Assembly: GCA_950097015.1 (NCBI GenBank) | Contig: CATNEN010000002.1 | Location: 4,836,001-4,900,000 of the forward strand | Length of the DNA: 64,000 nucleotides | From: Macrostomum hystrix | Taxonomy: Eukaryota; Animalia; Platyhelminthes | Direction of reading: 5' to 3' | Part shown: positions 1 to 64,000 of the stretch, one piece after another | Numbering within the stretch: position 1 is the first letter of the stretch | Layout of the letters: each line of letters starts with the position of its first letter | Made by a program: the position numbers and the translations under genes | The notes under the pieces: generated by a model | Database searches by the model: none | What the model was told of the DNA's origin: nothing | The model's input: the letters and a program-made list of their open reading frames with translations, nothing else

Positions 1-215
1 ACTACTGTGTATCAACTAACATTACTGTGTATCAACTAACACTACTGTGTATCAACTAACATTACTGTGTATCAACTAACATTACTGTGTATCAACTAAC
101 ATTACTGTGTATCAACTAACATTACTGTGTATCAACTAACATTACTGTGTATCAACTAACATTACTGTGTATCAACTAACATTACTGTGTATCAACTAAC
201 ATTACTGTGTATCAA
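1..215. repeat. 20-nt tandem repeat (ATTACTGTGTATCAACTAAC)n, truncated by the window edge
   Basis: About 10.5 near-perfect copies seen directly; probably lies in the intron upstream of the cGLR1 exon at 586. Confidence 0.95.
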
Positions 216-585
216 CCTCCAAATTGATAAAAAAAACAGTTTAATCAATCCAAAAGAGTCAACAATGATAGCCGATATGATTAAATGATGAAATTTCGTG
301 AAAATATTTGTTGCCACCAGACACCCGACGAGAATCGTTGAATATCTCGACGATGCCGATGTTTTTTGGTTCTGGAAGTTGTTTCATCGGATAGAGCGGA
401 AAACTTTAACGCGTGTTCTGGATTTTCATGAGGATTGGTTGAATATCTTGGGAGATGCAGAAAAATGAAAAATGTTAATTTGGTATTTTAAATCCCCTAT
501 ATTTCTACAGTTAATATACAGGTAGCGAAGTAATTAAAAAAGTTCCTTCTAAAAATAGCAACCACATTTCACTGCAACCTACCAG

Positions 586-1587
586 CATCGAATCCAGCGC
601 GGCCATCGTACGGCTCTGCTCTGAGGCCGGCCGTGGACCATGTCTCCGCTGGTCGTCTCTGTCGCTACCCGACCATCGCGCTGCTGCAGCCAGATCCAGT
701 CTCGGAATCGCACATTCCTAAAACTTTGCTTCAGGATCTCAAGCGGGATATTTCTCCCAACAGCTCGTCGCCATGTCACGTGGTTCATGCAGCCTCTCCT
801 GGTCGAGGCGGAGATGAGCTTCGTGTCAGCACTAGCTTCCTTGAGAAGCGGATGCTCAGAAGCCTCACCACTCTGCAAGGTCAACTGTTCATTACACTCA
901 AGTACCTGGTCAAGAAGGTGATTTGCCACAAAGACTTCTACAATGTGCAAGGTTTGAAGCCGTATCACGTGAAGACAATCACATTCCGAATGCTGGAGCA
1001 AACACCCGCTGACGAGTGGAAGCCGGACAATCTCGTCAGTCTCGTGAGGCGGTCGCTGGAGATGCTGCTTGGTTGTGTTGAGAGCGGCTGCACATCCGGC
1101 AATACGCATGGGCGGATAATGGAGCACTTTTTCCTGGCTGACGCGGCTCTTTACCTCAAAGGTATCAACCAGAAAGAGTCTGAGAAGATTCTGAGCAATA
1201 TTGCAAGCACATTGAGAAAAGTAATCGATAAGCTGCCTCAGCTGCTGCTCCAGTTTGTGCGCTATCTCAAGCCCTTAAGTGAGTCTGGCAGGTTCTACTT
1301 CCATCCGTTTCAAATCCTGCCAGATATCAGGCCATTGCCCGTGACAATGTCGGGCAGGCTCGAGTATCACGGCATCTACGGTGTAGCAAGGGAGTGCATA
1401 CTGCGACTCTCGCATAAAGACTGCAGCCTGCAATCTCAAGAGAGTCTCACGGAGTTGATCGCGAGACTGCCAGACTGCGCCTTCACGGCAAGAGAGGCTC
1501 TCAGAGCGCTGGCGTGTCTCAAGTTCGGCTACCGAGGGACAGCGGAGAAAATCTTGAGCCAGTGCAGGCGCCACTCAGTGAGCAGAG
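586..1587 (+). CDS. cGAS-like receptor (Mab-21/cGLR nucleotidyltransferase) paralog 1, internal exon; 5' exons lie outside the window
   Basis: Acceptor CCAG at 582-585 gives a phase-1 entry homologous to the paralog acceptor at 30614. Translation has PAVDHV (third catalytic Asp region), LRVSTSFLEKRML, KPYHVKTITFRMLE and MEHFFL, matching the cGAS/Mab-21 motifs WRLSFS.EK, SYH.KT and .NYF. Colinear with 30615-32074. Confidence 0.85.
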
Positions 1588-1591
1588 GTAT

Positions 1592-1973
1592 GGATAGTAA
1601 TAATAATAATAATAATAGTAATAATAATAATTGCAGCAGGGCTGCGGGCAATGGCACAACGCTTGGTGATACTAGACCCGCAGCCAGCGAGGAGGCAATT
1701 TAGCCATTTTCGCTGACTCCTGAGCACACCCGCACACAGATAGTGTACGCAGGAATACGCTCACACAGGTGTGTACATCTGCCCTGACTTTCTAATCGCC
1801 AGGCGGTGTACACTTTCACCGTTCCTTGGAAGTTAGCCCTATTATGGGCGAAAGCCTTGACAAGCCTTCTCGCTGCGACAGCGCCCTAATTTAATGTGAC
1901 CTCGTCGCGGAATCGAGCTCAGGGACGTTGGCGCGAGAGACAAACGCGTTAACCACTCTGCAATTCACCCCCT
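1592..1973 (-). mobile_element. tRNA-derived SINE (family A), antisense, filling intron 1588-1975 of cGLR1
   Basis: Minus strand begins AGGGGGTGAATTGCAGAGTGGTTAACG (A box) ... GAGCTCGATTCC (B box) and ends in a (TTA)n tail. Flanked by TSD AGGTAT at 1586-1591 and 1974-1979. Homologous to 15285-15646 and 22447-22624. Confidence 0.9.
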
Positions 1974-1975
1974 AG

Positions 1976-2421
1976 GTATTGATTGGTCGTTTGATAGATC
2001 GGCGACTGAGGCCACAGTGCAATACGTGTGGCAGCACCTGCAGAGCAGTGACAGCGCGTGGAAGTTCTGCTTTCAGTTCGGGACGCGACCGGAACTCCAA
2101 TTCGTAGCGGGACCCATCGCGAGCTGCTTTCCACTGTCAACACAGACTTACGAGGATCATTTCTACATGAACTTCGACGCACTCATGTGGGCGATGCGTC
2201 TGGAACTGCGAGGCGGCTGCGACCAGCAAAACGCGGAGGCGTGGATTCGAGGTCTGGCCACGAGAGAAGACGCCGACTATCAGGAGCTCCTCGTGGCGAT
2301 TTCCTACTGCTTCGATTTTGACTGCACGAAGGCGCTAATGGAAAAGCTGCACAGCCTCAATGGCAGTGTTCCTGATTGGCTGAAACAGGAGCTCAGAAAG
2401 AGGTGGCCAATCAAAAACTGA
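1976..2421 (+). CDS. cGLR paralog 1, terminal exon (C-terminal extension)
   Basis: Joining 1587 to 1976 restores [35 protein letters not shown], matching paralog [35 protein letters not shown]; stop TGA at 2419-2421. Confidence 0.85.
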
Positions 2422-3534
2422 GCACTCTTTCCAATTAGAAGATGCTATCGGTACAGTCGCTAAAAATGACTCGATTTTTATTCATAATCATTCTTTTTAG
2501 ATTTGATTTAGACAGTTTTACATATTATTTTTATTAAAATGACACAGAAGTAAGTATCCCAGAATGATTTTCGCAATCACACTACTTGCAGTAGAGCGAC
2601 AGATCGAATTTTGGTCAAATTTGACGAACAACTTAATAAATTTGCACCAGCTCATAAATTTAGCTGCTTGTCAATCAAAATTAAAATATTTTTATAGCAC
2701 TTTTTAGCTCGTGTACAATTCTTCTCATATAAAAGTACAATTTAAGAAATAAAGAGTATACTGATGTTTAAAATGTTTCCCCCGGGAGAAATTTCCCAGA
2801 CTACAACAGTGCGCAATTTCAGCATCTTAGCCTAGCAGGTTTGGTAGCAGAACAAAGCTGTGAATCTATGTGGATGCTGGGGCTGCTGTAGTGAATCAGG
2901 TGCCCCACCTGTCCCAGTGTGTTCTAGACTTCGCTGCATTGTTAGAATTTTCTCTCCCTGTCAGTGCAGGCGGTTTGTCTGCTCATTTTGTAGACAAAGC
3001 GCACACACCAGAAGCTTCTAGGAGCTGTTGAGCAGTGACAAGAACGCGTATTTTCTTTCTAGCTGAGAAGACAAAAGAGAGCAAACTCAGCTTCGTTTGC
3101 TTTTTTACTCTGAGTTCTTTTGTGTCTATAATATCAACCGAGCTATCGTAGGGGGATTAGAGTGAGTTCATAAACTTAAGCCGACGGATAATTTAAACAA
3201 ACAGCGAGCGAGTTAAAACTAAGAAAAATTCAAAGTTTGTTGGTTGAGTCCGTCTGTCAGAATGAGCCAGGTGAGACTAGCACTGTCTGATCCCATCAGG
3301 GCATCGGCTGCTCCCAGCGTCAGGGAGCCGAAAACTAACCGAGAGCGGCTGCATGCGCTGCAGTTGGTTGCGCAGCGCTACAGGAAGGTGTTCAACGCCA
3401 GAAGGGTGGCGTACAGGTTCGTTACCAAGATGACAGTGGCAGTTTACATTGCTGATGACAGCGTTGCATACTGCCCCTCACACTCTACTGTCTCTCTCTG
3501 CCTCCCACATTAACAAATCACCTTCAAACTAACC

Positions 3535-4195
3535 TTCTCATTCAACTTCCCACTCACCTTCTTATCTACCTTCCCACTCACCTTCTTATCTACCTACCCA
3601 CTCACCTTTTTATCTACCTACCCATTCACCTTTTTATCTACCTACCCACTCACCTTTTTATCTACCTACCCACTCACCTTTTTATCTACCTTCCCACTCA
3701 CCTTCTTATCTACCTTCCCACTCACTTTCTTATCTACCTTCCCACTCACCTTCTTATCTACCTACCAACTCACTTTCTTATCTACCTTCCCACTCACCTT
3801 CTTATCTACCTTCCCACTCACCTTCTTATCTACCTACCAACTCACTTTCTTATCTACCTTCCCACTCACCTTATTATCTACCTTCCCACTCACCTCCTTA
3901 TCTACCTTCCCACTCACCTTCTTATCTACCTACCAACTCACTTTCTTATCTACCTTCCCACTCACCTTCTTATCTACTTTCCCACTCACCTTCCCACTCA
4001 CCTTCTTATCTACCTACCCACTCACCTTTTTATCTACCTACCCACTCACCTTCTTATCTACCTTCCCACTCACCTTCTTATCTACCTTCCCACTCACCTT
4101 CTTATCTATTTTCCTACTCACCTTCTTATCTACCTTCCCACTCACCTTCTTATCTATTTTCCTACTCACCTTCAAACTCACCTTCACTCACCTAA
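3535..4195. repeat. 24-nt minisatellite (CCCACTCACCTTCTTATCTACCTT)n
   Basis: Direct inspection; the same unit recurs at 5590-5940. Confidence 0.95.
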
Positions 4196-4734
4196 TAAGC
4201 TTTTCCTTTTTTCTCCAGTAGGAGTGCATAAATGAAGCATTTCTCGCACCGCTCACTCTGCAGTCGCTGTTGATCCTGATTCGCGCAGTACACTGTAATG
4301 TCAATCTTCTAATAATGATCAAATCAGGATCAAACTGGCAAACTCTATCCAATAGCAATCTAATTATGGCTCATTGCTGACAAGAGACTTTCGCCTTCCG
4401 CTGCCAAGCCAAATCAGAAATCTTGAGGATTGGAAAAAATTATAAACAAAGGTTCAACTCAGCAACATGATGAAATCGTAAATTTAAATTACAGAGGTTA
4501 ATGATTCCGCTCCCTGAAGAGGTCACCCACTTTTCCCATATTTTATTATCTTCCCTGTCCTGCCCATTCTCCATTTCTTCGTTTATCCCACGTGATCTTC
4601 TTTATTATCTTGTTTATTACACTCTTTCGTGTGTTTATTCAAATACGTAATCAGCATTTTTCATTATATTTTGTATTTATGCTATTAATTATTGCACTTA
4701 TCTCATTCTACGCTCGAATTATGAATTGATCTAA

Positions 4735-4975
4735 TTTCATTATGTACTTATCCCATTCCAATATACATTTATCCCATTCCATAATGTACTTATCCCATTC
4801 CATAATGTACTTATCCCATTCCATAATGTACTTATCCCATTCCATAATGTACTTATCCCATTCCATAATGTACTTATCCCATTCCATAATGTACTTATGC
4901 CATTCCATAATGTACTTATCCCATTCCATAATGTACTTATCCCATTTTATAAAAAATGTACTTATCCCATTCCAT
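4735..4975. repeat. 21-nt minisatellite (ATCCCATTCCATAATGTACTT)n
   Basis: Direct inspection, about 10 copies. Confidence 0.95.
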
Positions 4976-5019
4976 GTTGTACTTCCCTGATCCCACTGCT
5001 CAAATGTTTGATCCCACAG

Positions 5020-5548
5020 GGACTGGCACTCCAACAAGTCCGCCTCCTTCCTGGACGCTCTGAAGCGTCTTCAGTGCATCGCCAACAGCTCGGCGGCGCC
5101 CGCCGTCGCCTCCATCGCTGATTTCCGTGAACTGCGCGCCCAAGCCGTCGATCTTCGGCGCCTTCAACCGCGTCGCGCCGCCGCCGCCGCCGAACTCGAA
5201 CGCGTCGACGAGTTTCTGAATCACTGGCGTGACTACCTGGCCCTGAAGGAGGCCTTCGACCTGGAGCTCGGCCGCCCGCTGGGCCGCCTGCTGGCCGTCA
5301 CTGAAGCCTTCCGCTATCCTGCGATGCGGTCGGACCTGCTGCGGCTGATGTCTCAGCTAGACACGGAATCCGATGAGAGATTCGACACCAGCTGCCTGCA
5401 CAACACCACAGACAATCTGTTCACCTACAGTGTGACAGTCATGGACGAGCGATTCCTGGGACTGATGCAGATCCTGCCGCGGCTGCTGCAGATTGGCTCA
5501 CAAGTGTGCTATTTCACTGAGCAACTAGTTAGCAACGAGATTGAGTAG
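5020..5548 (+). CDS. Terminal coding exon of an unidentified, predicted helical protein (DWHSNKSASFLDALKRLQC...FTEQLVSNEIE*)
   Basis: Acceptor CCCACAG at 5013-5019; frame open from 5021 to TAG at 5546-5548; strong GC3 codon bias like the other exons here. Upstream exons probably lie near 3262-3416 and 4222-4295 but could not be joined confidently. Confidence 0.6.
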
Positions 5549-5589
5549 GCTTGGAGACGGCGCCTTCTTGTGAATCAAGCACCAAGCCA

Positions 5590-5940
5590 TCCACCTTCTC
5601 ACTCACCTTCTTTACTACCTTCCCACTCACCTCCTTATTTACCTTCCCACTCACCTTCTTATCTACCTTACCACTCACCTTCTTATCTACCTACCCACTC
5701 ACCTTCTTATCTACCTTCCCACTCACCTCCTTATCTACCTACCCACTCACCTTCTTATCTACCTTCCCACTCACCTCCTTATCTACCTTCCCACTCACCT
5801 CCTTATCTACCTTCCCACTCACCTCCTTATCTACCTTCCCACTCACCTCCTTATCTACCTTCCCACTCACCTTCTTATCTACCTTCCCACTCACCTTCCT
5901 ACTCACCCTTCCACTCACCTTCTCACTCACCTTCTCACCC
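5590..5940. repeat. 24-nt minisatellite, same family as 3535-4195
   Basis: CCCACTCACCTCCTTATCTACCTT units. Confidence 0.95.
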
Positions 5941-6537
5941 TTCTGGGACAAGATACGTCCTTAAAGAAGATGCTTAATTCTAGAATGGACAAAAATTTTT
6001 GTTATTTCATCTTGTTACTATCTTGTTACTATAGCTTCTATTCTTTATTCTGCTCCCTTATGTCCCTCAAGTATGAGAACTACGTCACTACATAGATACG
6101 TATATATTTTATGTATTTAAGTGCTTCATGTATGCAATAAAGTGGTAAATATATAGTTGCTTACAAAAAATACTTAAAGCTTTTAACTACAGCAGCAGTA
6201 AAGACATAATTCGAGTCCTGTGAGCATGAAATTGTCGACATTATCTGTCGCCAGACTTCTCAGACAAATGGCAGTCAAATCTATATCAGGCAGAGTCCGA
6301 GCAACCGTTTTGAGCATACTGGCAGATTTCCTAATTAAAAAAAATATTTTTTTTCGAGACAACATTGACCGCAGAATATTTGGAATCGTTCGTTAGAATC
6401 TAGTTAAATTATCGTGGTAAAGGAAATTAGTTCTCTTTATTTTATTCTTTATTCTTTGTCCATTTTCAACCTTCACAGGAAACTTTGCATGGCAAGAGTG
6501 CGCGGCGCCCATTTAATCCAGTCGAACATAAACAGCA

Positions 6538-7150
6538 ATAGCACTGCTCATTGGGCTCAAAGACAGCACTGCTCATTGGGCTCAAAGACAGCACTGCTCA
6601 TTGGGCTCAAAGACAGCACTGCTCATTGGGCTCAAAGACAGCACTGCTCATTGGGCTCAAAGACAGCACTGCTCATTGGGCTCAAAGACAGCACTGCTCA
6701 TTGGGCTCAAAGACAGCACTGCTCATTGGGCTCAAAGACAGCACTGCTCATTGGGCTCAAAGACAGCACTGCTCATTGGGCTCAAAGACAGCACTGCTCA
6801 TTGGGCTCAAAGACAGCACTGCTCATTGGGCTCAAAGACAGCACTGCTCATTGGGCTCAAAGACAGCACTGCTCATTGGGCTCAAAGACAGTTCTGCTCA
6901 TAAACAGCACTGCTCATAAACAGCACTGCTCATAGACAGCACTGCTCATAGACAGCACTGCTCATAGACAGCACTGCTCATAGACAGCACTGCTCATAGA
7001 CAGCACTGCTCATTGACAGCACTGCTCATAGACAGCACTGCTCATTGACAGCACTGCTCATAGAGCTCATAGACAGCACTGCTCATAAACAGCACTGCTC
7101 ATTGACAGCACTGCTCATTGACAGCACTGCTCATAGAGCTCATAGACAGC
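6538..7150. repeat. Compound minisatellite: 25-nt (GACAGCACTGCTCATTGGGCTCAAA)n followed by a derived 17-nt (ACAGCACTGCTCATAGA)n
   Basis: Direct inspection; the unit changes near 6900. Confidence 0.95.
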
Positions 7151-8366
7151 AATGACTCAGGGCCTCATGACTCACTAAATCTATTATAATCTCTTTTTAC
7201 AGACCCTGTTTGCAGACAGCGCAGACTAAAATGATATTCAATAACATCAGGTACTCAGCAGTTGTAGATGCTATCTGCTCAGGTAATGAAATGGCGCCCA
7301 AATCCTCAGATAATCCTGAAGTTACGATAAATGGCTGCAGCAGCTCTTTAAAATCCCCTCATAAGGCAGTGAATCTGGTGAGACAAAGCTGCTCACTCCA
7401 CGCTAATCTCAGCTAGCAGCCGAGAGGGAGATAATCCAAATCCCAAATCCAAACTGCTTAGAGACAAAGGTGTCAACTGAGGAGCCAGCAACACTCAATG
7501 CCAAACCATCTCAAGAGACTCAAAGGCAGTTTCCAACAATTTTAAGCTCGCGAAAGAGTTTCATTAGAAATTTAATTATTTTCTGCAACAACTTTTTGTC
7601 ACCCACTTGGCAAGCTTTTAAGTCGACCGACGTTGTCACCGATGTACTTTTACAGTTTCGGAAGTCTCAGGCCTTCAAGCTCGCCGAGCCGCTACAGCAA
7701 AAGGGCCGCATTCAGTTGCACAGCTTCTGAAAGTAGCAAGCGGAAATTATAGAAGCTGTTTAACAATTGCCTTTCAATGCTGGCCCGAAGTCTTTGACGA
7801 ACAGAACACAAAGGAGCAGCTCAGAGATTGCTGGAGAACAAATTCACCGAGTAAAGTACATTTTCACAGAAAATCTAATTTCTGGGGATCTGAAAAAGTG
7901 GGGATTAAACTTAGAACAGTCGGAAGTTTGGAGGATAAAATGAGGATCTGAAGGAAAGTTAAGGATAAAATGGAGAATGTAGGTGATGAAAAAATCGGGA
8001 ACCATAGGAATTAGGGATACAGAAGGGATCTGTGGGAATGGGGATAAAACAGGGAACATACCGAGTATGAGGGATAATATTGTAATGTACAGTAAGATAA
8101 GGAGGCCTTAAGGTTGTATATTAAATTCGGGACATCATTAAAATTAATTTGTAAGAGACTCACGGTTGCTGTAGCTGAAAAGGCCATCAAAGACCTTTGA
8201 GTAGAAGAGGGGAATTTCCTGGTTGAAGAAGACAATCCCGCAAGCTTCTAGTGCTCAAAAAACACGCGCTCCGATATCATATTTGCCTTTGATTCCCTCT
8301 ATGAAGGACCACTGAATCTGGCCTGCCCAGCCAGTCATTAAACTCGATGCACTTTAAATTGTTTAA

Positions 8367-8685
8367 TAATAATAATGGATTAATTATTAATAATTAATTA
8401 CACCTGCCCCAATCAGGCCAGATGTGCAGCCGACAGCACAGCTGCAGCTATTACGCGGCGCATCTGAAGGCTGCTTACAGCTGTTCAGTCCATGGACTGG
8501 GGGGACGCCACACCCACCTTCAGTTATCCCAGCTGATGCTGGTACCCATTTAACAGCTGGGTGAACTGAAGCAAGGCAGAGTTAAGTGTCTTGCTAAAAG
8601 ACACAAATTGTTCCAGTGGAGTCGGGAATCGAACCCCCGACCTTCAAGTCGTGAGTCCGACGCCCTAACCACTAGGCTACAACCT
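8367..8685 (-). mobile_element. tRNA-derived CORE-type SINE
   Basis: Minus strand: tRNA-like head GGTTGTAGCCTAGTGGTTAGGGCGTCGGACTCACGACTTGAAGGTCGGGGGTTCGATTCCCGACTCCA, then TTGTGTCTTTTAGCAAGACACTTAACTCTG...CAGTTCACCCAGCTGTTAAATGGG resembling the MIR/CORE consensus, then an AT/(TTA) tail. TSD ATTGTTTAA at 8358-8366 and 8686-8694. Confidence 0.8.
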
Positions 8686-9029
8686 ATTGTTTAAACTGCA
8701 TTTGAAATCCGGCTATAGTGGAAATGAAACTGTTTTTTTCAGCTAGTCTTGTGCTAGAAGTTTGGCCTAATTATTGATTCAAATTTCTCCCAGTAATCCT
8801 GTGGCGGCGGACTCTAGGACGGTAACAATCGGTCTATTATTTAAAAATTGGATGGCTATGAAAAATGTTGAAAATTTATAGGAACATACAGAATCAGAGG
8901 ACGAAATCAATTTAGACATGCTGCTTGTAGGGAAAATGCTTTGAATGCGTTGAATAGTCAGCGAAAGACGGATTTGTTTTTAAGATAAGCAGAAGAAAGT
9001 AACTGAGACGGAGGAGTGAGTCAGAGTAA

Positions 9030-10697
9030 TACAGAGAGTGGCATTGGAATATAGAGAGTGACATTGGAATATGGAGAGTGACATTGGAATATGGAGAGTG
9101 ACATTGCAATATGGAGAGTGACATTGGAATATGGAGAGTGACATTGCAATATGGAGAGTGACATTGGAATATGGAGAGTGACATTGCAATATGGAGAGTG
9201 ACATTGCAATATGGAGAGTGACATTGGAATTCAGAGAGTGAAATCGGAATTCAGAGAGTGACATTGGAATTAAGAGAGTGACATCGGAATTCAGAGAGTG
9301 ACATTCGAATACAGAGAGTGACATGGCAATACAGAGAGTGACATTGAAATTCAGAGAGTGACATTGGAATTCAGAGAGTGACATCGGAATTCAGAGAGTG
9401 ACATGGGAATTCAGAGAGTGACACTAGAATGTAAAGAGTGACATTCGAATACAGAGAGTGACATGGCAATACAGAGAGTGACATTGGAATTCAGAGAGTG
9501 ACATCGAAATTCAGAGAGTGACATTGGAATTCAGAGAGTGAAATCGGAATTCATAGAGTGACATGGTAATTCAGAGAGTGACATGGGAATTCAGAGAGTG
9601 ACACTAGAATGAAAAGAGTGACATTCGAATACAGAGAGTGACATGGCAATACAGAGAGTGACATTGGAATTCAGAGAGTGACATCTGAATTCAGAGAGTG
9701 ACATTGGAATTCAGAGAGTGAAATCGGAATTCATAGAGTGACATGGTAATTCAGAGAGTGACATGGGAATTCAGAGAGTGACACTAGAATGAAAAGAGTG
9801 ACATGACAATTCAGAGAGTTACATTGGAATTCAGAGAGTGACATGGGAATTCAGAGAGTGACATGGGAATTCAGAGAGTGACACTAGAATGAAAAGAGTG
9901 ACATGACAATTCAGAGAGTTACATTGGAATTCAGAGAGTGACATTGGAATTCTGAGAGTGACATTGGAATTCAGAGAGTGACATTGGAATTCATAGAGTG
10001 ACATGGTAATTCAGAGAGTGACATTGGAATTCAGAGAGGGACATTGGAATTCAGAGAGTGACATTGGAATTCAGAGAGTGACATTGGAATTCAGAGAGTG
10101 ACATGGGAATTCAGAGAGCGACATTGGAATTCAGAGAGTGACATTGGAATTCAGAGAGCGACATTGGAATTCAGAGAGTGACATTGGAATTCAGAGAGTG
10201 ACATTGGAATTCAGAGAGTGAAATCGGAATTCATAGAGTGACATGGTAATTCAGAGAGTGACATGGGAATTCAGAGAGTGACACTAGAATGAAAAGAGTG
10301 ACATGACAATTCAGAGAGTTACATTGGAATTCAGAGAGTGACATGGGAATTCAGAGAGTGACATGGGAATTCAGAGAGTGACACTAGAATGAAAACAGTG
10401 ACATGACAATTCAGAGAGTTACATTGGAATTCAGAGAGTGACATTGGAATTCTGAGAGTGACATTGGAATTCAGAGAGTGACATTGGAATTCAGAGAGCG
10501 ACATTGGAATTCAGAGAGCGACATTGGAATTCAGAGAGTGACATGGGGATTCAGAGAGCGACATTGGAATTCAGAGAGTGACATTGGAATTCAGAGAGCG
10601 ACATTGGAATTCAGAGAGCGACATTGGAATTCAGAGAGTGACATTGGAATTCAGAGAGTGACATTGGAATTCAGAGAGTGACATTGGAATACAGAGA
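9030..10697. repeat. 20-nt minisatellite (GAGAGTGACATTGGAATTCA)n, ~83 copies with higher-order blocks
   Basis: Direct inspection; variant blocks (ACACTAGAATGAAAAG, ACATGACAATTC) recur periodically. Confidence 0.95.
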
Positions 10698-11099
10698 GAA
10701 GGATCGCGCAGGAGAGTTAGAGTCAGGGAACGCAGATCATGACAATATGCTTTCCTCAGCACTCGCAAGCCAGAGCGTGTGTTAGTTAATGCAAAATATT
10801 TACCGACCTCAAGTGCCAGCGAATTTCTGCTTGGCTCGGGTTAGGTAGGTAGTTAGGGTTGTGCCTTAGCCAGGTGAGAAAGGAGAGTGAGATTTGAGCA
10901 TGACGGATTCATTGCTACCCCCAATAGTGATGGATGACAAAACTGCCTGACCGAGTGCTGGCTGGGGTTTGTTTTTGTTAAACTGGAAAACCCGGCTACT
11001 AACTGATTGCCTCAGTTCAGGGCTCGCTGAATAAATTTAATATTATTATATTTCTGAGCAACTGTTTTATATAAACAAAGCAATGTTTGTCGAGTCAAG

Positions 11100-11660
11100 A
11101 GGCACTGAAGTCGAGAAGTCCCTGAAGCTCAGTAACTGAAGTCGAGTCCTTAAACCTCAAATCAGGAACTCGAATGATTTCAAGCTAAAAAGGAGTGATT
11201 TCTCTGAAGATAAAATATAGAACTGAAGTATAAACCCTGAAGCTCAAATGAGGAACTGAAGTTGATTCCATGAAGCTCAGGAACTGAAGTCTATCCCCTG
11301 AAGCTAAAATAAGCAACTGAAATGGATTCCCTGAAGCTCAATTGAAGAAGTGAAGTCAATTCCCTGAATCTGAAATGACTCACTGAAGTTGATTTCCTGA
11401 AGCTCAACTGAGAAACTGAAGTTGATTCCCTGAAGCTCAACTGAGGAACTGAAGTTGACTCCCTGAAGCTCAAATGAGGAACTGAAGTTGACTCCCTGAA
11501 GCTCAACTGAGGAACTGAAGTTGACTCTCTGAAGCTCAAATGAGGAACTGAAGTTGACTCCCTGAAGCTCAAATGAGGAACTGAAGTTGACTCCCTGAAG
11601 CTCAACTGAGGAACTGAAGTCTGGAACTCTTAATTTTTTTACTGAAGTCGCCTTCCTGAA
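11100..11660. repeat. 33-nt minisatellite (GAACTGAAGTTGACTCCCTGAAGCTCAAATGAG)n
   Basis: Direct inspection; degenerate edges. Confidence 0.9.
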
Positions 11661-12028
11661 GCTGAAAATTGGGACCCAAGTTTCACATTTTGCAGTCAAA
11701 AAGTCAAACCGCAACATATAATGCTCAAACTGGAGGAAAACAGGGCGTGCCTAATACCGAGTGGAGAGGAGAGACGTCTGTTGACTTTGGGCGCGGCCGC
11801 TTCAGGAATAAAATAAATAAGAAAGAATATATACTTTTTTTCGCCCCTACTTTAAATTTGACAGCTCAGCGCGGCGGCAAAGGTGAGTGAGCTGCTCGAG
11901 CAAACAAACCCGCGGCTTTCCATCCGTCTCTGCGCTTTTCTGAAATCTGAAGTCGCCCCTGCAGGCCAGCCGTGAACCATTTCAACGCAATAAAAGTGGG
12001 ATTTGAACTGAATTTAAGAATTTAAGGT

Positions 12029-12252
12029 GTAGTGGGTAGTGGGTAGTGGGTAGTTGGTAGTGGGTAGCGGTTAGTGGGTAGTGGGTAGTGGGTAGTGGGT
12101 AGTGGGTGGTGGGTAGTGGGTAGTGGGTAGTGGGTAGTGGGTAGTGGGTGGTGGGTAGTGGGTAGTGGGTGGTGGGTAGTGGGTAGTGGGTAGTGGGTAG
12201 TGGGTAGTGGGTAGTGGGTGGTGGGTAGTGGGTGGTGGTTAGTGGGTAGGGG
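12029..12252. repeat. (GGGTAGT)n 7-nt G-rich microsatellite
   Basis: About 30 copies with GGGTGGT variants. Confidence 0.95.
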
Positions 12253-12962
12253 GTATTTGAAATGACTCCGTGGTATTTTATTCAGGGGAAAAATAGCCTG
12301 GTATTCCTGCTATTAAGAAAAGACATTTCAAGAAGGATATCATGTCATTAGTTCCAATGGCAAAAGCAATCGAATCATTCACCCGAAAATGTGAGCAATG
12401 CATTACTAGACAGCATTCAATTATTTTTCTGCTATGCCTGCCGACAGACAAGGAAATGAAAATTAGATCTCAGACACACAGCGTCTCCCAGCTTTCTGAG
12501 CACACTCTGAGCACATCTATGAAAGGCAAGCAGATATTTAACCGAGCAAGAAAAGCAAGCGCACAGGGGAACAGAGGATGGAAGAAGATGCAGACCGCTC
12601 GGATACTGTTTTGATGAAGCGCGAGGAGGCTGAGCTAATGCACACGGGAGATGAGCAGTTTTTGACATCTGAAAATCGCTACAAAGCGCGCCACTCTGAT
12701 GCGTGGGCGGCCTGAGCAGCAATGACAGGTGCAATGCCTATCAAAAGAAATTTCTGAGCTCAATTCGCAGTTCCGTGCATCAGAGAATCTGTTTGAAATT
12801 TTCGTCAGGTCTCAGAGCTGTTTACGAGTCCGTCTCTCAGGGGCGGGTACGGAGGCCCGTAGGTTGGTATTGAAAAACAATTTCCGCTGTTTGGCCAACT
12901 GAAACAATTGCGCAACAATTAGCGAGAGAAAGAAGTTACTGAAGAACAGAAAAATGTGATTT

Positions 12963-13679
12963 TCAGGCTGTCTGCAGGCCGAAGCTGGACGAGTTGCTAA
13001 CGGCATCGGAGATGTCCGCCTGGCGCACCATCAAGTTGAACTGGTGCGGCTCCACTGTCCTGTCCGAGCTGGCGTTTTCGGCATTCACCTTCGCCGTGGC
13101 TGCCGCCGCTGAAGTAGCCGCAGCTACTTCGTCAACTGGGGAGGCTTCCTGTGAGCCTCCGAGTGCCGCCACGCCGGCCTGTCCATCGGCTTCCGTGTGC
13201 TCGTCGGCGTCTGTCTGCGACCTTCTTGACCCGTCGAGGATCGCCAGGTGTTGTAGAGCGCGTCGAATGTCCGGATGCAGCGTCAGGTAGACGACGGGTT
13301 TCAGGGCGAGCATCAGCGCAAGGCCGATGCTGGCGGTGTTGGCGACGGCTAGCAGCGCCAGGTTGACTCGCTGGTCACTCGGCTGAGCCAGGAACCTGCC
13401 GGCCATGGCCAGGGAAGTTGGCAGGCTGAGCGACTGGACGGCCACCAGCCATGCGGCCAGCCGCAGGTGACGTTGCATTTTCATTTTGCCCACGAGTTCC
13501 ACGGCTTCAACGCTGTGCGCCAGGGCGGCTGGTAGTGAGGAGGAAGCTGGCGTGGCGCTGTTGCTGGCTAGAGGCGTGGCGGACGTGGTGGCAGCGGCGG
13601 CGGCGCCAGCAGAGGTGGCCATTGCACTTCGGCGGGTATTGTCGATGTAGAATGCCGCTGCTACGGCGACTGGGGCGAT
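12963..13679 (-). CDS. Orphan GPCR, exon 2 (TM5-TM7, C-tail)
   Basis: Acceptor AATCAG|ATC in phase 0 gives SLVTQ|IAPVAVAAAFYI; TM6 RLAAWLVAVQSLSLP; TM7 ALKPVVY (NPxxY-like) followed by HPDIRRAL; total 528 aa. Confidence 0.75.
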   Translation of the reverse strand: MAPVAVAAAFYIDNTRRSAMATSAGAAAAATTSATPLASNSATPASSSLPAALAHSVEAVELVGKMKMQRHLRLAAWLVAVQSLSLPTSLAMAGRFLAQPSDQRVNLALLAVANTASIGLALMLALKPVVYLTLHPDIRRALQHLAILDGSRRSQTDADEHTEADGQAGVAALGGSQEASPVDEVAAATSAAAATAKVNAENASSDRTVEPHQFNLMVRQADISDAVSNSSSFGLQTA

Positions 13680-13847
13680 CTGATTCGAGAAGATTGAGCG
13701 GTACGAGCTAGTAGCTAATTTTTCTCTAATTGACTGACGATGAGAAACGTGAGGTGCATGCAATGGTTCTTCACCAGTTTAATTAGGCTCTATATAACCA
13801 CAAGCTCGGCTGTTGAGCGCAACCATCTAAATGACCAACTCGCCTAC

Positions 13848-14717
13848 CTGTGTGACCAGCGACAAGCAGAACAGGAAGCGAGCCACGGCTGGCTCGTCGG
13901 ACAGCAGCACGGGCAGGCTGGACCATAGACGATGGCTGTAGCCGAAAGCCAGATGCCGGCACTCGAACAGCACGAGATACCAGATGTTTCCGCCGAGGCT
14001 GAAGAAGGCCACGAAGCTGGGATAGATGAAGATGCCGCACGGTGCGGCCCCGATCACGCTGTCATAGTGGCGAGGTCGAGCGAAGCGCATCAGGCTGGCC
14101 AGCATGAGCAGGTCCATTGTCAGGCACGACTGGCTGATGTAGGAGCGAAAGCGACACATTAGTGCCGGTCCGAGTGCCTCGACGAGGTCGGCGGTGGACG
14201 CTGCCTCGTGCCCGGGCAGGGACGGAGCTAGGTAGTCGCCGACGAGGCAGCTGACGGCCAGGACTAGGTCTGAGGCGGCGTTCATGCAGATGCTGATGAC
14301 GCCGAAGTCGGATAGTCGGATCCTGCCGGCGTGCAGCAGCCAGAGCACCAGGCCGTTCAGCAGCACGGAGGCCAGCAGGGCTGTAGCCGTCAGTGACACC
14401 ACGGCCAGGGTGTAGGGACTCGACCTCCAGTGCTGCGGCCGCGGCATGCCCCGGCAACTGCCGGGGGGGTCGATGGACTCAGCGATGAGCGTGGCCTGGT
14501 GGGCGCCATCGCCGGACGGATAGTGGCACTGCAGCAGCGGGATGAGAATGCGCGGCGGCGCTTGCGGAGGCGGCGATGGCTGCGGCGGTGGGCGAGGCCG
14601 ACGTCGAAGTGTCAGCTGATCACCGCCCAGGAGCCGGTAGGATCCGCTGGAGGCATTGCTGAACGCATCGACGACAGCAGTGGCGGACAGAATGATTAGA
14701 AGCGTTGTCGGAGACAT
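13848..14717 (-). CDS. Orphan class A-like GPCR, exon 1 (signal peptide, TM1-TM5 start)
   Basis: MSPTTLLIILSATAVVDAF signal-like start; hydrophobic segments LAVVSLTATALLASVLLNGLVLWLL, MNAASDLVLAVSCLV and LMCRF (TM3 Cys); donor CAG|GTAGGC at 13848/13847. Confidence 0.75.
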
Positions 14718-15284
14718 AACAACCGGCTTGTTATTGTCCCCAGGTAGAAAGTTAAATAAAAGACCTGCAACAGCCGGTTTTCAATACGCACCCGTCTTCA
14801 AAGGGCTGCTCAGCCTATTTACCTGGCCAATTCAAGCGTTACGGGAAACAAAAAACAGCAGAAACAAAAAAAAAGGGCTCGCAGGATCTGGCCAGAGATA
14901 CTGAGGCTACAGTGCGAGCTCTTCTCTGAACGCTCTCGCTTTAAATTCAATGCATTGCCGACAAATTTAGACTCAGGTGGGGGCCGCGAGAGAGACGAGA
15001 TTCCATCTGTGCAGGCAGCCGATTCGCTGGGCCAAATCGCCCTTTCAGCCTCCGCCTCATCCCCTGCCAGTTGTCCTCAGTCAGTGAAGCACGATTAGCC
15101 TTGCCGGTGCACCTGCTGCTCTGAAATCTGCAGGCAGGCGACTCATCTATGCTCCTGGAGGGCCGCCCGATTGTTACATTCAAAATTTGCTGCGAAACTG
15201 CTTTCGATGAGCAGATTTACCACCCCCGCTGCAATCATTTGTCCCATTTCTAGTCTGTTCTGAATGGAATGATTATAGTGTTTA

Positions 15285-15646
15285 AGATAGGGGGTGGTGG
15301 CAGAGCGTTTGCTTCTCGCACCAATGTCCCTGAGCTCGATTCCGCGGCAAGGCCACGTTAATTTGGGGCGCAGCCACGGAGAGAAGGCTTGGGGGCTTGT
15401 CGTGAAATTTACGCCCATGTGAGCCCACCTCTAAGGCACAGTGAAAGTGTACACTGCCTGATGATTAGAAAGTCAGGGCAGATGTACACTCCCCGTGTGA
15501 GCGTGTGCCTGCTTACGGTATCTGTGTGCGTGTGTGCTCAGGAGTCAGCGAAATGAGGAGAATTGCCTCGTCATCGGGAGAAAAGCTGCGGGTCAAGTGT
15601 CACCAAATTATGTTCCGTTGCCCGCTGCCCTCCTTCAAATATTATT
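15285..15646 (+). mobile_element. tRNA-derived SINE (family A), sense copy
   Basis: AGGGGGTGGTGGCAGAGCG...GTCCCTGAGCTCGATTCCGCGG, shared body AGAAAGTCAGGGCAGATGTACAC, (ATT)n tail; 13-bp TSD ATTATAGTGTTTA at 15272-15284 and 15647-15659. Confidence 0.9.
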
Positions 15647-16419
15647 ATTATAGTGTTTACGATTCATTGGAACTGGCCTTGACCTCACACACATACACAT
15701 ATGGAGTCCTCTTTGATCCCAGCCAAATATCCTTCAATCAGTAGAGTTTGCGAGAAAGGTAGAGAGTGAGAGAGAGGGGTCGGACTCCAGCCGCTGATCT
15801 CTAGTATAGGAGGGCTTGTCGGATATGATCCCATCTGCTGAGCATAGCTGAGCACATCAATACTTTAAGAGCTCGGGCTTAGTCACAGGGATGTAGAGAT
15901 AGAATGAAAGGGATAAAAAATTCTCCTATTTTTTTTTTAGATTCGGCAATTTTTCCCAGGGATGACGACTGAGTCGCTCCGTTTCATTTGCTAGTCCGTG
16001 TTCGTGCACGGATTTACATTAATTTCTGGAAGAAATGTAGGGCTCATTTTTTATCGACGGCTCGCCTCAACAGCTTATTTGGGCGCTGGGACGCTATTTG
16101 GGACAACAATTTCCATAGGGATTTCGATTAGAAAGAGGACGAAAATATTGACGCGTTTCAATTTTTGGGATTAAATGATCCTAAACCAGATTATTTTTTT
16201 ACCTGAGATGCAGATGCGGAGGAAATTAAAACTTGTTTCATTGTTTTTAATTATGAAATCAAAAAAGAAGCTTTATTTAACTCTTTTCACTCAGTCACGA
16301 CAACTATTTTACTGGAATACATAGTGAAACGAACTATTCAAAATCATTTTGATTTTTCCTTTAGTGAGAACCCAATACCTCACAGTATCTAAATGTTTTT
16401 ATGATGTGTACAATCCACA

Positions 16420-16545
16420 ATATCTAACATGTTCTGTCCACAATGTCTAACATGTTCTGTCAAAAATGTCTAACATGTTCTGTCAGCAATGTCTAACATG
16501 TTTTCTACACAATTTCTAACATGTTCTATCAGCAATGCCTAATAT
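16420..16545. repeat. Degenerate ~20-21-nt repeat (AATGTCTAACATGTTCTGTC)
   Basis: About 6 copies immediately 5' of the LINE; related motifs resume at ~18860. Confidence 0.8.
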
Positions 16546-16557
16546 GTGATACCCACA

Positions 16558-18829
16558 ATGCCTACCAGCGGCAGGTCCAAGCGTGGGCAGCGAAGTATGC
16601 GTCGACAAGATGAGCGTCGGCGTGAACGAAATCGACGAGGCTGGCTGCGACGTGCCGCCCGTCGAAATGTTGCCATCGTCGGTCCCTCAGACTCTCCGGG
16701 TAGCGCCCGGAACCGTGAGGCTCAATGGTATCGAGCCGCAGCCTTACCAAAAGGCAAGCTTCGGGTCAAGACACTGAACTGCCACACTCTTAAGGTTGAC
16801 TGGCGGAGAGGCGCGCTGGCGAACTTGGCATCTGACTTAAGCAGTGTCATTATTTCTCTGCAGGAGGTGTCCATCAGGGCGGAACCAGGGCTCCACTGTG
16901 AAGATCTGGGAGCCCGTTGGGCTCTCTAATATTCAACGGGGGGGCAAACGAGGCCCTGGTGGAGTTGGAGCGCTGATCGTGCCGAGGCCACAGCAGTGCT
17001 GTCGCTGTCTTTCCCTGTCTGACCGGGTGCTTCGTGTTGATGCCAGGGCCCCTGTCACTCCTCCTGATGAGGCTAAAGGCTTCTTTGAGAAACTCTCTGC
17101 GCTGGTGGGGGGAGATGGCGCACCGCGACACTGTGGCCGTTCTTGGAGACCTGAGCGCTTCTGGAGGTCAAGGCGGTCGCTTTTTCTCACGCCACGTGAG
17201 AGCGGCAACGCCGGAGCGCAGGAAGATTTTCTAGAGAGGCATAACAGGTATCGGACAACACCCGCTTCTGCAAGCCACTGGGCAGTTCGCGACCTTCGTG
17301 GGCTGCATACCGCGCGCGGCCTGAACGCTACACGACGGCTGGCACAATTGGACCACTTGCTGCTGCGCAATCGTGAGCGCCGCCGCATCGCAAATTGCCG
17401 CAAAATCACGCCGCTAGTCCTGCAGTCCGATCACCGGCTCCTCGTCTGCGACTCCGCGGCCTCCGCGGCGCTACTACCGCGCGCTAAGGGATGCTAAACA
17501 CATGCCGCCGTTTCGGCAGCGCTATTATCACCGCGCTGGGCGGCAAGTGTGGAAGCGCCGAGTATGCAGAGGTCAGTGCTGCAGTTCGAGCCACGGCGGA
17601 GTTCTGCTGATGTGACCGGCCCAACGTGAGCAGCAGGCCTCGCAGAGCAACCCCACGATCCAGCAAGCGAAGAAAGAGCTTGAGAGGCTCCATTCGAGCA
17701 GGCAACCTACACGACGCGAGGCAGAGGAGCCCCTGCAAACTGTCTTCGCGCAGCGGCAGCAAGCCGCCGTAGAAGACCCTATCAAGGCCGTTTCTGCCGC
17801 TGGGCCCGACGATAAAGGTTGACTGGGCTGGTCCGCGATCTATGCTCTGACGGGGTGAAAACGGCGCCTTAACCTGAACTCTGGACGAGCGCCGCAACAA
17901 GCTACGCGAGTTCTTCGCCGCCGCTGTTAACGCGCTGGATAATGCAGCCCGTGCTGGATCCGTACCTGCGCCCTGAGCTGAGTCGACTAACGACGGTTTT
18001 CTGTTGCGGCAACGCATGGGACGACACAACCGGAGAGGCGGCTTAGCTTGCTTGGCTACGCTGACGATCTCGCCCTGCTGTATCGACTGTCGAGGGCGCT
18101 GGACAAGCTGGTTGCCATTGCTGTGGGCGTCGTCCTGGTGGTCAACACGGAAAATACCCTCGTGCTCTGCATGCCGGGCGACACCGAGGTCGTAATCTTC
18201 TGCCTAGGCGCTGATGGGCAGGTTACAGAACTACCGCGCTGTCAGTAGTTCCCCTAAATCGGAGATCTGGTGCCGGACGTCCGCTAGGATCTGCGGCGCC
18301 GCCGCGGGCTTTCCTGGGCAGCCTTCGGTTCTGTATGGGTTATCCTGCAGTCCGTGGCCCTACCTGAACGCCAGAGGGCCGCGCTGCTTCAGGCGCTGGT
18401 CGTGATGATCGTCCTGCTTTACAACGCCGAGACATGGACCCTGACGGAGGCGCTGGAGCGTCAAGTCGATGCAGCGCACTGTGGCCTGCTGTGTTTCGAA
18501 TCGGCTTTGATAAGCGCAACACCAACACGGGACTTTTTCGCCGCGCCTGCGTGGCCCGCCAAAGTGACCTTCGGCGCCGTCTGCGACCACAGCCACCTGA
18601 TCCGCGCCGAGGTGTTCTGCCCCCAGCCTGCGCAAGAGGTGCTGCTCACACTGCAGGCTCCCCTTCGGCGGGGGCAGGCGCAAACTCGGCGGTACGTCGA
18701 CTGCCTGTTAACCGACTCCGGCGCCCCGGACACTGCTGTAGGCCTTGTCTACGTGCACGCGCAGGCCTTGAAACATGCCTTCTGAAGCCTTAGACCTAAC
18801 ACTGACGTATATTGTAGTTGTTGTTGTTG
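16558..18829 (+). mobile_element. Degenerate, internally deleted RTE-clade-like non-LTR retrotransposon (APE endonuclease plus RT remnants)
   Basis: KLRVKTLNCHTL...ISLQEV (APE N-terminus), QLDHLL...QSDHRLL (APE C-terminus), LGYADDLALL (RT YADD), VLLYNAETWTLT (RTE-type thumb region), (GTT)n tail at ~18812-18829; several frameshifts and stops. Confidence 0.85.
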
Positions 18830-20949
18830 AAAATGTGCTATAGATTTGTTATATATGTGTTGTCTAACATGCTGTGACAATGTTTAACACGTGTTCTTCA
18901 CATAATTTATTATCGAAAAATCGATATTTTGTGTTGATGTCTTAGTTTAAGCGATAAATCAGCAGAGTTTTTAGAGTACTCTACTAACTAGCGCTTTGCT
19001 AGTAGTATTTTGTGTACATTCAGATATATTCTGCGATAATTCAAGTGTAACATACAGCGTTTTCTGTCAATAATATTGTAGTGAGCCACTGTTTAGGGGC
19101 CTATTGGCATCTCACTAGCTGTCAGTTGCCCCACCTGCTAGCTAGCTAGCTTAGGTGCCTGTCGTCGGCACTGAGTGACTGCCCGGCCGCCTGCCTCTGG
19201 CGCTGTCTGGTCTGTCCCTCTCTGCTCCGCCTGCCCCTTGGCCGCGCCTGCACTTTGGGTGTGCTTTCTCTACCCTGGACAGGGATGAGTCATCACCTCT
19301 TTGTCCTGCGCAGGCGTCTCTTTGTTCTCCCTTCCCCTCTTTCTTGTGTGCGCCTGTCTGGCGTCAGCCATCGCGTGTTTCACCACTTTGTCTTCTGGTG
19401 CCTCAATTAGGAGCCAGAGCCTACGTAAGAGTGACGTTTTGCACGCCACAGACTTCCGTTTCCTAACTTGGTCGACAGAACTAAAGGTTCCAAGGAGTGC
19501 GGAATTGGTCAATAGCCTGTTAAATCGAAAGTGTCCTGAAACGCTATATAAGCAGTGGTCCTTGGGAAACATCGCCAAACCATTCTACGAAACAAAACTT
19601 CAACAAATCAGCAATAATGAAGTTCAAAGAATTGCTGAACAAATATAGACTCGGGATCAACTCGGATACGAAAAGCATCAGTATCTGAGAGTGGTATCTA
19701 GCAGACCTGCCTGGCATGGAGCTCACTAACAGTCAGTTTCATCACCTTGCCAGCCTGAAAGATCGTCTAGATGAGCTCGCGGACCAGAAAAGAGGCGTGC
19801 AATGGCTTCTGTGCGGCAACAGGCAAGTATAATATACAATGGCTTGATCTCACTCTGGCACCTTCCTATTGTGCTGTGACTGCCGGAGTACATAAGGTAC
19901 GCCTTAAGGCACGCCTTGCACTCGACCAGCTGTTGCAAGTACCAGTCTGACAGCCGCCGGAGTGGGACGACCACTAGGAGGCCTTCCAAGCACTTTCTTT
20001 CCAACCGTCTTTAGGGCTGGGTGACCCTCGGAATGGTGCTTGCAGGAATCAATTCGATTGAAAGCCAGGCAGGGAGGCAAGTCGATACTACGGGAAAGCT
20101 ATGCTAGCTCAGGAGATGGTGTGAGGCACTCGCGACGAGAGAAGCCGAGTTAGGGTTGGGCCGGCAGGGCGGCGCAATTCAATATTTCGACGGGGAACAC
20201 GCGCCTGCGATCACGAACAATCGTTACACAAATTCATTCCGGAAAGGAAAATATGCACGGCTAGGCGGGGCCAACACAGTGACAGCGTCACAGTCTAGTA
20301 GTGCTTTTTACGTGTAACGGTGTAAGTAGTGTGATATTTAAGTTTTTTAAGCATTAATCAGTTGTCTTAAAGTCGGCAAAAAATCGACACTAGTAATAAA
20401 ATAAAAAGTGCTTAAAATGAAGTTTTTTCAATTGGGACTTAGCAAAGTGATCAACAAGCTTTTGAAATTTATATAGTACTGTACGAGTACATAGTGAAGA
20501 CTTTATCTTTCACCATCTCAAAACCCCCAAAATGCTTTCAGTCGAATCACGATCCGCGAACACGTTTTACTTTGAATATTTGATCAATTTCCCTTAGCCC
20601 TTTAGAAATCCTATTTTTCCAAATTTCTCTTTCCCACGAATAATATAATTTAACAACGATCTCAGACTCTGCCACTGAACCGGTACACATATTTTATTTC
20701 TATTTGAATCTACACACTCGTTAGGAACAATGAATCTAAATGTCTTTCGCAGTCGCCTTCACATTTCATTACCCAGAATGCTCAATCAGCGATTATATGA
20801 CATTGCTATGCACTTTTGGTGACATTAAGACGCGCGTCAATGTCCTTTTGCGTATTTATGTCGCCCTAGTTCATAGACTAAAGTTTAGTAGACCACATTC
20901 AATGAAAAGCTTAGTCAAAGATATTTGCCTGTTAGCCCACACCCCCTTC

Positions 20950-22440
20950 TCACACTTGCTGCCTCTTAGGGTCTTTGAGTTTCCCGTCGCTGATTGCTGC
21001 ACCGTAAGCGGCAATACAGCGCTGCAAAGCTGCTTGCACAACTTACCTGGCTGAATCGCTGCAGCAAATTTACGCTGAAGGTCTTTGCCAACTCCTTTCA
21101 GTTGGAAATAGGATTTGTCAGTGCCAAGAAAGATTTGCTCTGCATGATCCTGACGGCAGATACCAACTTGTCACTTGGATAAGTCAGACTGGACACAGCG
21201 GTTCAAATTGATGACGAGTCTGCAGGAATTGGCAGCAGTCTGCAATTCTGACGTGCATTCGCCGCATGGAGCATCCGAACAAGAAGTCAGATGTCCGCGT
21301 AGCAACCACCCTGCAACCTAAGAAAGCTTCTCATCTTCGATTCCATTTCCATTTGACTCAAGCAACTCAGAAAAATGTGAATCTGAGGTGACTTCGCACA
21401 ACGAAGATTGACTGTCGACATTCTGGCGCTGGTCGCGGTTTCCTGCTGGCTGCGCCACACAGTTGAGCACAGTTGTCTCCACCACAATTTTGGCTGAGGG
21501 TTGCAACTTAGCAGCTGATTAACAGCAAGAGATCTTAATGCCGCAACTGCCTCTCTGCACTCTGGGCGATCGTTAAAGCTACCTGACGTTGGATGCCCGA
21601 AAAGCCGTTTTCAACATAGTCCTGAGTTAGGTTGCGGACCAACAGCTTGTTAGTGCCGTTCTGCGCAATAACAGAAGATGCAATCGACCGAATTGAATTG
21701 AGGCCGAACTGCCAGCAAATATGAAATTTGACATAGTTTGAGCTCGAGCCATTCGATTTTCGAAGCTAAGCGATGCCAGGGCTAAGGGAAATTGATCAAA
21801 TATTCAACGTAAAATATTCAAACTGACGATTTCCCTTTGCTTATCCACCAGGTTCTGAGCAAGTGACGTGAGTCCATTTGAAAGATTGAAAAGCTTGTCT
21901 ACTAGTTCACCAATTCGGGCTGTATGCAGTGCAGAAGCAGATTGAATGACTTCATGAGCGTGGTAGGTCCTTAGAGCCTGCGCCATTGTTCGAGACAACA
22001 CCTGCACTTCCAATTTGACACTCATATTTTTCCCAACAGGCAAACTGAAGTGCGCATCAGTCAACTTTGGGACGAGGCGAAGCTGATCAGACTTAATAAG
22101 TCCAAAGCTTGCAGCAGCAGCAATTTCATTCCATTTGGCAACGCAGCGCCTACCATCGTCATCGAACACAACATCATATCGCTTAAGAGCATTTCGCATC
22201 TTACGTAATAGTCTTTTTAAACTTATGCTTCTTCATAGGATTAGTAGTTTGTGCGTATCTATATTTCTACGCAGTTTTATTTCATGAAATCGCTGATTGA
22301 GCATTCCAGGTAAGTTCTGTGGTCGCTTCTCAAAGATAACTCGAAAAAGTCCATGCTTAAATGGCAAAGGTTTACTGGCTCATTTGGTGACGGTTGACCC
22401 GAAGAAGGCGATGAAGCGATTGTGCCCTTTCGGTTTACTG
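20950..22440 (-). pseudogene. P-element / THAP9-like DNA transposase relic
   Basis: Minus-strand frames give KLTDAHFSLPVGKNMSVKLEVQVLSRTMAQAL...ELVDKLFNLSN, LTQDYVENGFSGI, *VAGWLLRGH...CGECTSEL and LTYPSDKLV, in the order typical of P-superfamily transposases; stops and frameshifts; no TIRs found. Confidence 0.75.
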
Positions 22441-22446
22441 GTGAGC

Positions 22447-22624
22447 ATACGCTCACACAGGTGTGTACATCTGCCCTGACTTTCTCATCATCAGACAGTG
22501 AACACTGTGCCTTGGAGGTTGTCCCTCATAGGCGAAAATTGCACGACAAGCCAACAAGCCTTCTCTCCGCGGCTGCGCCACAAATGAATGTGGCCTCGCC
22601 GCGGAATCGAGCTCAGGGACCTTG
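22447..22624 (-). mobile_element. Truncated SINE family A copy
   Basis: ATACGCTCACACAGGTGTGTACATCTGCCCTGACTTTCT...GCGGAATCGAGCTCAGGGAC shared with 1755-1925. Confidence 0.85.
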
Positions 22625-22874
22625 AAAAATACAATGGCAATTTATTCTTACAAGTTATATCTTTAAAATGAAATAAAAAGCAAGCCAACCAAGCCAACAC
22701 TGATGACATCCTGATAATTGATGGCAAGAAATATATATTCAAATGAAATTTTATCCTCTTCTTGTTTTCATGAATAGTTCGTTCATAAATAGTGTCACTC
22801 AGTCATCCTAATCTTAGTTAAATTAGATAAATTTTTTTCCTACAATTAATTGCTTTCTTATAAATAATTAATTC

Positions 22875-22950
22875 GGGAGTGAGTGGATCAGCGGCTAATG
22901 TCGCTGCCTCACTTTCCAATGGTCGCTGGTTCGTTCCTCCCTCCAAGTCA
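22875..22950 (+). mobile_element. Possible tRNA-derived SINE head of a third family
   Basis: A-box-like TGGATCAGCGG and B-box-like GGTTCGTTCC at tRNA spacing; no clear tail or TSD. Confidence 0.4.
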
Positions 22951-23981
22951 CGATCATTTCGGGGCTTAGTTGGAGGTTTGCGAAGTAGTGACTTGCGGAG
23001 ATGCGCATTATTCTGTGCAACCAAAGCTAATTAAAAAATAGCTTAACCCCTGCCTTCTGCATGTCTGCTTGTTTGTGTTTGTGTTTGTGCGTTGGGCTCG
23101 GTGAGGCATTGTATGGGGGTGGGGCGGGTGTGCGCCAGCCATGCGTGCTCTGAGCGGCGAGGTTTCACCAGCCGTCTGCGCGCGTGGCTTGGTCCTCTCG
23201 TCCCTACCCTTCAGGCATCTAAGTCCTCCCTTGGTTTGGTCTGCTCTGTGCGTGTGCGGGCCTGGGGTGAGAGGCACTCCGGCTACCGCCCCCTTCCCCG
23301 CTTGGCTTGGTGCTGTGTGTGAGGTGCCAGGGTGTGTCCAGGGGTCCAGATGGCGGGATGGGCGACTCCCGCCTAGTTCGCCCGCCTGGGGGCATGCTGT
23401 TCCTGCGCTTGTGCGACAAGTGCCCTAGGCCCTCCTGCAATTAAGTATGTAAAAAATAATTCATTCAAGTACGAACTGATAGTTATTAAAACCTGACTGT
23501 GTGCCTGAGCCCTGAAAATAGGAATCTATACATTAAATAAGCCTGGCTTAAAATTGGACCGAATTCTCACCTGTTAACAGGCTATACAAAATTATAGAAA
23601 ATTCTCTCCTGTTAGAAGAATTTAATTACAGTACCAATTCCTCCATCAACATCTTTTACTTTTCTCATATTGATCAGAATCCTATTCTCAGAATTCTCCC
23701 ATGCTGAAACGAATTCTCACTATTTAGAAAGAATTCTGGCTTTATAGACAGAACTGAAATGTCGCAAGCAATAGCAGCAGCTAGCCAACAACAATGAGCA
23801 ACTCGGAGCAGAGAGGCATCTTGAAATGGCTTCCAATTGGCTGAGCTGAGTTATAAATACTTGGTTTTTATTCAGTGGAAAGCTTAAACAAACTTGGCTG
23901 CAATTGAAAATCTAAGCGCTTAACGCACCTTACAATTTTTTTCCCTTTCTAAATTTGCTGTTACGTGTCCTGCTTTTCCCG

Positions 23982-26900
23982 ATGAACTCGCTTAATCCTG
24001 AAGAGAAGCAGCCTGATTCAGCGTCACTCGCTGATGAAGAGCTGCTGGCTGCCATCAGAGACGATGACGTGGCCTCAGTAGATCGACTCATTGCCAGTGG
24101 CAACAGCGTCGATGCCCTCATTGCGTTTAAAGGCACGTTTTGGACACCAGCAATGCTTGCGTGCGAATTCGGAAGACAGGAAATCCTGATTAGGCTCATC
24201 AATGGCAGAGCGGATGTAGACAAGCAGAACTTAAGAGGAACCACAGCATTGTGGGTTGCATCCAAAAAAGGTTATCAGCTGCTAGTGAATTCGCTTATCA
24301 AATCACAAGCTGACATCAACATTCAACAATATCAGGGCGCATCACCTCTCCACATTGCCTCACGCAACGGCCATCATGAGGTAGCTCGCTTACTCATTCA
24401 AGCAGGAGCCGACGTCAATCTTCGAGAGAAAGCTAAAGGCGCATCACCTCTCTACATTGCCTCACAAATCGGCCATCATGAGGTGGCTCGCTTACTCATT
24501 CAAGCAGGAGCCGACGTCAATCTTCGAGAGAAAGCTAAAGGCGCATCACCTCTCTACATTGCCTCACAAATCGGCCATCATGAGGTGGCTCGCTCACTCA
24601 TTCAAGCTGGAGCCGACGTCAATCTTCAAGAGAAAGCTAAAGGCGCATCACCTCTCTTCATTGCCTCAAAAAACGGCCTTCATGAGGTAGCTCGCTCACT
24701 CATTCAAGCAGGAGCTGACGTCAATCTTCCAGATAAAGCTAATGGCTACTCACCTCTTCACATTGCCTCATACAACGGCCATCATGAGTTGGCTCGCTCA
24801 CTCATTCAAGCAGGAGCCGACGTCAATCTCCAAGATAAAGCTTATGGCTTCTCACCTCTTCTCATTGCGTCAAGTGGCGGCCATCAAGAGGTAGCTCGCT
24901 CACTCATTCAAGCAGGAGCCGACGTCAATCTTCAAGACAAAGCTAATGGCTACTCACCTCTCTACATTGCCTCACAACGCGGCCATCATGAGGTAGCTCG
25001 CTCACTCATTCAAGCAGGAGCCGACGTCAATCTTCAAGATAAAGCTAATGGCTACTCACCTCTCTACATTGCCTCACAACGCGGCCATCATGAGGTAGCT
25101 CGCTCACTCATTCAAGCAGGAGCCGACGTCAATCTTCAAGAAAAAGCTTTTGGCTCATCACCTCTATTCATGGCCTCATACAACGGCCATCATGAGTTGG
25201 CTCGCTCACTCATTCAAGCAGGAGCCGACGTCAATCTTCAAGATAAAGCTTATGGCTTCTCACCTCTTCTCATTGCGTCAATTTGCGGCCATCAAGAGGT
25301 AGCTCGCTCACTCATTCAAGCAGGAGCCGACGTCAATCTTCAAGATAAAGCTTATGGCTGCTCACCTCTCTACATTGCCTCAAAAATCGGCCATCATGAG
25401 GTGGCTCGCTTACTCATTCAAACAGGAGCCGACGTCAATCTTCCAGATAAAGCTAATGGCTACCCACCTCTCTTCATTGCCTCACAACACGGCCATCATG
25501 AGGTGGCTCGCTCACTTATTCAAGCAGGAGCCGACGTCAATCTTCAAGAGAAAGCTAATGACGCATCACCTCTTCTCATTGCCTCAGGTAACGGCCATCA
25601 AGAGGTAGCTCGCATACTCATTCAAGCAGGAGCCGACGTCAATCTTCAAGATAAAGTTAATGGCTGCTCACCTCTTCTCATTGCGTCAAGTGGCGGCCAT
25701 CAAGAGGTAGCTCGCTTACTCATTCAAGCAGGAGCCGACGTCAATCTTCAAGAAAATGCTTATGGCTGCTCACCTCTCTACATTGCCTCAAAAATCGGCC
25801 ATCATGAGTTGGCTCGCTTACTCATTCAAGCAGGAGCCGACGTCAATCTTCCAGATAAAGCTAATGGCTTCTCACCTCTTCACATTGCCTCACAACACGG
25901 CCATCATGAGTTGGCTCGCTCACTCATTCAAGCAGGAGCCGACGTCAATCTTCAAGATAAAGCTGATGGCAACTCACCTCTCTACATTGCCTCACAACGC
26001 GGCCATCATGAGGTAGCTCGCTCACTCATTCAAGCAGGAGCCGACGTCAATCTTCAAGATAAAGCTAATGGCTGCTCACCTCTTCACATTGCCTCACAAC
26101 GCGGCCATCATGAGGTGGCTCGCTCACTCATTCAAGCAGGAGCCGACGTCAATCTTCAAGATAAAGCTAATGGCTGCTCACCTCTTCACATTGCCTCACA
26201 TTGCGGCCATCAAGAGGTAGCTCGCTCACTCATTCAAGCAGGAGCCGACGTCAATCTTCAAGAGAAAACTTTTGGCTCATCACCTCTATTCATGGCCTCA
26301 TACAACGGCCATCATGAGTTGGCTCGCTCACTCATTCAAGCAGGAGCCGACGTCAATCTTCAAGATAAAGCTTATGGCTTCTCACCTCTTCTCATTGCGT
26401 CAATTTGCGGCCATCAAGAGGTAGCTCGCTCACTCATTCAAGCAGGAGCCGACGTCAATCTTCAAGATAAAGCTTATGGCTGCTCACCTCTCTACATTGC
26501 CTCACAACGCGGCCATCATAAGGTAGCTCGCTCACTTATTCAAGCAGGAGCCGACATCAATCTTCAAGATAAAGCTAATGGCTGCTCACCTCTTCACATT
26601 GCCTCACAACGCGGCCATCATGAGGTAGCTCGCTCACTCATTCAAGCAGGAGCCGACGTCAATCTTCAAGAGAAAACTTTTGGCTCATCACCTCTGTTCA
26701 TGGCCTCATACAACGGCCATCATGAGTTGGCTCGCTCACTCATTCAAGCAGGAGCCGACGTCAATCTTCAAGATAAAGCTTATGGCTTCTCACCTCTTCT
26801 CATTGCGTCAAGTTGTGGCCATCAAGAGGTAGCTCGCTCACTCATTCAAGCAGGAGCCGACGTCAATCTTCAAGATAAAGCTAATGGCTGCTCACCTCTC

Positions 26901-28663
26901 TACATTGCCTCACAACGCGGCCATCATAAGGTAGCTCGCTCACTTATTCAAGCAGGAGCCGACGTCAATCTTCAAGAGAAAACTTTTGGCTCATCACCTC
27001 TGTTCATGGCCTCATACAACGGCCATCATGAGTTGGCTCGCTCACTCATTCAAGCAGGAGCCGACGTCAATCTTCAAGATAAAGCTTATGGCTTCTCACC
27101 TCTTCTCATTGCGTCAAGTTGTGGCCATCAAGAGGTAGCTCGCTCACTCATTCAAGCAGGAGCCGACGTCAATCTTCAAGATAAAGCTTATGGCTACTCA
27201 CCTCTCTACATTGCCTCAAAAATCGGCCATCCTGAGGTGGCTCGCTTACTCATTCAAACAGGAGCCGACGTCAATCTTCAAGATAAAGCTAATGGCTACT
27301 CACCTCTCTACATTGCTTTAGGTTACGGCCATCAAGAGGTAGCTCGCATACTCATTCAAGCAGGAGCCGACGTCAATCTTCAAGATAAAGCTAATGGCAA
27401 CTCACCTCTCTACATTGCCTCACAACGCGGCCATCATAAGGTAGCTCGCTCACTTATTCAAGCAGGAGCCGACGTCAATCTTCAAGATAAAGCTAATGGC
27501 TACTCACCTCTTCACATTGCCTCACTTTTCGGACGTCATGAGGTGGCTCGCTCACTCATTCAAGCAGGAGCCGACGTCAATCTTCAAGAGAAAGCTTATG
27601 GCTTCTCACCTCTCTACATTGCTTTAGGTTACGGCCATCAAGAGGTAGCTCGCATACTCATTCAAGCAGGAGCCGACGTCAATCTTCAAGATAAAGCTAA
27701 TGGCCGCTTACCTCTTCACATTGCCTCACTTTTCGGACGTCATGAGGTAGCTCGCTCACTCATTCAAGCAGGAGCCGACGTCAATCTTCAAGAGAAAGCT
27801 AATGACGCATCACCTCTCCACATTGCCTCAGAAAATGGCTATCATGAGCTGGCTCGCTCACTCATTCAAGCAGGAGCCGACGTCAATCTTCAAGAGAAAG
27901 CTTATGGCTGCTCACCTCTTCACATTGCCTCACATTGCGGCCATCCTGAGGTAGCTCGCTCACTCATTCAAGCAGGAGCCGACGTCAATCTTCAAGAGAA
28001 AACTTTTGGCTCATCACCTCTATTCATGGCCTCATACAACGGCCATCATGAGTTGGCTCGCTCACTCATTCAAGCAGGAGCCGACGTCAATCTTCAAGCG
28101 AAAGCTAATGGCTTCTCACCTCTCTACATTGCCTCACATTGCGGCCATCAAGAGGTAGCTCGCTCACTCATTCAAGCAGGAGCCGACGTCAATCTTCAAG
28201 ATAAAGCTAATGGCTACTCACCTCTTCACATTGCCTCACATTGCGGCCATCAAGAGGTAGCTCGCTTACTCATTCAAGCAGGAGCCGACGTCAATCTTCA
28301 AGAGAAAGCTTATGGCTTCTCACCTCTTCACATTGCCTCACATTGCGGCCATCAAGAGGTAGCTCGCTCACTCATTCAAGCAGGAGCCGACGTCAATCTT
28401 CAAGATAAAGCTTATGGCTACTCACCTCTCTACATTGCCTCACATTGCGGCCATCAAGAGGTAGCTCGCTCACTCATTCAAGCAGGAGCCGACGTCAATC
28501 TTCAAGATAAAGCTAATGGCTACTCACCTCTCTACATTGCCTCACAACGCGGCCATCATGAGGTAGCTCGCTCACTCATTCAAGCAGGAGCCGACGGAGC
28601 CCTTGCAGCTCTAGATCTTCATGCCTTATTTGAGTTGGGCGATCGCCAGACATGCAGCAGAAG
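23982..28663 (+). CDS. ANK-cGLR exon 1: ~3-4 divergent ankyrin repeats plus 41 tandem 34-aa ankyrin repeats
   Basis: Uninterrupted ORF from ATG 23982; 102-nt period from 24408 to 28589 (41 units, consensus ADVNLQDKANGxSPLxIASxxGHHEVARSLIQAG); strong donor AAG|GTATGT at 28663/28664 (phase 2). Confidence 0.9.
24408..28589 (+). repeat. Coding tandem array, 41 x 102 nt (ankyrin repeats)
   Basis: Counted from the translated ORF; framework TCATTCAAGCAGGAGCCGACGTCAATCTTCAAGA is nearly invariant. Confidence 0.97.
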
Positions 28664-29559
28664 GTATGTCTGTACTTGCTATGCCCGGATAATTTTGATA
28701 AAAATAATGCCCTCATCGGGCTAGTTGTTCAGCCTACGTAGCACTTGCGTGGCGCATCTGAAGGCTGTGCACTGCTCTTCAGTCCCTGCTTCAGAACCCC
28801 CGACCTAGGCTGGAACCCCTAGTTGCCCCTACATTTATCTGCCCTTGCCTTTGGATTTTCTGCAGTCATCACCTTCTTACGCTGCACTCCAGTGCGTTGT
28901 CTGCCTTGTGCAGTCCGTGCTCGATCGCGTTCTCTCGATCTTCAACCTGCTTGTTTTAGAATATCAGTGTTCTTTCAATTCAGCGATTGAATGAGAAAGA
29001 CTTATGATAAGTACAAAATTGGCTTGCCCAAATCGTTTCTGATAGCTGGAAGTAAATCATAAATCATAGATTTGAATCAGCTGTGGTGCAATTCAATATT
29101 AGCATACGCCCATACAAGCAAAGGTGCACCTTCTTACTTTAGAACTCTGCCCCTGGAGGCACAATATGTTCATAAACGTCTCAAAAGTTTTTTCGCTTTC
29201 AAAAGTTTTCAGGACAAAATTTTGCTTTTAGAGATATGCTTACACACCTGGATACTTTTAAATATTGTTCACCGCTTCTAGAAAACGCTAATCTTTACTG
29301 CCTAAACTGGGCGAAAATTTACTGGGGCCACTCTGCGCATGGTCAATTTAAGGAAGGGAAATTTCTAAGAGTTATAAAACCGGTTTCACTCTGTAAGAAA
29401 TCTTAACAGAATAGTGAAATATGAAAAGTGAATTCTTTGCCAGAATGCTTCCCTAAATGTTCAAAAACAGAACAACATGCTGAGATAAATTTTCTCAGGC
29501 TCCTCAGAGCCTCCCAGCCTTACTCAAACTCAGCACTGCCGCCTCCCTTCACCCTTCAG

Positions 29560-29909
29560 CGTCGCACCCAGCGACGCAGAGCTGAGTCGGCAGCTGCACT
29601 CCAAGCTCTCTCAGTCAGGATTCGTGGACTCCAGAGCCGCCTTGCAGATCGCTGTGGCTGACGTCTTGCAGGATGTTCTCAGGAAGAGAATGAACTCTGA
29701 GAACTGGTTCGTTATGGGCAGCTTCTCTGAGGCTTGGGGCAACAGCCTGGTCTCTCTGGATGGAGGAACTGACATCGACTCTGACATCGATGTTATTCAG
29801 CTGATTCCAGGAAGGCCGATTCACCCGAGAGATGTGTGCGAGTGCGACCGAGTGGAGGCTGCTCAGACAGTGGAACTCAGCAATGGCCACATCCTGAGCT
29901 CCGGATTCG
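29560..29909 (+). CDS. ANK-cGLR exon 2: nucleotidyltransferase active-site exon
   Basis: Polypyrimidine acceptor GCCTCCCTTCACCCTTCAG (ends 29559, phase 2); encodes FVMGSFSEAWG...TDIDSDIDVIQL (hG[S]...DhD motif); donor G|GTGAGA at 29909/29910 (phase 1). Confidence 0.85.
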
Positions 29910-30614
29910 GTGAGAATTTCCTGCCAGAGACTGTCGGGATGGCCGGGACAAGAATTGAACATGTGTTTGGCTTAGTGAATCTTGTCTTTAAATGAAACAG
30001 CAATCGATAAAAAAAGTAACAAATTTTCAATCTAGACAGGCAATTCCAGGCAAAATGGAGAGTTGGAATTTAGTTTCTGATTTCGCTTCTTCTGCTAAGC
30101 AAGCAGAGGCTTAGCACCCTGTACTAAGTAAACCATGATGCCATAGGATACTTTCTCTGTTTCGTAGGTTCGCTATGATTTCACAGTCACATCATTGCAA
30201 CAACGGCTCATGTAAAATTGAAGGATTTGAAAGAAAGAAATAAAGATAAGAAGAAAGAAAATTGAAGTTTATACACACCAGTTGGCAAATTCATCATTGA
30301 CTAAATCCGGAAGTCAGTGCAAATTAGAGTTACCCATCACGCCCACACCTGCAACAAATCCTAATAAACCGAAGGTATACAAAGAATAAATTTGATTTAT
30401 ACTCTAAATGCTTTTGATCCTTACCTTTATAGTTAGCAAATCGTAGCACTATTTTTTCTGTTTCGATTTTTTGCACCTGTTTGCAGATATAGTAAAATAC
30501 CAAATAGTATTCAAAAATTAAAAAAATATTTTCAAAGATTTTCAAATGTTTTAAAAAATCTGATTTGTAAGCTAATGGCATTTTCTATATTTCTCGAATT
30601 TCCCATTTCTCCAG

Positions 30615-32074
30615 CCTCCAACCCAGCCATTACACAACCTGGATCCACCCTGAAACCGGCTGTGGACCTTGTCACCGCCCGCCGCCTCTGCCGCTACCCT
30701 CCCATCGCGCCGCTGCAGCCACCAAGAGTCTCCAAATCCAACATCCCCCAGTCCGTGCTGCAGTCGCTCGAGCGAGATATTAGCTCTCCCTCATCGCCCT
30801 GTCACGTGGTGCACGCAGCTCCTCCCGGAATGGGGGGCCAGCAGCTCCGAGTGAGCAGCAGCTTCCTGGAGAGGCGACTGCTGCGGAGTCTCAGCACTCT
30901 GCAAGGCCAGCTGTTCGTCACACTCAAGTGGCTGCTGAAGAAGAAAATCTCAAACGTCGGCTTCAAGTCCTATCACGCGAAGACCGTCACGTTCCGAATG
31001 CTGGAGGAGACACCGGCTGAGCAGTGGAAGCCGAAGAATCTCGTGAGTCTCACGAGACGCTCGCTGCAGATGCTGCTCGACGGTGTGGAGAGCGGCTTCA
31101 GATCAGACACACCTGACGGTCGGATCCTGGAGCACTTCTTCCTGAGCGATGCCGCTGTGTACCTGAAAGGCTTGAAGTCGCCCACATCAGCTGAGAGAGT
31201 GAGCGAAGCGTTGAATCGGGCAGCCGGCGCATTGAGAGACGCCATGGCTGAGCTGCCTCAGCTGCTGCTGCAGTTCGAGGACAGTCTGCGACCCGTCACC
31301 GACTCGGGCCGATTCCGATTCCACCCGTTCCTCATCCTGCCGTTTCTCAATGACCGACCCGTGTCAGAAGCCAAGACATGCGAGTTCCACGATATCTACG
31401 ACCTCGTGAGAGAGTCGGTGCTTTGTCTGTCCGATGGAGACCGCAGTCCGCAGTCCCGAGAAAGTCTCACAGAGCTGATCGACAAACTGCCAGACTGCGC
31501 CCGATCAGTGCGAGAGTCTCTCAGAGCGCTGGCGTGCCTGAAGTTCGGCGACCGACTTAGTGCAGCGAGAGTTGTGAGCGACTGCGGGCCGCTCAGTGCG
31601 AGCAGAGGCATCGATTGGGGAGCTGAGAGGTCGGCGAGTGAGGCCACTGCGGACTTTGTGTGGCAGCACCTGAGGAGCCGAGACTCCGCCTGGAAATTCT
31701 GCTTCGCGTTTGACGAGCGACCGAAGCTGCCGATTGAGCACAAAGTCTTTGTCGACTGCTTTCCGCTGCAGATGGAGAACAGCAACAAACACTTCTACCT
31801 GAACTTTGACGCCCTGCTGCGGGCTCTTCGCAATGAGTTGTCAGGAGCAGGAGACGAGAGCGATCAGGACTGGATCCGGGACGTGGCTCAGAGTAAGGAT
31901 GCGGACGAGCAGGAGCTGCTGGTGGCTGCGGCGATCTGCGAAGATCTGGAGCTGCTGCGGCTGCTGCGCAGAAGAATAAGGCAGCTGTGCCGGCTGCCGG
32001 GGTGGCTGCAGCAGAAGATTGAGAGGCTGAGCAGTCAAGGCGAAGATCGCCAAAACCAAATCGGATTGCGTTGA
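30615..32074 (+). CDS. ANK-cGLR exon 3: Mab-21/cGAS-like lobe plus C-terminal extension
   Basis: Acceptor TTTCTCCAG (phase 1); [39 protein letters not shown]; stop TGA at 32072-32074. Three-exon join is 6492 nt = 2163 aa plus stop. Confidence 0.9.
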
Positions 32075-32186
32075 CTAAGGTGAGACCAAAGTGGAATAGA
32101 AAGTAAACAAAGTTGTGGATCAGATGTTGCACATGCTTAGGGTGTTTAGGGTGTTTGTGACCCTAAACTATATGCCATGTGGTCAC

Positions 32187-32895
32187 GTTAATGGGGGGTT
32201 AATTGGAAGTGAGACTTTCAGTTAATGGCCAAGGCCACGAGCGGCGATTAGCCGCGAGTGGCAATTTGGCCATTGTTCGAAATGTCACTTCACGTTAATG
32301 ACATCTCTGTCATAGACAACTGCAGTTAATGACAAGTCTCTTACCTCCCTTTCGCACATAGACAAATCGATCAATGCAGCTAATTGGAAGTGAGACTTTC
32401 AGTTAATGGCCAAATTGCCACTCGCGGCTAATCGCCGCTCGTGGCCTTGGCCATTAACTGAAAGTCTCACTTCCAATTAACCCCCCATTAACTGAAAGTC
32501 TCACTTCCAATTAACCCCCCATTAACTGAAAGTCTCACTTCCAATTAACCCCCCATTAACTGAAAGTCTCACTTCCAATTAACCCCCCATTAACTGAAAG
32601 TCTCACTTCCAATTAACCCCCCATTAACTGAAAGTCTCACTTCCAATTAACCCCCCATTAACTGAAAGTCTCACTTCCAATTAACCCCCCATTAACTGAA
32701 AGTCTCACTTCCAATTAACCCCCCATTAACTGAAAGTCTCACTTCCAATTAACCCCCCATTAACTGAAAGTCTCACTTCCAATTAGCTGCATTGATCGAT
32801 TTGTCTATGTGCGAAAGGGAGGTAAGAGACTTGTCATTAACTGCAGTTGTCTATGACAGAGATGTCATTAACGTGAAGTGACATTTCGAACAATG
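32187..32895. repeat. Interleaved inverted repeats X-Y-X'-(34-nt)n-Y'
   Basis: X 32187-32274 is the reverse complement of 32405-32492; Y 32271-32409 is the reverse complement of 32757-32895; ~10 copies of ATTAACTGAAAGTCTCACTTCCAATTAACCCCCC at 32453-32785. Confidence 0.9.
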
Positions 32896-33090
32896 AGAAG
32901 CAAACTAGGAGACACATTTTAATTAATGCATTTCCTGATCGAATTTTACGTTGGAGACAAGGATGGATATGGCATAACAAAGCTGGCTCTTGACCACTAA
33001 AATTCTTCAGGCGAAAAACCACCTCTAGGGCCAGTGACCATCGAACTTCAGGCCAGTGACCATCGAACTTCAGGCCAGTGACCATCGACA

Positions 33091-33812
33091 ATCCCGATCC
33101 CAGATCCCGATCCCAGATCCCGATCCCAGATCCCGATCCCAGATCCCGATCCCAGATCCCGATCCCAGATCCCGATCCCAGATCCCGATCCCAGATCCCG
33201 ATCCCAGATCCCGATCCCAGATCCCGATCCCAGATCCCGATCCCAGATCCCGATCCCAGATCCCGATCCCAGATCCCGATCCCAGATCCCGATCCCAGAT
33301 CCCGATCCCAGATCCCGATCCCAGATCCCGATCCCAGATCCCGATCCCAGATCCCGATCCCAGATCCCGATCCCAGATCCCGATCCCAGATCCCGATCCC
33401 AGATCCCGATCCCAGATCCCGATCCCAGATCCCGATCCCAGATCCCGATCCCAGATCCCGATCCCAGATCCCGATCCCAGATCCCGATCCCAGATCCCGA
33501 TCCCAGATCCCGATCCCAGATCCCGATCCCAGATCCCGATCCCAGATCCCGATCCCAGATCCCGATCCCAGATCCCGATCCCAGATCCCGATCCCAGATC
33601 CCGATCCCAGATCCCGATCCCAGATCCCGATCCCAGATCCCGATCCCAGATCCCGATCCCAGATCCCGATCCCAGATCCCGATCCCAGATCCCGATCCCA
33701 GATCCCGATCCCAGATCCCGATCCCAGATCCCGATCCCAGATCCCGATCCCAGATCCCGATCCCAGATCCCGATCCCAGATCCCGATCCCAGATCCCGAT
33801 CCCAGATCCCAG
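33091..33812. repeat. Near-perfect 13-nt array (CCCGATCCCAGAT)n, ~55 copies
   Basis: Direct inspection; preceded by 3 copies of a 23-nt unit at ~33028-33088. Confidence 0.97.
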
Positions 33813-34179
33813 ATCTCAGAGCTAACCCAGATCTTAGCGTTGAAATTTGTTTTTAATTTTTGTATATACATTGTTTAGTTTTGTACATACTTTGTCTGCT
33901 TCATATTTGCCTGCACCTGGCACTAATGCCCACCATTGCACAGTTTGCTGCTTAGTTTTCATGCTTGGTATTTAGTTTTTATAATGTTTTTATGAAATAT
34001 TTTGGTTTGCTAACAAGCCTCTGTAAAACTGTACTTCTAGCTTTCAGTGTATTTGGTTGAAGTGACCGACTGCGATTGCCAGACACGAATCCTCACAATC
34101 AGCTGACAGATGGTGCCAAATCCCTACTCGAATCAGATCCCAAAACCAGACTCACGAACCAGAATCCACAACCAGAATT

Positions 34180-34528
34180 CTAAAAAAATCCTGAACTAGA
34201 ATCCCAAACTAGAATCCAAAACTAGAATCCCCAAACAAGAATCCAAAACTATAATCCCCAAACCAGAATCCCAAACTAGAATCCCAAACCAGAATCCCAA
34301 ACCAGAATCCCTAACCAGAACCCCAAACTAGAATCCCAAACCAGAATCCCAAACCAGAATCCCAAACCAGAATCCCAAACCAGAATCCCAAACCAGAAAC
34401 CCAAACCAGAACCCCAAACTAGAATCCCAAACCAGAATCCCAAACCAGAACCCCAAACCAGAATCCCAAACCAGACCCCAAACCAGAATCCCAATCCAGA
34501 ATCCCAAACCAGAATCCCAAACTAGAAT
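34180..34528. repeat. 13-nt minisatellite (AAACCAGAATCCC)n
   Basis: Direct inspection. Confidence 0.9.
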
Positions 34529-34704
34529 CCGAATGAAGATGAGCACAACAGTTGTTGAGCACAGCAATAGTTGAGGCGGCCCTCACAGCTCAGAAGAGAA
34601 GCCTGGGTATGCTCACGCACCCACCTCCCTCCGCCCTCCGCTGTGAGCAAGGCTCGCGATTTCTGTGCAATCCGCAGCCTCCCAGTACCGAGGCGAAGGC
34701 GCGA

Positions 34705-35058
34705 AGGGGAGAAACAGACAGACAGAAGGGGAGAAACAGACAGACATAAGGGGAGAAACAGACAGACAGAAGGGGAGAAACAGACAGGCAGAAGGGGAGA
34801 AACAGACAGACAGAAGGGGAGAAACAGACAGACAGAAGGGGAGAAACAGACAGACATAAGGGGAGAAACAGACAGACAGAAGGGGAGAAACAGACAGACA
34901 GAAGGGGAGAAACAGACAGACAGAAGGGGAGAAACAGACAGACAGAAGGGGAGAAACAGACAGACAGAAGGGGAGAAACAGACAGACAGAAGGGGAGAAA
35001 CAGACAGACAGAAGGGGAGAAACAGACAGACAGAAGGGGAGAAACAGACAGACAGAAG
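34705..35058. repeat. 22-nt minisatellite (GAAGGGGAGAAACAGACAGACA)n
   Basis: About 16 copies. Confidence 0.95.
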
Positions 35059-36207
35059 GTAAGAAACATGCGGAACGATCTAAATCACTATCCCAAACCC
35101 AACTCAAAGACTAATTTTGTGAGAACAGTTTTCTCGGCGGTCCTACAGTGCTCATGATGGCCTGAGCAGTTGTTGTTTGAGCACAATTGAAAGGGTTGAG
35201 TTACTTTACTGTCATTTTTTTCTGCTAATAAAAGAATGGTAATAAAACTTGCTTCTAACAATGAGCTATTTTTTCAATTTGGCCTGTCTCAAATAAATAT
35301 ATTACAATTGCTGTTTTCTAAAGCAAAGTTTGTGAGCTCAGTCTCATTCTGATAGCTACCCATGTCTGCCCTAACCCTAACAGAGACTGTGTGCTCGAGG
35401 GTATTGTGATGAAGCTGCAGCTTAGTGCATTGTCCAGAATTTTTTTTCCGCCTGAATAGTTCGAGGTATTATTCTTTGGCTTGAGACTGCTTGAGACTGA
35501 TGAGACCCCTTAGCAACTAGACCCCTACGATGCCAGAACCAAAGCAGCCATGATGAAGCCATTCCACACTGCACCCACCCCACTCCCTAGCAGAGGCATG
35601 GAGATGAATATGTTTTGCAGCACCTCATTCTCGCGGTATAGATAGAAGAGGCTTTGAGTGCACTCACTTTTGAGTCCATAGCAACGGCTTGTTAATCGAA
35701 GTCTTGTGGTTAATGCACAACTTGCTTATAACTTGGTGTCTCCTTTTATACTGAGAGTGGAATTGTAACTCAGTACTCAAACTGTCATTACTTTTTCGTC
35801 CAGCTGTCGAAGATTCTGTGGTTTCTTCCACATTGCTCTGCTACTTTGCTGTATAATTTCACCCCACTCCCGACAAAAATGTTTTTTGTCTTCTGTCTGC
35901 AAGTTAAAATAATTCTATGTTCCTAACTTGTCTACACAAATCCTAAATTGAAAAATATCCCAAAATTTATCAAGCATGCTAACGCTAAAATGTAATTCTT
36001 GCTTTGATTCCGAACGGTAATCTGTGCTAAGAACACAGACTTGAAAAATAAATCTGAATTTCCGCGATAAATGTCAACCGCTTTGTGCATCATTTTAGCC
36101 TACTGTTAGTAGAAATAGAAGACAATTGCTTTTTATTTCTTAAAACACCAATTATCAAACTTTGGTGAGGTTCCAAAGCCGAGCTAAACAAAATATAAGA
36201 AATTAAA

Positions 36208-36540
36208 TCTAACAGGTAGTTTGAGTGTCTAACAGGTGGTTTGAGTGTCTAACAGGTAGTTTGAGTGTCTAACAGGTAGTTTGAGTGTCTAACAGGTAGT
36301 TTGAGTGTCTAACAGGTATTTTGAATGTCTAACAGGTAGTTTGAGTGTCTACCAGGTAAGTTTGACTGTTTAACAGGTCGTTTGACTGTCTAACAGGTTG
36401 TTTGAGTGTCTTACAGGTAGTTAGAGTTTCAAATAGGTGTTTTGATCGTCTAACAGGTGTTTGTCGAACAGTGTCTAACAGTTTATTTTATTGTCTAACA
36501 TGTGGTTTGACTGTCTAACAGGTGGTTTGACTGTCTGACA
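36208..36540. repeat. 20-nt minisatellite (GTCTAACAGGTAGTTTGAGT)n, degenerating 3'
   Basis: Direct inspection. Confidence 0.9.
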
Positions 36541-37170
36541 CATTAGAGTCTGCTGGATCCCGCAGTGTTCAGCAGGACAGCCGGTACAACAACACGGATA
36601 GTTCAGAGCTATACAGAATGCTATAGGCCAAGTGATATCCAGTTGATTACCCTTGCAGCCTGTGCAACACAAACAGAACTGGATTTTCTGCTGATTTTGG
36701 CACTAATGAACAATTAAAAATTGTCTAGAAAAAGAAAATGTCACCAAGGATGGCAATGACCATTCTAAACTTGCCATCAGTCAATCAAATGCCAGACAAG
36801 TTCCCCTCTGATGCATTGGCACAGAACTGATGTCGACTAGCTGGTCAGAAACAAGCAGAAGAAACACTTGTTAGGGCAATAACAGTAACACAGCTGTAGT
36901 TTGCGGGCAGCTGCACTGTTAGCATATGTGGGTGTTCCTGGATGGCTTCACCGCAAATTGCAGACATGGCGGAGATACGATAATTTCACCTGGAGATGCA
37001 TGTCCAGGGACAATTTGGGATTGGCATTGCTGAGGGAGGGGCAGAGTAGAGAAATTTAAAAGTTCAACAAAAACTTATTAAATTATTTGAGGAATCTTTC
37101 AGTCACTGGAAGTTATTAAAGAAACTTTTCAGTTTCTCGATCAAATTTTCCTATTGAGACAGTAGTATTC

Positions 37171-38600
37171 CACTCACCTGAAATATCTATTCAACTCACC
37201 TGAAATATCTGTTCCACTCACCTGAAATATATATTCAACTCACCTGAAATATCTGTTCCACTCACCTGAAATATCTATTCAACTCACCTGAAATATCTGT
37301 TCCACTCACCTGAAATATCTATTCAACTCACCTGAAATATCTGTTCCACTCACCTGAAATATCTATTCCACTCACCTGAAATATCTATTCCACTCACCTG
37401 AGATATCTGTTCCACTCACCTGAAATATCTATTCCACTCACCTGAGATATCTGTTCCACTCACCTGAAATATCTGTTCCACTCAGCTGAAATATCTGTTC
37501 CACTCACCTGAAATATCTGTTCCACTCACCTGAAATATCTATTCAACTCACCTGAAATATCTGTTCCACTCACCTGAAATATCTGTTCCACTCACCTGAA
37601 ATATCTATTCCACTCACCTGAGATATCTGTTCCACTAACCTGAAATATCTGTTCCACTCAGCTGAAATATCTGTTCCACTCACCTGAAATATCTGTTCCA
37701 CTCACCTGAAATATCTGTTCCACTCACCTGAAATATCTGTTCCACTCACCTGAAATATCTGTTCCACTCACCTGAGATATCTGTTCCACTCACCTGAAAT
37801 ATCTGTTCCACTCACCTGAGATATCTGTTCCACACACCTGAGATGTCTGTTCCACTCACCTGAGATATCTGTTCCACTCACCTGAAATATCTGTTCCACT
37901 CACCTGAAATATCTGTTCCACTCACCTGAGATATCTGTTACACTCACCTGAGATATCTGTTCCACTCACCTGAAATATCTGTTCCACTCACCTGAAATAT
38001 CTGTTCCACTCACCTGAGATATCTGTTCCACTCACCTGAAATATCTGTTCCACTCACCTGAAATATCTATTCCACTCACCTGAGATATCTGTTCCACTAA
38101 CCTGAGATATCTGTTCCACTCACCTGAAATATCTATTCCACTCACCTGAGATATCTGTTCCACTCACCTGAAATATCTATTCCACTCACCTGAGATATCT
38201 GTTCCACTCACCTGAAATATCTGTTCCACTAACCTGAAATATCTGTTCCACTCACCTGAAATATCTGTTCCACTCACCTGAAATATCTGTTCCACTCACC
38301 TGAGATATCTGTTCCACTCACCTGAGATATCTGTTCCACTAACCTGAAATATCTGTTCCACTCACCTGAAATATCTGTTCCACTCACCTGAAATATCTAT
38401 TCCACTCACCTGAGATATCTGTTCCACTAACCTGAAATATCTGTTCCACTCACCTGAAATATCTGTTCCACTCACCTGAAATATCTGTTCCACTCACCTG
38501 AGATATCTGTTCCACTCACCTGAAATATCTGTTCCACTCACCTGAAATATCTGTTCCACTCACCTGAGATATCTGTTCCACTCACCTGAGATATCTGTTC
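37171..38600. repeat. 22-nt minisatellite (CCACTCACCTGAAATATCTGTT)n, ~64 copies
   Basis: Direct inspection; the minus-strand unit contains TTTCAG|GTGAGT. Confidence 0.97.
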
Positions 38601-38759
38601 TGAGATACCTGAGATAGCAGGCTTAGTATTTCTGGCACGGATAATTTATGATCGGTGAGAAACTCGAAGTCGTACTGTTTTGCTCTGTGGCCTTCAGCCC
38701 CTCCGATGCCGCGATCTTTCACCCTCCGCCATTTGCCCCCTCCCCGGTCGCAACACAAT
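38586..38759 (-). CDS. Possible internal exon of an unidentified minus-strand gene
   Basis: Acceptor CACAAACACAG and donor AG|GTGAGT; 174 nt, phase 2-2, open in one frame only (LCCDRGGGKWRRVKD...KQYDFEFLTDHKLSVPEILSLLSQ); may join a 78-nt phase 2-2 exon at 36952-37029. Confidence 0.35.
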
Positions 38760-39119
38760 CTGTGTTTGTGATGAAGAAACTGGTTTTTTGATCCGGTTTT
38801 CCAGCAAAGTTTGCCTAATGCTCTCAATGTACAATTGGCCTCTATAAAAGTCAATTTCCAGTGCAGCATATGTTAGAACACTAAATATTTAGTGACAGTA
38901 TTTTAATGATTGACACCTGTAGCGGAGTTTTTGTTTGTCAACTTAGCTGAAATACTGTCTGATTAAATTTGATGATCTGTATAAACAGCTGGCTATTTTG
39001 ATAGATCAATAAAGTTAAATAAGTGAACTTTAGACTTGTGTCAGGACTTTGACACTGCCGAGAGATTACTGGATTGAAAGCTGGGTGGTTCAAAGACATT
39101 GCCTGAGTAACTGGAGAAA

Positions 39120-39832
39120 ATTTTATGACCAACTGAATGACTAAATAACTGTTCGTGACCAACTGAATGACTAAATAACAGTTCATGACCAACTTAATGA
39201 CTCAATAACAGTTCATGACCAACTGAATGACTAAATAACTGTTTATGGCCAACTGAATGACTAAATAACTGTTCATGACCAACTGAATAACTAAATAACA
39301 GTTCGTGACCAACTGAATGACTAAATAACAGTTCATGACCAACTTAATGACTCAATAACAGTTCATGACTAACTGAATGACTAAATAACTGTTTATGGCC
39401 AACTGAATGACTAAATAACTGTTCATGACCAACTTAATGACTCAATAACAGTTCATAACCAACTGAGTGACTAACTAACAGTTCATGACCAACTTAGTGA
39501 CTAAAGAACAGTTCATGACCAACTTAGTGACTAAAAAACAGTTCATGACCAACTTAGTGACTAACTAACATTTCATGACCAACTGAATGACTAAATAACA
39601 GTTCATAACCAACTGAGTGACTAACTAACAGTTCATGACCAACTTAGTGACTAAAGAACAGTTCATGACCAACTTAGTGACTAAAGAACAGTTCATGACC
39701 AACTGAGTGACTAAAGAACAGTTCATGACCAACTTAGTGACTATAGAACAGTTCACGACCAACTTAGTGACTAAAGAACAGTTCATGACCAACTGAATGA
39801 CTAACTAACAGTTCATGACCAACTGAATGACC
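39120..39832. repeat. 30-nt minisatellite (GTTCATGACCAACTGAATGACTAAATAACA)n
   Basis: About 24 copies. Confidence 0.95.
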
Positions 39833-40629
39833 AAAGATGGTCATTGCTAGCGAGACCTCTCCTCCTCCCTGCTGTCGCTGAAAATGGCAGCCTATATTGT
39901 CGAATTTTGTATCGACTTCGACGTAGCGATGTACGCTACGACGTGAAGTACTTTAATTATTTTGCAGAATACTGGTCAAATTGCAGCATCAGCTTTGTTA
40001 GTGTTTCTTTTTCTTCTAATTTTCTATCATTGACAGTTAAGAACTATTAGCTACAGTCAAAGCAAATATTTGTTAGGTCTTCTCGCTGTGAGAAAAAACT
40101 AAAAGTTTTTCGAGTGTAGCAGCAAGTGTCATTCGATTCTTAACTAAGGAAATGCTTTTCGAGCATTGCTACAAGCGTTATCGATTCGAAACTGAATGAA
40201 GACTGTTCAAGCATTCGTAGAAGTCAGCGTTATTTTATTTTCAAAACGAAAGAAAAGTGTTTCAAACATTAGGCCTACTGCAAATCGTTGTTAGATTCAA
40301 AACTCATGGAAAATACCTATATTGCAATCGTAGCTAATGGCATTATTCCTTTTTTAAATGTTGCGTTTTTTCAAGCAGGAAATGTAACATTTTCCCTTTA
40401 TTTTGAAAGCACAAAAATTCGAAGGAAAACATAAAACGAAAAAGAATTCAGCGTTAGATATAAATCTAACGCTGCGTGAAATTTGTGGAGAAAACCATTA
40501 GATATCTAGGGAATATCATGATTTCATGAAGAGATAGCATGCGATTTCCAGGAGAAAGAATGGGATTTTCAGGGAATAATTCAGGGAATCTGGGATTTTG
40601 AGGGTAATGCTTATTATTTTCAAAAGGAT

Positions 40630-42125
40630 AGAATGAATTATCGAGGCGGTAGAATGAGTTATCGAGTGGGTAGAATGAGTTATCGAGTGGGTAGAATGAA
40701 TTATCGAGTGGGTAGAATGAGTAATCGAGGGGGTAGAATGAGTTATCGAGTGGGTAGAATGAATTATCGAGTGGGTAGAATGAGTTATCGAGTGGGTGGA
40801 ATGAGTTATCGAGTGGGTAGAATGAGTTATCGAGTGGGTAGAATGAATTATCGAGTGGGTAGAATGAGTTATCGAGGGTGTAGAATGAGTTATCGAGTGG
40901 GTAGAATGAGTTATCGAGGGGGTAGAATGAGTTATCGAGGGGGTAGAATGAGTTATCGAGTGGGTAGAATGAATTATCGAGTGGGTAGAATGAGTTATCG
41001 AGGGGGTAGAATGAATTATCGAGTGGGTAGAATGAATTATCGAGTGGGTAGAATGAGTTATCGAGGGGGTAGAATGAATTATCGAGTGGGTAGAATGAGT
41101 TATCGAGTGGGTAGCATGAGTTATCGAGTGGGTAGAATGAGTTATCGAGAAGGTAGCATGAGTTATCGAGTGGGTAGAATGAGTTATCGAGTGGGTAGAA
41201 TGAGTTATCGAGTGGGAAGAATGAGTTATCGAGGGGGTAGAATGAGTTATCGAGTGGGTAGAATGAGTTATCGAGTGGGAAGAATGAGTTATCGAGGAGG
41301 TAGAATGAGTTATCGAGTGGATAGAATGAGTTATCGAGGGGGTAGAATGAGTTATCGAGTGGGTAGAATGAGTTATCGAGTGGGTAGAATGAGTTATCGA
41401 GTGGGTAGAATGAGTTATCGAGTGGGTAGAGTGAGTTATCGAGAAGGTAGCATCAATGATTGAAGGGAAGCATGAATTATCGATAGGGAAGCATGAATTA
41501 TCGATAGGGAAGCATGAATTATCAATAGGGTAGCATGAATTATCGATAGAGTAGCATGAATTATCGATAGGGAAGCATGAATTATCGATAGGGAAGCATG
41601 AATTATCGATAGGGAAGCATGAATTATTGATAGGGAAGCAAGAATTATTGATAGGGTAGCATGAATTATCGATAGGGTAGCATGAATTATCGATAGGGTA
41701 GCATGAATTATTGATAGGGTAGCATGAATTATCGATAGGGAAGCATGAATTATTGATAGGGAAGCATGAATTATTGATAGGGTAGCAAGAATTATTGATA
41801 GGGTAGCATGAATTATCGATAGGGTAGCATGAATTATTGATAGGGAAGCATGAATTATTGATAGGGAAGCATGAATTATTGATAGGGAAGCAAGAATTAT
41901 TGATAGGGTAGCATGAATTATCGATAGGGTAGCATGAATTATTGATAGGGTAGCATGAATTATCGATAGGGAAGCATGAATTATTGATAGGGAAGCATGA
42001 ATTATTGATAGGGTAGCAAGAATTATTGATAGGGTAGCATGAATTATCGATAGGGTAGCATGAATTATCGATAGGGTAGCATGAATTATCGATAGGGTAG
42101 CATGAATTATCGATAGGGTAGCATG
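40630..42125. repeat. Two adjacent related 21-nt arrays: (AGAATGAGTTATCGAGTGGGT)n 40630-41450 and (GCATGAATTATCGATAGGGTA)n 41460-42125
   Basis: Direct inspection; explains the 557-aa low-complexity ORF. Confidence 0.97.
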
Positions 42126-42209
42126 AGTTTTCGACTGAATTATGCTTTAATTCGCCCATGCTACCCACCAGTTTATCGAGGGGTAGCATTAGTTATTATC
42201 GAAATGTCC

Positions 42210-42500
42210 TGCTGGGAGGACATTGGCTCTCTGCTGCTGGGGGACATTAGTTCTCTGCTGCTGGGGGACATTAGTTCTCTGCTGCTGGGGGACATTAGTT
42301 CTCTGCTGCTGGGGGACATTAGTTCTCTGCTGCTGGGGGACATTAGTTCTGTGCTGCTGGGGGACATTAGTTCTCTGCTGCTGGGGGACATTAGTTCTCT
42401 GCTGCTGGGGGACATTAGTTCTGTGCTGCTGGGGGACATTAGTTCTCTGCTGCTGGGGGACATTAGTTCTCTGCTGCTGGGGGATATTAGTTCTCTGCTG
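42210..42500. repeat. 24-nt minisatellite (GGGACATTAGTTCTCTGCTGCTGG)n
   Basis: About 12 copies. Confidence 0.95.
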
Positions 42501-42639
42501 CAGGGGCGGCGAAAGGTGCTAGTTAAATAAATAAAAAATGTTTATGACAAACAATATAACTGAGGAAATATCTATAAATGTATGTCTGAGTTATAGTGAA
42601 TGACTAACTAAGTTACTATTTAAAAAATTAATTATCCAG

Positions 42640-42800
42640 TGTCTAACATATTGTATCCAGTGTCTAACATGTGTTATCCAGTGTCTAACATGTGTTATCC
42701 AGTGTCTAACATGTGTTATCCAGTGTCTAACATGTGTTATCCAGTGTCTAACATGTTATATCCAGTGTCTAACATGTGTTATCCAGTGTCTAACATGTTT
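42640..42800. repeat. 21-nt minisatellite (CCAGTGTCTAACATGTGTTAT)n
   Basis: About 7 copies. Confidence 0.9.
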
Positions 42801-43907
42801 ATTGGTTGCTTATAGCAACAGCGGCATTGCTTCAAGCCTATAGCGGGCAAGAAAAATGTTCAAAATACACTTATTCTACCTGGGAAAAATCTAATCTACT
42901 CTTCAATCGAGACACAGAAAGCGGCTAGTGCGCAAAGACAATCTATTTCGATCAAAAACAGGCCATCAAGTTTTCGGGCTTCGCAAACTGAATTCAAGAC
43001 CCTTCAAAATGACCCAGATGCTTCAAACAGATAAACAGGAAGCCTTTACGAGAAGAAAAATTAGCTTAAAGCTGGAAGCACAAAAAAATTGGCTATAGGG
43101 CCGATCTTTCTGCCGAGATATCCGATAGCCTAAGACACACCCCCACTGTGATTTAGCCGCATGCCTTCTAAAAGAAGATAGATCTTTTAGAAGTTCTGCC
43201 TCGGATACCAAACTATTTATTACTCGCAGCGGGGGTCCGTTACTTCAACGGGCAGCTGGGACACCTGGCTTCATCGCACTTTCCACCGCACTCACCCCCC
43301 ACCCACCGATCTTGCCCGCTTGGCAATTTTACGAAGGGCTGAAATAACTCCGTTTGATTGGCCCCAGCAACCAAATCGAAAAAGTGGAAACAACGAGTAG
43401 TTGCGGTGCGGACCAGAATTGACATGGAGAGGGATTTTTTCACAAGCGAAATTTCTCAAAACCTGTACTTCACAGGCCTAGATATCACACGACTCGATCA
43501 GCTAATCACTCGGTTTTGAACTGAAAAAGTGCTCGAATATTTATTAAGGAATTCCAGTTTTGTGTGTGCCAGCCTGCAGCACAGAGCTGAACTTGCCCCC
43601 ACCGGGTGAAAAACGAGCGAAGTTCAGTTCGCATTATTGATGGCCCGTTTTAGAATTGCGGCACTGCTGCTGGAGTGGGAGGGGGTTGGTCATTAACCGA
43701 CCATTAAAAATGCACCCCCCACCTTCATGGAGGACAGCCGCCTCAACCTCCGCCACCAACCGCCCGCAATCGGAGACCATAAATAGCCGGCAATGAGGGC
43801 GCCAGCAGCTTCAGAACTTTCAGAGCCAAACGGAGCTCTCGCGAAGACGGTCGCAAATCAGTTTGGGTCTGGAGCATCAAGCTACGCGCGTCGTGTTTTC
43901 ATCTGCA

Positions 43908-44868
43908 ATGCAGCTCCATCTCCTAGTAGCAAATTTTCTGCTCGCCACTGTACTCTGCTGCAACCACGAGGCAGGCCCCATCACCCAGCCATCGTCATTA
44001 CTATCTGGGATGATGCAAGAGACCGAAGTAGATAAACATTTTTTTACGAAGACGCCGCTGCTGGCTTGCCGAAGGACACCATCCGGCGGTTTCGTGAGCC
44101 TGAAGGCCTTCCGTGCGATCCACAGCAGCCGCGAGACGATCTGGGTCACCGTCGGCGCGCCGAGCCTCACCCGGAATCCGGCCACCGGGCGCATCTTTGA
44201 GCCCAGTCTGCCCGGCGAGGGCGGCTTCTCGGCCCGACTCTTGCTTAACTATCCTGGCGATGACGAAGCTCTCGCCGAAGCCTCGACCGCCGCTGAAGGC
44301 TCCGCTGTGTTCCCCTGCCAGATAATCCGATTGTCGACCAGCCGGCTGAACTGCACTGCAGCAGTTCGTCTGCCCGATGGCTTCACTGTGATGGCTGCAG
44401 GCTCTTCTGCCTGGCTGCACTCTCTGCCAGAGCGTTTAACAGACACCGCTCGGGTGGTATTCAACTCTCTGGGCGGAGTCTGGCTTCCGAAGGCTCTGCA
44501 GGATCTGGAAATGCGCGGCGAAGTTGTCTGCCGTGTGAGCGCCCTGAAGCCCGTGGCTGGCGATCATCACGCCGTGATGATCGCCAGCGACTTCCTTCTC
44601 CGCTCTGCGGACGCCCTCGATCTGACTCCAGAACTCGCGGCAGCCGCCTCAGTGCCAACACAGCAATGTCCGCATGGCATATCATTAAGGATCGACGTCC
44701 TGGCCGCGTACAACTTCCGGTCGAGTCGGCGAATCACGAATCTGGCACCAGGAAATAGGGGCCACTTCAGGTTGCTCCTCAGGGGTCGGGTCAACTTCAC
44801 AACGGAGGGCGTCGAGCTGCCAGGCAGAAGCTGGATCGAAGTGGACACGGAAAACGGGACGCTGACTG
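43908..44868 (+). CDS. Secreted protein, exon 1 (signal peptide MQLHLLVANFLLATVLCC; beta-rich region of unknown family)
   Basis: GC-rich ORF, hydrophobic N-terminus, donor G|GTTTGT (phase 1). Confidence 0.65.
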
Positions 44869-44949
44869 GTTTGTGATTTCCACTGACATTTTCTAGTGAT
44901 GTTTATGAGTAATAATCCAATCTGATGTAAAAATTATCCAACTCTGCAG

Positions 44950-45473
44950 AACACATGCGCTTCGGCAGTCAGTGGAGCGTCTTCTTCATGTTCAGAATTG
45001 CAGCCGAGTCCAGCCATCGCCAGGCCAGCTTGTTCTCCGTGCACGCCCAGGACAACCCCAAAGCCTGCTCTGCGCTGGCTTGGACAACCAGCTCATCCCG
45101 GAGAGGCATTCAGGACGGCATCTACACCAGGCAGCGAAACCTGCCAGGCGGTTACTCTAGCGGTCAGACCACCCAGCCGCATCTAAACCCCCGCCCCGGC
45201 GCCTGGAACCAGATCGGCATTGCGTCCGACTCACGCGGCCGCCAGACTGTCTTCATCAACGGGGCGATGGCCCCGACGGCTGCGAGGTACCGATTCCCTA
45301 TGCCGCGGTCAGCGAGCGAAGAGGGGCAGGCCTTCCTGCGCCGCGCCCTGTCCATCGGGCTTGTGCGGGGGCCCCGGGAGGCCATGAGGGGCGCTTTCCG
45401 CTGCTTCGGCGTAGCTCGCGGAGCCCTCAGCCACGAGCAATTTTACAACGCGTTCGATATCTACTGCCAGTAG
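44950..45473 (+). CDS. Secreted protein, exon 2: LamG/concanavalin A-like (pentraxin-type) domain
   Basis: Acceptor CTCTGCAG, phase-matched across an 81-nt intron; WSVFFMFR...GAWNQIGIASDSRGRQTVFING...LSIG...FRCFGVARGALSHEQF follows the LamG_3 pattern; total 494 aa. Confidence 0.65.
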
Positions 45474-46019
45474 TGTCAGTAGTGTGATGATTGGACTCCG
45501 TCTGTTATCCCCGATAAATAAAAGTCGATCCAAATCACAGAGACAACTTCGGTGACCAGACTTCACACAATTTAGACAGCTTTCTCAGGTCGAGAAAAGT
45601 GATGGAAAACATTTGAATGAAAAAATAGGAAAACATTCGCCGCCAGTCTACTTAAAGTAGAAAAACTGTTTTCTGATTCTCAGTAGAAATAAAATTTCGC
45701 TGACGGTACTCGTACTTTTGCTTCGCTTATAGTCAAATTGAATGGTAACTCGTACAATGTACGTACGCGCGCTCACATCAAGCTTTCACATACTGGTGAT
45801 TACGCAATCAGTTTAATACTCGTAGTACACATCCGCCTTGAACGCAATTTCACTTATTAGATTAATCAAAACTGGATTTCGCTTAAAATATCTTGAGTCA
45901 ATACGCAAAAAGGATATCCACTTTTCAAGTCATGCGTGAAATAATGAACAATCAGTTATCATATTCGTGGAAAAACTTCATACTTCATACTTTTAAAAAA
46001 CTAACTGGTAAGTCTAGCA

Positions 46020-48345
46020 CACAAATCAACACAGATCCCAAACCACACTCACAACAACACAGATCCCATACCACACCCACAACAACACAGATCCCAAACC
46101 ACACCCACAACAACACATCCCATACCACACCCACAACAACACATCCCATACCACACCCACAACAACACAGATCCCATACCACACCCACAACAACACATCC
46201 CATACCACACCCACAACACAGATCCCAAACCACACCCACAACAACACAGATCACATACCACACCCACAACAACACAGATCCCATACCACACCCACAACAA
46301 CACAGATCCCATACCACACCCACAACAACACAGATCCCAAACCACACCCACAACAACACAGATCCCATACCACACCCATAACAACACAGATCCCAAACCA
46401 CACCCATAACAACACAGATCCCAAACCACACCCACAACAACACAGATCCCAAACCACACCCACAACAACACAGATCCCAAACCACACCCACAACAACACA
46501 GATTCCAAACCACACCCACAACAACACAGATCCCAAACCACACCCACAACAACACAGATCCCATACCACACCCACAACATCACAGATCCCAAACCACACC
46601 CACAACAACACAGATCCCATACCACACCCACAACAACACAGATCCCATACCACACCCACAACAACACAGATCCCAAACCACAACCACAACAACACAGATC
46701 CCAAACCACACCCACAACATCACAGATCCCAAACCACACCCACAACAACACAGATCCCATACCACACCCACAACAACACAGATCCCAAACCACACCCACA
46801 ACAACACAGATCCCAAACCACACCCACAACAACACAGATCCCATACCACACCCACAACATCACAGATCCCATACCACACCCACAACAACACAGATCCCAT
46901 ACCACACCCACAACAACACAGATCCCAAACCACACCCACAACAACACAGATCCCAAACCACACCCACAACAACACAGATCCCAAACCACACCCACAACAA
47001 CACAGATCCCAAACCACACCTACAACAACACAGATCCCATACCACACCCACAACAACACAGATCCCATACCACACCCACAACAACACAGATCCCATACCA
47101 CACTCACAACAACACAGATCCCATACCACACCCACAACAACACAGATCCCATACCACACCCACAACAACACAGATCCCATACCACACCCACAACAACACA
47201 GATCCCAAACCACACCCACAACAACACAGATCCCATACCACACCCACAACAACACAGATCCCATACCACACCCACAACAACACAGATCCCATACCACACC
47301 CACAACAACACAGATCCCATACCACACCCACAACAACACAGATCCCAAACCACACCCACAACAACACAGATCCCATACCACACCCACAACAACACAGATC
47401 CCAAACCACACCCATAACAACACAGATCCCATACCACACCCACAACAACACAGATCCCATACCACACCCACAACAACACAGATCCCATACCACACCCACA
47501 ACATCACAGATCCCATACCACACCCACAACAACACAGATCCCAAACTACACCCACAACAACACAGATCCCAAACCACACCCACAACAACACAGATCCCAT
47601 ACCACACCCACAACAACACAGATCACATACCACACACACAAAAACACAGATCCCAAACCACACCCACAACAACACAGATCCCAAACTACACCCACAACAA
47701 CACAGATCCCAAACCACACCCACAACAACACAGATCCCATACCACACCCACAACAACACAGATCCCAAACCACACCCACAACAACACAGATCCCATACCA
47801 CACCCACAACAACACAGATCCCATACCACACCCACAACAACACAGATCCCATACCACACCCACAACAACACAGATCACATACCACACCCACAACAACACA
47901 GATCCCAAACCACACCCACAACAACACAGATCCCATACCACACCCACAACAACACAGATCCCATACCACACCCACAACAACACAGATCCCATACCACACC
48001 CACAACAACACAGATCCCATACCACACCCACAACAACACAGATCCCATACCACACCCACAACAACACAGATCCCATATCACACACACAACATCACAGATC
48101 CCAAACCACACCCACAACAACACAGATCACATACCACACCCACAACAACACAGATCCCATACCACACCCACAACAACACAGATCCCAAACCACACCCACA
48201 ACAACACAGATCCCAAACCACACCCACAACAACACAGATCCCATACCACACTCACAACAACACAGATCCCATACCACACCCACAACAACACAGATCCCAT
48301 ACCACACCCATAACAACACAGATCCCAAACCACACCCACAATAAA
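46020..48345. repeat. 28-nt minisatellite (CACAGATCCCATACCACACCCACAACAA)n, ~80 copies
   Basis: Direct inspection; source of the many Cys/Val/Gly/Trp ORFs on the minus strand. Confidence 0.97.
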
Positions 48346-48729
48346 ACATTTACCAAATTTTAATTATAGACTGTCTAATAAAGGATAAAGACTCGAGGTA
48401 AAAAATATTTAGCATTTGCACACTTGCAAACTTGACAATAATTTAGTCAGTTCGAGACAATTATCTAAATTTATCGTTCTCAGTAAGCACAGCTAGTTTA
48501 TTAATCGTGTGGTACCGTTCCATTTGAATGCAGATCATCTATCACGAAGCAAAGTTACCTTTCACATTAAAACAAGCATAAAATTTTCCTACTTTTTATT
48601 GGAGAAAAAAAATCATAAGAAGCAGGTAGTACAGAATCATACAGCAGAATAACTTGTGCAAAACGGTTGAGATAGTTAGCAAGATTTGTACAGCCGATAC
48701 AGGCAAGGGTGCGAAATAAGAGTTCGGGA

Positions 48730-48890
48730 GAGACAAGGGGTGAGAGGAGACACACTGGGTGAGAAGAGAGACGCTGGGTGAGGGGAGAGACACTGGGTGA
48801 GAAGAGAGACGCTGGGTGAGGGGAGACAAGGGGTGAGAGGAGAGACACTGGGTGAGAGGAGACATGGGGTGAGACGACAGACAATGGGTG
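48730..48890. repeat. Degenerate ~19-nt purine-rich repeat (GGGTGAGAGGAGACAC...)
   Basis: Direct inspection. Confidence 0.8.
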
Positions 48891-49889
48891 AGAGAACTTT
48901 CATGACTTACAGGGTGAGAGGATGTCCAAAGACATGTCCAGCCGACTTATGTACAGGGCACTGCCCAGGTGATTAAAAAGCTAAAAATGATAAGACAATG
49001 CAAAGACCTCAGGCAGTAGTTTCTGGGCCTGCACCTGTACAAGGTTTACATAAATTAATCGCAAGACAAAACGATTTTCCAACATCCCAAAATAATGTAG
49101 ACTTTCTTTCACCCTACTTGTAAGTAGGGTGAGTAAATTGCAAAGAAAAAATTATTAAACACACTTGGGAAATTCTTATAGAATGTTAAACTCTAGTACT
49201 TGAAAGTTTCAGTTGCGAATAGCATACTCGAGGCATTGCCAAGTGAATAGTGTCAAGCATTTGTACAAAATCCGATCAGCCAATAAGAACACTCGGCTGC
49301 TTAGTTTGACATTGCGGCGATCAACTAATACATTAGCTGACAGTAGTGTACTTATCAGTTATTAGATTCATAGGTCAAGCAGATTCAATATGAGTAATTA
49401 GTTTGGTCAAAATACAAATATAAGTTTTTCTATGAGTCTGCTCAAAAACCCAAGCGATAAGCTAAATTTTAACTGAATGAGCAGAAGAAAGACGCGCACT
49501 CAACAGGCACACAAGTTAAAAATTTACATTTGCGTAAAATACAACTCACCTACTTACAGTAGTGAGACGCAGCGAGAACATGTGTTTTGTAATAATAAGC
49601 TGAAAAGATCAAGCGATCCAGTGAAACGTGTTTTCAGGACCTGACAAACAATCATTTAAATATTTGATGAATTATTTAGCAAATTTCAGAAAGACTAAAT
49701 TATTAATTACAAATATAACTGAACCAGCAAACCGAAAACTGTGGTATTTCACTTCCGGGAACAATTAACAAAAACACATTTTTGGGATAATATTGGGATT
49801 ACAGACTTGGTTTCAAGACTACTATAATATTTAAATGAAAGTAGTATCAGAATTATAAAGTCTAGCCAAAGAGACTTGGGATTCTAGGC

Positions 49890-50165
49890 AAATAGCTAAG
49901 CTTCAGGCATAGATTAGCAATCCATTCTATTCCATTGTAAATAGCTAAGCTTCAGGCATAGATTAGCAATCCATTCTATTCCATTGTAAATAGCTAAGCT
50001 TCAGGCATAGATTAGCAATCCATTCTATTCAATTGTCAATAGCTACGCCTCAGAAATAGATTAGCAATCCATTTTATCCTATTGTCAATAGCTATAGTAA
50101 TCCATTTTATCCTATTGTCAATAGCTACTCTTCAGAAATAGATTAGTAATCCATTCTATTCAATT
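49890..50165. repeat. 49-nt tandem repeat (AATAGCTAAGCTTCAGGCATAGATTAGCAATCCATTCTATTCCATTGTA)
   Basis: 3 near-perfect plus degenerate copies, downstream of the WDR26 stop. Confidence 0.85.
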
Positions 50166-50319
50166 GTTAATAGCCAAGCTTGGGGAGAGATAAGCCAAGG
50201 AACTAACAAGCTAAAGATTATAACAAAGCAAGGGGCAGTTAAGCAGCTGCTAGCAATCGCATTGCTAACTCCCTAATAATCCCTGAAACATGAGTAGCTA
50301 GGCACCACACGCTCATGGC

Positions 50320-50920
50320 TCACGCCTGCCTTTTGCTGACAGTGCTGGAGCAGCAACCGTTTGAAAAGCTGCCACCACTGGAGCCATTGTCAGCAGCGGC
50401 AGCGGCAGTGGTGTCGCGGGCAGCAGCCACAGCGCTAGGCAGCCAGATCCGAACTGTGCAGTCATCACTAGCGGAAGCCAGCATGCCGTGAAGCCGTGGA
50501 TTCCAACTGACGCAGCTCACAACGCCACCGTGGCCGGAGAGTTTCTCGGGCAGCAGATGCTGCTGCTGCTGCTGCTGAGAGCTCCTGGCGCCTCGATGCC
50601 AGACGCACACTCGACCATCGTGGGATCCGCTGGCCACGAAGTCCTGGTTGAAGCCACCGAAGCAGGCGTGGAGCAGGAAGGTGCCGTGAGTGAAGCCATG
50701 CAGCCGGCGGTGGCAGAGCCGCAGGCGGAGGTCCCACAGGTGTACACCGGCTGAGGCGACGCACACGGCCAGCTGGGATTCGTCAGCGCTGATGCTCATG
50801 GACATGATGGGGCCCTCCTCGCGAAACAAAGTCTCATCCACCATGGAGTCGAAGCGGTAGCGCCTGACGCGGGAGAATGTGTCAGCGGCCAGAACTGCCG
50901 TGCCACCGTCTTCATCGCGT
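50320..50920 (-). CDS. WDR26: WDR26 exon 3 (WD40 repeats, stop)
   Basis: GVHLWDL...CFGGFNQDFVASGSHDGRVCVWHR...GHGGVVSCVSWNPRLHGMLASASDDCTVRIW matches the WDR26 C-terminus; total 584 aa. Confidence 0.9.
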
Positions 50921-51039
50921 CTGGAGATCAATGGAATGAAATGGGTCCTGTAACCTAGGATTGCTGCTGACATTGAATTAGTGCTATGGGCATTTGATGG
51001 ACTCACATCAAATAGTATGAGAAAGGAGAATGAAGGGAA

Positions 51040-51715
51040 ATGACCAATCAAAGGACAGGATGAAGGGTATTGACCAATCATAAGACAGGATGAAGGGTAA
51101 TGACCAATCATAAGACAGGATGAAGGGTAATGACCAATCATAAGACTGGATGAAGGGTATTGACCAATCATAAGACAGTATGAAGGGTAATGACCAATCA
51201 TAAGACAGGATGAAGGGTAATGACCAATTACAAGACAGGATTAAGGCTAATGACAAATCATAAGACAGAATGAAGGATAATGACCAATCAAAAGACAGGA
51301 TGAAGGGTAATGACCAATCATAAGACAGGATGAAGGGTAATGACAAATCATAAGACAGGATGAAGGGTATTGACCAATCATAAGACAGGATGAAGGGTAA
51401 TGACCAATCATAAGACTGGATGAAGGGTATTGACCAATCATAAGACAGTATGAAGGGTAATGACCAATCATAAGACAGAATGAAGGATAATGACCAATCA
51501 TAAGACAGGATTAAGGCTAATGACCAATCATAAGACAGGATGAAGGGTAATGACCAATCATAAGACAGGATGAAGGGTAATGACCAATTACAGGACAGGA
51601 TGAAGGGTAATGACCAATAACAAGACAGGATGAAAGGTAATGACCAATTACAAGACAGGATGAAGGGTAATGACCAATAACAAGACAGGATTAAGGATAA
51701 TGACCAATCATAAGG
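51040..51715. repeat. 30-nt minisatellite (GATGAAGGGTAATGACCAATCATAAGACAG)n filling WDR26 intron 2
   Basis: About 22 copies. Confidence 0.95.
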
Positions 51716-51824
51716 CGCGATGAAGAAAATCTTAAACTAGAAGACAGAGCAACAAGGGAATAGTAGAAATTTGATTAAAAAAAATAGCGGAAAAAATAAA
51801 CCAGGTAAAATAAATCACACGCAC

Positions 51825-52384
51825 CTGGTTGCCAGGGCAACCACTCGAATATAATCCCAAGCCTTCTCAAAGCCGAAGTCCACAGAGCACAGATAGAAGT
51901 GTCCCCGATTGCCGCCCACAACAAAATGGTTCGAATCCGGCAGCCAGGCAGCCGTGGTCAGCGAGTCCTCGTCTCTGTGCTTCAGCTTTTTGATGCAGTC
52001 GCCTGTGTCGGCGTCCCAGACAATCACCTCGGTGGCATCCTCGGCGGCGCAGGCGAGGAGTAGGCGACTGTCGGGTGACCAGGCCAGCCAGGCCACACCG
52101 CTGCGCTCCTCTGCGATCTTCAACGCCGGCAGCTGCTGCCGGACCCGCGGAGGTCCAACCGGAGGCGTTTCAACCTGCCACAGGTGGACAACGCAGTCCC
52201 TGCCACCGGTGGCAAGCTTGCTACCGTCTGGCGAGAATTGGCACACGTGAACCTCGTCCTGGTGAGAGTCGAGCACCTGACTGCACACTGAGGGCAAGGT
52301 GGCAGCTGAGGGACAGGTGTGATCTGCTAGCAATGTCAGCTGGTCAGGTGACAGGCTTGTGTTGTGATGCCGGCAACGGGCAAC
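51825..52384 (-). CDS. WDR26: WDR26 exon 2 (WD40 repeats)
   Basis: QVLDSHQDEVHVCQFSPDGSKLATGGRD, AWSPDSRLLLAC; acceptor ATTCAG, donor AG|GTGCGT. Confidence 0.88.
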
Positions 52385-52514
52385 CTGAATGAATAGGGTG
52401 GATGGCCATTGTACTTTAACTGCATTACATACTATTGGCGAGATCCCATTCATTTCTAATTAGACATATATTCACTCTACTATTACCTAGTAAGATCCTA
52501 ATGGTTTACAAAAA

Positions 52515-52975
52515 GGAAATATTCCACTGATTTCTGAATAGAAATATTTTATAGATTTCTAAATAAAAATATCCCATCGATTTCCTAATAGAAATATCCC
52601 ACCAATTTCCTAACAGAATAATTCCATAGATTTCCTAATACAAATATATTCCATCAATTCCGTAATAAAAAAATCCCATAGATTTCTAAATAAAAAACCC
52701 CATAGATTAAAAAAAAATCCCACCGATTTCCTAATAGAAATATCCCGTCTATTTCTTAATAGAAAAATCCCATAGATTTCCTAATAGAAAAATCCCATAG
52801 ATTTCTTAATAGAAAAATCCCATAGATTTCCTAATAGAAAATCCCATCGATTTCCTAATAGAAATATCACATCGATTTCTGAATCGAAATATCCTATGGA
52901 ATATAAACACTAATATCCCACCGAATCTTTTAAATAGAAATATCCCATCCATCTTTAAGTCGAAGATAAATATCC
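52515..52975. repeat. Degenerate ~25-nt AT-rich repeat (AAATATCCCATAGATTTCCTAATAG) in WDR26 intron 1
   Basis: Direct inspection. Confidence 0.8.
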
Positions 52976-53089
52976 CATTGATTTTAAAAGATAAAAATCA
53001 CATAGATTTCTTTTGAATATCCAATCCTTCTACATCCCATGGATTTCTAGAATGCCGGATCCCCAACAGAGATGCTGCAGCGCAGTCAC

Positions 53090-53683
53090 CTGGGCGCGCA
53101 CGGCTTGATCCAGCAGCGCGGTCAGCCGCTTGGGAGGCAGCATAACGCTGGGCGGAAAAAACTGCTCCAGCGAGTCCAGCAGGTCCTGGCGAGTGCCGGC
53201 CGCGGCGCCGGACCAACCGCTGAGCTGCCGCAGCTCCTCGGGTCCTGAGCACATGATCAGGCCGCTGAGACGGTGGACCCGTTCTGGACTGAACTGCAGC
53301 GGGGTTAGCTTGCTGCGCAGTACGCACAGAGCTGCAATATGGGCACCGGACTCGAGCAGTTCTAGGTACCGCTGCTCTGCCAAGCGGAAGGCAATCTCAG
53401 TCCAGGTGGACTCGCGCCACAGGGCTCGCCTGAGGCTGGCCAGGCTGGCTTCGGCCAAGTCCCAGTCGCCGAGGAGGACGCTGCGACGGAACTGGGCGGC
53501 GGAGCCGCTCTCCAGCGGGCAGGCAGCTTCCACTACCAGAGCCTCTGCACTTTTAGCTAGGCCGAGTTCACGCAAGTATTGACCAATGACGCGAACTGCT
53601 TCACGATGCCGCTCAGTCAGCTGTATGGGAAGCTGCTGCTGCTTATCAGTGGCCGCTGAGCCATTCAAACTGCCATTCTCCAT
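53090..53683 (-). CDS. WDR26: WD repeat-containing protein 26 (CTLH/GID complex), exon 1 (LisH-CTLH)
   Basis: EAVRVIGQYLRELGL (LisH), QFRRSVLLGDWDLA (CTLH), MLPPKRLTALLDQA; donor CAG|GTGACT. Confidence 0.88.
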
Positions 53684-56600
53684 CTTATTGGTATTTTGTC
53701 TCGTGTCACACTGGCGCACCAATAGCAGTGTGATATACTAGCGATATTAAAGCCTTGTTACTGAATTTATAGCTAGCTTTCGGTTCAGATGAGTGACAAT
53801 ATAAAAAGCTGGGAAAGGACAGTTGAAGTAATCTCAATTTAACGAAAATCATTCAGCAACAAAAAAGAAGTGAAGACATTTGAATTGAATTGTGCTAAAA
53901 CATAATATGACTCCATATTGTAACTTATTAGAAATATAATACTAGGAAAACTATGAGTTCTAATCTTTATGATAGTTATTGCAGTATTTTAACAATTACA
54001 AACAATATTAAATATTAAACTCAAAGCTATAATCTTAGGTTTTTATGATACCTGATTACTAGGTAAGCATATCAATTTAAAAATGATTAACTTATTTAAT
54101 AATACCTAAAACTAATAATACCTGTTTATTAATACCTATAATACCTAAAACTTAAAGTTCTTTACCATGGTAAGCTATAATGGTTTTTTAATACTGCTGT
54201 GTGTATAAATATAAACCTGTTTTTAGTCAAGCTTGATATTTATTAAGAAATTTAGCTTGAAGTAGAAATGGCTAAAAAGCAGAAAAATAGCCAAGCAAAG
54301 ACATTTAATCAGCTTCCCTAGTTTTCATATCTCTAATCGGTTTGAAGCTAGTAATTAGCTAATTGAGAGTTAGTAAAAAATATTGTGATTAAAAAAGCAA
54401 ACAATCAGTTACGTCTTAAAATATATCAGTTTGTTTTTGTTTTTCAATCTATACTGTCTAGCTATGGTAGATAGATACATATATAGCTAGGCCTAGCATA
54501 GCAAATTGATATAGATTTGAAAAGAAAAAAGATGACAGAAAAAAACAAAAATTGTGAGTCTTGACAGAAACAAGACCCTAATAGATCATTAGCAATAAAC
54601 ATTAGATTAGAAAATAAAGGCTAGCTACTGTAAGGTTAAAAAGAAAATAACTCAAATCTCACCATTTTATTACTGGACCCCCATGTGCTTTGCCTTTAGT
54701 ATTAAGATTAAATGAAAAAGGTGTGCTTTTGCCTATTGTAGGCCTAACCAAAATTTTTGTTTTATATAGCTATTTTAAATGTATATGCAAATGTTTATTA
54801 TGTAGAAATTAAGCTAAATTATATCATTAAAGCCAAAAATTTAAAAGTGGCCCAGATGTATGCATAGATGGTCAAATGTTTTATAGAGAAATTCTTGTTG
54901 TCTTATTGCATATAATTCAATTTAAATTTTTGATAAAAGTGAAAGCTTTAGTCTTGAATCAAAACATAATAATATGCATACACAGTAGGCCTAATATACT
55001 ACAATAAATGTATATATACAATGTAAAAGGCAGCCATAATTTAGGTGTGTACCTAAGCTATCAATCAAATAATATGCAAGAGACACATGCATTTGTGGGA
55101 TCTGGGTATTATGAGTTTAAAATGTACAATGGTAACAAAGAAGGACATTTAAATGGAGCCTAGACCTAGACATAGTACAATTATCAGAACAAAATAATAG
55201 GCCTATAGCATAGCACAAGATCGCTAAGTATTTACTGTCAAAAGAATTTTCTTGACAACTACTAGGCCTAGCTATGACTAGGGGCCTATGTCTAGTAGAG
55301 CAGCTAGGCTTTTCTAACAAGGGGCCAGGGGGCTGGGGGCAGAGGGGTTGACCAAAGGTGAATTATTCAATCATGAAAATTTGCTTATTATATATTGGGT
55401 CCTGCTGCAAAAAAGGGTGGTCACCCGTGCCCCTCCCCAGTTGCTCCAGTGGCTGTCACCTGTCTGACATATGTAGGCCTAGGCCTAGTCATCTCATGGC
55501 TTGCTTAGCTGATTAACAGCTGTTCACTGTTGTGTGCATTTAAGATTTAAGAAAGACTAGGCCTAATACATATATTATTAGAGACACATATCTCATGTCT
55601 ATTATGTTTCAGCTTATGGGCAGGGCAGCCAAGCCCCTAGGGCAAAGTGTGGCATAATTTGATTGGTCAAAATAATAGACCACTTTTGAAAAATAAATAA
55701 ATGAGTAAACTTGACCATGAACTTTTGTTTCTAAAAAAAGTACATGGGAAAAAACATTTTTTCTTTTTGGCTAGAGCGAGGACAAAAGCAAAAACATATT
55801 TCCGTGAAAAATAGTAAGCTAAGTGTATAGGCCTATGGGCAAGGGCTACATTTGGAACACCTAAAAATTAGCTTTATTAAATTTCATTTCATATAGATTA
55901 TAGGCACCTGTATATAAATTTGCTGTTCCCATCACTGTACGCCTGCTGGAATTTCGCTGGGCACAGGTAAGCTTCCAACAAAATAAGTATTTGAAAAAAC
56001 ATATACCTACGTGTATTTTATCCCTTTAACGGTTACCATTTAAATTGAGAAAAAGCTGTGCAATAGAAATCCAGCTGATTGTTGATTTTTAAACAAAATA
56101 TCATTGATAACTTTAAGTTCCTGTATCGTAACAAAAAATAGCTGTACTTAAAAAAATCGCTGGTATCATAAATAACGAATAAGTTATTTGTTTATCCGCA
56201 AGCGATAATGCTACTATGTGTTATACTCTTTTCAGCTGCAGGTTTTTGAAAACGTTAGAATTGTTCGAAGAAAGTTCACATTAGTCATTCGTCAGTCATG
56301 CATGCCTGCAGGTAAGCAATGTAAAACTTCGAATTGTGCAGTTATGTATATCGAAAAATTCATGTTTAGTGACTGTCAGCCATAAAACCTAGATAAACGT
56401 AAAAAATGAACTAAACATGTAGTTTATTAACTTAAACATATATAAAATTAAGAAGTCTCAGATTACATATGACTAAATTACATAGTACACTCTAGATTCT
56501 ACACCAAAGTCAAGCCTGAAGATTCGATTCAGGAGATATATTTTCTGGAATGAATATAATTTATAAAAATAGCTAATTAAATTTATTAGCTAAGCATTTT

Positions 56601-57995
56601 ATTGATGTGCCAAGTTGTGGTTGTAAATAACTAGCACACTAGCAGCCCTATTTCTATTTCCAGTTAGGGCCTACATATATTTGTTGTTTTTTATTTAGTG
56701 AGAATAAGTTATTAGGACATCTATTATATGTAATTGACAGTAGCTACCTGAGTGTTAGGTACTGAAACTTACTACATAATTTGTAGCCAGTTTTTGAATG
56801 GCGTTTACTTCAAAAGATCATGATTCATATGATTGTTGTACTCTTATTTTTGTTAATTTTTTATCTGCAATGGCAAGACCTTGGCCTTCTTTGTTAGTAT
56901 TTTAAGGTTAATAATAATTAGCTGGATTGTAACTGCACACTAGCCAAGACACTCAATAAATCAGGTGTTTTATTAATGAATAATTGCTTGGCGTGTAACA
57001 ATTAGCTATATATTCATACTTTGATTTGTTTAATAATGAAAAAATGTATTCAATTACTCAGCCGCCATAAAATAAAATAATATACTATATATTTTTTAAT
57101 ATTAGCTATTAAGGCAGATTGCTATCATGCAAATAAACAGAGGCTAATTGACTATTATATCTAGAATAGCCATAGTCCTTAGGAAAGAATTAGCAATTGT
57201 TAAACTTGATTTTTTCAATTATTTAAGTATTTTGAAAACTTTTGTATTTAATGTAATAATGTTTCTTGTAGTTTAATTGTCTCTTGATGTTTGATATTTG
57301 GCTGAGACAAAAAGCCTGTTTGAACAATCCAATAGTGTAAATTTATGAAAAGTTACTAAAACTGAAAAATAAACAATAAAAGCATATTTAAACTCTCCTC
57401 AATACCATTCATTCAAGTAAATATATATTTTATGTCAAGTTATCTCAAGTTTCAGTAAATGACATTTTAACCAGTCAATGGAAACAAATCTAAAATGCCA
57501 AAAAGATATATAAATTTAAAGGATGGAATCATAGCTCATAGTTTACTGTCACGAGAGCTTTAGGTCAATAAAACAAACCTAAACTCAAAAGGAAGGTATT
57601 TTTTCTTTATCTAGTCAATTAGGACAGTTAATTTGAAATTTTGAATTTAACCTGCTCTTAAATAACTAACTGGCATTTACTTAGGTAGAAATCTGTTTTT
57701 ATGTAAAGTCCCCTCTAATCTATTGACTCTTTAAATGTGCTGTTCAACAGTAGCCCATTGCTGTATTGTTGTAACTAAGATCTGAGTTGATAGTCAAGCA
57801 ACCTAATGTGTAATAGATTCAGTAAAAATGATAGCTAGTTGAAAACAATGAAGCGCTTTAAAGAAACAAATTGTATTTAATGTATTGAACAATCTTCTTA
57901 CTCATCTATTTGACTTGCAGTCTAACTTCAGCAACAGCTCCAGCGGTTTCGCTCGCTCGACGTTTGCGCAGCAGACCAAAAATTCCAGCCTGACA

Positions 57996-58361
57996 ATGGC
58001 CTCGCCTCCTGGACCAGGCGGACCACAGACTATGCCCGCGATTAATGCCACTTCCATGACATCCACGCCGGCCACATCCCAACAGCCCCCGCTGCCGCCG
58101 AGTCCCCAGCTGCAGTTGAATCGGCTAGTTGTTGAAGCTCGACGGTCTGCGTTTTCTGTTAGCAGCGGCGACAATCTGGCGCCAATTGCCGACGCCGCTA
58201 TTCGCTATGTTCGCCAGCACATCGACCGGCTGACTGTTGGCGAGCGAATCAGCGTGCCGGAGTCGGATTCTCTGCACAGTGAGATTGTGGCATTGACCTT
58301 TGTTGACCTCACGGATAAGCTCACTGGCAGACGGCTTCGGGTTCGAGATTGTCAGTTCGAG
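57996..58361 (+). CDS. TRIP13: Pachytene checkpoint protein 2 homolog (TRIP13/PCH2 AAA+ ATPase), coding exon 1
   Basis: ATG 57996 follows acceptor TTGCAG (57920); LVVEARRS N-terminal domain; donor GAG|GTGAGT. Confidence 0.8.
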
Positions 58362-58414
58362 GTGAGTTAATAATTTATAACTGTTTATCCGCTCTCAGAT
58401 CTGCCCTAAATTCT

Positions 58415-58885
58415 TCCGCTGACCTGCAATCAGCTGTCTTTAAGGTTACCGCTGACCTCCAATCAGCTGACTTCAAGTCCTACCGCTGACCTCCAATCAG
58501 CTGTCTTCAAGTCCTACCGCTGACCTCCAATCAGCTGTCTTTAAGGTTACCGCTGACCTCCAATCAGCTGACTTCAAGTCCTACCACTGACCTGCAATCA
58601 GCTGTCTTTAAGTCCTACCGCTGACCTGCAATCAGCTGTCTTTAAGTCCGACCGCTGACCTCCAATCAGCTGTCTTCAAGTCCTACCGCTGACCTCCAAT
58701 CAGCTGTCTTCAAGTCCTACCGCTGACCTCCAATCAGCTGTCTTTAAGGTCTACCGCTGACCTCCAATCAGCTGTCTTTAAGGTCTACCGCTGACCTCCA
58801 ATCAGCTGTCTTTAAGGTCTACCGCTGACCTCCAATCAGCTGTCTTTAAGTCCTACCGCTGACCTCCAATCAGCTGTCTTTAAGT
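58415..58885. repeat. 34-nt minisatellite (CCGCTGACCTCCAATCAGCTGTCTTTAAGGTCTA)n in TRIP13 intron
   Basis: About 14 copies. Confidence 0.95.
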
Positions 58886-58955
58886 CCTTCAACTGACATG
58901 CTCAGAGAGCCGTCTTCAAGTACTTCAGCCTAGCCGCCAACCCCGACCATTCCAG

Positions 58956-59278
58956 GTGGCTCTGTACCAGCTGTGCGAGGAGGACCAGCCGGCCACTGAG
59001 CGCATCAATCACGACGGCGAGGACGTCTCGGCCGCCGCCACCCTCGTCCTGCCGTCAGCCAGCCTTGAAGGCATCTGGGAGAGCCTGATCTTCCCCGCCG
59101 ACGTGAAGCCGCGCCTGCTAGGCTACGCTCACTCAACCCTGCGATTCGCTGACGCTGGCGTGGACCCGGCTGTGGTGAACTGCAACCGCCTCATCCTGCT
59201 GCATGGCGAGCCCGGAACTGGCAAGACCAGCCTGTGTCGCGCCCTCGCTCACAAGCTCAGCATTCACATGGCAGACAG
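58956..59278 (+). CDS. TRIP13: TRIP13 exon 2 (Walker A)
   Basis: LPSASLEGIWESLIF...NRLILLHGEPGTGKTSLCRALAHKL. Confidence 0.92.
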
Positions 59279-59284
59279 GTGAGC

Positions 59285-59405
59285 GGCTGTCTGTCTGTCT
59301 GTCTATCTAGCTGTCTGTCTGTCTGTCTGTCCTGTCTGACTGTCTGTCCTGTGTGTCTGTCTGTCTGTCTGTCTGTCCTGGATGTCTGTCTATCTCTCTG
59401 TCTGT
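59285..59405. repeat. (CTGT)n microsatellite in TRIP13 intron
   Basis: Direct inspection. Confidence 0.85.
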
Positions 59406-59474
59406 AGATAAATTCTCAGTTTCTAACAATAGCCTGTTGGAATGTAGATTATTCCTCTATATTTCCTTAATTAG

Positions 59475-59801
59475 ATACGACTACGGCTGTCTAATGGAGG
59501 TGAACAGTCACAGCCTGTTCTCAAAGTGGTTCTCAGAGAGCGGCAAGCTGGTCCAGAAGATGTTTGACAAACTGCGCGAGCACCTGGCCGACGAGCGCTG
59601 CCTCGTGTTTGTCCTGGTTGACGAAGTCGAAAGCCTCAGCGCCGCTCGCCAGGCCTGCCTGTCTGGCAGCGACCCCAGCGACTCCATCCGGGTGGTGAAT
59701 GCGCTCTTGACTCAGCTGGATTCTGTGAAGCGCTGGCCAAATGTACTCGTCCTCACCACTAGCAACATCACCGGCGCTATCGATGAGGCTTTTCTGGACC
59801 G
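59475..59801 (+). CDS. TRIP13: TRIP13 exon 3 (Walker B)
   Basis: [19 protein letters not shown]...VLVDEVESL...[12 protein letters not shown]...IDEAFLDR. Confidence 0.92.
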
Positions 59802-59814
59802 GTGAGAGGACATG

Positions 59815-61480
59815 CGATCAGATTCATTAGCTCAGATTCATTAGCTCAGATTCATTAGCTCAGATTCATTAGCTCAGATTCATTAGCTCAGATTCGTTAG
59901 CTCAGATTCATTAGCTCAGATTCATTAGTTCAGATTCATTAGCTCAGATTCATTAGCTCAGATTCATTAGCTCAGATTCGTTAGCTCAGATTCGTTAGCT
60001 CAGATTCGCTCGCTCAGAGACTCACCAGCTCAGAGACTCACCAGCTCAGAGACTCACCAGCTCAGAGACTCACCAGCTCACAGACTTACCAGCTCAGAGA
60101 CTCACCAGCTCAGAGACACACCAGCTCACAGACTCACCAGCTCAGAGACTCACCAGCTCAGAGACTCACCAGCTCAGAGACTCACCAGCTCAGAGACTCA
60201 CCAGCTCAGAGACACACCAGCTCAGAGACTCACCAGCTCACAGACTTACCAGCTCAGAGACTCACCAGCTCAGAGACACACCAGCTCACAGACTCACCAG
60301 CTCAGAGACTCACCAGCTCAGAGACTCACCAGCTCACAGACTCACCAGCTCACAGACTCACCAGCTCACCAGCTCAGAGACTCACCAGCTCAGAGACTCA
60401 CCAGCTCAGAGACTCACCAGCTCACAGACTTACCAGCTCAGAGACTCACCAGCTCAGAGACTCACCAGCTCAGAGACTCACCAGCTCAGAGACTCACCAG
60501 CTCAGAGACTCACCAGCTCAGAGACACACCAGCTCACAGACTCACCAGCTCAGAGACTCACCAGCTCAGAGACTCACCAGCTCACAGACTCACCAGCTCA
60601 CAGACTCACCAGCTCACCAGCTCAGAGACTCACCAGCTCAGAGACTCACCAGCTCAGAGACTCACCAGCTCACAGACTTACCAGCTCAGAGACTCACCAG
60701 CTCAGAGACTCACCAGCTCAGAGACTCACCAGCTCAGAGACTCACCAGCTCAGAGACACACCAGCTCAGAGACTCACCAGCTCAGAGACTCACCAGCTCA
60801 CAGACTCACCAGCTCAGAGACTCACCAGCTCAGAGACTCACCAGCTCACAGACTCACCAGCTCACAGACTCACCAGCTAACCAGCTCAGAGACTCACCAG
60901 CTCAGAGACTCACCAGCTCACAGACTTACCAGCTCAGAGACTCACCAGCTCAGAGACTCACCAGCTCACAGACTCACCAGCTCACCAGCTCAGAGACTCA
61001 CCAGCTCAGAGACACACCAGCTCACAGACTCACCAGCTCAGAGACTCACCAGCTCAGAGACTCACCAGCTCACAGACTCACCAGCTCACAGACTCACCAG
61101 CTCACCAGCTCAGAGACTCACCAGCTCACAGACTCACCAGCTCACAGACTCACCAGCTCAGAGACTCACCAGCTCACAGACTCACCAGCTCACAGACTCA
61201 CCAGCTCACAGACTCACCAGCTCAGAGACTCACCAGCTCACAGACTCACCAGCTCACAGACTCACCAGCTCACAGACTCACCAGCTCACAGACTCACCAG
61301 CTCAGAGACTCACCAGCTCACAGACTCACCAGCTCACAGACTCACCAGCTCACAGACTCACCAGCTCAGAGACTCACCAGCTCACAGACTCACCAGCTCA
61401 GAGACTCACCAGCTCACAGACTCACCAGCTCACAGACTCACCAGCTCACAAACTCACCAGCTCAGAGACTCACCAGCTCA
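59815..61480. repeat. Compound array filling the last TRIP13 intron: 14-nt (AGCTCAGATTCATT)n then 16-nt (CCAGCTCAGAGACTCA)n
   Basis: Direct inspection; switch near 60008. Confidence 0.97.
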
Positions 61481-61495
61481 GCTAAAACATTGCAG

Positions 61496-61931
61496 CTGCG
61501 ACCTGTGCATGCACATCGGTCTGCCGGATGAGCCGGCTGTGTACGAGATTCTGGCGAGCTGCATTCGCGAATTGCTCCGGTCCGGCATCATTGCTGCCAG
61601 CGAGGCGCCCGCCATCTACGCCTACACTGAGCTCAACCTGCTCGGCGGCGCTGCCTCGGAGCGGCTGGCTCACAATGACACATTCCGCTGCAGCTTCCGC
61701 CTGCTCAGTCTGGCCAGGGCTTGTCGCGGCCTGAGCGGTCGTCGATTGCGCAAATTGCCCCTGTTGGCGCACGCCTTCAATCTGGCCGATTGTAGAAGAT
61801 TCAATTGCGAGACTGGCGGTGAAGTGACGTTGGATCCGTTTCTTGTTGCCATGGAAACCGCTGCTACGGCCTCGCTTACTAGTACTAATAGTGTTGGCGA
61901 AGTGGCCTGCGTTAACGGAAGAGGAAATTAA
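61496..61931 (+). CDS. TRIP13: TRIP13 exon 4 (small AAA domain, stop)
   Basis: R|CDLCMHIGLP...GLSGRRLRKLPLLAHA; phases match; total 483 aa. Confidence 0.88.
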
Positions 61932-62269
61932 CGATATTTTTGGTTTGTTGGAAAGTGCTCTGATTGTGTTATCGGTTGCCATAATTTTTTATTTATGGTC
62001 TGTTAAAATACGAGTAGTGCAGCTGTTCTTTTGTTGCTCAGTTGTCATACATTTAAAGGGTTTTATTGCGAGTTAATTTCTCCCTACGTGAATATCTTCT
62101 CATTTTATTAATAAAAATTTTAACTCGAAAGAATTTAGTAGCGCTGCTACTCTATTGGTTGAAGATAAAGGCAGCGAAATAACTGGATCCTAAAAAGCAA
62201 TGCTTCAAAGAAGCCACCATTTTTTTGTTTTCTATCACTCCAATGTGATTCTAAGCCTGCCCCTTGATC

Positions 62270-63145
62270 TAATGTACACTCGATTGAAGTTAACCCAAAA
62301 GCCGGCCACCCGAATGTACACTCGATCAAAGCCAACCCCAGGGCCCACAACCCCAATGTAGACTTGATCAAAGCCAGCCCATAACCGGCCACCCCAATGT
62401 AGACTCGATCAAAGCCAACCCCAGAACCCGCCACCCCAATGTAGATTCAATCAAAGCCAACCCCAGAACCCGCCACCCCAATGTAGATTAGATCAAAGCC
62501 AACCCCAGAACCCGCCACCCCAATGTAGATTCAATCAAAGCCAACCCCAGAACCCGCCACCCCAATGTAGATTCGATCAAAGCCAACCCCAGAACCCGCC
62601 ACCCCAATGTAGATTCGATCAAAGCCAACCCCAGAACCCGCCACCCCAAGTAGATTCGATCAAAGCCAACCCCAGAACCCGCCACCCCAATGTAGACTCG
62701 ATCAAAGCCAACCCAAGAACCCGCCACCCCAATGTAGACTCGATCAAAGCCAACCCAAGAACCCGCCACCCTAATGTAGATTCGATCAAAGCCAACCGCA
62801 GAACCCGCCACCCCAATTTAGAATTCGATCAAAGCCAACCGAAGAACCCGCCACCCCAATTTACAGAACCCGCCACCCCAATTTACACTCGATCAAAGCC
62901 AACCCAAGAACCCGCCACCCCAATTTACACTCGATCAAAGCCAACCCAAGAACCCGCCACCCCAATTTACAGAACCCGCCACCCCAATTTACAGAACCCG
63001 CCACCCCAATTTACACTCGATCAAAGCCAACCCAAGAACCCGCCACCCCAATTTACACTCGATCAAAGCCAACCCAAGAACCCGCCACCCCAATTTACAC
63101 TCGATCAAAGCCAACCCAAGAACCCGCCACCCCAATTTACACTCG
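62270..63145. repeat. 42-nt minisatellite (GATCAAAGCCAACCCCAGAACCCGCCACCCCAATGTAGATTC)n
   Basis: About 20 copies with internal deletion variants. Confidence 0.95.
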
Positions 63146-63657
63146 GTCTTAACTAACTAACTAAGCTGCCCAGTATTTATATGTATCGGTATCGGTATGT
63201 ATTGGTACTTGTTATCTCAAAGCTCTGAGAGTGAAATGGCCACTTTGTAAAAGTGGGTTTTTTCTATTATTTGAAATGCTCCTACCTTATTAAGCATTTA
63301 TTTTTGTAACAGAACTAATAAATAATAGTCTTCATTTAACTATATTTTTTTTATCTTAACAGGCAATTGCATTTGTCTAAAGTCTACCCAACAGATATGA
63401 GACGGTGCTTTTAAGTTTGCAGTGCGCAATCTGTTCAGTACGTTTACTATTAGTTTTCTTTGCAGTGTAGGCCCAGTTGTTTTATGTGACAGAAAGTTTC
63501 CTAATAAATTAAAATGTTACCAATGGTGAAAAATAATTTTAATATTTTTAGTCTTCATAATGTTTATTTCTGCTTTGCTCTGAAGACAAACAAAATGCAC
63601 AATTTACTAGCGGAAACAGATAAAGCCATGTTCCGACCGCTCTCCTTCTCCAAATAG

Positions 63658-64000
63658 CAATGTACACAGTCCCGCAAACCCCTAACCGCGATGTACACAC
63701 TCTCCACCAACCCCTAACTCTAAATGTACACTCCCCACCAACCCCTAACTACAATGTACACACTCCCCACCAACCCCTAACCCTAATGTACACATGCTTG
63801 ATACCAAATCCTTACCCTAATGTACACAAACCCTACCAAGCCCTAACCCGAATGTACATACAACCTTCGTACCCCTAACCCGAATGTACACCCTCAACAA
63901 AAACCTAGCTACAATGTACACACTCCCCACCAACTCCTTACCCGTATGTACACCCTTTCAACAAATAACTAACTACAATTTACAACCACTAACTCAATGT
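63658..64000. repeat. Degenerate ~33-nt repeat (AATGTACACACTCCCCACCAACCCCTAACCCT)
   Basis: Direct inspection; truncated by the window edge. Confidence 0.8.

Follow-up and report, generated by a model that had tools for sequence, protein, structure and literature searches.

A SINE insertion that probably became a spliceosomal intron in the coding sequence of a cGAS-like gene of the flatworm Macrostomum hystrix

The genome of the flatworm Macrostomum hystrix encodes a family of more than 118 paralogous cGAS-like (Mab21/cGLR-type) genes, some members of which are visibly broken. The window analysed here is a stretch of 64,000 nucleotides (contig CATNEN010000002.1, positions 4,836,001 to 4,900,000), which contains one such gene, paralog 1, with an additional ankyrin part and a SINE inserted in its last coding exon, as well as an uninterrupted relative, paralog 2 (Table 1). 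The upstream parts of paralog 1 have open frames and include an 800-aa ankyrin ORF and an NTase exon with GS and DID motifs; the NTase active-site motifs (GS ... [DE]x[DE]) are found in the upstream exon at L031:8540-8881, where they read ...VGSYSEGWGN...DIESDIDV.... The exon directly preceding the insert begins at an acceptor (ctaccag/CA at 585/586) located where the paralogs have a phase-1 intron, is 58-67% identical to the intact paralogs and matches the Pfam profile Mab-21_C with 29 bits and an E value of 1.2e-6 (PF20266, cut-off 24.1). A Foldseek comparison with the structural model of the closest intact paralog gave matches to MAB21L1, coral and oyster cGLR1 and cGAS (probability 1.00, E about 1e-3, 180-210 aligned columns). 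Profile, predicted fold and active-site motifs together place the predicted gene product among the Mab21 / cGAS-like (cGLR-type) nucleotidyltransferases, with putative catalytic activity. The part of the closest intact paralog that matches exon 1976-2421 is predicted to fold confidently (pLDDT 75-92), and a protein truncated at the insert would therefore lose a real domain.

The insertion point is continuous in all 19 of the aligned uninterrupted paralogs and in most M. lignano homologues, and in more than 100 paralogs a single open frame of 450-600 aa runs across it. In paralog 2, which the earlier note had described as having no intron here, one open frame (30575-32074) indeed spans the counterpart of the site. 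Protein word searches with exon 586-1587, with exon 1976-2421 and with the whole open frame of paralog 2 either gave no match or matched only M. lignano proteins, at no more than 67% identity; no M. hystrix protein was among the matches.

Table 1. Positions, in the window, of the features of paralog 1, the inserted SINE and the uninterrupted counterpart in paralog 2
Feature	Position	Strand	Description
Upstream coding exon, paralog 1	586..1587	+	Mab-21 C-terminal lobe; last base is the G of a split Gly codon
Competing donor-like site TCA/GTGAGC	1578..1583	+	10 nt upstream of the proposed donor; out of frame with acceptor 1975
Left duplication copy	1586..1597	+	AGGTATGGATAG; holds the proposed donor AG/GTATGG, GT at 1588-1589
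Proposed new GT-AG intron	1588..1975	+	388 nt, phase 1, 50% GC; excision would restore the family register
SINE tail	1598..1630	-	(TTA)11 on the SINE strand with one interrupted unit; (AAT)n on the gene strand
SINE body	1631..1973	-	Antisense to the gene; repeat-family matches
In-frame TAG	1701..1703	+	Protein end if the SINE is retained; ORF 633-1703
Branch-point-like TTAAC	1949..1953	+	A at 1952, 23 nt before the acceptor AG
Pyrimidine-rich tract	1954..1973	+	15/20 pyrimidine; from the antisense 5' end of the SINE
Right duplication copy	1974..1985	+	AGGTATTGATTG; AG 1974-1975 is the proposed acceptor; remainder encodes G-I-D-W
Downstream coding exon	1976..2421	+	147 codons and TGA 2419-2421; family-specific C-terminal domain; frame open
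Uninterrupted counterpart, paralog 2	31601..31618	+	AGC AGA GGC ATC GAT TGG; AGGC, no GT

The insert belongs to a family of short, non-coding elements with a body of about 343-349 bp, dispersed over many contigs. A genome search with the element at the locus gave at least 2874 first-look candidates, and the body at the locus is 82-84% identical to the 40 genomic copies that were scored. In young copies of the family the element ends in (TTA)n and is flanked by exact target-site duplications 10-17 bp long; at the locus, TRF describes the tail as a repeat of period 3 with 12.7 copies. By copy number, tail and duplication the element is a SINE, a short non-autonomous retroposon. The earlier note had called it a tRNA-SINE, a description of which the second half stands and the first only in part: A-box-like (GCAGAGCGG) and B-box-like (GTTCGATTCC) motifs are visible in the consensus, and relaxed ARAGORN settings give a tRNA-Glu-like fold in the copy at 1631-1973 and none in the consensus, while standard ARAGORN and Rfam found no tRNA in the SINE.

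The sequence AGGTAT occurs twice, at 1586-1591 and at 1974-1979, and had been taken as a duplication of 6 bp. We prefer a duplication of about 12 bp, as four of the next six bases agree (chance about 0.04), the boundary of the tail then falls cleanly on a TTA unit and other duplications of the family measure 10-17 bp. On this longer reading the two copies are identical at 10 of 12 positions. Both differences are assigned to the left copy because the right copy retains the I-D-W codons of the family, and one of them is a change from T to G at intron position +5. By retroposition, the SINE entered the last coding exon in antisense orientation and duplicated about 12 bp (AGGTATTGATTG). A synonymous GGT codon gave AGGT at this site in paralog 1 only.

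The arrangement of element and duplication suggests how the insert could be removed from the transcript. As the duplication starts with AGGT, its left copy would provide the donor AG/GT, and the AG of the right copy, which directly follows the antisense head of the SINE, would serve as the acceptor. The antisense head itself would contribute the C-rich tract and, 23 nt before the AG, the branch-like TTAAC. Excision of 1588-1975 by the spliceosome would then remove the SINE and one copy of the duplication, and the original codons would be rejoined exactly as ...AGC AGA G/GT ATT GAT TGG, with the motif SRGIDW intact. In alignments with the paralogs and the M. lignano proteins, the upstream piece extends to residue x and the downstream piece resumes at x+2, the exception being the M. 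lignano model P0009, in which 19 residues are skipped exactly here; the single residue in between is the split Gly codon, which means that no residue would be gained or lost. These points of the earlier note, namely the antisense SINE at an AGGT-containing duplication that gives donor and acceptor, the branch-like site and tract from the antisense 5' end, and the restoration of SRGIDW in frame, are borne out by the sequence and the alignments. The note had also suggested that the property is intrinsic to the SINE family, which applies to only part of the signals. The TTAAC is the reverse complement of GTTAA within the A-box-like GCAGAGCGGTTAACGCG of the family consensus, and the consensus head GGGGGTCGGTGGCAGAGCGG, when read antisense, yields a tract resembling that at 1954-1973; being present in the family consensus, TTAAC and the C-rich end are intrinsic to the SINE. 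The GT and the AG come from the target, and an AGGT within the duplication is therefore needed. The splice signals are thus supplied jointly by the element (branch-like site and tract) and the duplication (GT and AG).

In its termini, branch-like site, tract and preserved frame, the segment 1588-1975 matches the consensus of a U2-type GT-AG intron, a match that identifies it as a candidate. Among 48 in-frame GT...AG pairs, acceptor 1975 is the only one with a pyrimidine tract, and its best in-frame donor is that at 1588. The word "perfect", which the earlier note applied to this intron, is too strong. GTATGG is a weaker donor than the GTGAG and GTAAG of the genuine introns of the family, the GC content of 50% contrasts with about 33% in the other introns of the gene, and a frame-shifting donor-like site lies nearby at 1578, where the sister paralogs have GTG AGC as the ancestral codons. 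The later T to G change at +5 may perhaps have made the donor stronger. Splicing that also uses sites other than 1588 and 1975, and thus gives a mixture of productive and unproductive mRNA, is in our view quite improbable. The site at 1578 is of the GTGAG type, like the real donors of the family, and acceptor 1975 has further in-frame donors at 1597, 1618 and 1666, of which the first two lie in the (AAT)n tail and would add 3 or 10 residues; however, 1597 and 1618 (ATA/GTAATA) have no G at -1 or +5, and 1578 has no exonic AG.

The SINE body differs by 15.2% from the consensus of young copies and by 14.4% from that of old copies, with one insertion and one deletion, the consensus used for the age estimate being derived from 56 sampled copies. 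The divergence is uneven along the element, reaching 26% in the centre against 8-12% in the head and the 3' half; with the odd central segment excluded, it falls to 10%. Neither a closer subfamily nor a source copy was found among the scored matches in the 220-Mb genome, none of which exceeded 84% identity over the whole element or 78% in the centre. Judged by its divergence from the consensus, by the lack of a closer genomic copy and by the differences at 2 of 12 positions between the duplication copies, the insertion is old. The uneven divergence could also reflect an unusual source copy, in which case the insertion might be young, a recent copy of a decayed source, and the intact flanks would be uninformative, as they would if the locus were an assembly error. 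We consider both very improbable, in view of the identity values just given, the differences between the duplication copies, the interrupted unit in the tail, and an assembly of 42 contigs obtained with PacBio from an inbred line (Wiberg et al. 2023, PMC10468722).

If the SINE were kept in the mRNA, either the mRNA would be degraded or translation would run through about 38 SINE-derived residues to the TAG at 1701-1703; the downstream exon (exon 3) would then be a relic that stayed open by chance, in a gene that is either a pseudogene or functional without its C-terminal domain. The considerations that favour such a plain disruption are that the splicing of 1588-1975 is deduced from sequence, that the loss of one copy would be tolerable in so large and redundant a family, that the donor is mediocre, with a rival at 1578 and an exon-like GC content, and that young copies of the same SINE break long ORFs elsewhere with duplications that lack AGGT (L026, L030). 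The condition of exon 3 argues against it. In simulations of neutral decay, this exon was still stop-free in 4.5% of the runs when divergence was set to 14.4% and in 10% when it was set to 10%; with frameshifts included, it remained open in 0.5% and 2.7%, respectively. At the divergence of the SINE, the probability of an open downstream exon under neutral decay is thus about 0.005-0.1. Exon 2 was stop-free in 0.5-2% of the simulations and open, with frameshifts included, in fewer than 0.2%. Exon 3 also retains 13 of 14 and 20 of 21 family-conserved residues. For the 21 columns with at least 80% conservation, the retention of 20 has P = 0.007 against the loss of 29% expected at 14.4% divergence, and P of about 0.05 by hand calculation at 10% divergence. 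Relaxed selection on this exon, which the earlier note had named as a sign of a disrupted pseudogene, was looked for, and no excess of dN was seen: the tree branch of paralog 1 and its dN to the sister paralogs are the same as those among intact sister genes, without acceleration, in relative-rate tests that have little power because the branches are very long. Gene conversion as a means of keeping a dead gene open was rejected, the nearest paralog being 33% different in protein with a dS of about 1. A pseudogene in the sense of the whole gene is excluded in practice, as about 4 kb of coding sequence are open. Plain disruption of paralog 1 is, on balance, unlikely.

An old insertion flanked by coding parts that are open and conserved indicates that exon 1976-2421 is probably still translated. 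Its translation would require splicing, and excision of 1588-1975 from the RNA as a new intron is the most likely outcome. We put the probability of the whole account, in which the SINE was inserted, the transcript is spliced at 1588/1975 and the gene has been kept open on both sides, at roughly two in three. A broader proposal is that this SINE family, or M. hystrix SINEs generally, act as an animal retroposon introner. The antisense head would then serve as a prefabricated cassette of branch site and pyrimidine tract, and antisense insertions with AGGT in their duplication of 10-17 bp could be spliced at once and would repeatedly have given rise to coding introns. We hold this extension to be doubtful. 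Among about 60 sampled SINE copies, no second exon insertion flanked by AGGT was found. Of three long ORFs that spanned sampled copies, one (L027) lies in simple repeats, and the insertions in the other two (L026, L030) are in sense orientation with duplications devoid of AGGT.

The origin of introns in animals is poorly documented. The locus displays the full anatomy of a putative retroposon-born intron, namely the element, its orientation and a duplication giving both splice dinucleotides; the more than 100 uninterrupted paralogs are natural controls, and the insertion can be dated from how far the element and the duplication have decayed. If the junction is used and the same SINE family is present at further introns, M. 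hystrix would become a tractable animal model of retroposon-driven intron gain. If the transcript is read through instead, the locus would simply be a disrupted copy within a very large family of immune-type genes. Among known systems, the Ds element in the maize sh2 gene is a DNA transposon that lies in an exon and is removed as a de novo intron, by imprecise splicing with sites at or near its ends. The proposed intron would resemble it as an exonic transposon spliced by sites at or near its ends, and the two differ in the class of element and in the precision of the splicing. Large surveys of introners have found almost none in animals and mostly DNA transposons. Of the introner families that Gozashti and colleagues classified, about 82% are TIR DNA transposons and only 5% are non-LTR retrotransposons (Gozashti et al. 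2025, PMC12130899), and their 2022 survey reported introners in only two animal groups, flatworms not being mentioned in its text (Gozashti et al. 2022, PMC9860276). As in introners, the signals at our locus are split between element and duplication, the intron would consist of the element and one copy of the duplication, and the target is of the AGGT type; unlike introners, which generate many introns per family, the M. hystrix insertion is old and a single case in the present data. In humans, four cases of Alu intronization have been described, all in the 3' UTR of last exons and alternative, with intron retention (Sela et al. 2007, PMC2394776), their splice sites lying inside the Alu or being created by mutation (PMC2394776). 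Here too, an exonic SINE would activate splice sites and form a new intron, and SINEs in antisense orientation readily provide pyrimidine tracts; in contrast to the Alu cases, the M. hystrix insert lies in coding sequence and its removal would be needed for a complete protein. The rice catalase A gene is reported, as cited in PMC2394776, to have a coding intron born from a SINE and is in this respect alike, a SINE in a coding exon having turned into a spliceosomal intron. Rice catalase A is a plant case, whereas the present one concerns a flatworm host, would draw both splice dinucleotides from the duplication and is proposed from the sequence. A SINE-born intron is therefore not new in kind, and the route proposed for paralog 1 is a known one that has seldom been documented in animals.

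The last coding exon of paralog 1, an ankyrin plus cGAS-like (Mab21/cGLR-type) gene, is divided by an antisense SINE (1598-1973), and the sequence suggests that this element, together with one copy of its target-site duplication, is probably spliced out as a new intron (probability about 0.7; proposed intron 1588-1975, 388 nt, phase 1). The AGGTAT copies, GT, AG, TTAAC, pyrimidine stretch and TAG pointed out in the earlier note were all found in place.

Features of paralog 1, its SINE insert and related repeats (bare coordinates are window positions; L031 is the adjoining M. hystrix segment)
Feature	Position	Strand	Basis or remark
Ankyrin open frame, 800 aa	L031:5591-7993		Paralog 1 part 1
Exon with nucleotidyltransferase motifs GS and DID	L031:8538-8882		Paralog 1 part 2
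20-nt tandem repeat	L031:9150-10000 and window 1-216		Between nucleotidyltransferase exon and exon 2
Exon 2, after phase-1 intron with 20-nt tandem repeat	586-1587		Paralog 1 part 3
Exon 3, after SINE	1976-2421		Paralog 1 part 4
AGGTAT, left	1586-1591	+	Read in sequence
Donor GT	1588	+	Read in sequence
(AAT)n run	1598-1630	+ (reading)	Tandem-repeat scan
In-frame TAG if insert read through	1701-1703	+	ORF reading
TTAAC	1949-1953	+	Read in sequence
Pyrimidine-rich stretch	1954-1973	+	Read in sequence
Acceptor AG	1974-1975	+	Read in sequence
AGGTAT, right	1974-1979	+	Read in sequence
Further SINE copy, diverged	15305-15650	+ (sense)	Window repeat
Further SINE copy, diverged	22447-22624		Window repeat

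Pfam matched Mab-21_C in exon 2, and the predicted model of the closest intact paralog (mean pLDDT 81) has structural matches to MAB21L1, two invertebrate cGLR1 proteins and cGAS. The counterpart of exon 3 in that model is predicted to be a further, confidently folded domain, in which Pfam matched nothing. The best protein matches were M. lignano proteins (66-67% identity), the exons of paralog 1 being searched separately. The gene family is very large: the two pieces of paralog 1 gave 118 and 122 genomic matches, nearly all of which run through the SINE site in one open frame of 450-600 aa. When aligned to 19 paralogs and to most M. lignano proteins, the two pieces are separated by a single residue, the split Gly codon, and removal of the insert restores the frame exactly, as had been proposed, regaining the register of these proteins.

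Contigs C1, C3 and C18 carry many of the genomic matches to the ankyrin plus cGAS-like C-terminal exon as tandem clusters. Internal stops or parted halves occur in a few matches; at C30:1123812-1129757, for example, 4.7 kb separates the halves, and other insertions could be present there. The M. lignano gene model nearest to exon 2, P0009, is without 19 residues (VSRGIAWSREKSATEATVE in near-identical relatives) at residues ~418-424, exactly at the SINE site; a deletion, a mis-modelled intron or a same-spot insertion could account for this gap. Much of the phase-1 intron preceding exon 2 consists of the 20-nt tandem repeat, whose unit is TACTGTGTATCAACTAACAT (98% matches, ~1.07 kb); this intron is only ~75-100 nt long in the sister paralogs at L075, L076 and L077. 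Just downstream of paralog 2, the uninterrupted counterpart in the window, lies a long 33-nt tandem repeat (32837-33878). Several open frames run through it on each strand, one of which, for example, reads GSGIGIWDRDL ~25 times.

Among 48 frame-keeping GT...AG pairs, a pyrimidine tract and a branch-like site lie in range at acceptor 1975 only, for which the best in-frame donor is 1588 (GAG/GTATGG). Compared with the genuine phase-1 intron of the gene family (donors G/GTGAGT, G/GTGAGA, G/GTAAAT or A/GTAAGT; acceptors (Y)nCAG; length 75-1700 nt), this putative donor is acceptable but not strong. The GTGAGC at 1578, which is ancestral to the exon, could compete with it and would shift the frame. 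Use of 1597 or 1618, the in-frame donors in the tail, would lengthen the protein by 3 or 10 residues. The GC content of the insert is 50% versus ~33% in neighbouring introns. Donor strength, the 1578 site, the tail donors and GC content keep real doubt alive about excision of 1588-1975.

The AGGTAT duplication described previously is present on both sides of the SINE; its length of 6 bp is better read as 12 bp, because the family norm is 10-17 bp and the tail then ends on a whole TTA unit. On the + strand, the copies at 1586-1597 (AGGTATGGATAG) and 1974-1985 (AGGTATTGATTG) are identical at 10 of 12 positions, the additional 4/6 match beyond AGGTAT having a chance probability of ~0.04. The right copy encodes G-I-D-W, as does the rest of the family, and therefore both changes arose in the left copy. 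One of these is a T to G at +5 of the proposed intron, where G is consensus, a single substitution that may have strengthened the donor after the insertion. At the SINE site AGGT occurs only in paralog 1 (GGT codon), the other paralogs having AGA GGC or AGA GGA. TTAAC and the C-rich end are present in the SINE family consensus, and therefore every antisense insertion supplies both a branch-like site and a tract; these two signals are intrinsic to the element. GT and AG are not from the element and require AGGT inside the duplication. We estimate that this occurs by chance within a 12-bp duplication in a few percent of insertions, and selection would retain AGGT-flanked copies in exons.

The insert belongs to a family with at least 2874 first-look candidates in the genome, the 40 scored copies being 82-84% identical to it. 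In aligned copies a G-rich start precedes GCAGAGCGGTTAACGCG and GTTCGATTCC, which resemble Pol III A and B boxes; the body measures ~349 bp, the tail is (TTA)n, and each copy is flanked by a different duplication of 10-17 bp. On these grounds the insert has the anatomy of a SINE. The label "tRNA-SINE" holds for its second half, and a tRNA origin is plausible: relaxed ARAGORN found a tRNA-Glu-like fold in the paralog 1 copy only, while standard ARAGORN and Rfam found no tRNA. The window copy at 15305-15650, also old (~87% to consensus; 13-bp duplication TAAACACTATAAT) lacks the splice-site arrangement, in apparently non-coding surroundings. At L009, the SINE head only is repeated three times in tandem (56-57 nt each, 1330-1499) immediately before a full-length copy, which is followed by a second, diverged copy (1872-2124). 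Young sense copies (L026:1502-1851 and L030:1522-1871; 97-98% to consensus) interrupt long open frames of 618 aa and 435 aa once the SINE is excised. Their duplications (ATTATGCACTTGT; AACATCGCC.CGAG) contain no AGGT, and both copies probably inserted recently and disrupted genes or transposon ORFs.

The paralog 1 SINE differs by 15.2% from the young-copy consensus and by 14.4% from the consensus of 20 older copies, whose diagnostic bases it carries; its indels are one insertion and one deletion. Among 56 sampled copies none is more diverged and a single one is about equally so, and no genomic copy is closer to it than 84% overall (40 scored copies) or 78% in the central part. Its divergence is uneven (centre 26%, elsewhere 8-12%), and we therefore worked with two values, 14.4% for the whole element and a cautious 10%; the duplication copies, which differ at 2/12 positions, fit both.

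Neutral decay was simulated by mutating the present exons at the divergence and substitution spectrum of the SINE, with frameshifts at its own indel rate. At 14.4% divergence, 4.5% of runs left exon 3 without a stop, and at 10% divergence, 10% did so; with frameshifts added these shares fell to 0.5% and 2.7%. Exon 2 survived in 0.5-2% (<0.2% with frameshifts). Drift of the entire gene ever since the SINE arrived is excluded, because survival of the exons is so low and the 800-aa ankyrin frame is likewise open. Selection on exon 3, a check named in the earlier note, was also assessed from conserved columns defined on a non-redundant set of 13 relatives: exon 3 keeps 13/14 columns conserved at >=90% and 20/21 at >=80%, equal to intact members (P = 0.007 versus the 29% loss expected at 14.4%; ~0.05 at 10%, by hand calculation). 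The tree branch of paralog 1 matches those among intact sisters, and its dN to sisters is 0.43-0.54 for exon 3 (0.39-0.48 among intact sisters) and 0.23-0.26 for exon 2 (0.25-0.31); these tests, whose power is low for branches of this length, gave no sign of relaxation. Taken together, frame survival, conserved residues and rates indicate that exon 3 is probably still translated, in which case the SINE must be removed from the RNA.

The mechanism is already known from precedents. In rice catalase A, a coding-region intron is reported to have arisen from a SINE, and human 3' UTRs hold alternative introns created by Alu insertions (PMC2394776). Non-LTR retrotransposons account for 5% of classified introner families, versus 82% for TIR DNA transposons (PMC12130899), and a 2022 survey found introners in two animal groups only (PMC9860276). 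Paralog 1 resembles rice catalase A in having a SINE in a coding region, but it is an animal gene; animal coding-sequence introns whose two splice sites both derive from the duplication are uncommon.

Follow-up and report, generated by a model that had tools for sequence, protein, structure and literature searches.

A predicted gene of Macrostomum hystrix that probably joins a long, homogenised ankyrin array to a cGAS-like nucleotidyltransferase core

A single three-exon gene encoding a solenoid of ~45 ankyrin repeats with a diversified groove, a cGAS-like receptor (cGLR) nucleotidyltransferase (NTase) and a C-terminal domain is the probable, though by no means assured, explanation of a region in the genome of Macrostomum hystrix (GCA_950097015.1, contig CATNEN010000002.1, positions 4,836,001-4,900,000; this whole stretch of 64,000 nt is referred to as the window, and window coordinates are used throughout). 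The sequence confirms the proposal of a first-pass annotation that three open reading frames join in frame through canonical sites. The joined coding sequence is 6492 nt long, stays in frame with one terminal stop only, and specifies a product of 2163 aa and 233 kDa. Both junctions are consensus GT..AG sites, the first reading AAG/GTATGT ... CCCTTCAG/C at 28663/29560 and the second TCG/GTGAGA ... TCTCCAG/CC at 29909/30615. Since the 6492-nt frame is unbroken, the reading as a pseudogene was rejected. The 2163-aa product showed neither a signal peptide nor a membrane segment; its N-terminus is hydrophilic, and the top 19-aa Kyte-Doolittle mean is 1.19. The predicted product would be a soluble intracellular 233-kDa protein composed of the solenoid, a complete cGAS-like NTase and a family-specific helical C-terminal domain. 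The features are as follows.

23955-28724, plus strand: open reading frame 1
29624-29995, plus strand: open reading frame 2
30575-32074, plus strand: open reading frame 3
23982..24314, plus strand: start codon, N-terminal cap and ~2 divergent ankyrin repeats (aa 1-111; from the translation)
24315..28598, plus strand: 42 in-register ankyrin units of 34 aa (102 nt; from TRF, Pfam Ank and column entropies)
28599..28663, plus strand: short linker and end of exon 1 (phase 2), with donor AAG/GTATGT (from the sequence)
28664..29559, plus strand: intron 1, 896 nt, GT..AG
29560..29909, plus strand: exon 2, spine helix and NTase N-lobe
29717-29722, plus strand: GS motif (aa 1614-1615)
29783-29791, plus strand: DID motif (aa 1636-1638)
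29910..30614, plus strand: intron 2, 705 nt, GT..AG, phase 1
30615..31273, plus strand: exon 3 part 1, third catalytic Asp and Mab-21 C-lobe
30665-30667, plus strand: third catalytic Asp, in KPAVDLV (aa 1695)
31274..32074, plus strand: exon 3 part 2, 266-aa family-specific helical C-terminal domain and stop codon

The ankyrin array and its variation

The earlier estimate of ~45 repeats agrees well with the 44 Ank stretches detected by Pfam in the array-bearing product and with a count of 42 in-register units plus the N-terminal cap and ~2 divergent repeats. TRF reported a period of 102 nt and 41.7 copies with 88% matches and 0% indels between 24342 and 28596. The 4.7-kb open frame and indel-free register cannot be explained by chance. 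Across the 42 units, the framework is 94% (93.8%) identical to the consensus, and the whole unit is 83.8% identical to it at the amino acid level, with a pairwise identity of 78%. Six columns are hypervariable (7, 9, 13, 17, 18 and 21, with the unit numbered from NLQDKANG), and these are occupied chiefly by Tyr (47), His (46), Asn (31), Gln (28), Phe (23) and Cys (19), followed by Arg (11) and Lys (7), with one Asp and one Glu. Thirty-one different six-residue signatures occur among the 42 units. Between units that share none of the six hypervariable residues, only 5.8 of 84 framework nucleotides are different. In a register set against DARPin and ankyrin-1/2 structures, columns 7, 9, 17 and 18 fall on the positions at which DARPin repeats differ from one another, and the variation of the array is thus placed, on its sequence, at predicted groove positions. 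The first-pass description of the array as homogenised but hypervariable, in the manner of fungal NLRs (PMC4986451), is upheld by the 94% framework identity and by the location of the variation in the groove columns.

Within the framework, dS was 0.08 and dN 0.035, and at the six hypervariable codons dN reached 0.62, ~8 times the framework dS, in tests of a dN/dS type that are confounded by recombination when applied to intragenic repeats. On a tree, nonsynonymous change per site was 2.8-5.4 times the global synonymous rate at five of the hypervariable columns and 1.4 times at column 21; ratios pooled by hand were ~3.5 for the six columns and ~0.6 for the framework. The per-site tests were weak, with only columns 9 and 26 reaching p ~0.04. 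In their DNA, 38 of the 42 units are distinct; exact internal repeats extend to 243 nt at most, and exact duplications of two-unit cassettes (236-243 nt) are present.

It is possible, though not likely, that the array simply reflects the tendency of this genome to form tandem repeats: unequal crossing-over would have inflated an ANK-cGLR of 11-13 repeats, and the variable columns would be its least constrained surface positions. The protein would then work as its shorter paralogues do, its repeat diversity would have no role, and the gene would only add to a family already catalogued. The stretch from 32 to 64 kb of the window is filled by minisatellite arrays, which are dense just downstream of the gene; because the genome is generally prone to tandem arrays, expansion of the array alone is not evidence of function. 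The exact cassette duplications and the weakness of the per-site tests fit this explanation as well, as does P0009, a family member from M. lignano in which ~10 almost identical units (91% identity) have expanded without hypervariability. Neutral drift, however, predicts dN close to dS, and the six columns depart from this by the ~8-fold excess given above. Furthermore, the signatures are numerous, the variable columns are specifically those assigned to the groove, and the 4.7-kb frame has stayed open with 0% indels.

The enzyme core, the C-terminal domain and the family

The catalytic residues G1614-S1615, D1636-I-D1638 and D1695 are intact in the window, in agreement with the claim of an NTase core bearing a GS...DID motif and a third acidic residue, and the catalytic columns are conserved in 41-45 of the 46 rows of the family alignment (A1). 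The EHFF motif is present, as are the motifs described earlier. Taken alone, the window piece scored 18.9 bits against Pfam Mab-21_C, below the cutoff of 24.1 bits (E = 1.6e-3), and matched cGAS with E = 0.025. The profile built from the 46 sequences of A1 reached Sp-cGLR1 (E = 1.1e-19), cGAS (1.5e-15), MAB21L1 (5.5e-10) and MB21D2 (6.8e-10), and a chain of phmmer searches from the family led to bona fide proteins with Mab-21 and Mab-21_C domains. In the profile check proposed for the Mab-21 domain, the window's own Mab-21_C match thus stayed under the gathering threshold, and a significant match, to Sp-cGLR1 at the level of 1e-19, came from the family profile.

The structure was modelled on the core of a paralogue from M. 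lignano (P0002, residues 508-1117) rather than on the window protein, to which this core is 62% (exon 2) and 68% (exon 3) identical; both window pieces were included in the underlying alignment. The AF2 model had a pLDDT of 92.4 and a pTM of 0.92. In the structure search against cGAS suggested beforehand, all of the top 50 Foldseek matches of this paralogue model were indeed cGAS (E ~1e-8, probability 1.0). VIA-align gave Z scores of 15.8 for MAB21L1, 15.2 for MB21D2, 14.3 for cGAS and 14.0 for Sp-cGLR1, and the fold match spans model residues 10-345. With Foldseek, the VIA scores and the family profile in accord, the Mab-21 lobe of the first-pass annotation is borne out, and the modelled enzyme part is a true cGAS/Mab-21 fold.

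The C-terminal extension, put at ~250 aa before, measures 266 aa and has a predicted helical fold. Its AF2 model (m4cce7ccb5958) is confidently folded, with a pLDDT of 89.4, and the domain is conserved in 26 family members. No significant PDB match to it was found (best E, 0.18), and in the ESM Atlas it showed only a TPR/PPR-like helical resemblance with TM below 0.5.

ANK-cGLRs have already been catalogued, including M. lignano proteins with Ank_2 (PAA67649.1, PAA58690.1, PAA68676.1, PAA86972.1, PAA45980.1 and PAA68216.1) and others from Stylophora pistillata (Li et al., 2023; PMC9980059). Exon 3 of the window matched P0037, the cluster of which contains PAA45980.1, with E = 5e-51, and ankyrin repeats and the core occur together in single proteins of six or more M. 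lignano gene models. Sequence comparison thus assigns the gene to a large ANK-cGLR family of the M. lignano type. The best representative overall is 72% identical; a search with exon 3 that considered proteins of 267-849 aa returned none with more than 67% identity. In the M. lignano relatives examined, 13 repeats at most were detected, and in all of their arrays but that of P0009, units within an array are no more alike than units of different arrays. P0002 and P0009 begin with regions homologous to the N-terminal cap region (23982..24314). A search for an orthologue with the same N-terminus (query region 1-115) returned generic ankyrin proteins only, and none with an array of comparable length was found in the protein databases searched. 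The ANK-cGLR proposed at first is supported as a probable fusion of an intact cGLR NTase to the array, but not as a new type of fusion (PMC9980059): the design of ankyrin repeats plus enzyme has been known since 2023, and only the giant, homogenised, hypervariable array appears to be new.

Five M. lignano members of the family were included in an in vitro screen supplemented with poly I:C and dsDNA; they are not mentioned in the main text of the preprint, where no activity or ligand is given for them (Li et al., 2023; PMC9980059). Literature searches found no functional work on ANK-cGLRs beyond that study, no report of a ligand, product or activity for any ANK-cGLR, and nothing relevant on STING in Macrostomum.

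A polyanion such as nucleic acid, rather than a protein, might be sensed, with a basic NTase surface, an aromatic and basic groove and the many repeated modules reading a long polymer. The NTase part is basic (pI 8.67), the hypervariable residues almost lack Asp and Glu, and cGLRs that respond to dsDNA or dsRNA have a higher predicted pI (Li et al., 2023; PMC9980059). The absence of reported activity for the relatives in the poly I:C and dsDNA screen speaks against this idea, as does the pI of the array as a whole, which is 6.4. The PDB sequences closest to the array are those of ankyrin-1/2 and DARPins, and the known ligands of long natural ankyrin solenoids are mainly peptides and proteins. 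Sensing of a polyanion is accordingly considered quite unlikely.

Splicing and continuity of the product

The RNA check of the two junctions succeeded for one of them. Contigs in runs X2, X3 and X4 pass from 29909 directly into CCTCCAACCCAGCC, which corresponds to window positions 30615-30628; no read or contig from the four RNA-type runs joins 28663 to 29560. Exons 2 and 3 are covered by RNA contigs and the flanking introns are not. An acceptor at ~29560-29563 was used in all four runs (4/4), and because the upstream letters differ from the end of exon 1 of this gene, the transcripts that enter it are, as read from those letters, products of paralogues. RNA depth in intron 1 is near zero, except for ~6x at 28724-28847, and one exact RNA contig of 152 nt lies inside it (29395-29546). 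A search of intron 1 for a hidden linker exon, using six paralogue linkers as the query, gave nothing significant. Comparison of the introns and flanks with the rest of the window for transposon copies gave nothing informative.

The M. lignano paralogue P0002 (1117 aa), in which ankyrin repeats and core occur together, has introns at the same positions and in the same phases. Its exon 1 ends in phase 2, its exon 2 is 359 nt long (350 nt here) and its exon 3 starts in phase 1. In an alignment, the spliced product is colinear with P0002 across both junctions. The linker at 28599..28663 can be aligned in part to that of P0002 and is shorter.

Retention of intron 1 brings the frame to a stop at 28722-28724, and an ankyrin-only protein ending there, through such retention or the use of a polyA site, could be made alongside a separately started cGLR from exons 2 and 3. 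Such an arrangement would accord with the lack of a contig linking 28663 to 29560, the low RNA depth just past the stop, the exact intronic contig and the shortness of the linker. Exon 2, however, has no upstream in-frame ATG, and a protein begun at its first Met would lack the spine helix. A spliced-leader start at 29560 is ruled out on a reading of the sequence with an assumed leader, as the leader AUG would be out of frame there and would run into a stop. The unmatched contig ends at the acceptor come from linker exons of paralogues and not from a leader, and the matching introns of the paralogue, like the M. lignano models with both parts in one protein, also weigh against two products, which are judged improbable. 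It is highly improbable that the length of the array is an assembly artefact of over-expanded or mis-joined repeats: repeats that are 88% identical pose difficulties for assembly and no equally long orthologue was found in the databases searched, but nearly all units are distinct in their DNA, no exact internal repeat exceeds 243 nt, and frame and register are intact throughout.

Proposed mechanism and comparison with known systems

Under the single-gene explanation, the predicted enzyme would normally be inactive, and its activation would yield a nucleotide second messenger, by analogy to characterised cGLRs. The ankyrin groove is a putative ligand-binding or regulatory module, with loop and inner-helix positions that vary between units and are often occupied by Tyr, His, Asn, Gln or Phe, and would probably hold an extended ligand, as long ankyrin solenoids do. 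Structural work on ankyrin-B reportedly describes a long superhelical solenoid, the inner groove of which binds extended peptides. The array may have grown recently as 102-nt units and two-unit cassettes recombined unequally, and selection may have maintained or generated the diversity in the groove. A further step, regarded as unlikely, is that the array serves as a rapidly diversifying germline recognition surface, an animal counterpart of the fungal high-internal-conservation (HIC) receptors, in which a variable non-self ligand in the groove, be it a protein of a pathogen or a long polymer read one unit after another, activates the cGAS-like enzyme. If true, a cGLR would sense a non-nucleic-acid ligand through an appended, evolvable repeat sensor. 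For most animal cGLRs no ligand is known, and the appended ANK domains of ANK-cGLRs have no known role. Because its framework is identical from unit to unit and its groove residues are sharply diversified, the gene is a natural candidate in which to ask whether a cGLR can be driven by a repeat-domain sensor instead of by nucleic acid on the enzyme. It is also a candidate for the question of whether animals use the homogenise-and-diversify repeat strategy of fungal NLRs. Macrostomum is a laboratory model with RNAi and transgenesis, and the matter is therefore testable.

Ankyrin repeats N-terminal to a cGAS-like core and the motifs GSF.E.WGNS...D.D are common to the window protein and the catalogued ANK-cGLRs. 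The difference lies in the 42 homogenised units with hypervariable groove residues, compared with no more than 13 repeats in the M. lignano relatives. With the solved structures of cGAS, Sp-cGLR1, Cv-cGLR1, MB21D2 and MAB21L1, the modelled core shares the bilobal fold (Z, 13.8-15.8) and the triad of GS, [DE]x[DE] and D. In contrast, identity to these structures is only 14-20%, the loop from GS to DxD is longer in the window, and the window protein adds the 266-aa C-terminal domain and a 1560-aa ankyrin N-terminus.

A homogenised tandem framework is shared with the fungal HET-E/HET-D WD40 proteins and the Podospora ANK/TPR NLRs (PMC4986451), and both the window array and fungal HIC repeats show variation at the concave surface and evidence of unit and cassette reshuffling. 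HIC repeats are defined by an internal identity of 85% or more across 100 aa or more; over 1428 aa, the array shows 88% identity in DNA and 83.8% to the amino acid consensus, which falls just under this value and is borderline at the protein level. Excess nonsynonymous change at concave-surface positions was found (dN 0.62 versus dS 0.08, a comparison that recombination confounds). The window host is an animal, and in animals only 0.8% of such repeats are highly conserved (Dyrka et al., 2014; PMC4986451). Unlike the fungal NLRs, the window gene has no NACHT or NB-ARC, and its output domain is a cGLR. Pfam found only Ank-type and Mab-21_C matches in the three exon products, and identity as an NLR or other STAND protein is ruled out because no NTPase domain was found.

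The nearest PDB sequence matches among long natural arrays are 4rlv, 7tw3 and 5vkq, of ankyrin-R/B (24 repeats) and NOMPC (29 repeats). The repeats of these proteins are diverged from one another, conserved between species and unfused to an enzyme, and in this the window array differs. A constant framework that is diversified in the loop and in helix 1 is instead common to the window array, the DARPins and the ANK-N5C library, in which positions 3, 5 and 13 of the concave surface were randomised (PMC4308713). The DARPin counterparts of columns 7, 9, 17 and 18 are the variable positions 3, 5, 13 and 14. In contrast to the DARPins, the array is natural, comprises 42 units rather than 2-5, varies at the His of TPLH (column 13) and is built from a 34-residue unit with one extra residue in the loop.

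Exon structure and splicing

The candidate ANK-cGLR occupies 23982-32074 on the + strand, where the ORF listing gives three open reading frames:

23955-28724, + strand: open reading frame of 1589 codons
29624-29995, + strand: further open reading frame
30575-32074, + strand: further open reading frame

When 23982-28663, 29560-29909 and 30615-32074 are joined, 6492 nt are obtained in frame with a single terminal stop. Sequence and translation thus agree with the first-pass annotation, in which the three frames were connected through canonical sites into one protein of 2163 aa. Intron 1 runs from the donor AAG/GTATGT (28663/28664) to the acceptor CCCTTCAG/C (29559/29560) and intron 2 from TCG/GTGAGA (29909/29910) to TCTCCAG/CC (30614/30615). 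Because neighbouring GT sites give the wrong phase, 28663 is the sole sensible donor for exon 1.

In the RNA-type runs X3 and X4 and in two metatranscriptomes, exons 2 and 3 are covered and the introns are nearly empty. At precisely 29909, RNA contigs pass from exon 2 into CCTCCAACCCAGCC, with which exon 3 opens. This supports the proposed junction 2 (29909/30615), although these contigs are mostly 90-99% alike (alleles or paralogues). An acceptor at ~29560-29563 is used in all four runs (X1-X4); the letters upstream of it belong to the linker exons of other paralogues and translate as ...KMQNRA/APSD. The end of the focal exon 1, joined to 29560 or otherwise, was found in no contig of the four runs, so junction 1 (28663/29560) is one that we infer rather than observe.

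The gene for P0002, an M. lignano paralogue of 1117 aa with ankyrin repeats and core, has the same architecture on contig NIVC01001685.1. Its exon 1 (ankyrin repeats and linker) closes in phase 2 and its exon 3 opens after phase 1; exon 2 measures 359 nt compared with 350 nt in the focal gene, and the introns are 218 and 170 nt long. In alignment with P0002, the focal spliced product stays colinear through the two junctions, also at the Ala codon that intron 2 divides. The three exons very probably form a single gene, for whose junction 1 the P0002 gene argues strongly. An independent start for exon 2 was rejected because the exon has no usable start of its own, as was an AUG-ending spliced leader joined at 29560, which would be out of frame; a search of intron 1 for a hidden linker exon found none.

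Two RNA signals from X3 and X4 fall within intron 1: ~6x depth at 28724-28847, just past the in-frame stop (neighbouring exons, 60-115x), and one exact 152-nt contig near the acceptor (29395-29546). They may represent unspliced RNA, intron retention or DNA carry-over. The outdoor and wastewater metatranscriptomes (X1, X2) cover 29563-31750 with transcripts that are mostly 90-95% alike, indicating that close relatives of this gene's family occur in environmental samples; one X2 contig is spliced at the identical 29909 donor.

Enzyme core and its flatworm relatives

All motifs quoted in the first-pass annotation are present. Its expectation of a Mab-21 profile match held only at the level of the family. 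The focal piece alone scored 18.9 bits with Pfam Mab-21_C, below the 24.1 threshold, and E 0.025 against cGAS, whereas a profile of the family alignment A1 (46 sequences) matched Sp-cGLR1 (E 1.1e-19), cGAS (1.5e-15), and MAB21L1 and MB21D2 (~1e-10). In A1, the GS residues and the two Asp of DxD hardly vary, and the third catalytic Asp (KPAVDLV in the focal gene) is present in 41 of 45 rows.

The structure model is of the core of P0002 (pLDDT 92.4, pTM 0.92), a core that shares 62% and 68% identity with focal exons 2 and 3, respectively. The anticipated resemblance to cGAS was borne out: the best 50 Foldseek matches were all cGAS (E ~1e-8, probability 1.0). VIA-align Z scores were 15.8 for MAB21L1, 15.2 for MB21D2, 14.3 for cGAS, 14.0 for Sp-cGLR1 and 13.8 for Cv-cGLR1, the matches spanning model residues 10-345, the whole catalytic domain. 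The first-pass annotation was right about the identity of the gene, an ankyrin array very probably joined to a cGAS-like enzyme; the frame, the splice sites, the use of junction 2 in RNA, the cGAS fold, the intact triad and the anatomy of the array are shown directly. The C-terminal 266 residues, modelled from the focal sequence itself (pLDDT 89.4), fold as a helical domain that includes a small sheet, for which the PDB gave no significant match (best E 0.18) and the ESM Atlas only a TPR/PPR-like resemblance (TM <0.5). Neither a signal peptide nor a membrane segment is present in the focal protein.

Against 1.84 billion representatives, the exon 3 product gave 145 matches, 55 of them below 1e-30. 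The matched clusters that were looked up all contained Macrostomum lignano proteins, and many matches are 1100-1400 aa long and carry Pfam ankyrin repeats on the N-terminal side of the matched part; the weakest are ordinary invertebrate Mab-21 + Mab-21_C (+ TPR) proteins. At best, M. lignano proteins share 67-72% identity with the focal gene, so the window comes from a Macrostomum flatworm, probably a species other than M. lignano.

About 22 kb upstream, at 585-2382 (+), the same strand carries another cGLR paralogue, which shares 49-55% identity with the P0002 core (Mab-21_C E 1.5e-6). Its sequence is broken between 1595 and 1975, and the 5' part extends beyond the edge of the window. The family member P0077 (M. 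lignano PAA93319.1, 2111 aa) has a gene model in which a Mab-21-like core (~1005-1543) lies between two sets of ankyrin repeats and a caspase domain (Peptidase_C14, E 2.8e-27, residues 1896-2107) forms the C-terminus; it represents a cGLR-caspase fusion, or else two genes merged in one model. P0191, a 41%-identical partial relative (347 aa, contig of 1065 nt), is labelled as part of a Kangiellaceae bacterial MAG, a metagenome bin probably contaminated with eukaryotic (flatworm-like) sequence.

Expansion and diversification of the ankyrin array

By TRF, 41.7 copies of a 102-nt period follow one another with 88% matches and without indels. The array contains 42 in-register units of 34 aa, among which there are 35 different protein sequences and 38 different DNA sequences. 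With columns numbered along the unit starting NLQDKANG, 15 of the 34 do not vary at all, and most variation is held by columns 7, 9, 13, 17, 18 and 21 (entropy 1.2-2.9 bits). Units match the consensus at 83.8% of positions, or at 93.8% when these six columns are set aside. The six columns yield 31 different six-residue signatures; the earlier description of the repeats as homogenised yet hypervariable is therefore apt. Of the 252 residues in the hypervariable columns, most are Y, H, N, Q, F, C or R; D and E occur once each. Columns 7, 9, 17 and 18 correspond to x3, x5, x13 and x14, positions that differ between DARPin repeats (register from a DARPin and ankyrin structure alignment); in the ANK-N5C library, the concave-surface positions 3, 5 and 13 were randomised (PMC4308713).

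Cassettes of two units (236-243 nt) are repeated exactly at distances of 3 and 11 units, so duplication of cassettes accounts for part of the array's growth. It has by far the most repeats in the family and, apart from P0009, the highest internal identity. Over G8-V34, its units are 0.78 identical to one another and 0.51-0.61 identical to those of other arrays. In most paralogues no more than 13 repeats are detected, and these resemble each other within an array no more closely than between arrays. P0009 (M. lignano A0A1I8G2N0, 975 aa), also an ANK-cGLR, has ~10 nearly identical units (91% identity) with fixed groove positions (Y, Q, N) and variation limited to the loop; here homogenisation goes without groove diversification. 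Tandem expansion thus recurs in the family; expansion and groove diversification together occur, among the sequences examined, only in the focal gene.

The main counter-argument is that this genome makes tandem arrays very readily, as the minisatellites from 32 to 64 kb of the window illustrate, and array size alone therefore says little. The non-synonymous excess at the groove columns still needs explaining, although it rests on tests that recombination can distort. By the Nei-Gojobori method, framework dS is 0.082 and dN 0.035, and dN at the six hypervariable codons is 0.62; units unlike at all six hypervariable residues differ at just 5.8 of 84 framework nucleotides. For the 38 distinct units, SLAC-like counting along a FastTree tree gave per-site non-synonymous change, relative to the global synonymous rate, of 5.4x at column 9, 5.0x at 17, 3.6x at 7, 3.4x at 26, 2.9x at 18 and 2.8x at 13, the single-site tests being weak. 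The pooled ratio was ~3.5 for the six hypervariable columns versus ~0.6 for the framework, with recombination inflating all counts.

The minisatellites form a dense series at 32451-63953 (periods 13-49 nt, up to 94 copies, often 90-100% identity) and create long spurious ORFs. One of these, 46860-48059 (-), encodes a Cys/Gly/Val repeat with false Pfam matches to Defensin_1 and HetE-N. Another gene of the region is broken by a 30-nt minisatellite at 51030-51725:

50320-52453, - strand: WD40 beta-propeller gene of at least two exons (WD40 E 5e-15 and 3e-15)

Possible mechanism and known systems

Analogous to characterised cGLRs, the enzyme would be inactive until ligand is bound and would then make a cyclic or linear oligonucleotide signal. 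Ankyrin structural biology and the positions of the variable residues suggest that the inner groove binds a ligand or regulator, probably an extended one. The functional claim of the first-pass annotation, a diversifying receptor system for protein ligands, overreaches.

So does the novelty that it implies for the class, since ANK-cGLRs, M. lignano members included, were listed by Li et al. 2023 (PMC9980059). In that study, ANK- and TPR-fused cGLRs are minority architectures and S. pistillata ANK-cGLRs are shown; the domain table holds six M. lignano proteins with Ank_2 and the screen table five M. lignano constructs (numbers 89-93), enzymes left unnamed in the main text. The screen construct PAA45980.1 falls in the cluster of P0037, a relative of the focal gene. 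Both the architecture and the flatworm family were therefore already known. Many cGLRs were inactive in vitro, probably for want of the right ligand (Li et al. 2023). A literature search found no paper on such an array in a cGLR.

The repeats have a parallel in fungal NLRs. High internal conservation, for which 85% identity or more is required across a minimum of 100 aa, was reported for 10-22% of fungal NLR repeats versus 0.8% of metazoan ANK/WD/TPR repeats; repeat number was shown to be polymorphic, and the concave ANK surface to be under positive selection (Dyrka et al. 2014; PMC4986451). In its uniform framework and variable groove the focal array fits this pattern, its 83.8% identity to consensus being borderline against the 85% criterion.

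What the first reader, a model, noticed from the sequence alone, without database searches (positions are those of the whole stretch)
24408..28589. A natural DARPin-like library: variation confined to predicted binding-surface residues within a homogenised 102-nt repeat
Seen in sequence: all 41 units share a nearly invariant DNA framework, including synonymous sites (CTCATTCAAGCAGGAGCCGACGTCAATCTT). Non-synonymous change concentrates at the beta-turn (K-A/T/V-N/Y/K/F/D), the residue after G (Y/F/C/S/A/N/R), the residue after SPL (Y/H/F/L) and the two residues after IAS (QR, YN, SG, IC, KI, QH, GN, HC, SC, LF, GY, EN). Established knowledge: these correspond to the randomised positions of the designed ankyrin consensus DxxGxTPLHLAAxxGH. 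Inference: concerted evolution of the scaffold plus diversifying selection on the ligand-binding face, as described for het-e/het-d WD40 arrays and ANK/TPR arrays in fungal NLRs.
Basis: partly seen in the sequence, partly recalled or inferred. Interest (0 to 1): 0.85.

Follow-up and report, generated by a model that had tools for sequence, protein, structure and literature searches.

The report
Hypervariable ankyrin array in flatworm cGAS-like gene
A flatworm gene for a cGAS-like immune-type enzyme starts with 41 near-identical ankyrin repeats that differ almost only at five residues on the face that normally grips a ligand, the pattern known from fungal immune receptors, though nobody has shown what it binds or whether it varies between individuals.

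Summary
Window 24339-28520 holds 41 in-phase 102-nt (34-aa) ankyrin units and a truncated 42nd, with no indels, in one open frame.

- **Where the variation sits:** five codons (unit positions 1, 5, 9, 10, 33) carry 55% of all nucleotide differences. Their non-synonymous rate is 3.5-13 times the array's synonymous rate. The other 29 codons give omega about 0.6.
- **Match to designed ankyrin libraries:** four of the five sites align with DARPin library positions 3, 5, 13 and 14. The fifth is framework position 9 on the same face of the inner helix. DARPin positions 2 and 33 hardly vary here.
- **Signs of concerted evolution:** identity does not fall with distance between units. Exact 236-243-nt duplicates lie 3 and 11 units apart. 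Each paralogous gene has its own repeat framework.
- **Gene context:** the array is exon 1 of a three-exon ankyrin-cGAS-like (cGLR) gene of a Macrostomum-type flatworm.

The pattern is the one described for fungal NLR repeats, here on a different signalling domain. Variation between individuals, the ligand and any immune role remain untested.

The scan found the same pattern before on other DNA of this genome (s1-085000, s1-085023). The ANK-cGLR family is in a 2023 catalogue. I found no paper describing the hypervariable arrays.

The parts
23976..28663 (+). Exon 1 of the ANK-cGLR gene: start Met, N-terminal cap, the whole ankyrin array and a short linker. It ends in a phase-2 split codon before a GT donor at 28664.
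   Evidence: Open frame. Sequence at the donor. One contig in run X3 skips 28664-29559 with GT..AG ends.
23976..24338 (+). N-terminal cap and about two divergent, non-homogenised ankyrin repeats, shared in outline with M. lignano paralogues.
   Evidence: Pfam Ank/Ank_2 E 1e-24. Paralogue N-termini.
24339..28520 (+). 41 complete 102-nt (34-aa) homogenised ankyrin units. Unit i starts at 24339+102(i-1). The hypervariable codons 1, 5, 9, 10 and 33 lie at offsets +0, +12, +24, +27 and +96.
28521..28595 (+). Truncated 42nd unit (25 codons, signature Y/Y/QR) that runs straight into the linker. There is no divergent C-terminal capping repeat like the one in the paralogues.
24384..24425 (+). First copy of the near-invariant half of each unit (codons 16-29: end of helix 2 and the loop). 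It is nearly invariant at silent sites too (pS 0.03) and is the likely substrate for exchange between units.
26640..26882 (+). 243-nt stretch repeated exactly at 26946-27188, 3 units away. It spans hypervariable codons, so it marks a recent duplication or conversion.
25147..25382 (+). 236-nt stretch repeated exactly at 26269-26504, 11 units away.
28664..29559 (+). Intron 1 (GT..AG).
   Evidence: joint. Run X5 has no contig here. Run X1 has an unspliced contig that differs from the window at one letter.
29560..29909 (+). Exon 2: linker and the nucleotidyltransferase core, with a Gly-Ser motif and an Asp-x-Asp motif.
   Evidence: Contigs of the RNA-like runs lie on it.
29910..30614 (+). Intron 2 (GT..AG).
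   Evidence: Contigs in X2 and X3 leave at 29909 and carry 25 letters; the first 14 match the window from 30615.
30615..32074 (+). Exon 3: the candidate third catalytic Asp, the Mab-21/cGAS-like C-terminal lobe and a family-specific tail, up to the stop codon.
   Evidence: Pfam Mab-21_C E 0.0017, below cut-off. The family profile hits only cGAS in the PDB, E 3e-6. Tiles onto the paralogues.

Best explanation
The array is the sensor-side domain of an ankyrin-cGAS-like receptor (ANK-cGLR) gene of a Macrostomum-type flatworm. About 44 ankyrin repeats form one continuous solenoid.

Shown:
- The 102-nt units are kept alike, or were recently amplified, by unequal crossing-over or gene conversion.
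- Amino-acid diversity is concentrated at five codons. One is at the beta-hairpin tip and the others form a stripe along the inner helix (i, i+4, i+8 and i+9), so they line the ligand groove.
- Duplication and shuffling of one- to three-unit blocks then rearrange these binding modules.

Inferred:
- The groove binds a variable, probably non-self or fast-evolving, ligand.
- Binding controls the fused nucleotidyltransferase, which would make a nucleotide signal for STING.

It therefore works like the highly internally conserved ANK/TPR/WD sensor arrays of fungal NLRs, but it is coupled to a different signalling domain.
For: Array structure:
- Period 102, no indels.
- 55% of pairwise nucleotide differences fall in 15 of the 102 nt. 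Framework amino-acid identity is 0.89 and identity at the five hypervariable (HV) sites is 0.21.

Selection tests:
- pN at HV codons is 0.47, against pS 0.09 elsewhere.
- In HV codons, positions 1+2 have pi 0.53 against 0.27 at position 3. The framework shows the reverse, 0.04 against 0.11.
- My own per-site codon likelihood test gives omega 5.4-13.9 with p<=6e-6 at sites 1, 5, 9, 10 and 33.
- The partition model gives omega_HV 7.9 or 12.7 on two trees, omega_rest 0.64, and a likelihood-ratio p<=1.5e-19.
- A tree-free count gives at least 29 amino-acid changes on 12.7 non-synonymous sites, against 16 silent changes on 24.6 sites (Poisson p 1.6e-8).

Exchange between units:
- Identity is flat with lag.
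- There are exact 236- and 243-nt duplicates.
- 190 of 528 site pairs fail the four-gamete test.
- Framework identity is 0.90 within the gene and 0.60-0.71 to paralogue arrays. The 34-aa turn variant is fixed in all 41 units here but is rare in paralogues.

Structure:
- AF2 model of units 4-13 has pLDDT 95.6, with helix 1 at unit residues 3-10.
- TM-score is 0.89 to ankyrin-1 and ankyrin-B solenoids.
- The alignment to DARPins puts the HV sites at library positions 3, 5, 13 and 14. DARPins bind targets through those concave-face positions (PMC8229355).

Gene context:
- Exons 2 and 3 tile onto M. lignano ANK-cGLR proteins.
- The family profile hits only cGAS in the PDB.
- Exon-shaped contig cover and intron-skipping joints are seen in public runs.
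Against: - There are no data from other individuals, haplotypes or species for this array, so repeat-number or order polymorphism is unknown.
- Tree-based omega tests are inflated by recombination, and recombination is rife here. All tests compare paralogous units inside one gene, not alleles.
- No coordinates were available, so solvent exposure was not computed.
- Position 18 in helix 2 also shows nominal omega above 1.
- The paralogue P0119 is homogenised with almost no helix-1 variation, so homogenisation does not always go with diversification.
- Many transcript contigs are only 90-99% like this copy, so expression of this exact copy is not proven.
- Pfam Mab-21_C is below its cut-off for this copy.
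Confidence: 0.6

Rival explanations
1. Recent burst amplification without positive selection. A few older, already diverged units were copied many times by block duplication. The hot sites are only the least constrained surface positions, and the apparent omega above 1 comes from recombination and from counting copies.
For: - Multi-unit blocks recur (for example the S/F/YN unit followed by F/L/IC or SC), and some units are identical (9=20, 10=21, 24=27).
- There are only 15 pair types at positions 9-10.
- Recombination is known to inflate site tests.
Against: - Neutral sites cannot change faster than silent sites. Even the tree-free minimum count gives 3.5 times the silent rate at the five codons.
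- 25-65% of pairwise comparisons at each HV codon differ at 2-3 nucleotides, yet third positions of the same codons are quieter.
- There are 28 distinct helix-1 signatures in 41 units, and four-gamete failures occur down to 1 nt apart.
- The same positions are the most variable in paralogue arrays and in unrelated oyster arrays.
Confidence: 0.2
2. A non-immune scaffold or spring. The long solenoid is a structural or multivalent adaptor for the animal's own proteins, and the variable face tunes binding to several endogenous partners along its length.
For: - Long ANK solenoids such as ankyrin-1/B and NOMPC are the best structural matches.
- No ligand or infection data exist.
Against: - Endogenous partner binding predicts purifying selection on contact residues, not omega of 5-14.
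- The fused domain belongs to the cGAS-like receptor family, which is known as pattern-recognition enzymes (Li et al. 2023).
- The family is expanded and fast-diverging: the best relative is 68% identical in the enzyme part.
Confidence: 0.13
3. Assembly artefact. The unit number or order is a product of mis-assembly of a shorter real array.
For: - Tandem arrays of 4.2 kb are hard to assemble.
- The public contigs laid here cannot span the array.
- No second assembly of this locus was found.
Against: - 38 of the 41 units are distinct at DNA level, which gives an assembler unique anchors.
- The frame stays open for 4.7 kb with no indel.
- The hypervariability pattern does not depend on exact copy number.
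Confidence: 0.04

Closest known systems
Highly internally conserved (HIC) ANK/TPR/WD40 sensor arrays of fungal NLRs (het-e/het-d HNWD genes; P. anserina Pa_3_8560; Dyrka et al. 2014, PMC4986451; Ament-Velasquez et al. 2025, PMC12222747)
   Same: - Repeats are 80-100% alike within a gene.
- A handful of positions is hypervariable and positively selected (five in the fungal ANK case, five here), on the inner helix and beta-hairpin of the concave face.
- There are signs of unequal crossing-over and unit shuffling.
   Different: - The host is an animal.
- The signalling partner is a cGAS-like nucleotidyltransferase, not a NACHT/NB-ARC module.
- The array has 41 units, against 7 to more than 16 in the Podospora alleles and 21 in the largest fungal array that paper analysed.
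- Repeat-number polymorphism is shown in fungi and untested here.
Designed ankyrin repeat protein (DARPin) libraries
   Same: - A consensus-like framework with diversity at positions 3, 5, 13 and 14 of the 33-residue module.
- A 10-unit model superposes on an extended DARPin (TM-score 0.83).
   Different: - Library positions 2 and 33 are nearly fixed here.
- Framework position 9 varies (Y/H/F/L).
- There is one extra residue in the beta-turn.
- Cys is common at the variable sites; by my recollection of the library design it is excluded from DARPin libraries.
- The variants sit in tandem in one chain rather than in separate molecules.
ANK-cGLR fusion proteins catalogued by Li et al. 2023 (bioRxiv 10.1101/2023.02.22.529553), including Macrostomum lignano cGLRs
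   Same: - The same domain architecture. Five M. lignano proteins retrieved here have it in full.
- One M. lignano cGLR (PAA86972.1), with the same motifs around the active site, is in that paper's expression table.
   Different: - In the main text and legends I searched, that paper mentions ankyrin only as a domain architecture; I did not read it in full.
- This copy is at most 68% identical to any listed M. lignano protein in the enzyme part, and it has by far the longest array.
Ankyrin-1/ankyrin-B 24-repeat membrane-binding domains and the NOMPC 29-repeat spring
   Same: A long continuous ANK solenoid. These are the best structural matches (TM-score 0.88-0.89, rmsd 2.2-2.5).
   Different: Their repeats are old and divergent from each other, and repeat number is conserved across species. 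They show no homogenisation and no hypervariable code positions.

Membership tests
Ankyrin repeat (Pfam PF00023 / PF12796) | Profile match above the curated cut-off | tested here: met
   Ank 82.6 bits (cut-off 21.1) and Ank_2 86.9 bits on the N-terminal 155 aa. The last partial unit scores 23.3 bits.
Ankyrin repeat (Pfam PF00023 / PF12796) | Helix-turn-helix plus beta-hairpin units stacked into a curved solenoid | tested here: met
   AF2 pLDDT 95.6 and pTM 0.90, with two helices per unit. Foldseek TM-score 0.89 to ankyrin-1 and AnkB.
Ankyrin repeat (Pfam PF00023 / PF12796) | 33-residue period | tested here: not met
   All 41 units have 34 residues. The alignment to DARPins places the extra residue in the beta-turn. 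This is a minor variant and is also seen in a few units of the paralogues.
Fungal-NLR-type HIC hypervariable repeat array | High internal conservation of repeats (Dyrka: 85% or more over at least 100 aa) | tested here: inconclusive
   DNA identity is 88%. Amino-acid identity to the consensus is 84%, pairwise 79%, and 89% over the 29 framework positions. This is at the border of the published threshold, because the hot sites are so diverse.
Fungal-NLR-type HIC hypervariable repeat array | A few positions with an excess of non-synonymous change | tested here: met
   Sites 1, 5, 9, 10 and 33.
Fungal-NLR-type HIC hypervariable repeat array | Hot positions on the concave binding face | tested here: inconclusive
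   The hot sites lie just before and within the inner helix and at the hairpin tip, by secondary structure and by alignment to DARPin positions 3, 5, 9, 13 and 14. No coordinates were available, so exposure was not computed.
Fungal-NLR-type HIC hypervariable repeat array | Repeat-number or order polymorphism between individuals | not testable with these tools
   Only short contigs of public runs were available. There is no second assembly and no metagenome match.
Fungal-NLR-type HIC hypervariable repeat array | Array attached to a NOD/STAND NTPase | tested here: not met
   The downstream exons encode a cGAS-like nucleotidyltransferase, with no NACHT or NB-ARC. So it works like this family but is not a member of it.
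cGAS-like receptor (cGLR / Mab-21 superfamily) | Sequence similarity to cGAS/Mab-21 | tested here: met
   The family profile that includes this gene's exons hits only cGAS chains in the PDB (E 3e-6). Exon 3 alone: cGAS E 0.025 and Pfam Mab-21_C 18.9 bits, below the 24.1 cut-off. A relative is in the Li et al. 2023 cGLR expression table.
cGAS-like receptor (cGLR / Mab-21 superfamily) | Gly-Ser motif and three catalytic acidic residues | tested here: inconclusive
   The GS motif and an Asp-x-Asp motif are in exon 2. A conserved Asp in the 'PAxD' motif is at the start of exon 3. All are conserved across the paralogues. They were assigned by motif and were not aligned to a solved active site.
cGAS-like receptor (cGLR / Mab-21 superfamily) | Ligand-triggered synthesis of a nucleotide second messenger | not testable with these tools
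   This needs biochemistry.
DARPin-library pattern | Diversity at module positions 2, 3, 5, 13, 14 and 33 only (numbering from my knowledge of Binz et al. 2003; visible in the D12 modules) | tested here: not met
   Positions 3, 5, 13 and 14 are hypervariable. Positions 2 and 33 are nearly fixed. Position 9 is hypervariable.

The most novel reading that the evidence does not exclude
Some animals run a germline recognition system that reshuffles itself by recombination. Homogenised ankyrin arrays with a hypervariable groove act as the sensor of cGAS-like enzymes in flatworms, and apparently of STAND NTPases in oysters. This would be convergent with fungal NLR repeat arrays and would let cGLRs sense diverse protein or other non-nucleic-acid ligands.
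Probability: 0.35. Interest if true: 0.8.

Novelty: new variant of a known kind. Interest (0 to 1): 0.6.

Why it matters
The ligands of most animal cGLRs are unknown. The 2023 catalogue lists ankyrin-fused cGLRs only as an architecture.

An array with a homogenised scaffold and five positively selected groove residues points to what the sensor surface is. It gives a testable idea of how such receptors could gain new specificities: unit shuffling rather than point mutation.

It would also extend the fungal NLR repeat-shuffling mode of receptor evolution to animals and to a second signalling chemistry. Oyster STAND proteins show the same positional pattern, which suggests the mode is widespread and under-described in invertebrates.

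For protein engineers, it is a natural experiment on which ankyrin positions tolerate and reward diversity, including position 9 and a lengthened beta-turn.

Tried and rejected
- **The repeat finder on the array:** it only restated the 102-nt period, so I found the block duplicates with a script instead.
- **Search for the same gene in another assembly:** the whole-array protein search returned generic ankyrin proteins, with M. lignano paralogues at 54-56% identity at best. The enzyme exon found at most 68% identity. No orthologue or allele was available for comparing arrays.
- **Metagenome scan for the invariant 30-mer:** no match.
- **Public runs:** all are kept as short contigs, which cannot span or phase the array. 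They gave splice and exon evidence only, and many contigs come from 90-99% similar copies.
- **Exon 2 alone against solved structures:** no hit.
- **Test of the shuffled cassette register:** I asked whether the cassette runs from the hairpin tip to the end of helix 1, rather than in the register I used. The tip residue associates with helix-1 residues on both sides, so the result is inconclusive.
- **Mutation hot-spot explanation:** rejected, because third positions of the hot codons are quieter than first and second positions.
- **Pseudogene reading:** rejected, because all three exons are open and in phase.
Full report
**1. What is there**

Tandem Repeats Finder reports one array at 24342-28596: period 102, 41.7 copies, 88% matches, no indels. 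It lies inside a 1589-codon open frame, 23955-28724 on the + strand, with a Met at 23976. Cutting the frame in the register that begins with the residue after the turn glycine gives 41 complete 34-residue units. Unit i starts at 24339+102(i-1). A 42nd unit breaks off after 'GAD' and runs into a short linker. Of the 41 units, 38 are distinct at DNA level and 37 at protein level.

**2. Where the variation lies**

- Per-codon entropy picks out five codons: 1 (seven residues), 5 (four), 9 (ten), 10 (eight) and 33 (five).
- Codons 13, 15, 18, 30 and 32 vary moderately. The rest are almost fixed.
- The five hot codons are 15% of the unit and carry 55% of all pairwise nucleotide differences.
- Pairwise amino-acid identity is 0.21 at the five hot sites and 0.89 at the other 29.
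- Silent variation exists, at codons 4, 7, 15 and 30. It is higher in codons 1-15 (pS 0.18) than in codons 16-29 (pS 0.03).
- Each unit therefore has a variable half (hairpin tip plus helix 1) and a constant half of about 42 nt.

**3. Is it more than relaxed constraint?** Four tests agree.

- (a) Nei-Gojobori diversity: pN is 0.47 at the hot codons, against pS 0.09 in the rest of the array.
- (b) An internal control against a mutation hot spot: in hot codons, diversity at positions 1+2 is 0.53 against 0.27 at position 3. In the framework it is 0.04 against 0.11.
- (c) A tree-free minimum count: at least 29 amino-acid changes on 12.7 non-synonymous sites, against 16 silent changes on 24.6 silent sites. 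That is a ratio of 3.5 (Poisson p 1.6e-8). The framework ratio is 0.55.
- (d) A codon-likelihood test I wrote myself (GY94-type, F3x4, iqtree tree, fixed silent rate). It gives omega 5.4-13.9 at sites 1, 5, 9, 10 and 33, each with p<=6e-6. Sites 18 and 30 are only nominal.
- A partition model gives omega 7.9 for the hot codons (12.7 on a tree built without them) and 0.64 for the rest, with likelihood-ratio p<=1.5e-19.
- At each hot codon, 19-65% of unit pairs differ at two or three nucleotides.

Caveats: the units recombine, which inflates tree-based tests. All comparisons are among paralogous units of one gene, not among alleles.

**4. Homogenisation**

- DNA identity between units averages 0.88 and does not fall with distance (lags 1-20 all give 0.87-0.90).
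- Exact duplicates of 243 nt (26640-26882 = 26946-27188) and 236 nt (25147-25382 = 26269-26504) lie 3 and 11 units apart and include hot codons.
- 190 of 528 pairs of informative columns show all four gametes, down to adjacent bases.
- Multi-unit blocks recur. For example, a unit with signature S/F/YN is followed by F/L/IC or SC.
- Across genes, framework identity is 0.90 within this array but 0.60-0.71 to the arrays of four M. lignano paralogues. That is about the same as the divergence of the non-repeated enzyme domain.
- The 34-residue turn variant is fixed in all 41 units here and is rare in the paralogues.
- So the units were homogenised or amplified after the genes split, and exchange is recent. 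The data cannot separate steady concerted evolution from repeated bursts.

**5. Structure and mapping**

- An AlphaFold2 model of units 4-13 has mean pLDDT 95.6 and pTM 0.90. Helix 1 is at unit residues 3-10 and helix 2 at 13-21.
- It superposes on ankyrin-1 and ankyrin-B solenoids (TM-score 0.88-0.89, rmsd 2.2-2.5) and on an extended DARPin (TM-score 0.83).
- The sequence alignment to DARPins puts the extra residue in the beta-turn. It equates unit positions 33, 1, 5, 9 and 10 with module positions 3, 5, 9, 13 and 14.
- Positions 5, 9 and 13 are spaced by four, so they form one stripe along the inner helix. Position 14 adjoins them and position 3 is the hairpin tip.
- DARPins contact targets through their randomised concave-face positions (PMC8229355). 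The numbering 2, 3, 5, 13, 14, 33 is from my own knowledge of the original library design. It can be seen in the differing positions of the D12 modules.
- So four of the five hot sites are library positions. Library positions 2 and 33 are nearly fixed here, and framework position 9 varies within Y/H/F/L.
- No coordinates are exposed by the tools, so I could not compute accessibility. The concave-face assignment rests on alignment and helix phase.
- The hot face is rich in Tyr (45), Asn (31), Phe (23), His (20) and Cys (19), with only 2 acidic residues among 205. All 19 cysteines of the units sit at positions 1 or 10.

**6. The gene**

- Downstream, in phase, lie two more exons. Exon 2 (29560-29909) has a Gly-Ser motif and an Asp-x-Asp motif. 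Exon 3 (30615-32074) has a conserved Asp near its start and a weak Mab-21_C match (E 0.0017, below cut-off).
- Both exons tile without gap onto full-length M. lignano proteins that join an ankyrin array to the same domain.
- A profile of that family hits only cGAS among solved structures (E 3e-6).
- Public runs, kept as contigs, cover the three exons far more than the introns, and one run (X5) has no contig on either intron.
- One contig skips 28664-29559 with GT..AG ends. Two contigs leave exon 2 at 29909 and carry 25 letters, the first 14 of which match the window from 30615.
- One run (X1) also holds unspliced contigs, one with a single differing letter and one identical to the window.
- Many exon contigs are only 90-99% alike, so close copies contribute, and expression of this exact copy is not proven.
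- The three exons add up to 2165 codons.
- Earlier notes of this scan call the genome a Macrostomum-type flatworm. Consistent with that, 21 of the 24 relatives of the enzyme exon are M. lignano proteins, at 68% identity at most.

**7. Comparison with what is known**

- Fungal NLRs carry ANK, TPR or WD repeats with high internal conservation, repeat-number polymorphism and positive selection at a few concave-face positions: five in a Podospora ANK gene. Such conserved repeats make up only 0.8% of metazoan ANK/TPR/WD repeats (PMC4986451; PMC12222747).
- A metazoan survey found that concerted evolution of domain repeats is rare and linked to host-pathogen functions (PMC5100051).
- Li et al. 2023 list ANK-cGLR as an architecture and put a M. 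lignano cGLR in their expression table. The passages I searched for ankyrin, fusion and flatworm terms do not discuss the arrays.
- Searches for flatworm cGLR ankyrin hypervariability found no paper.
- The array meets the functional hallmarks of the fungal system that I could test. It fails the membership criterion of a NOD/STAND partner. So it works like a fungal HIC sensor array but is a different architecture.
- This scan reported the same pattern before on other DNA of this genome (s1-085000, s1-085023).

**8. Verdict**

Most likely mechanism (confidence 0.6): unit exchange keeps the scaffold uniform and shuffles binding modules. Selection favours amino-acid diversity at five groove residues of the sensor domain of a cGAS-like enzyme.

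Rivals: neutral burst amplification (0.2), a non-immune scaffold (0.13) and mis-assembly (0.04).

Noticed in passing
Proteins P0002, P0012, P0036, P0052, P0028, P0108 (oyster; hits): Oyster proteins with STAND-type and HEPN-type domains carry 11-29 homogenised 33-aa ankyrin units (80-87% amino-acid identity). Their most variable positions are again unit positions 1, 5, 9, 10 and the beta-turn. The flatworm pattern therefore recurs in unrelated invertebrate immune-type genes. I found no paper on this.
   Followed up: partly
window 24339-28520, unit positions 1 and 10: All 19 cysteines of the 41 units lie at hypervariable positions 1 (9 units) and 10 (10 units), often next to His at positions 5, 9 and 12 (for example units 19 and 36). 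The hot face has only 2 acidic residues among 205. This could hint at metal binding, redox sensing or an anionic ligand.
   Followed up: no
window 633-1703 (+): A second cGAS-like gene fragment lies at the window's start: Pfam Mab-21_C E 1.5e-6, above cut-off. So at least two cGLR genes lie within 30 kb. Its ankyrin part, if any, is off the window.
   Followed up: partly
Protein P0119 (M. lignano, 975 aa): This paralogous ANK-cGLR has 10 units that are 99% identical over positions 1-29. They vary only at position 1 and in the turn, and they mix 33- and 34-residue turns. It is either a freshly homogenised array or one collapsed during assembly.
   Followed up: no
window 28521-28663: This gene has no divergent C-terminal capping repeat. 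The homogenised array ends mid-unit and joins the linker directly, whereas the paralogues keep a distinct last repeat.
   Followed up: no
whole window, e.g. 9028-10698, 37168-38600, 40625-42134, 46027-48348, 60012-61481: The window is packed with long minisatellites of 13-34-nt period, up to 94 copies. Several create spurious long reading frames, for example 32837-33871 and 40516-42189 on the minus strand.
   Followed up: no
window 50320-53722 (-): Exons of a WDR26-like gene (LisH/CTLH and WD40 matches) lie downstream on the opposite strand. It looks like an ordinary housekeeping neighbour.
   Followed up: no
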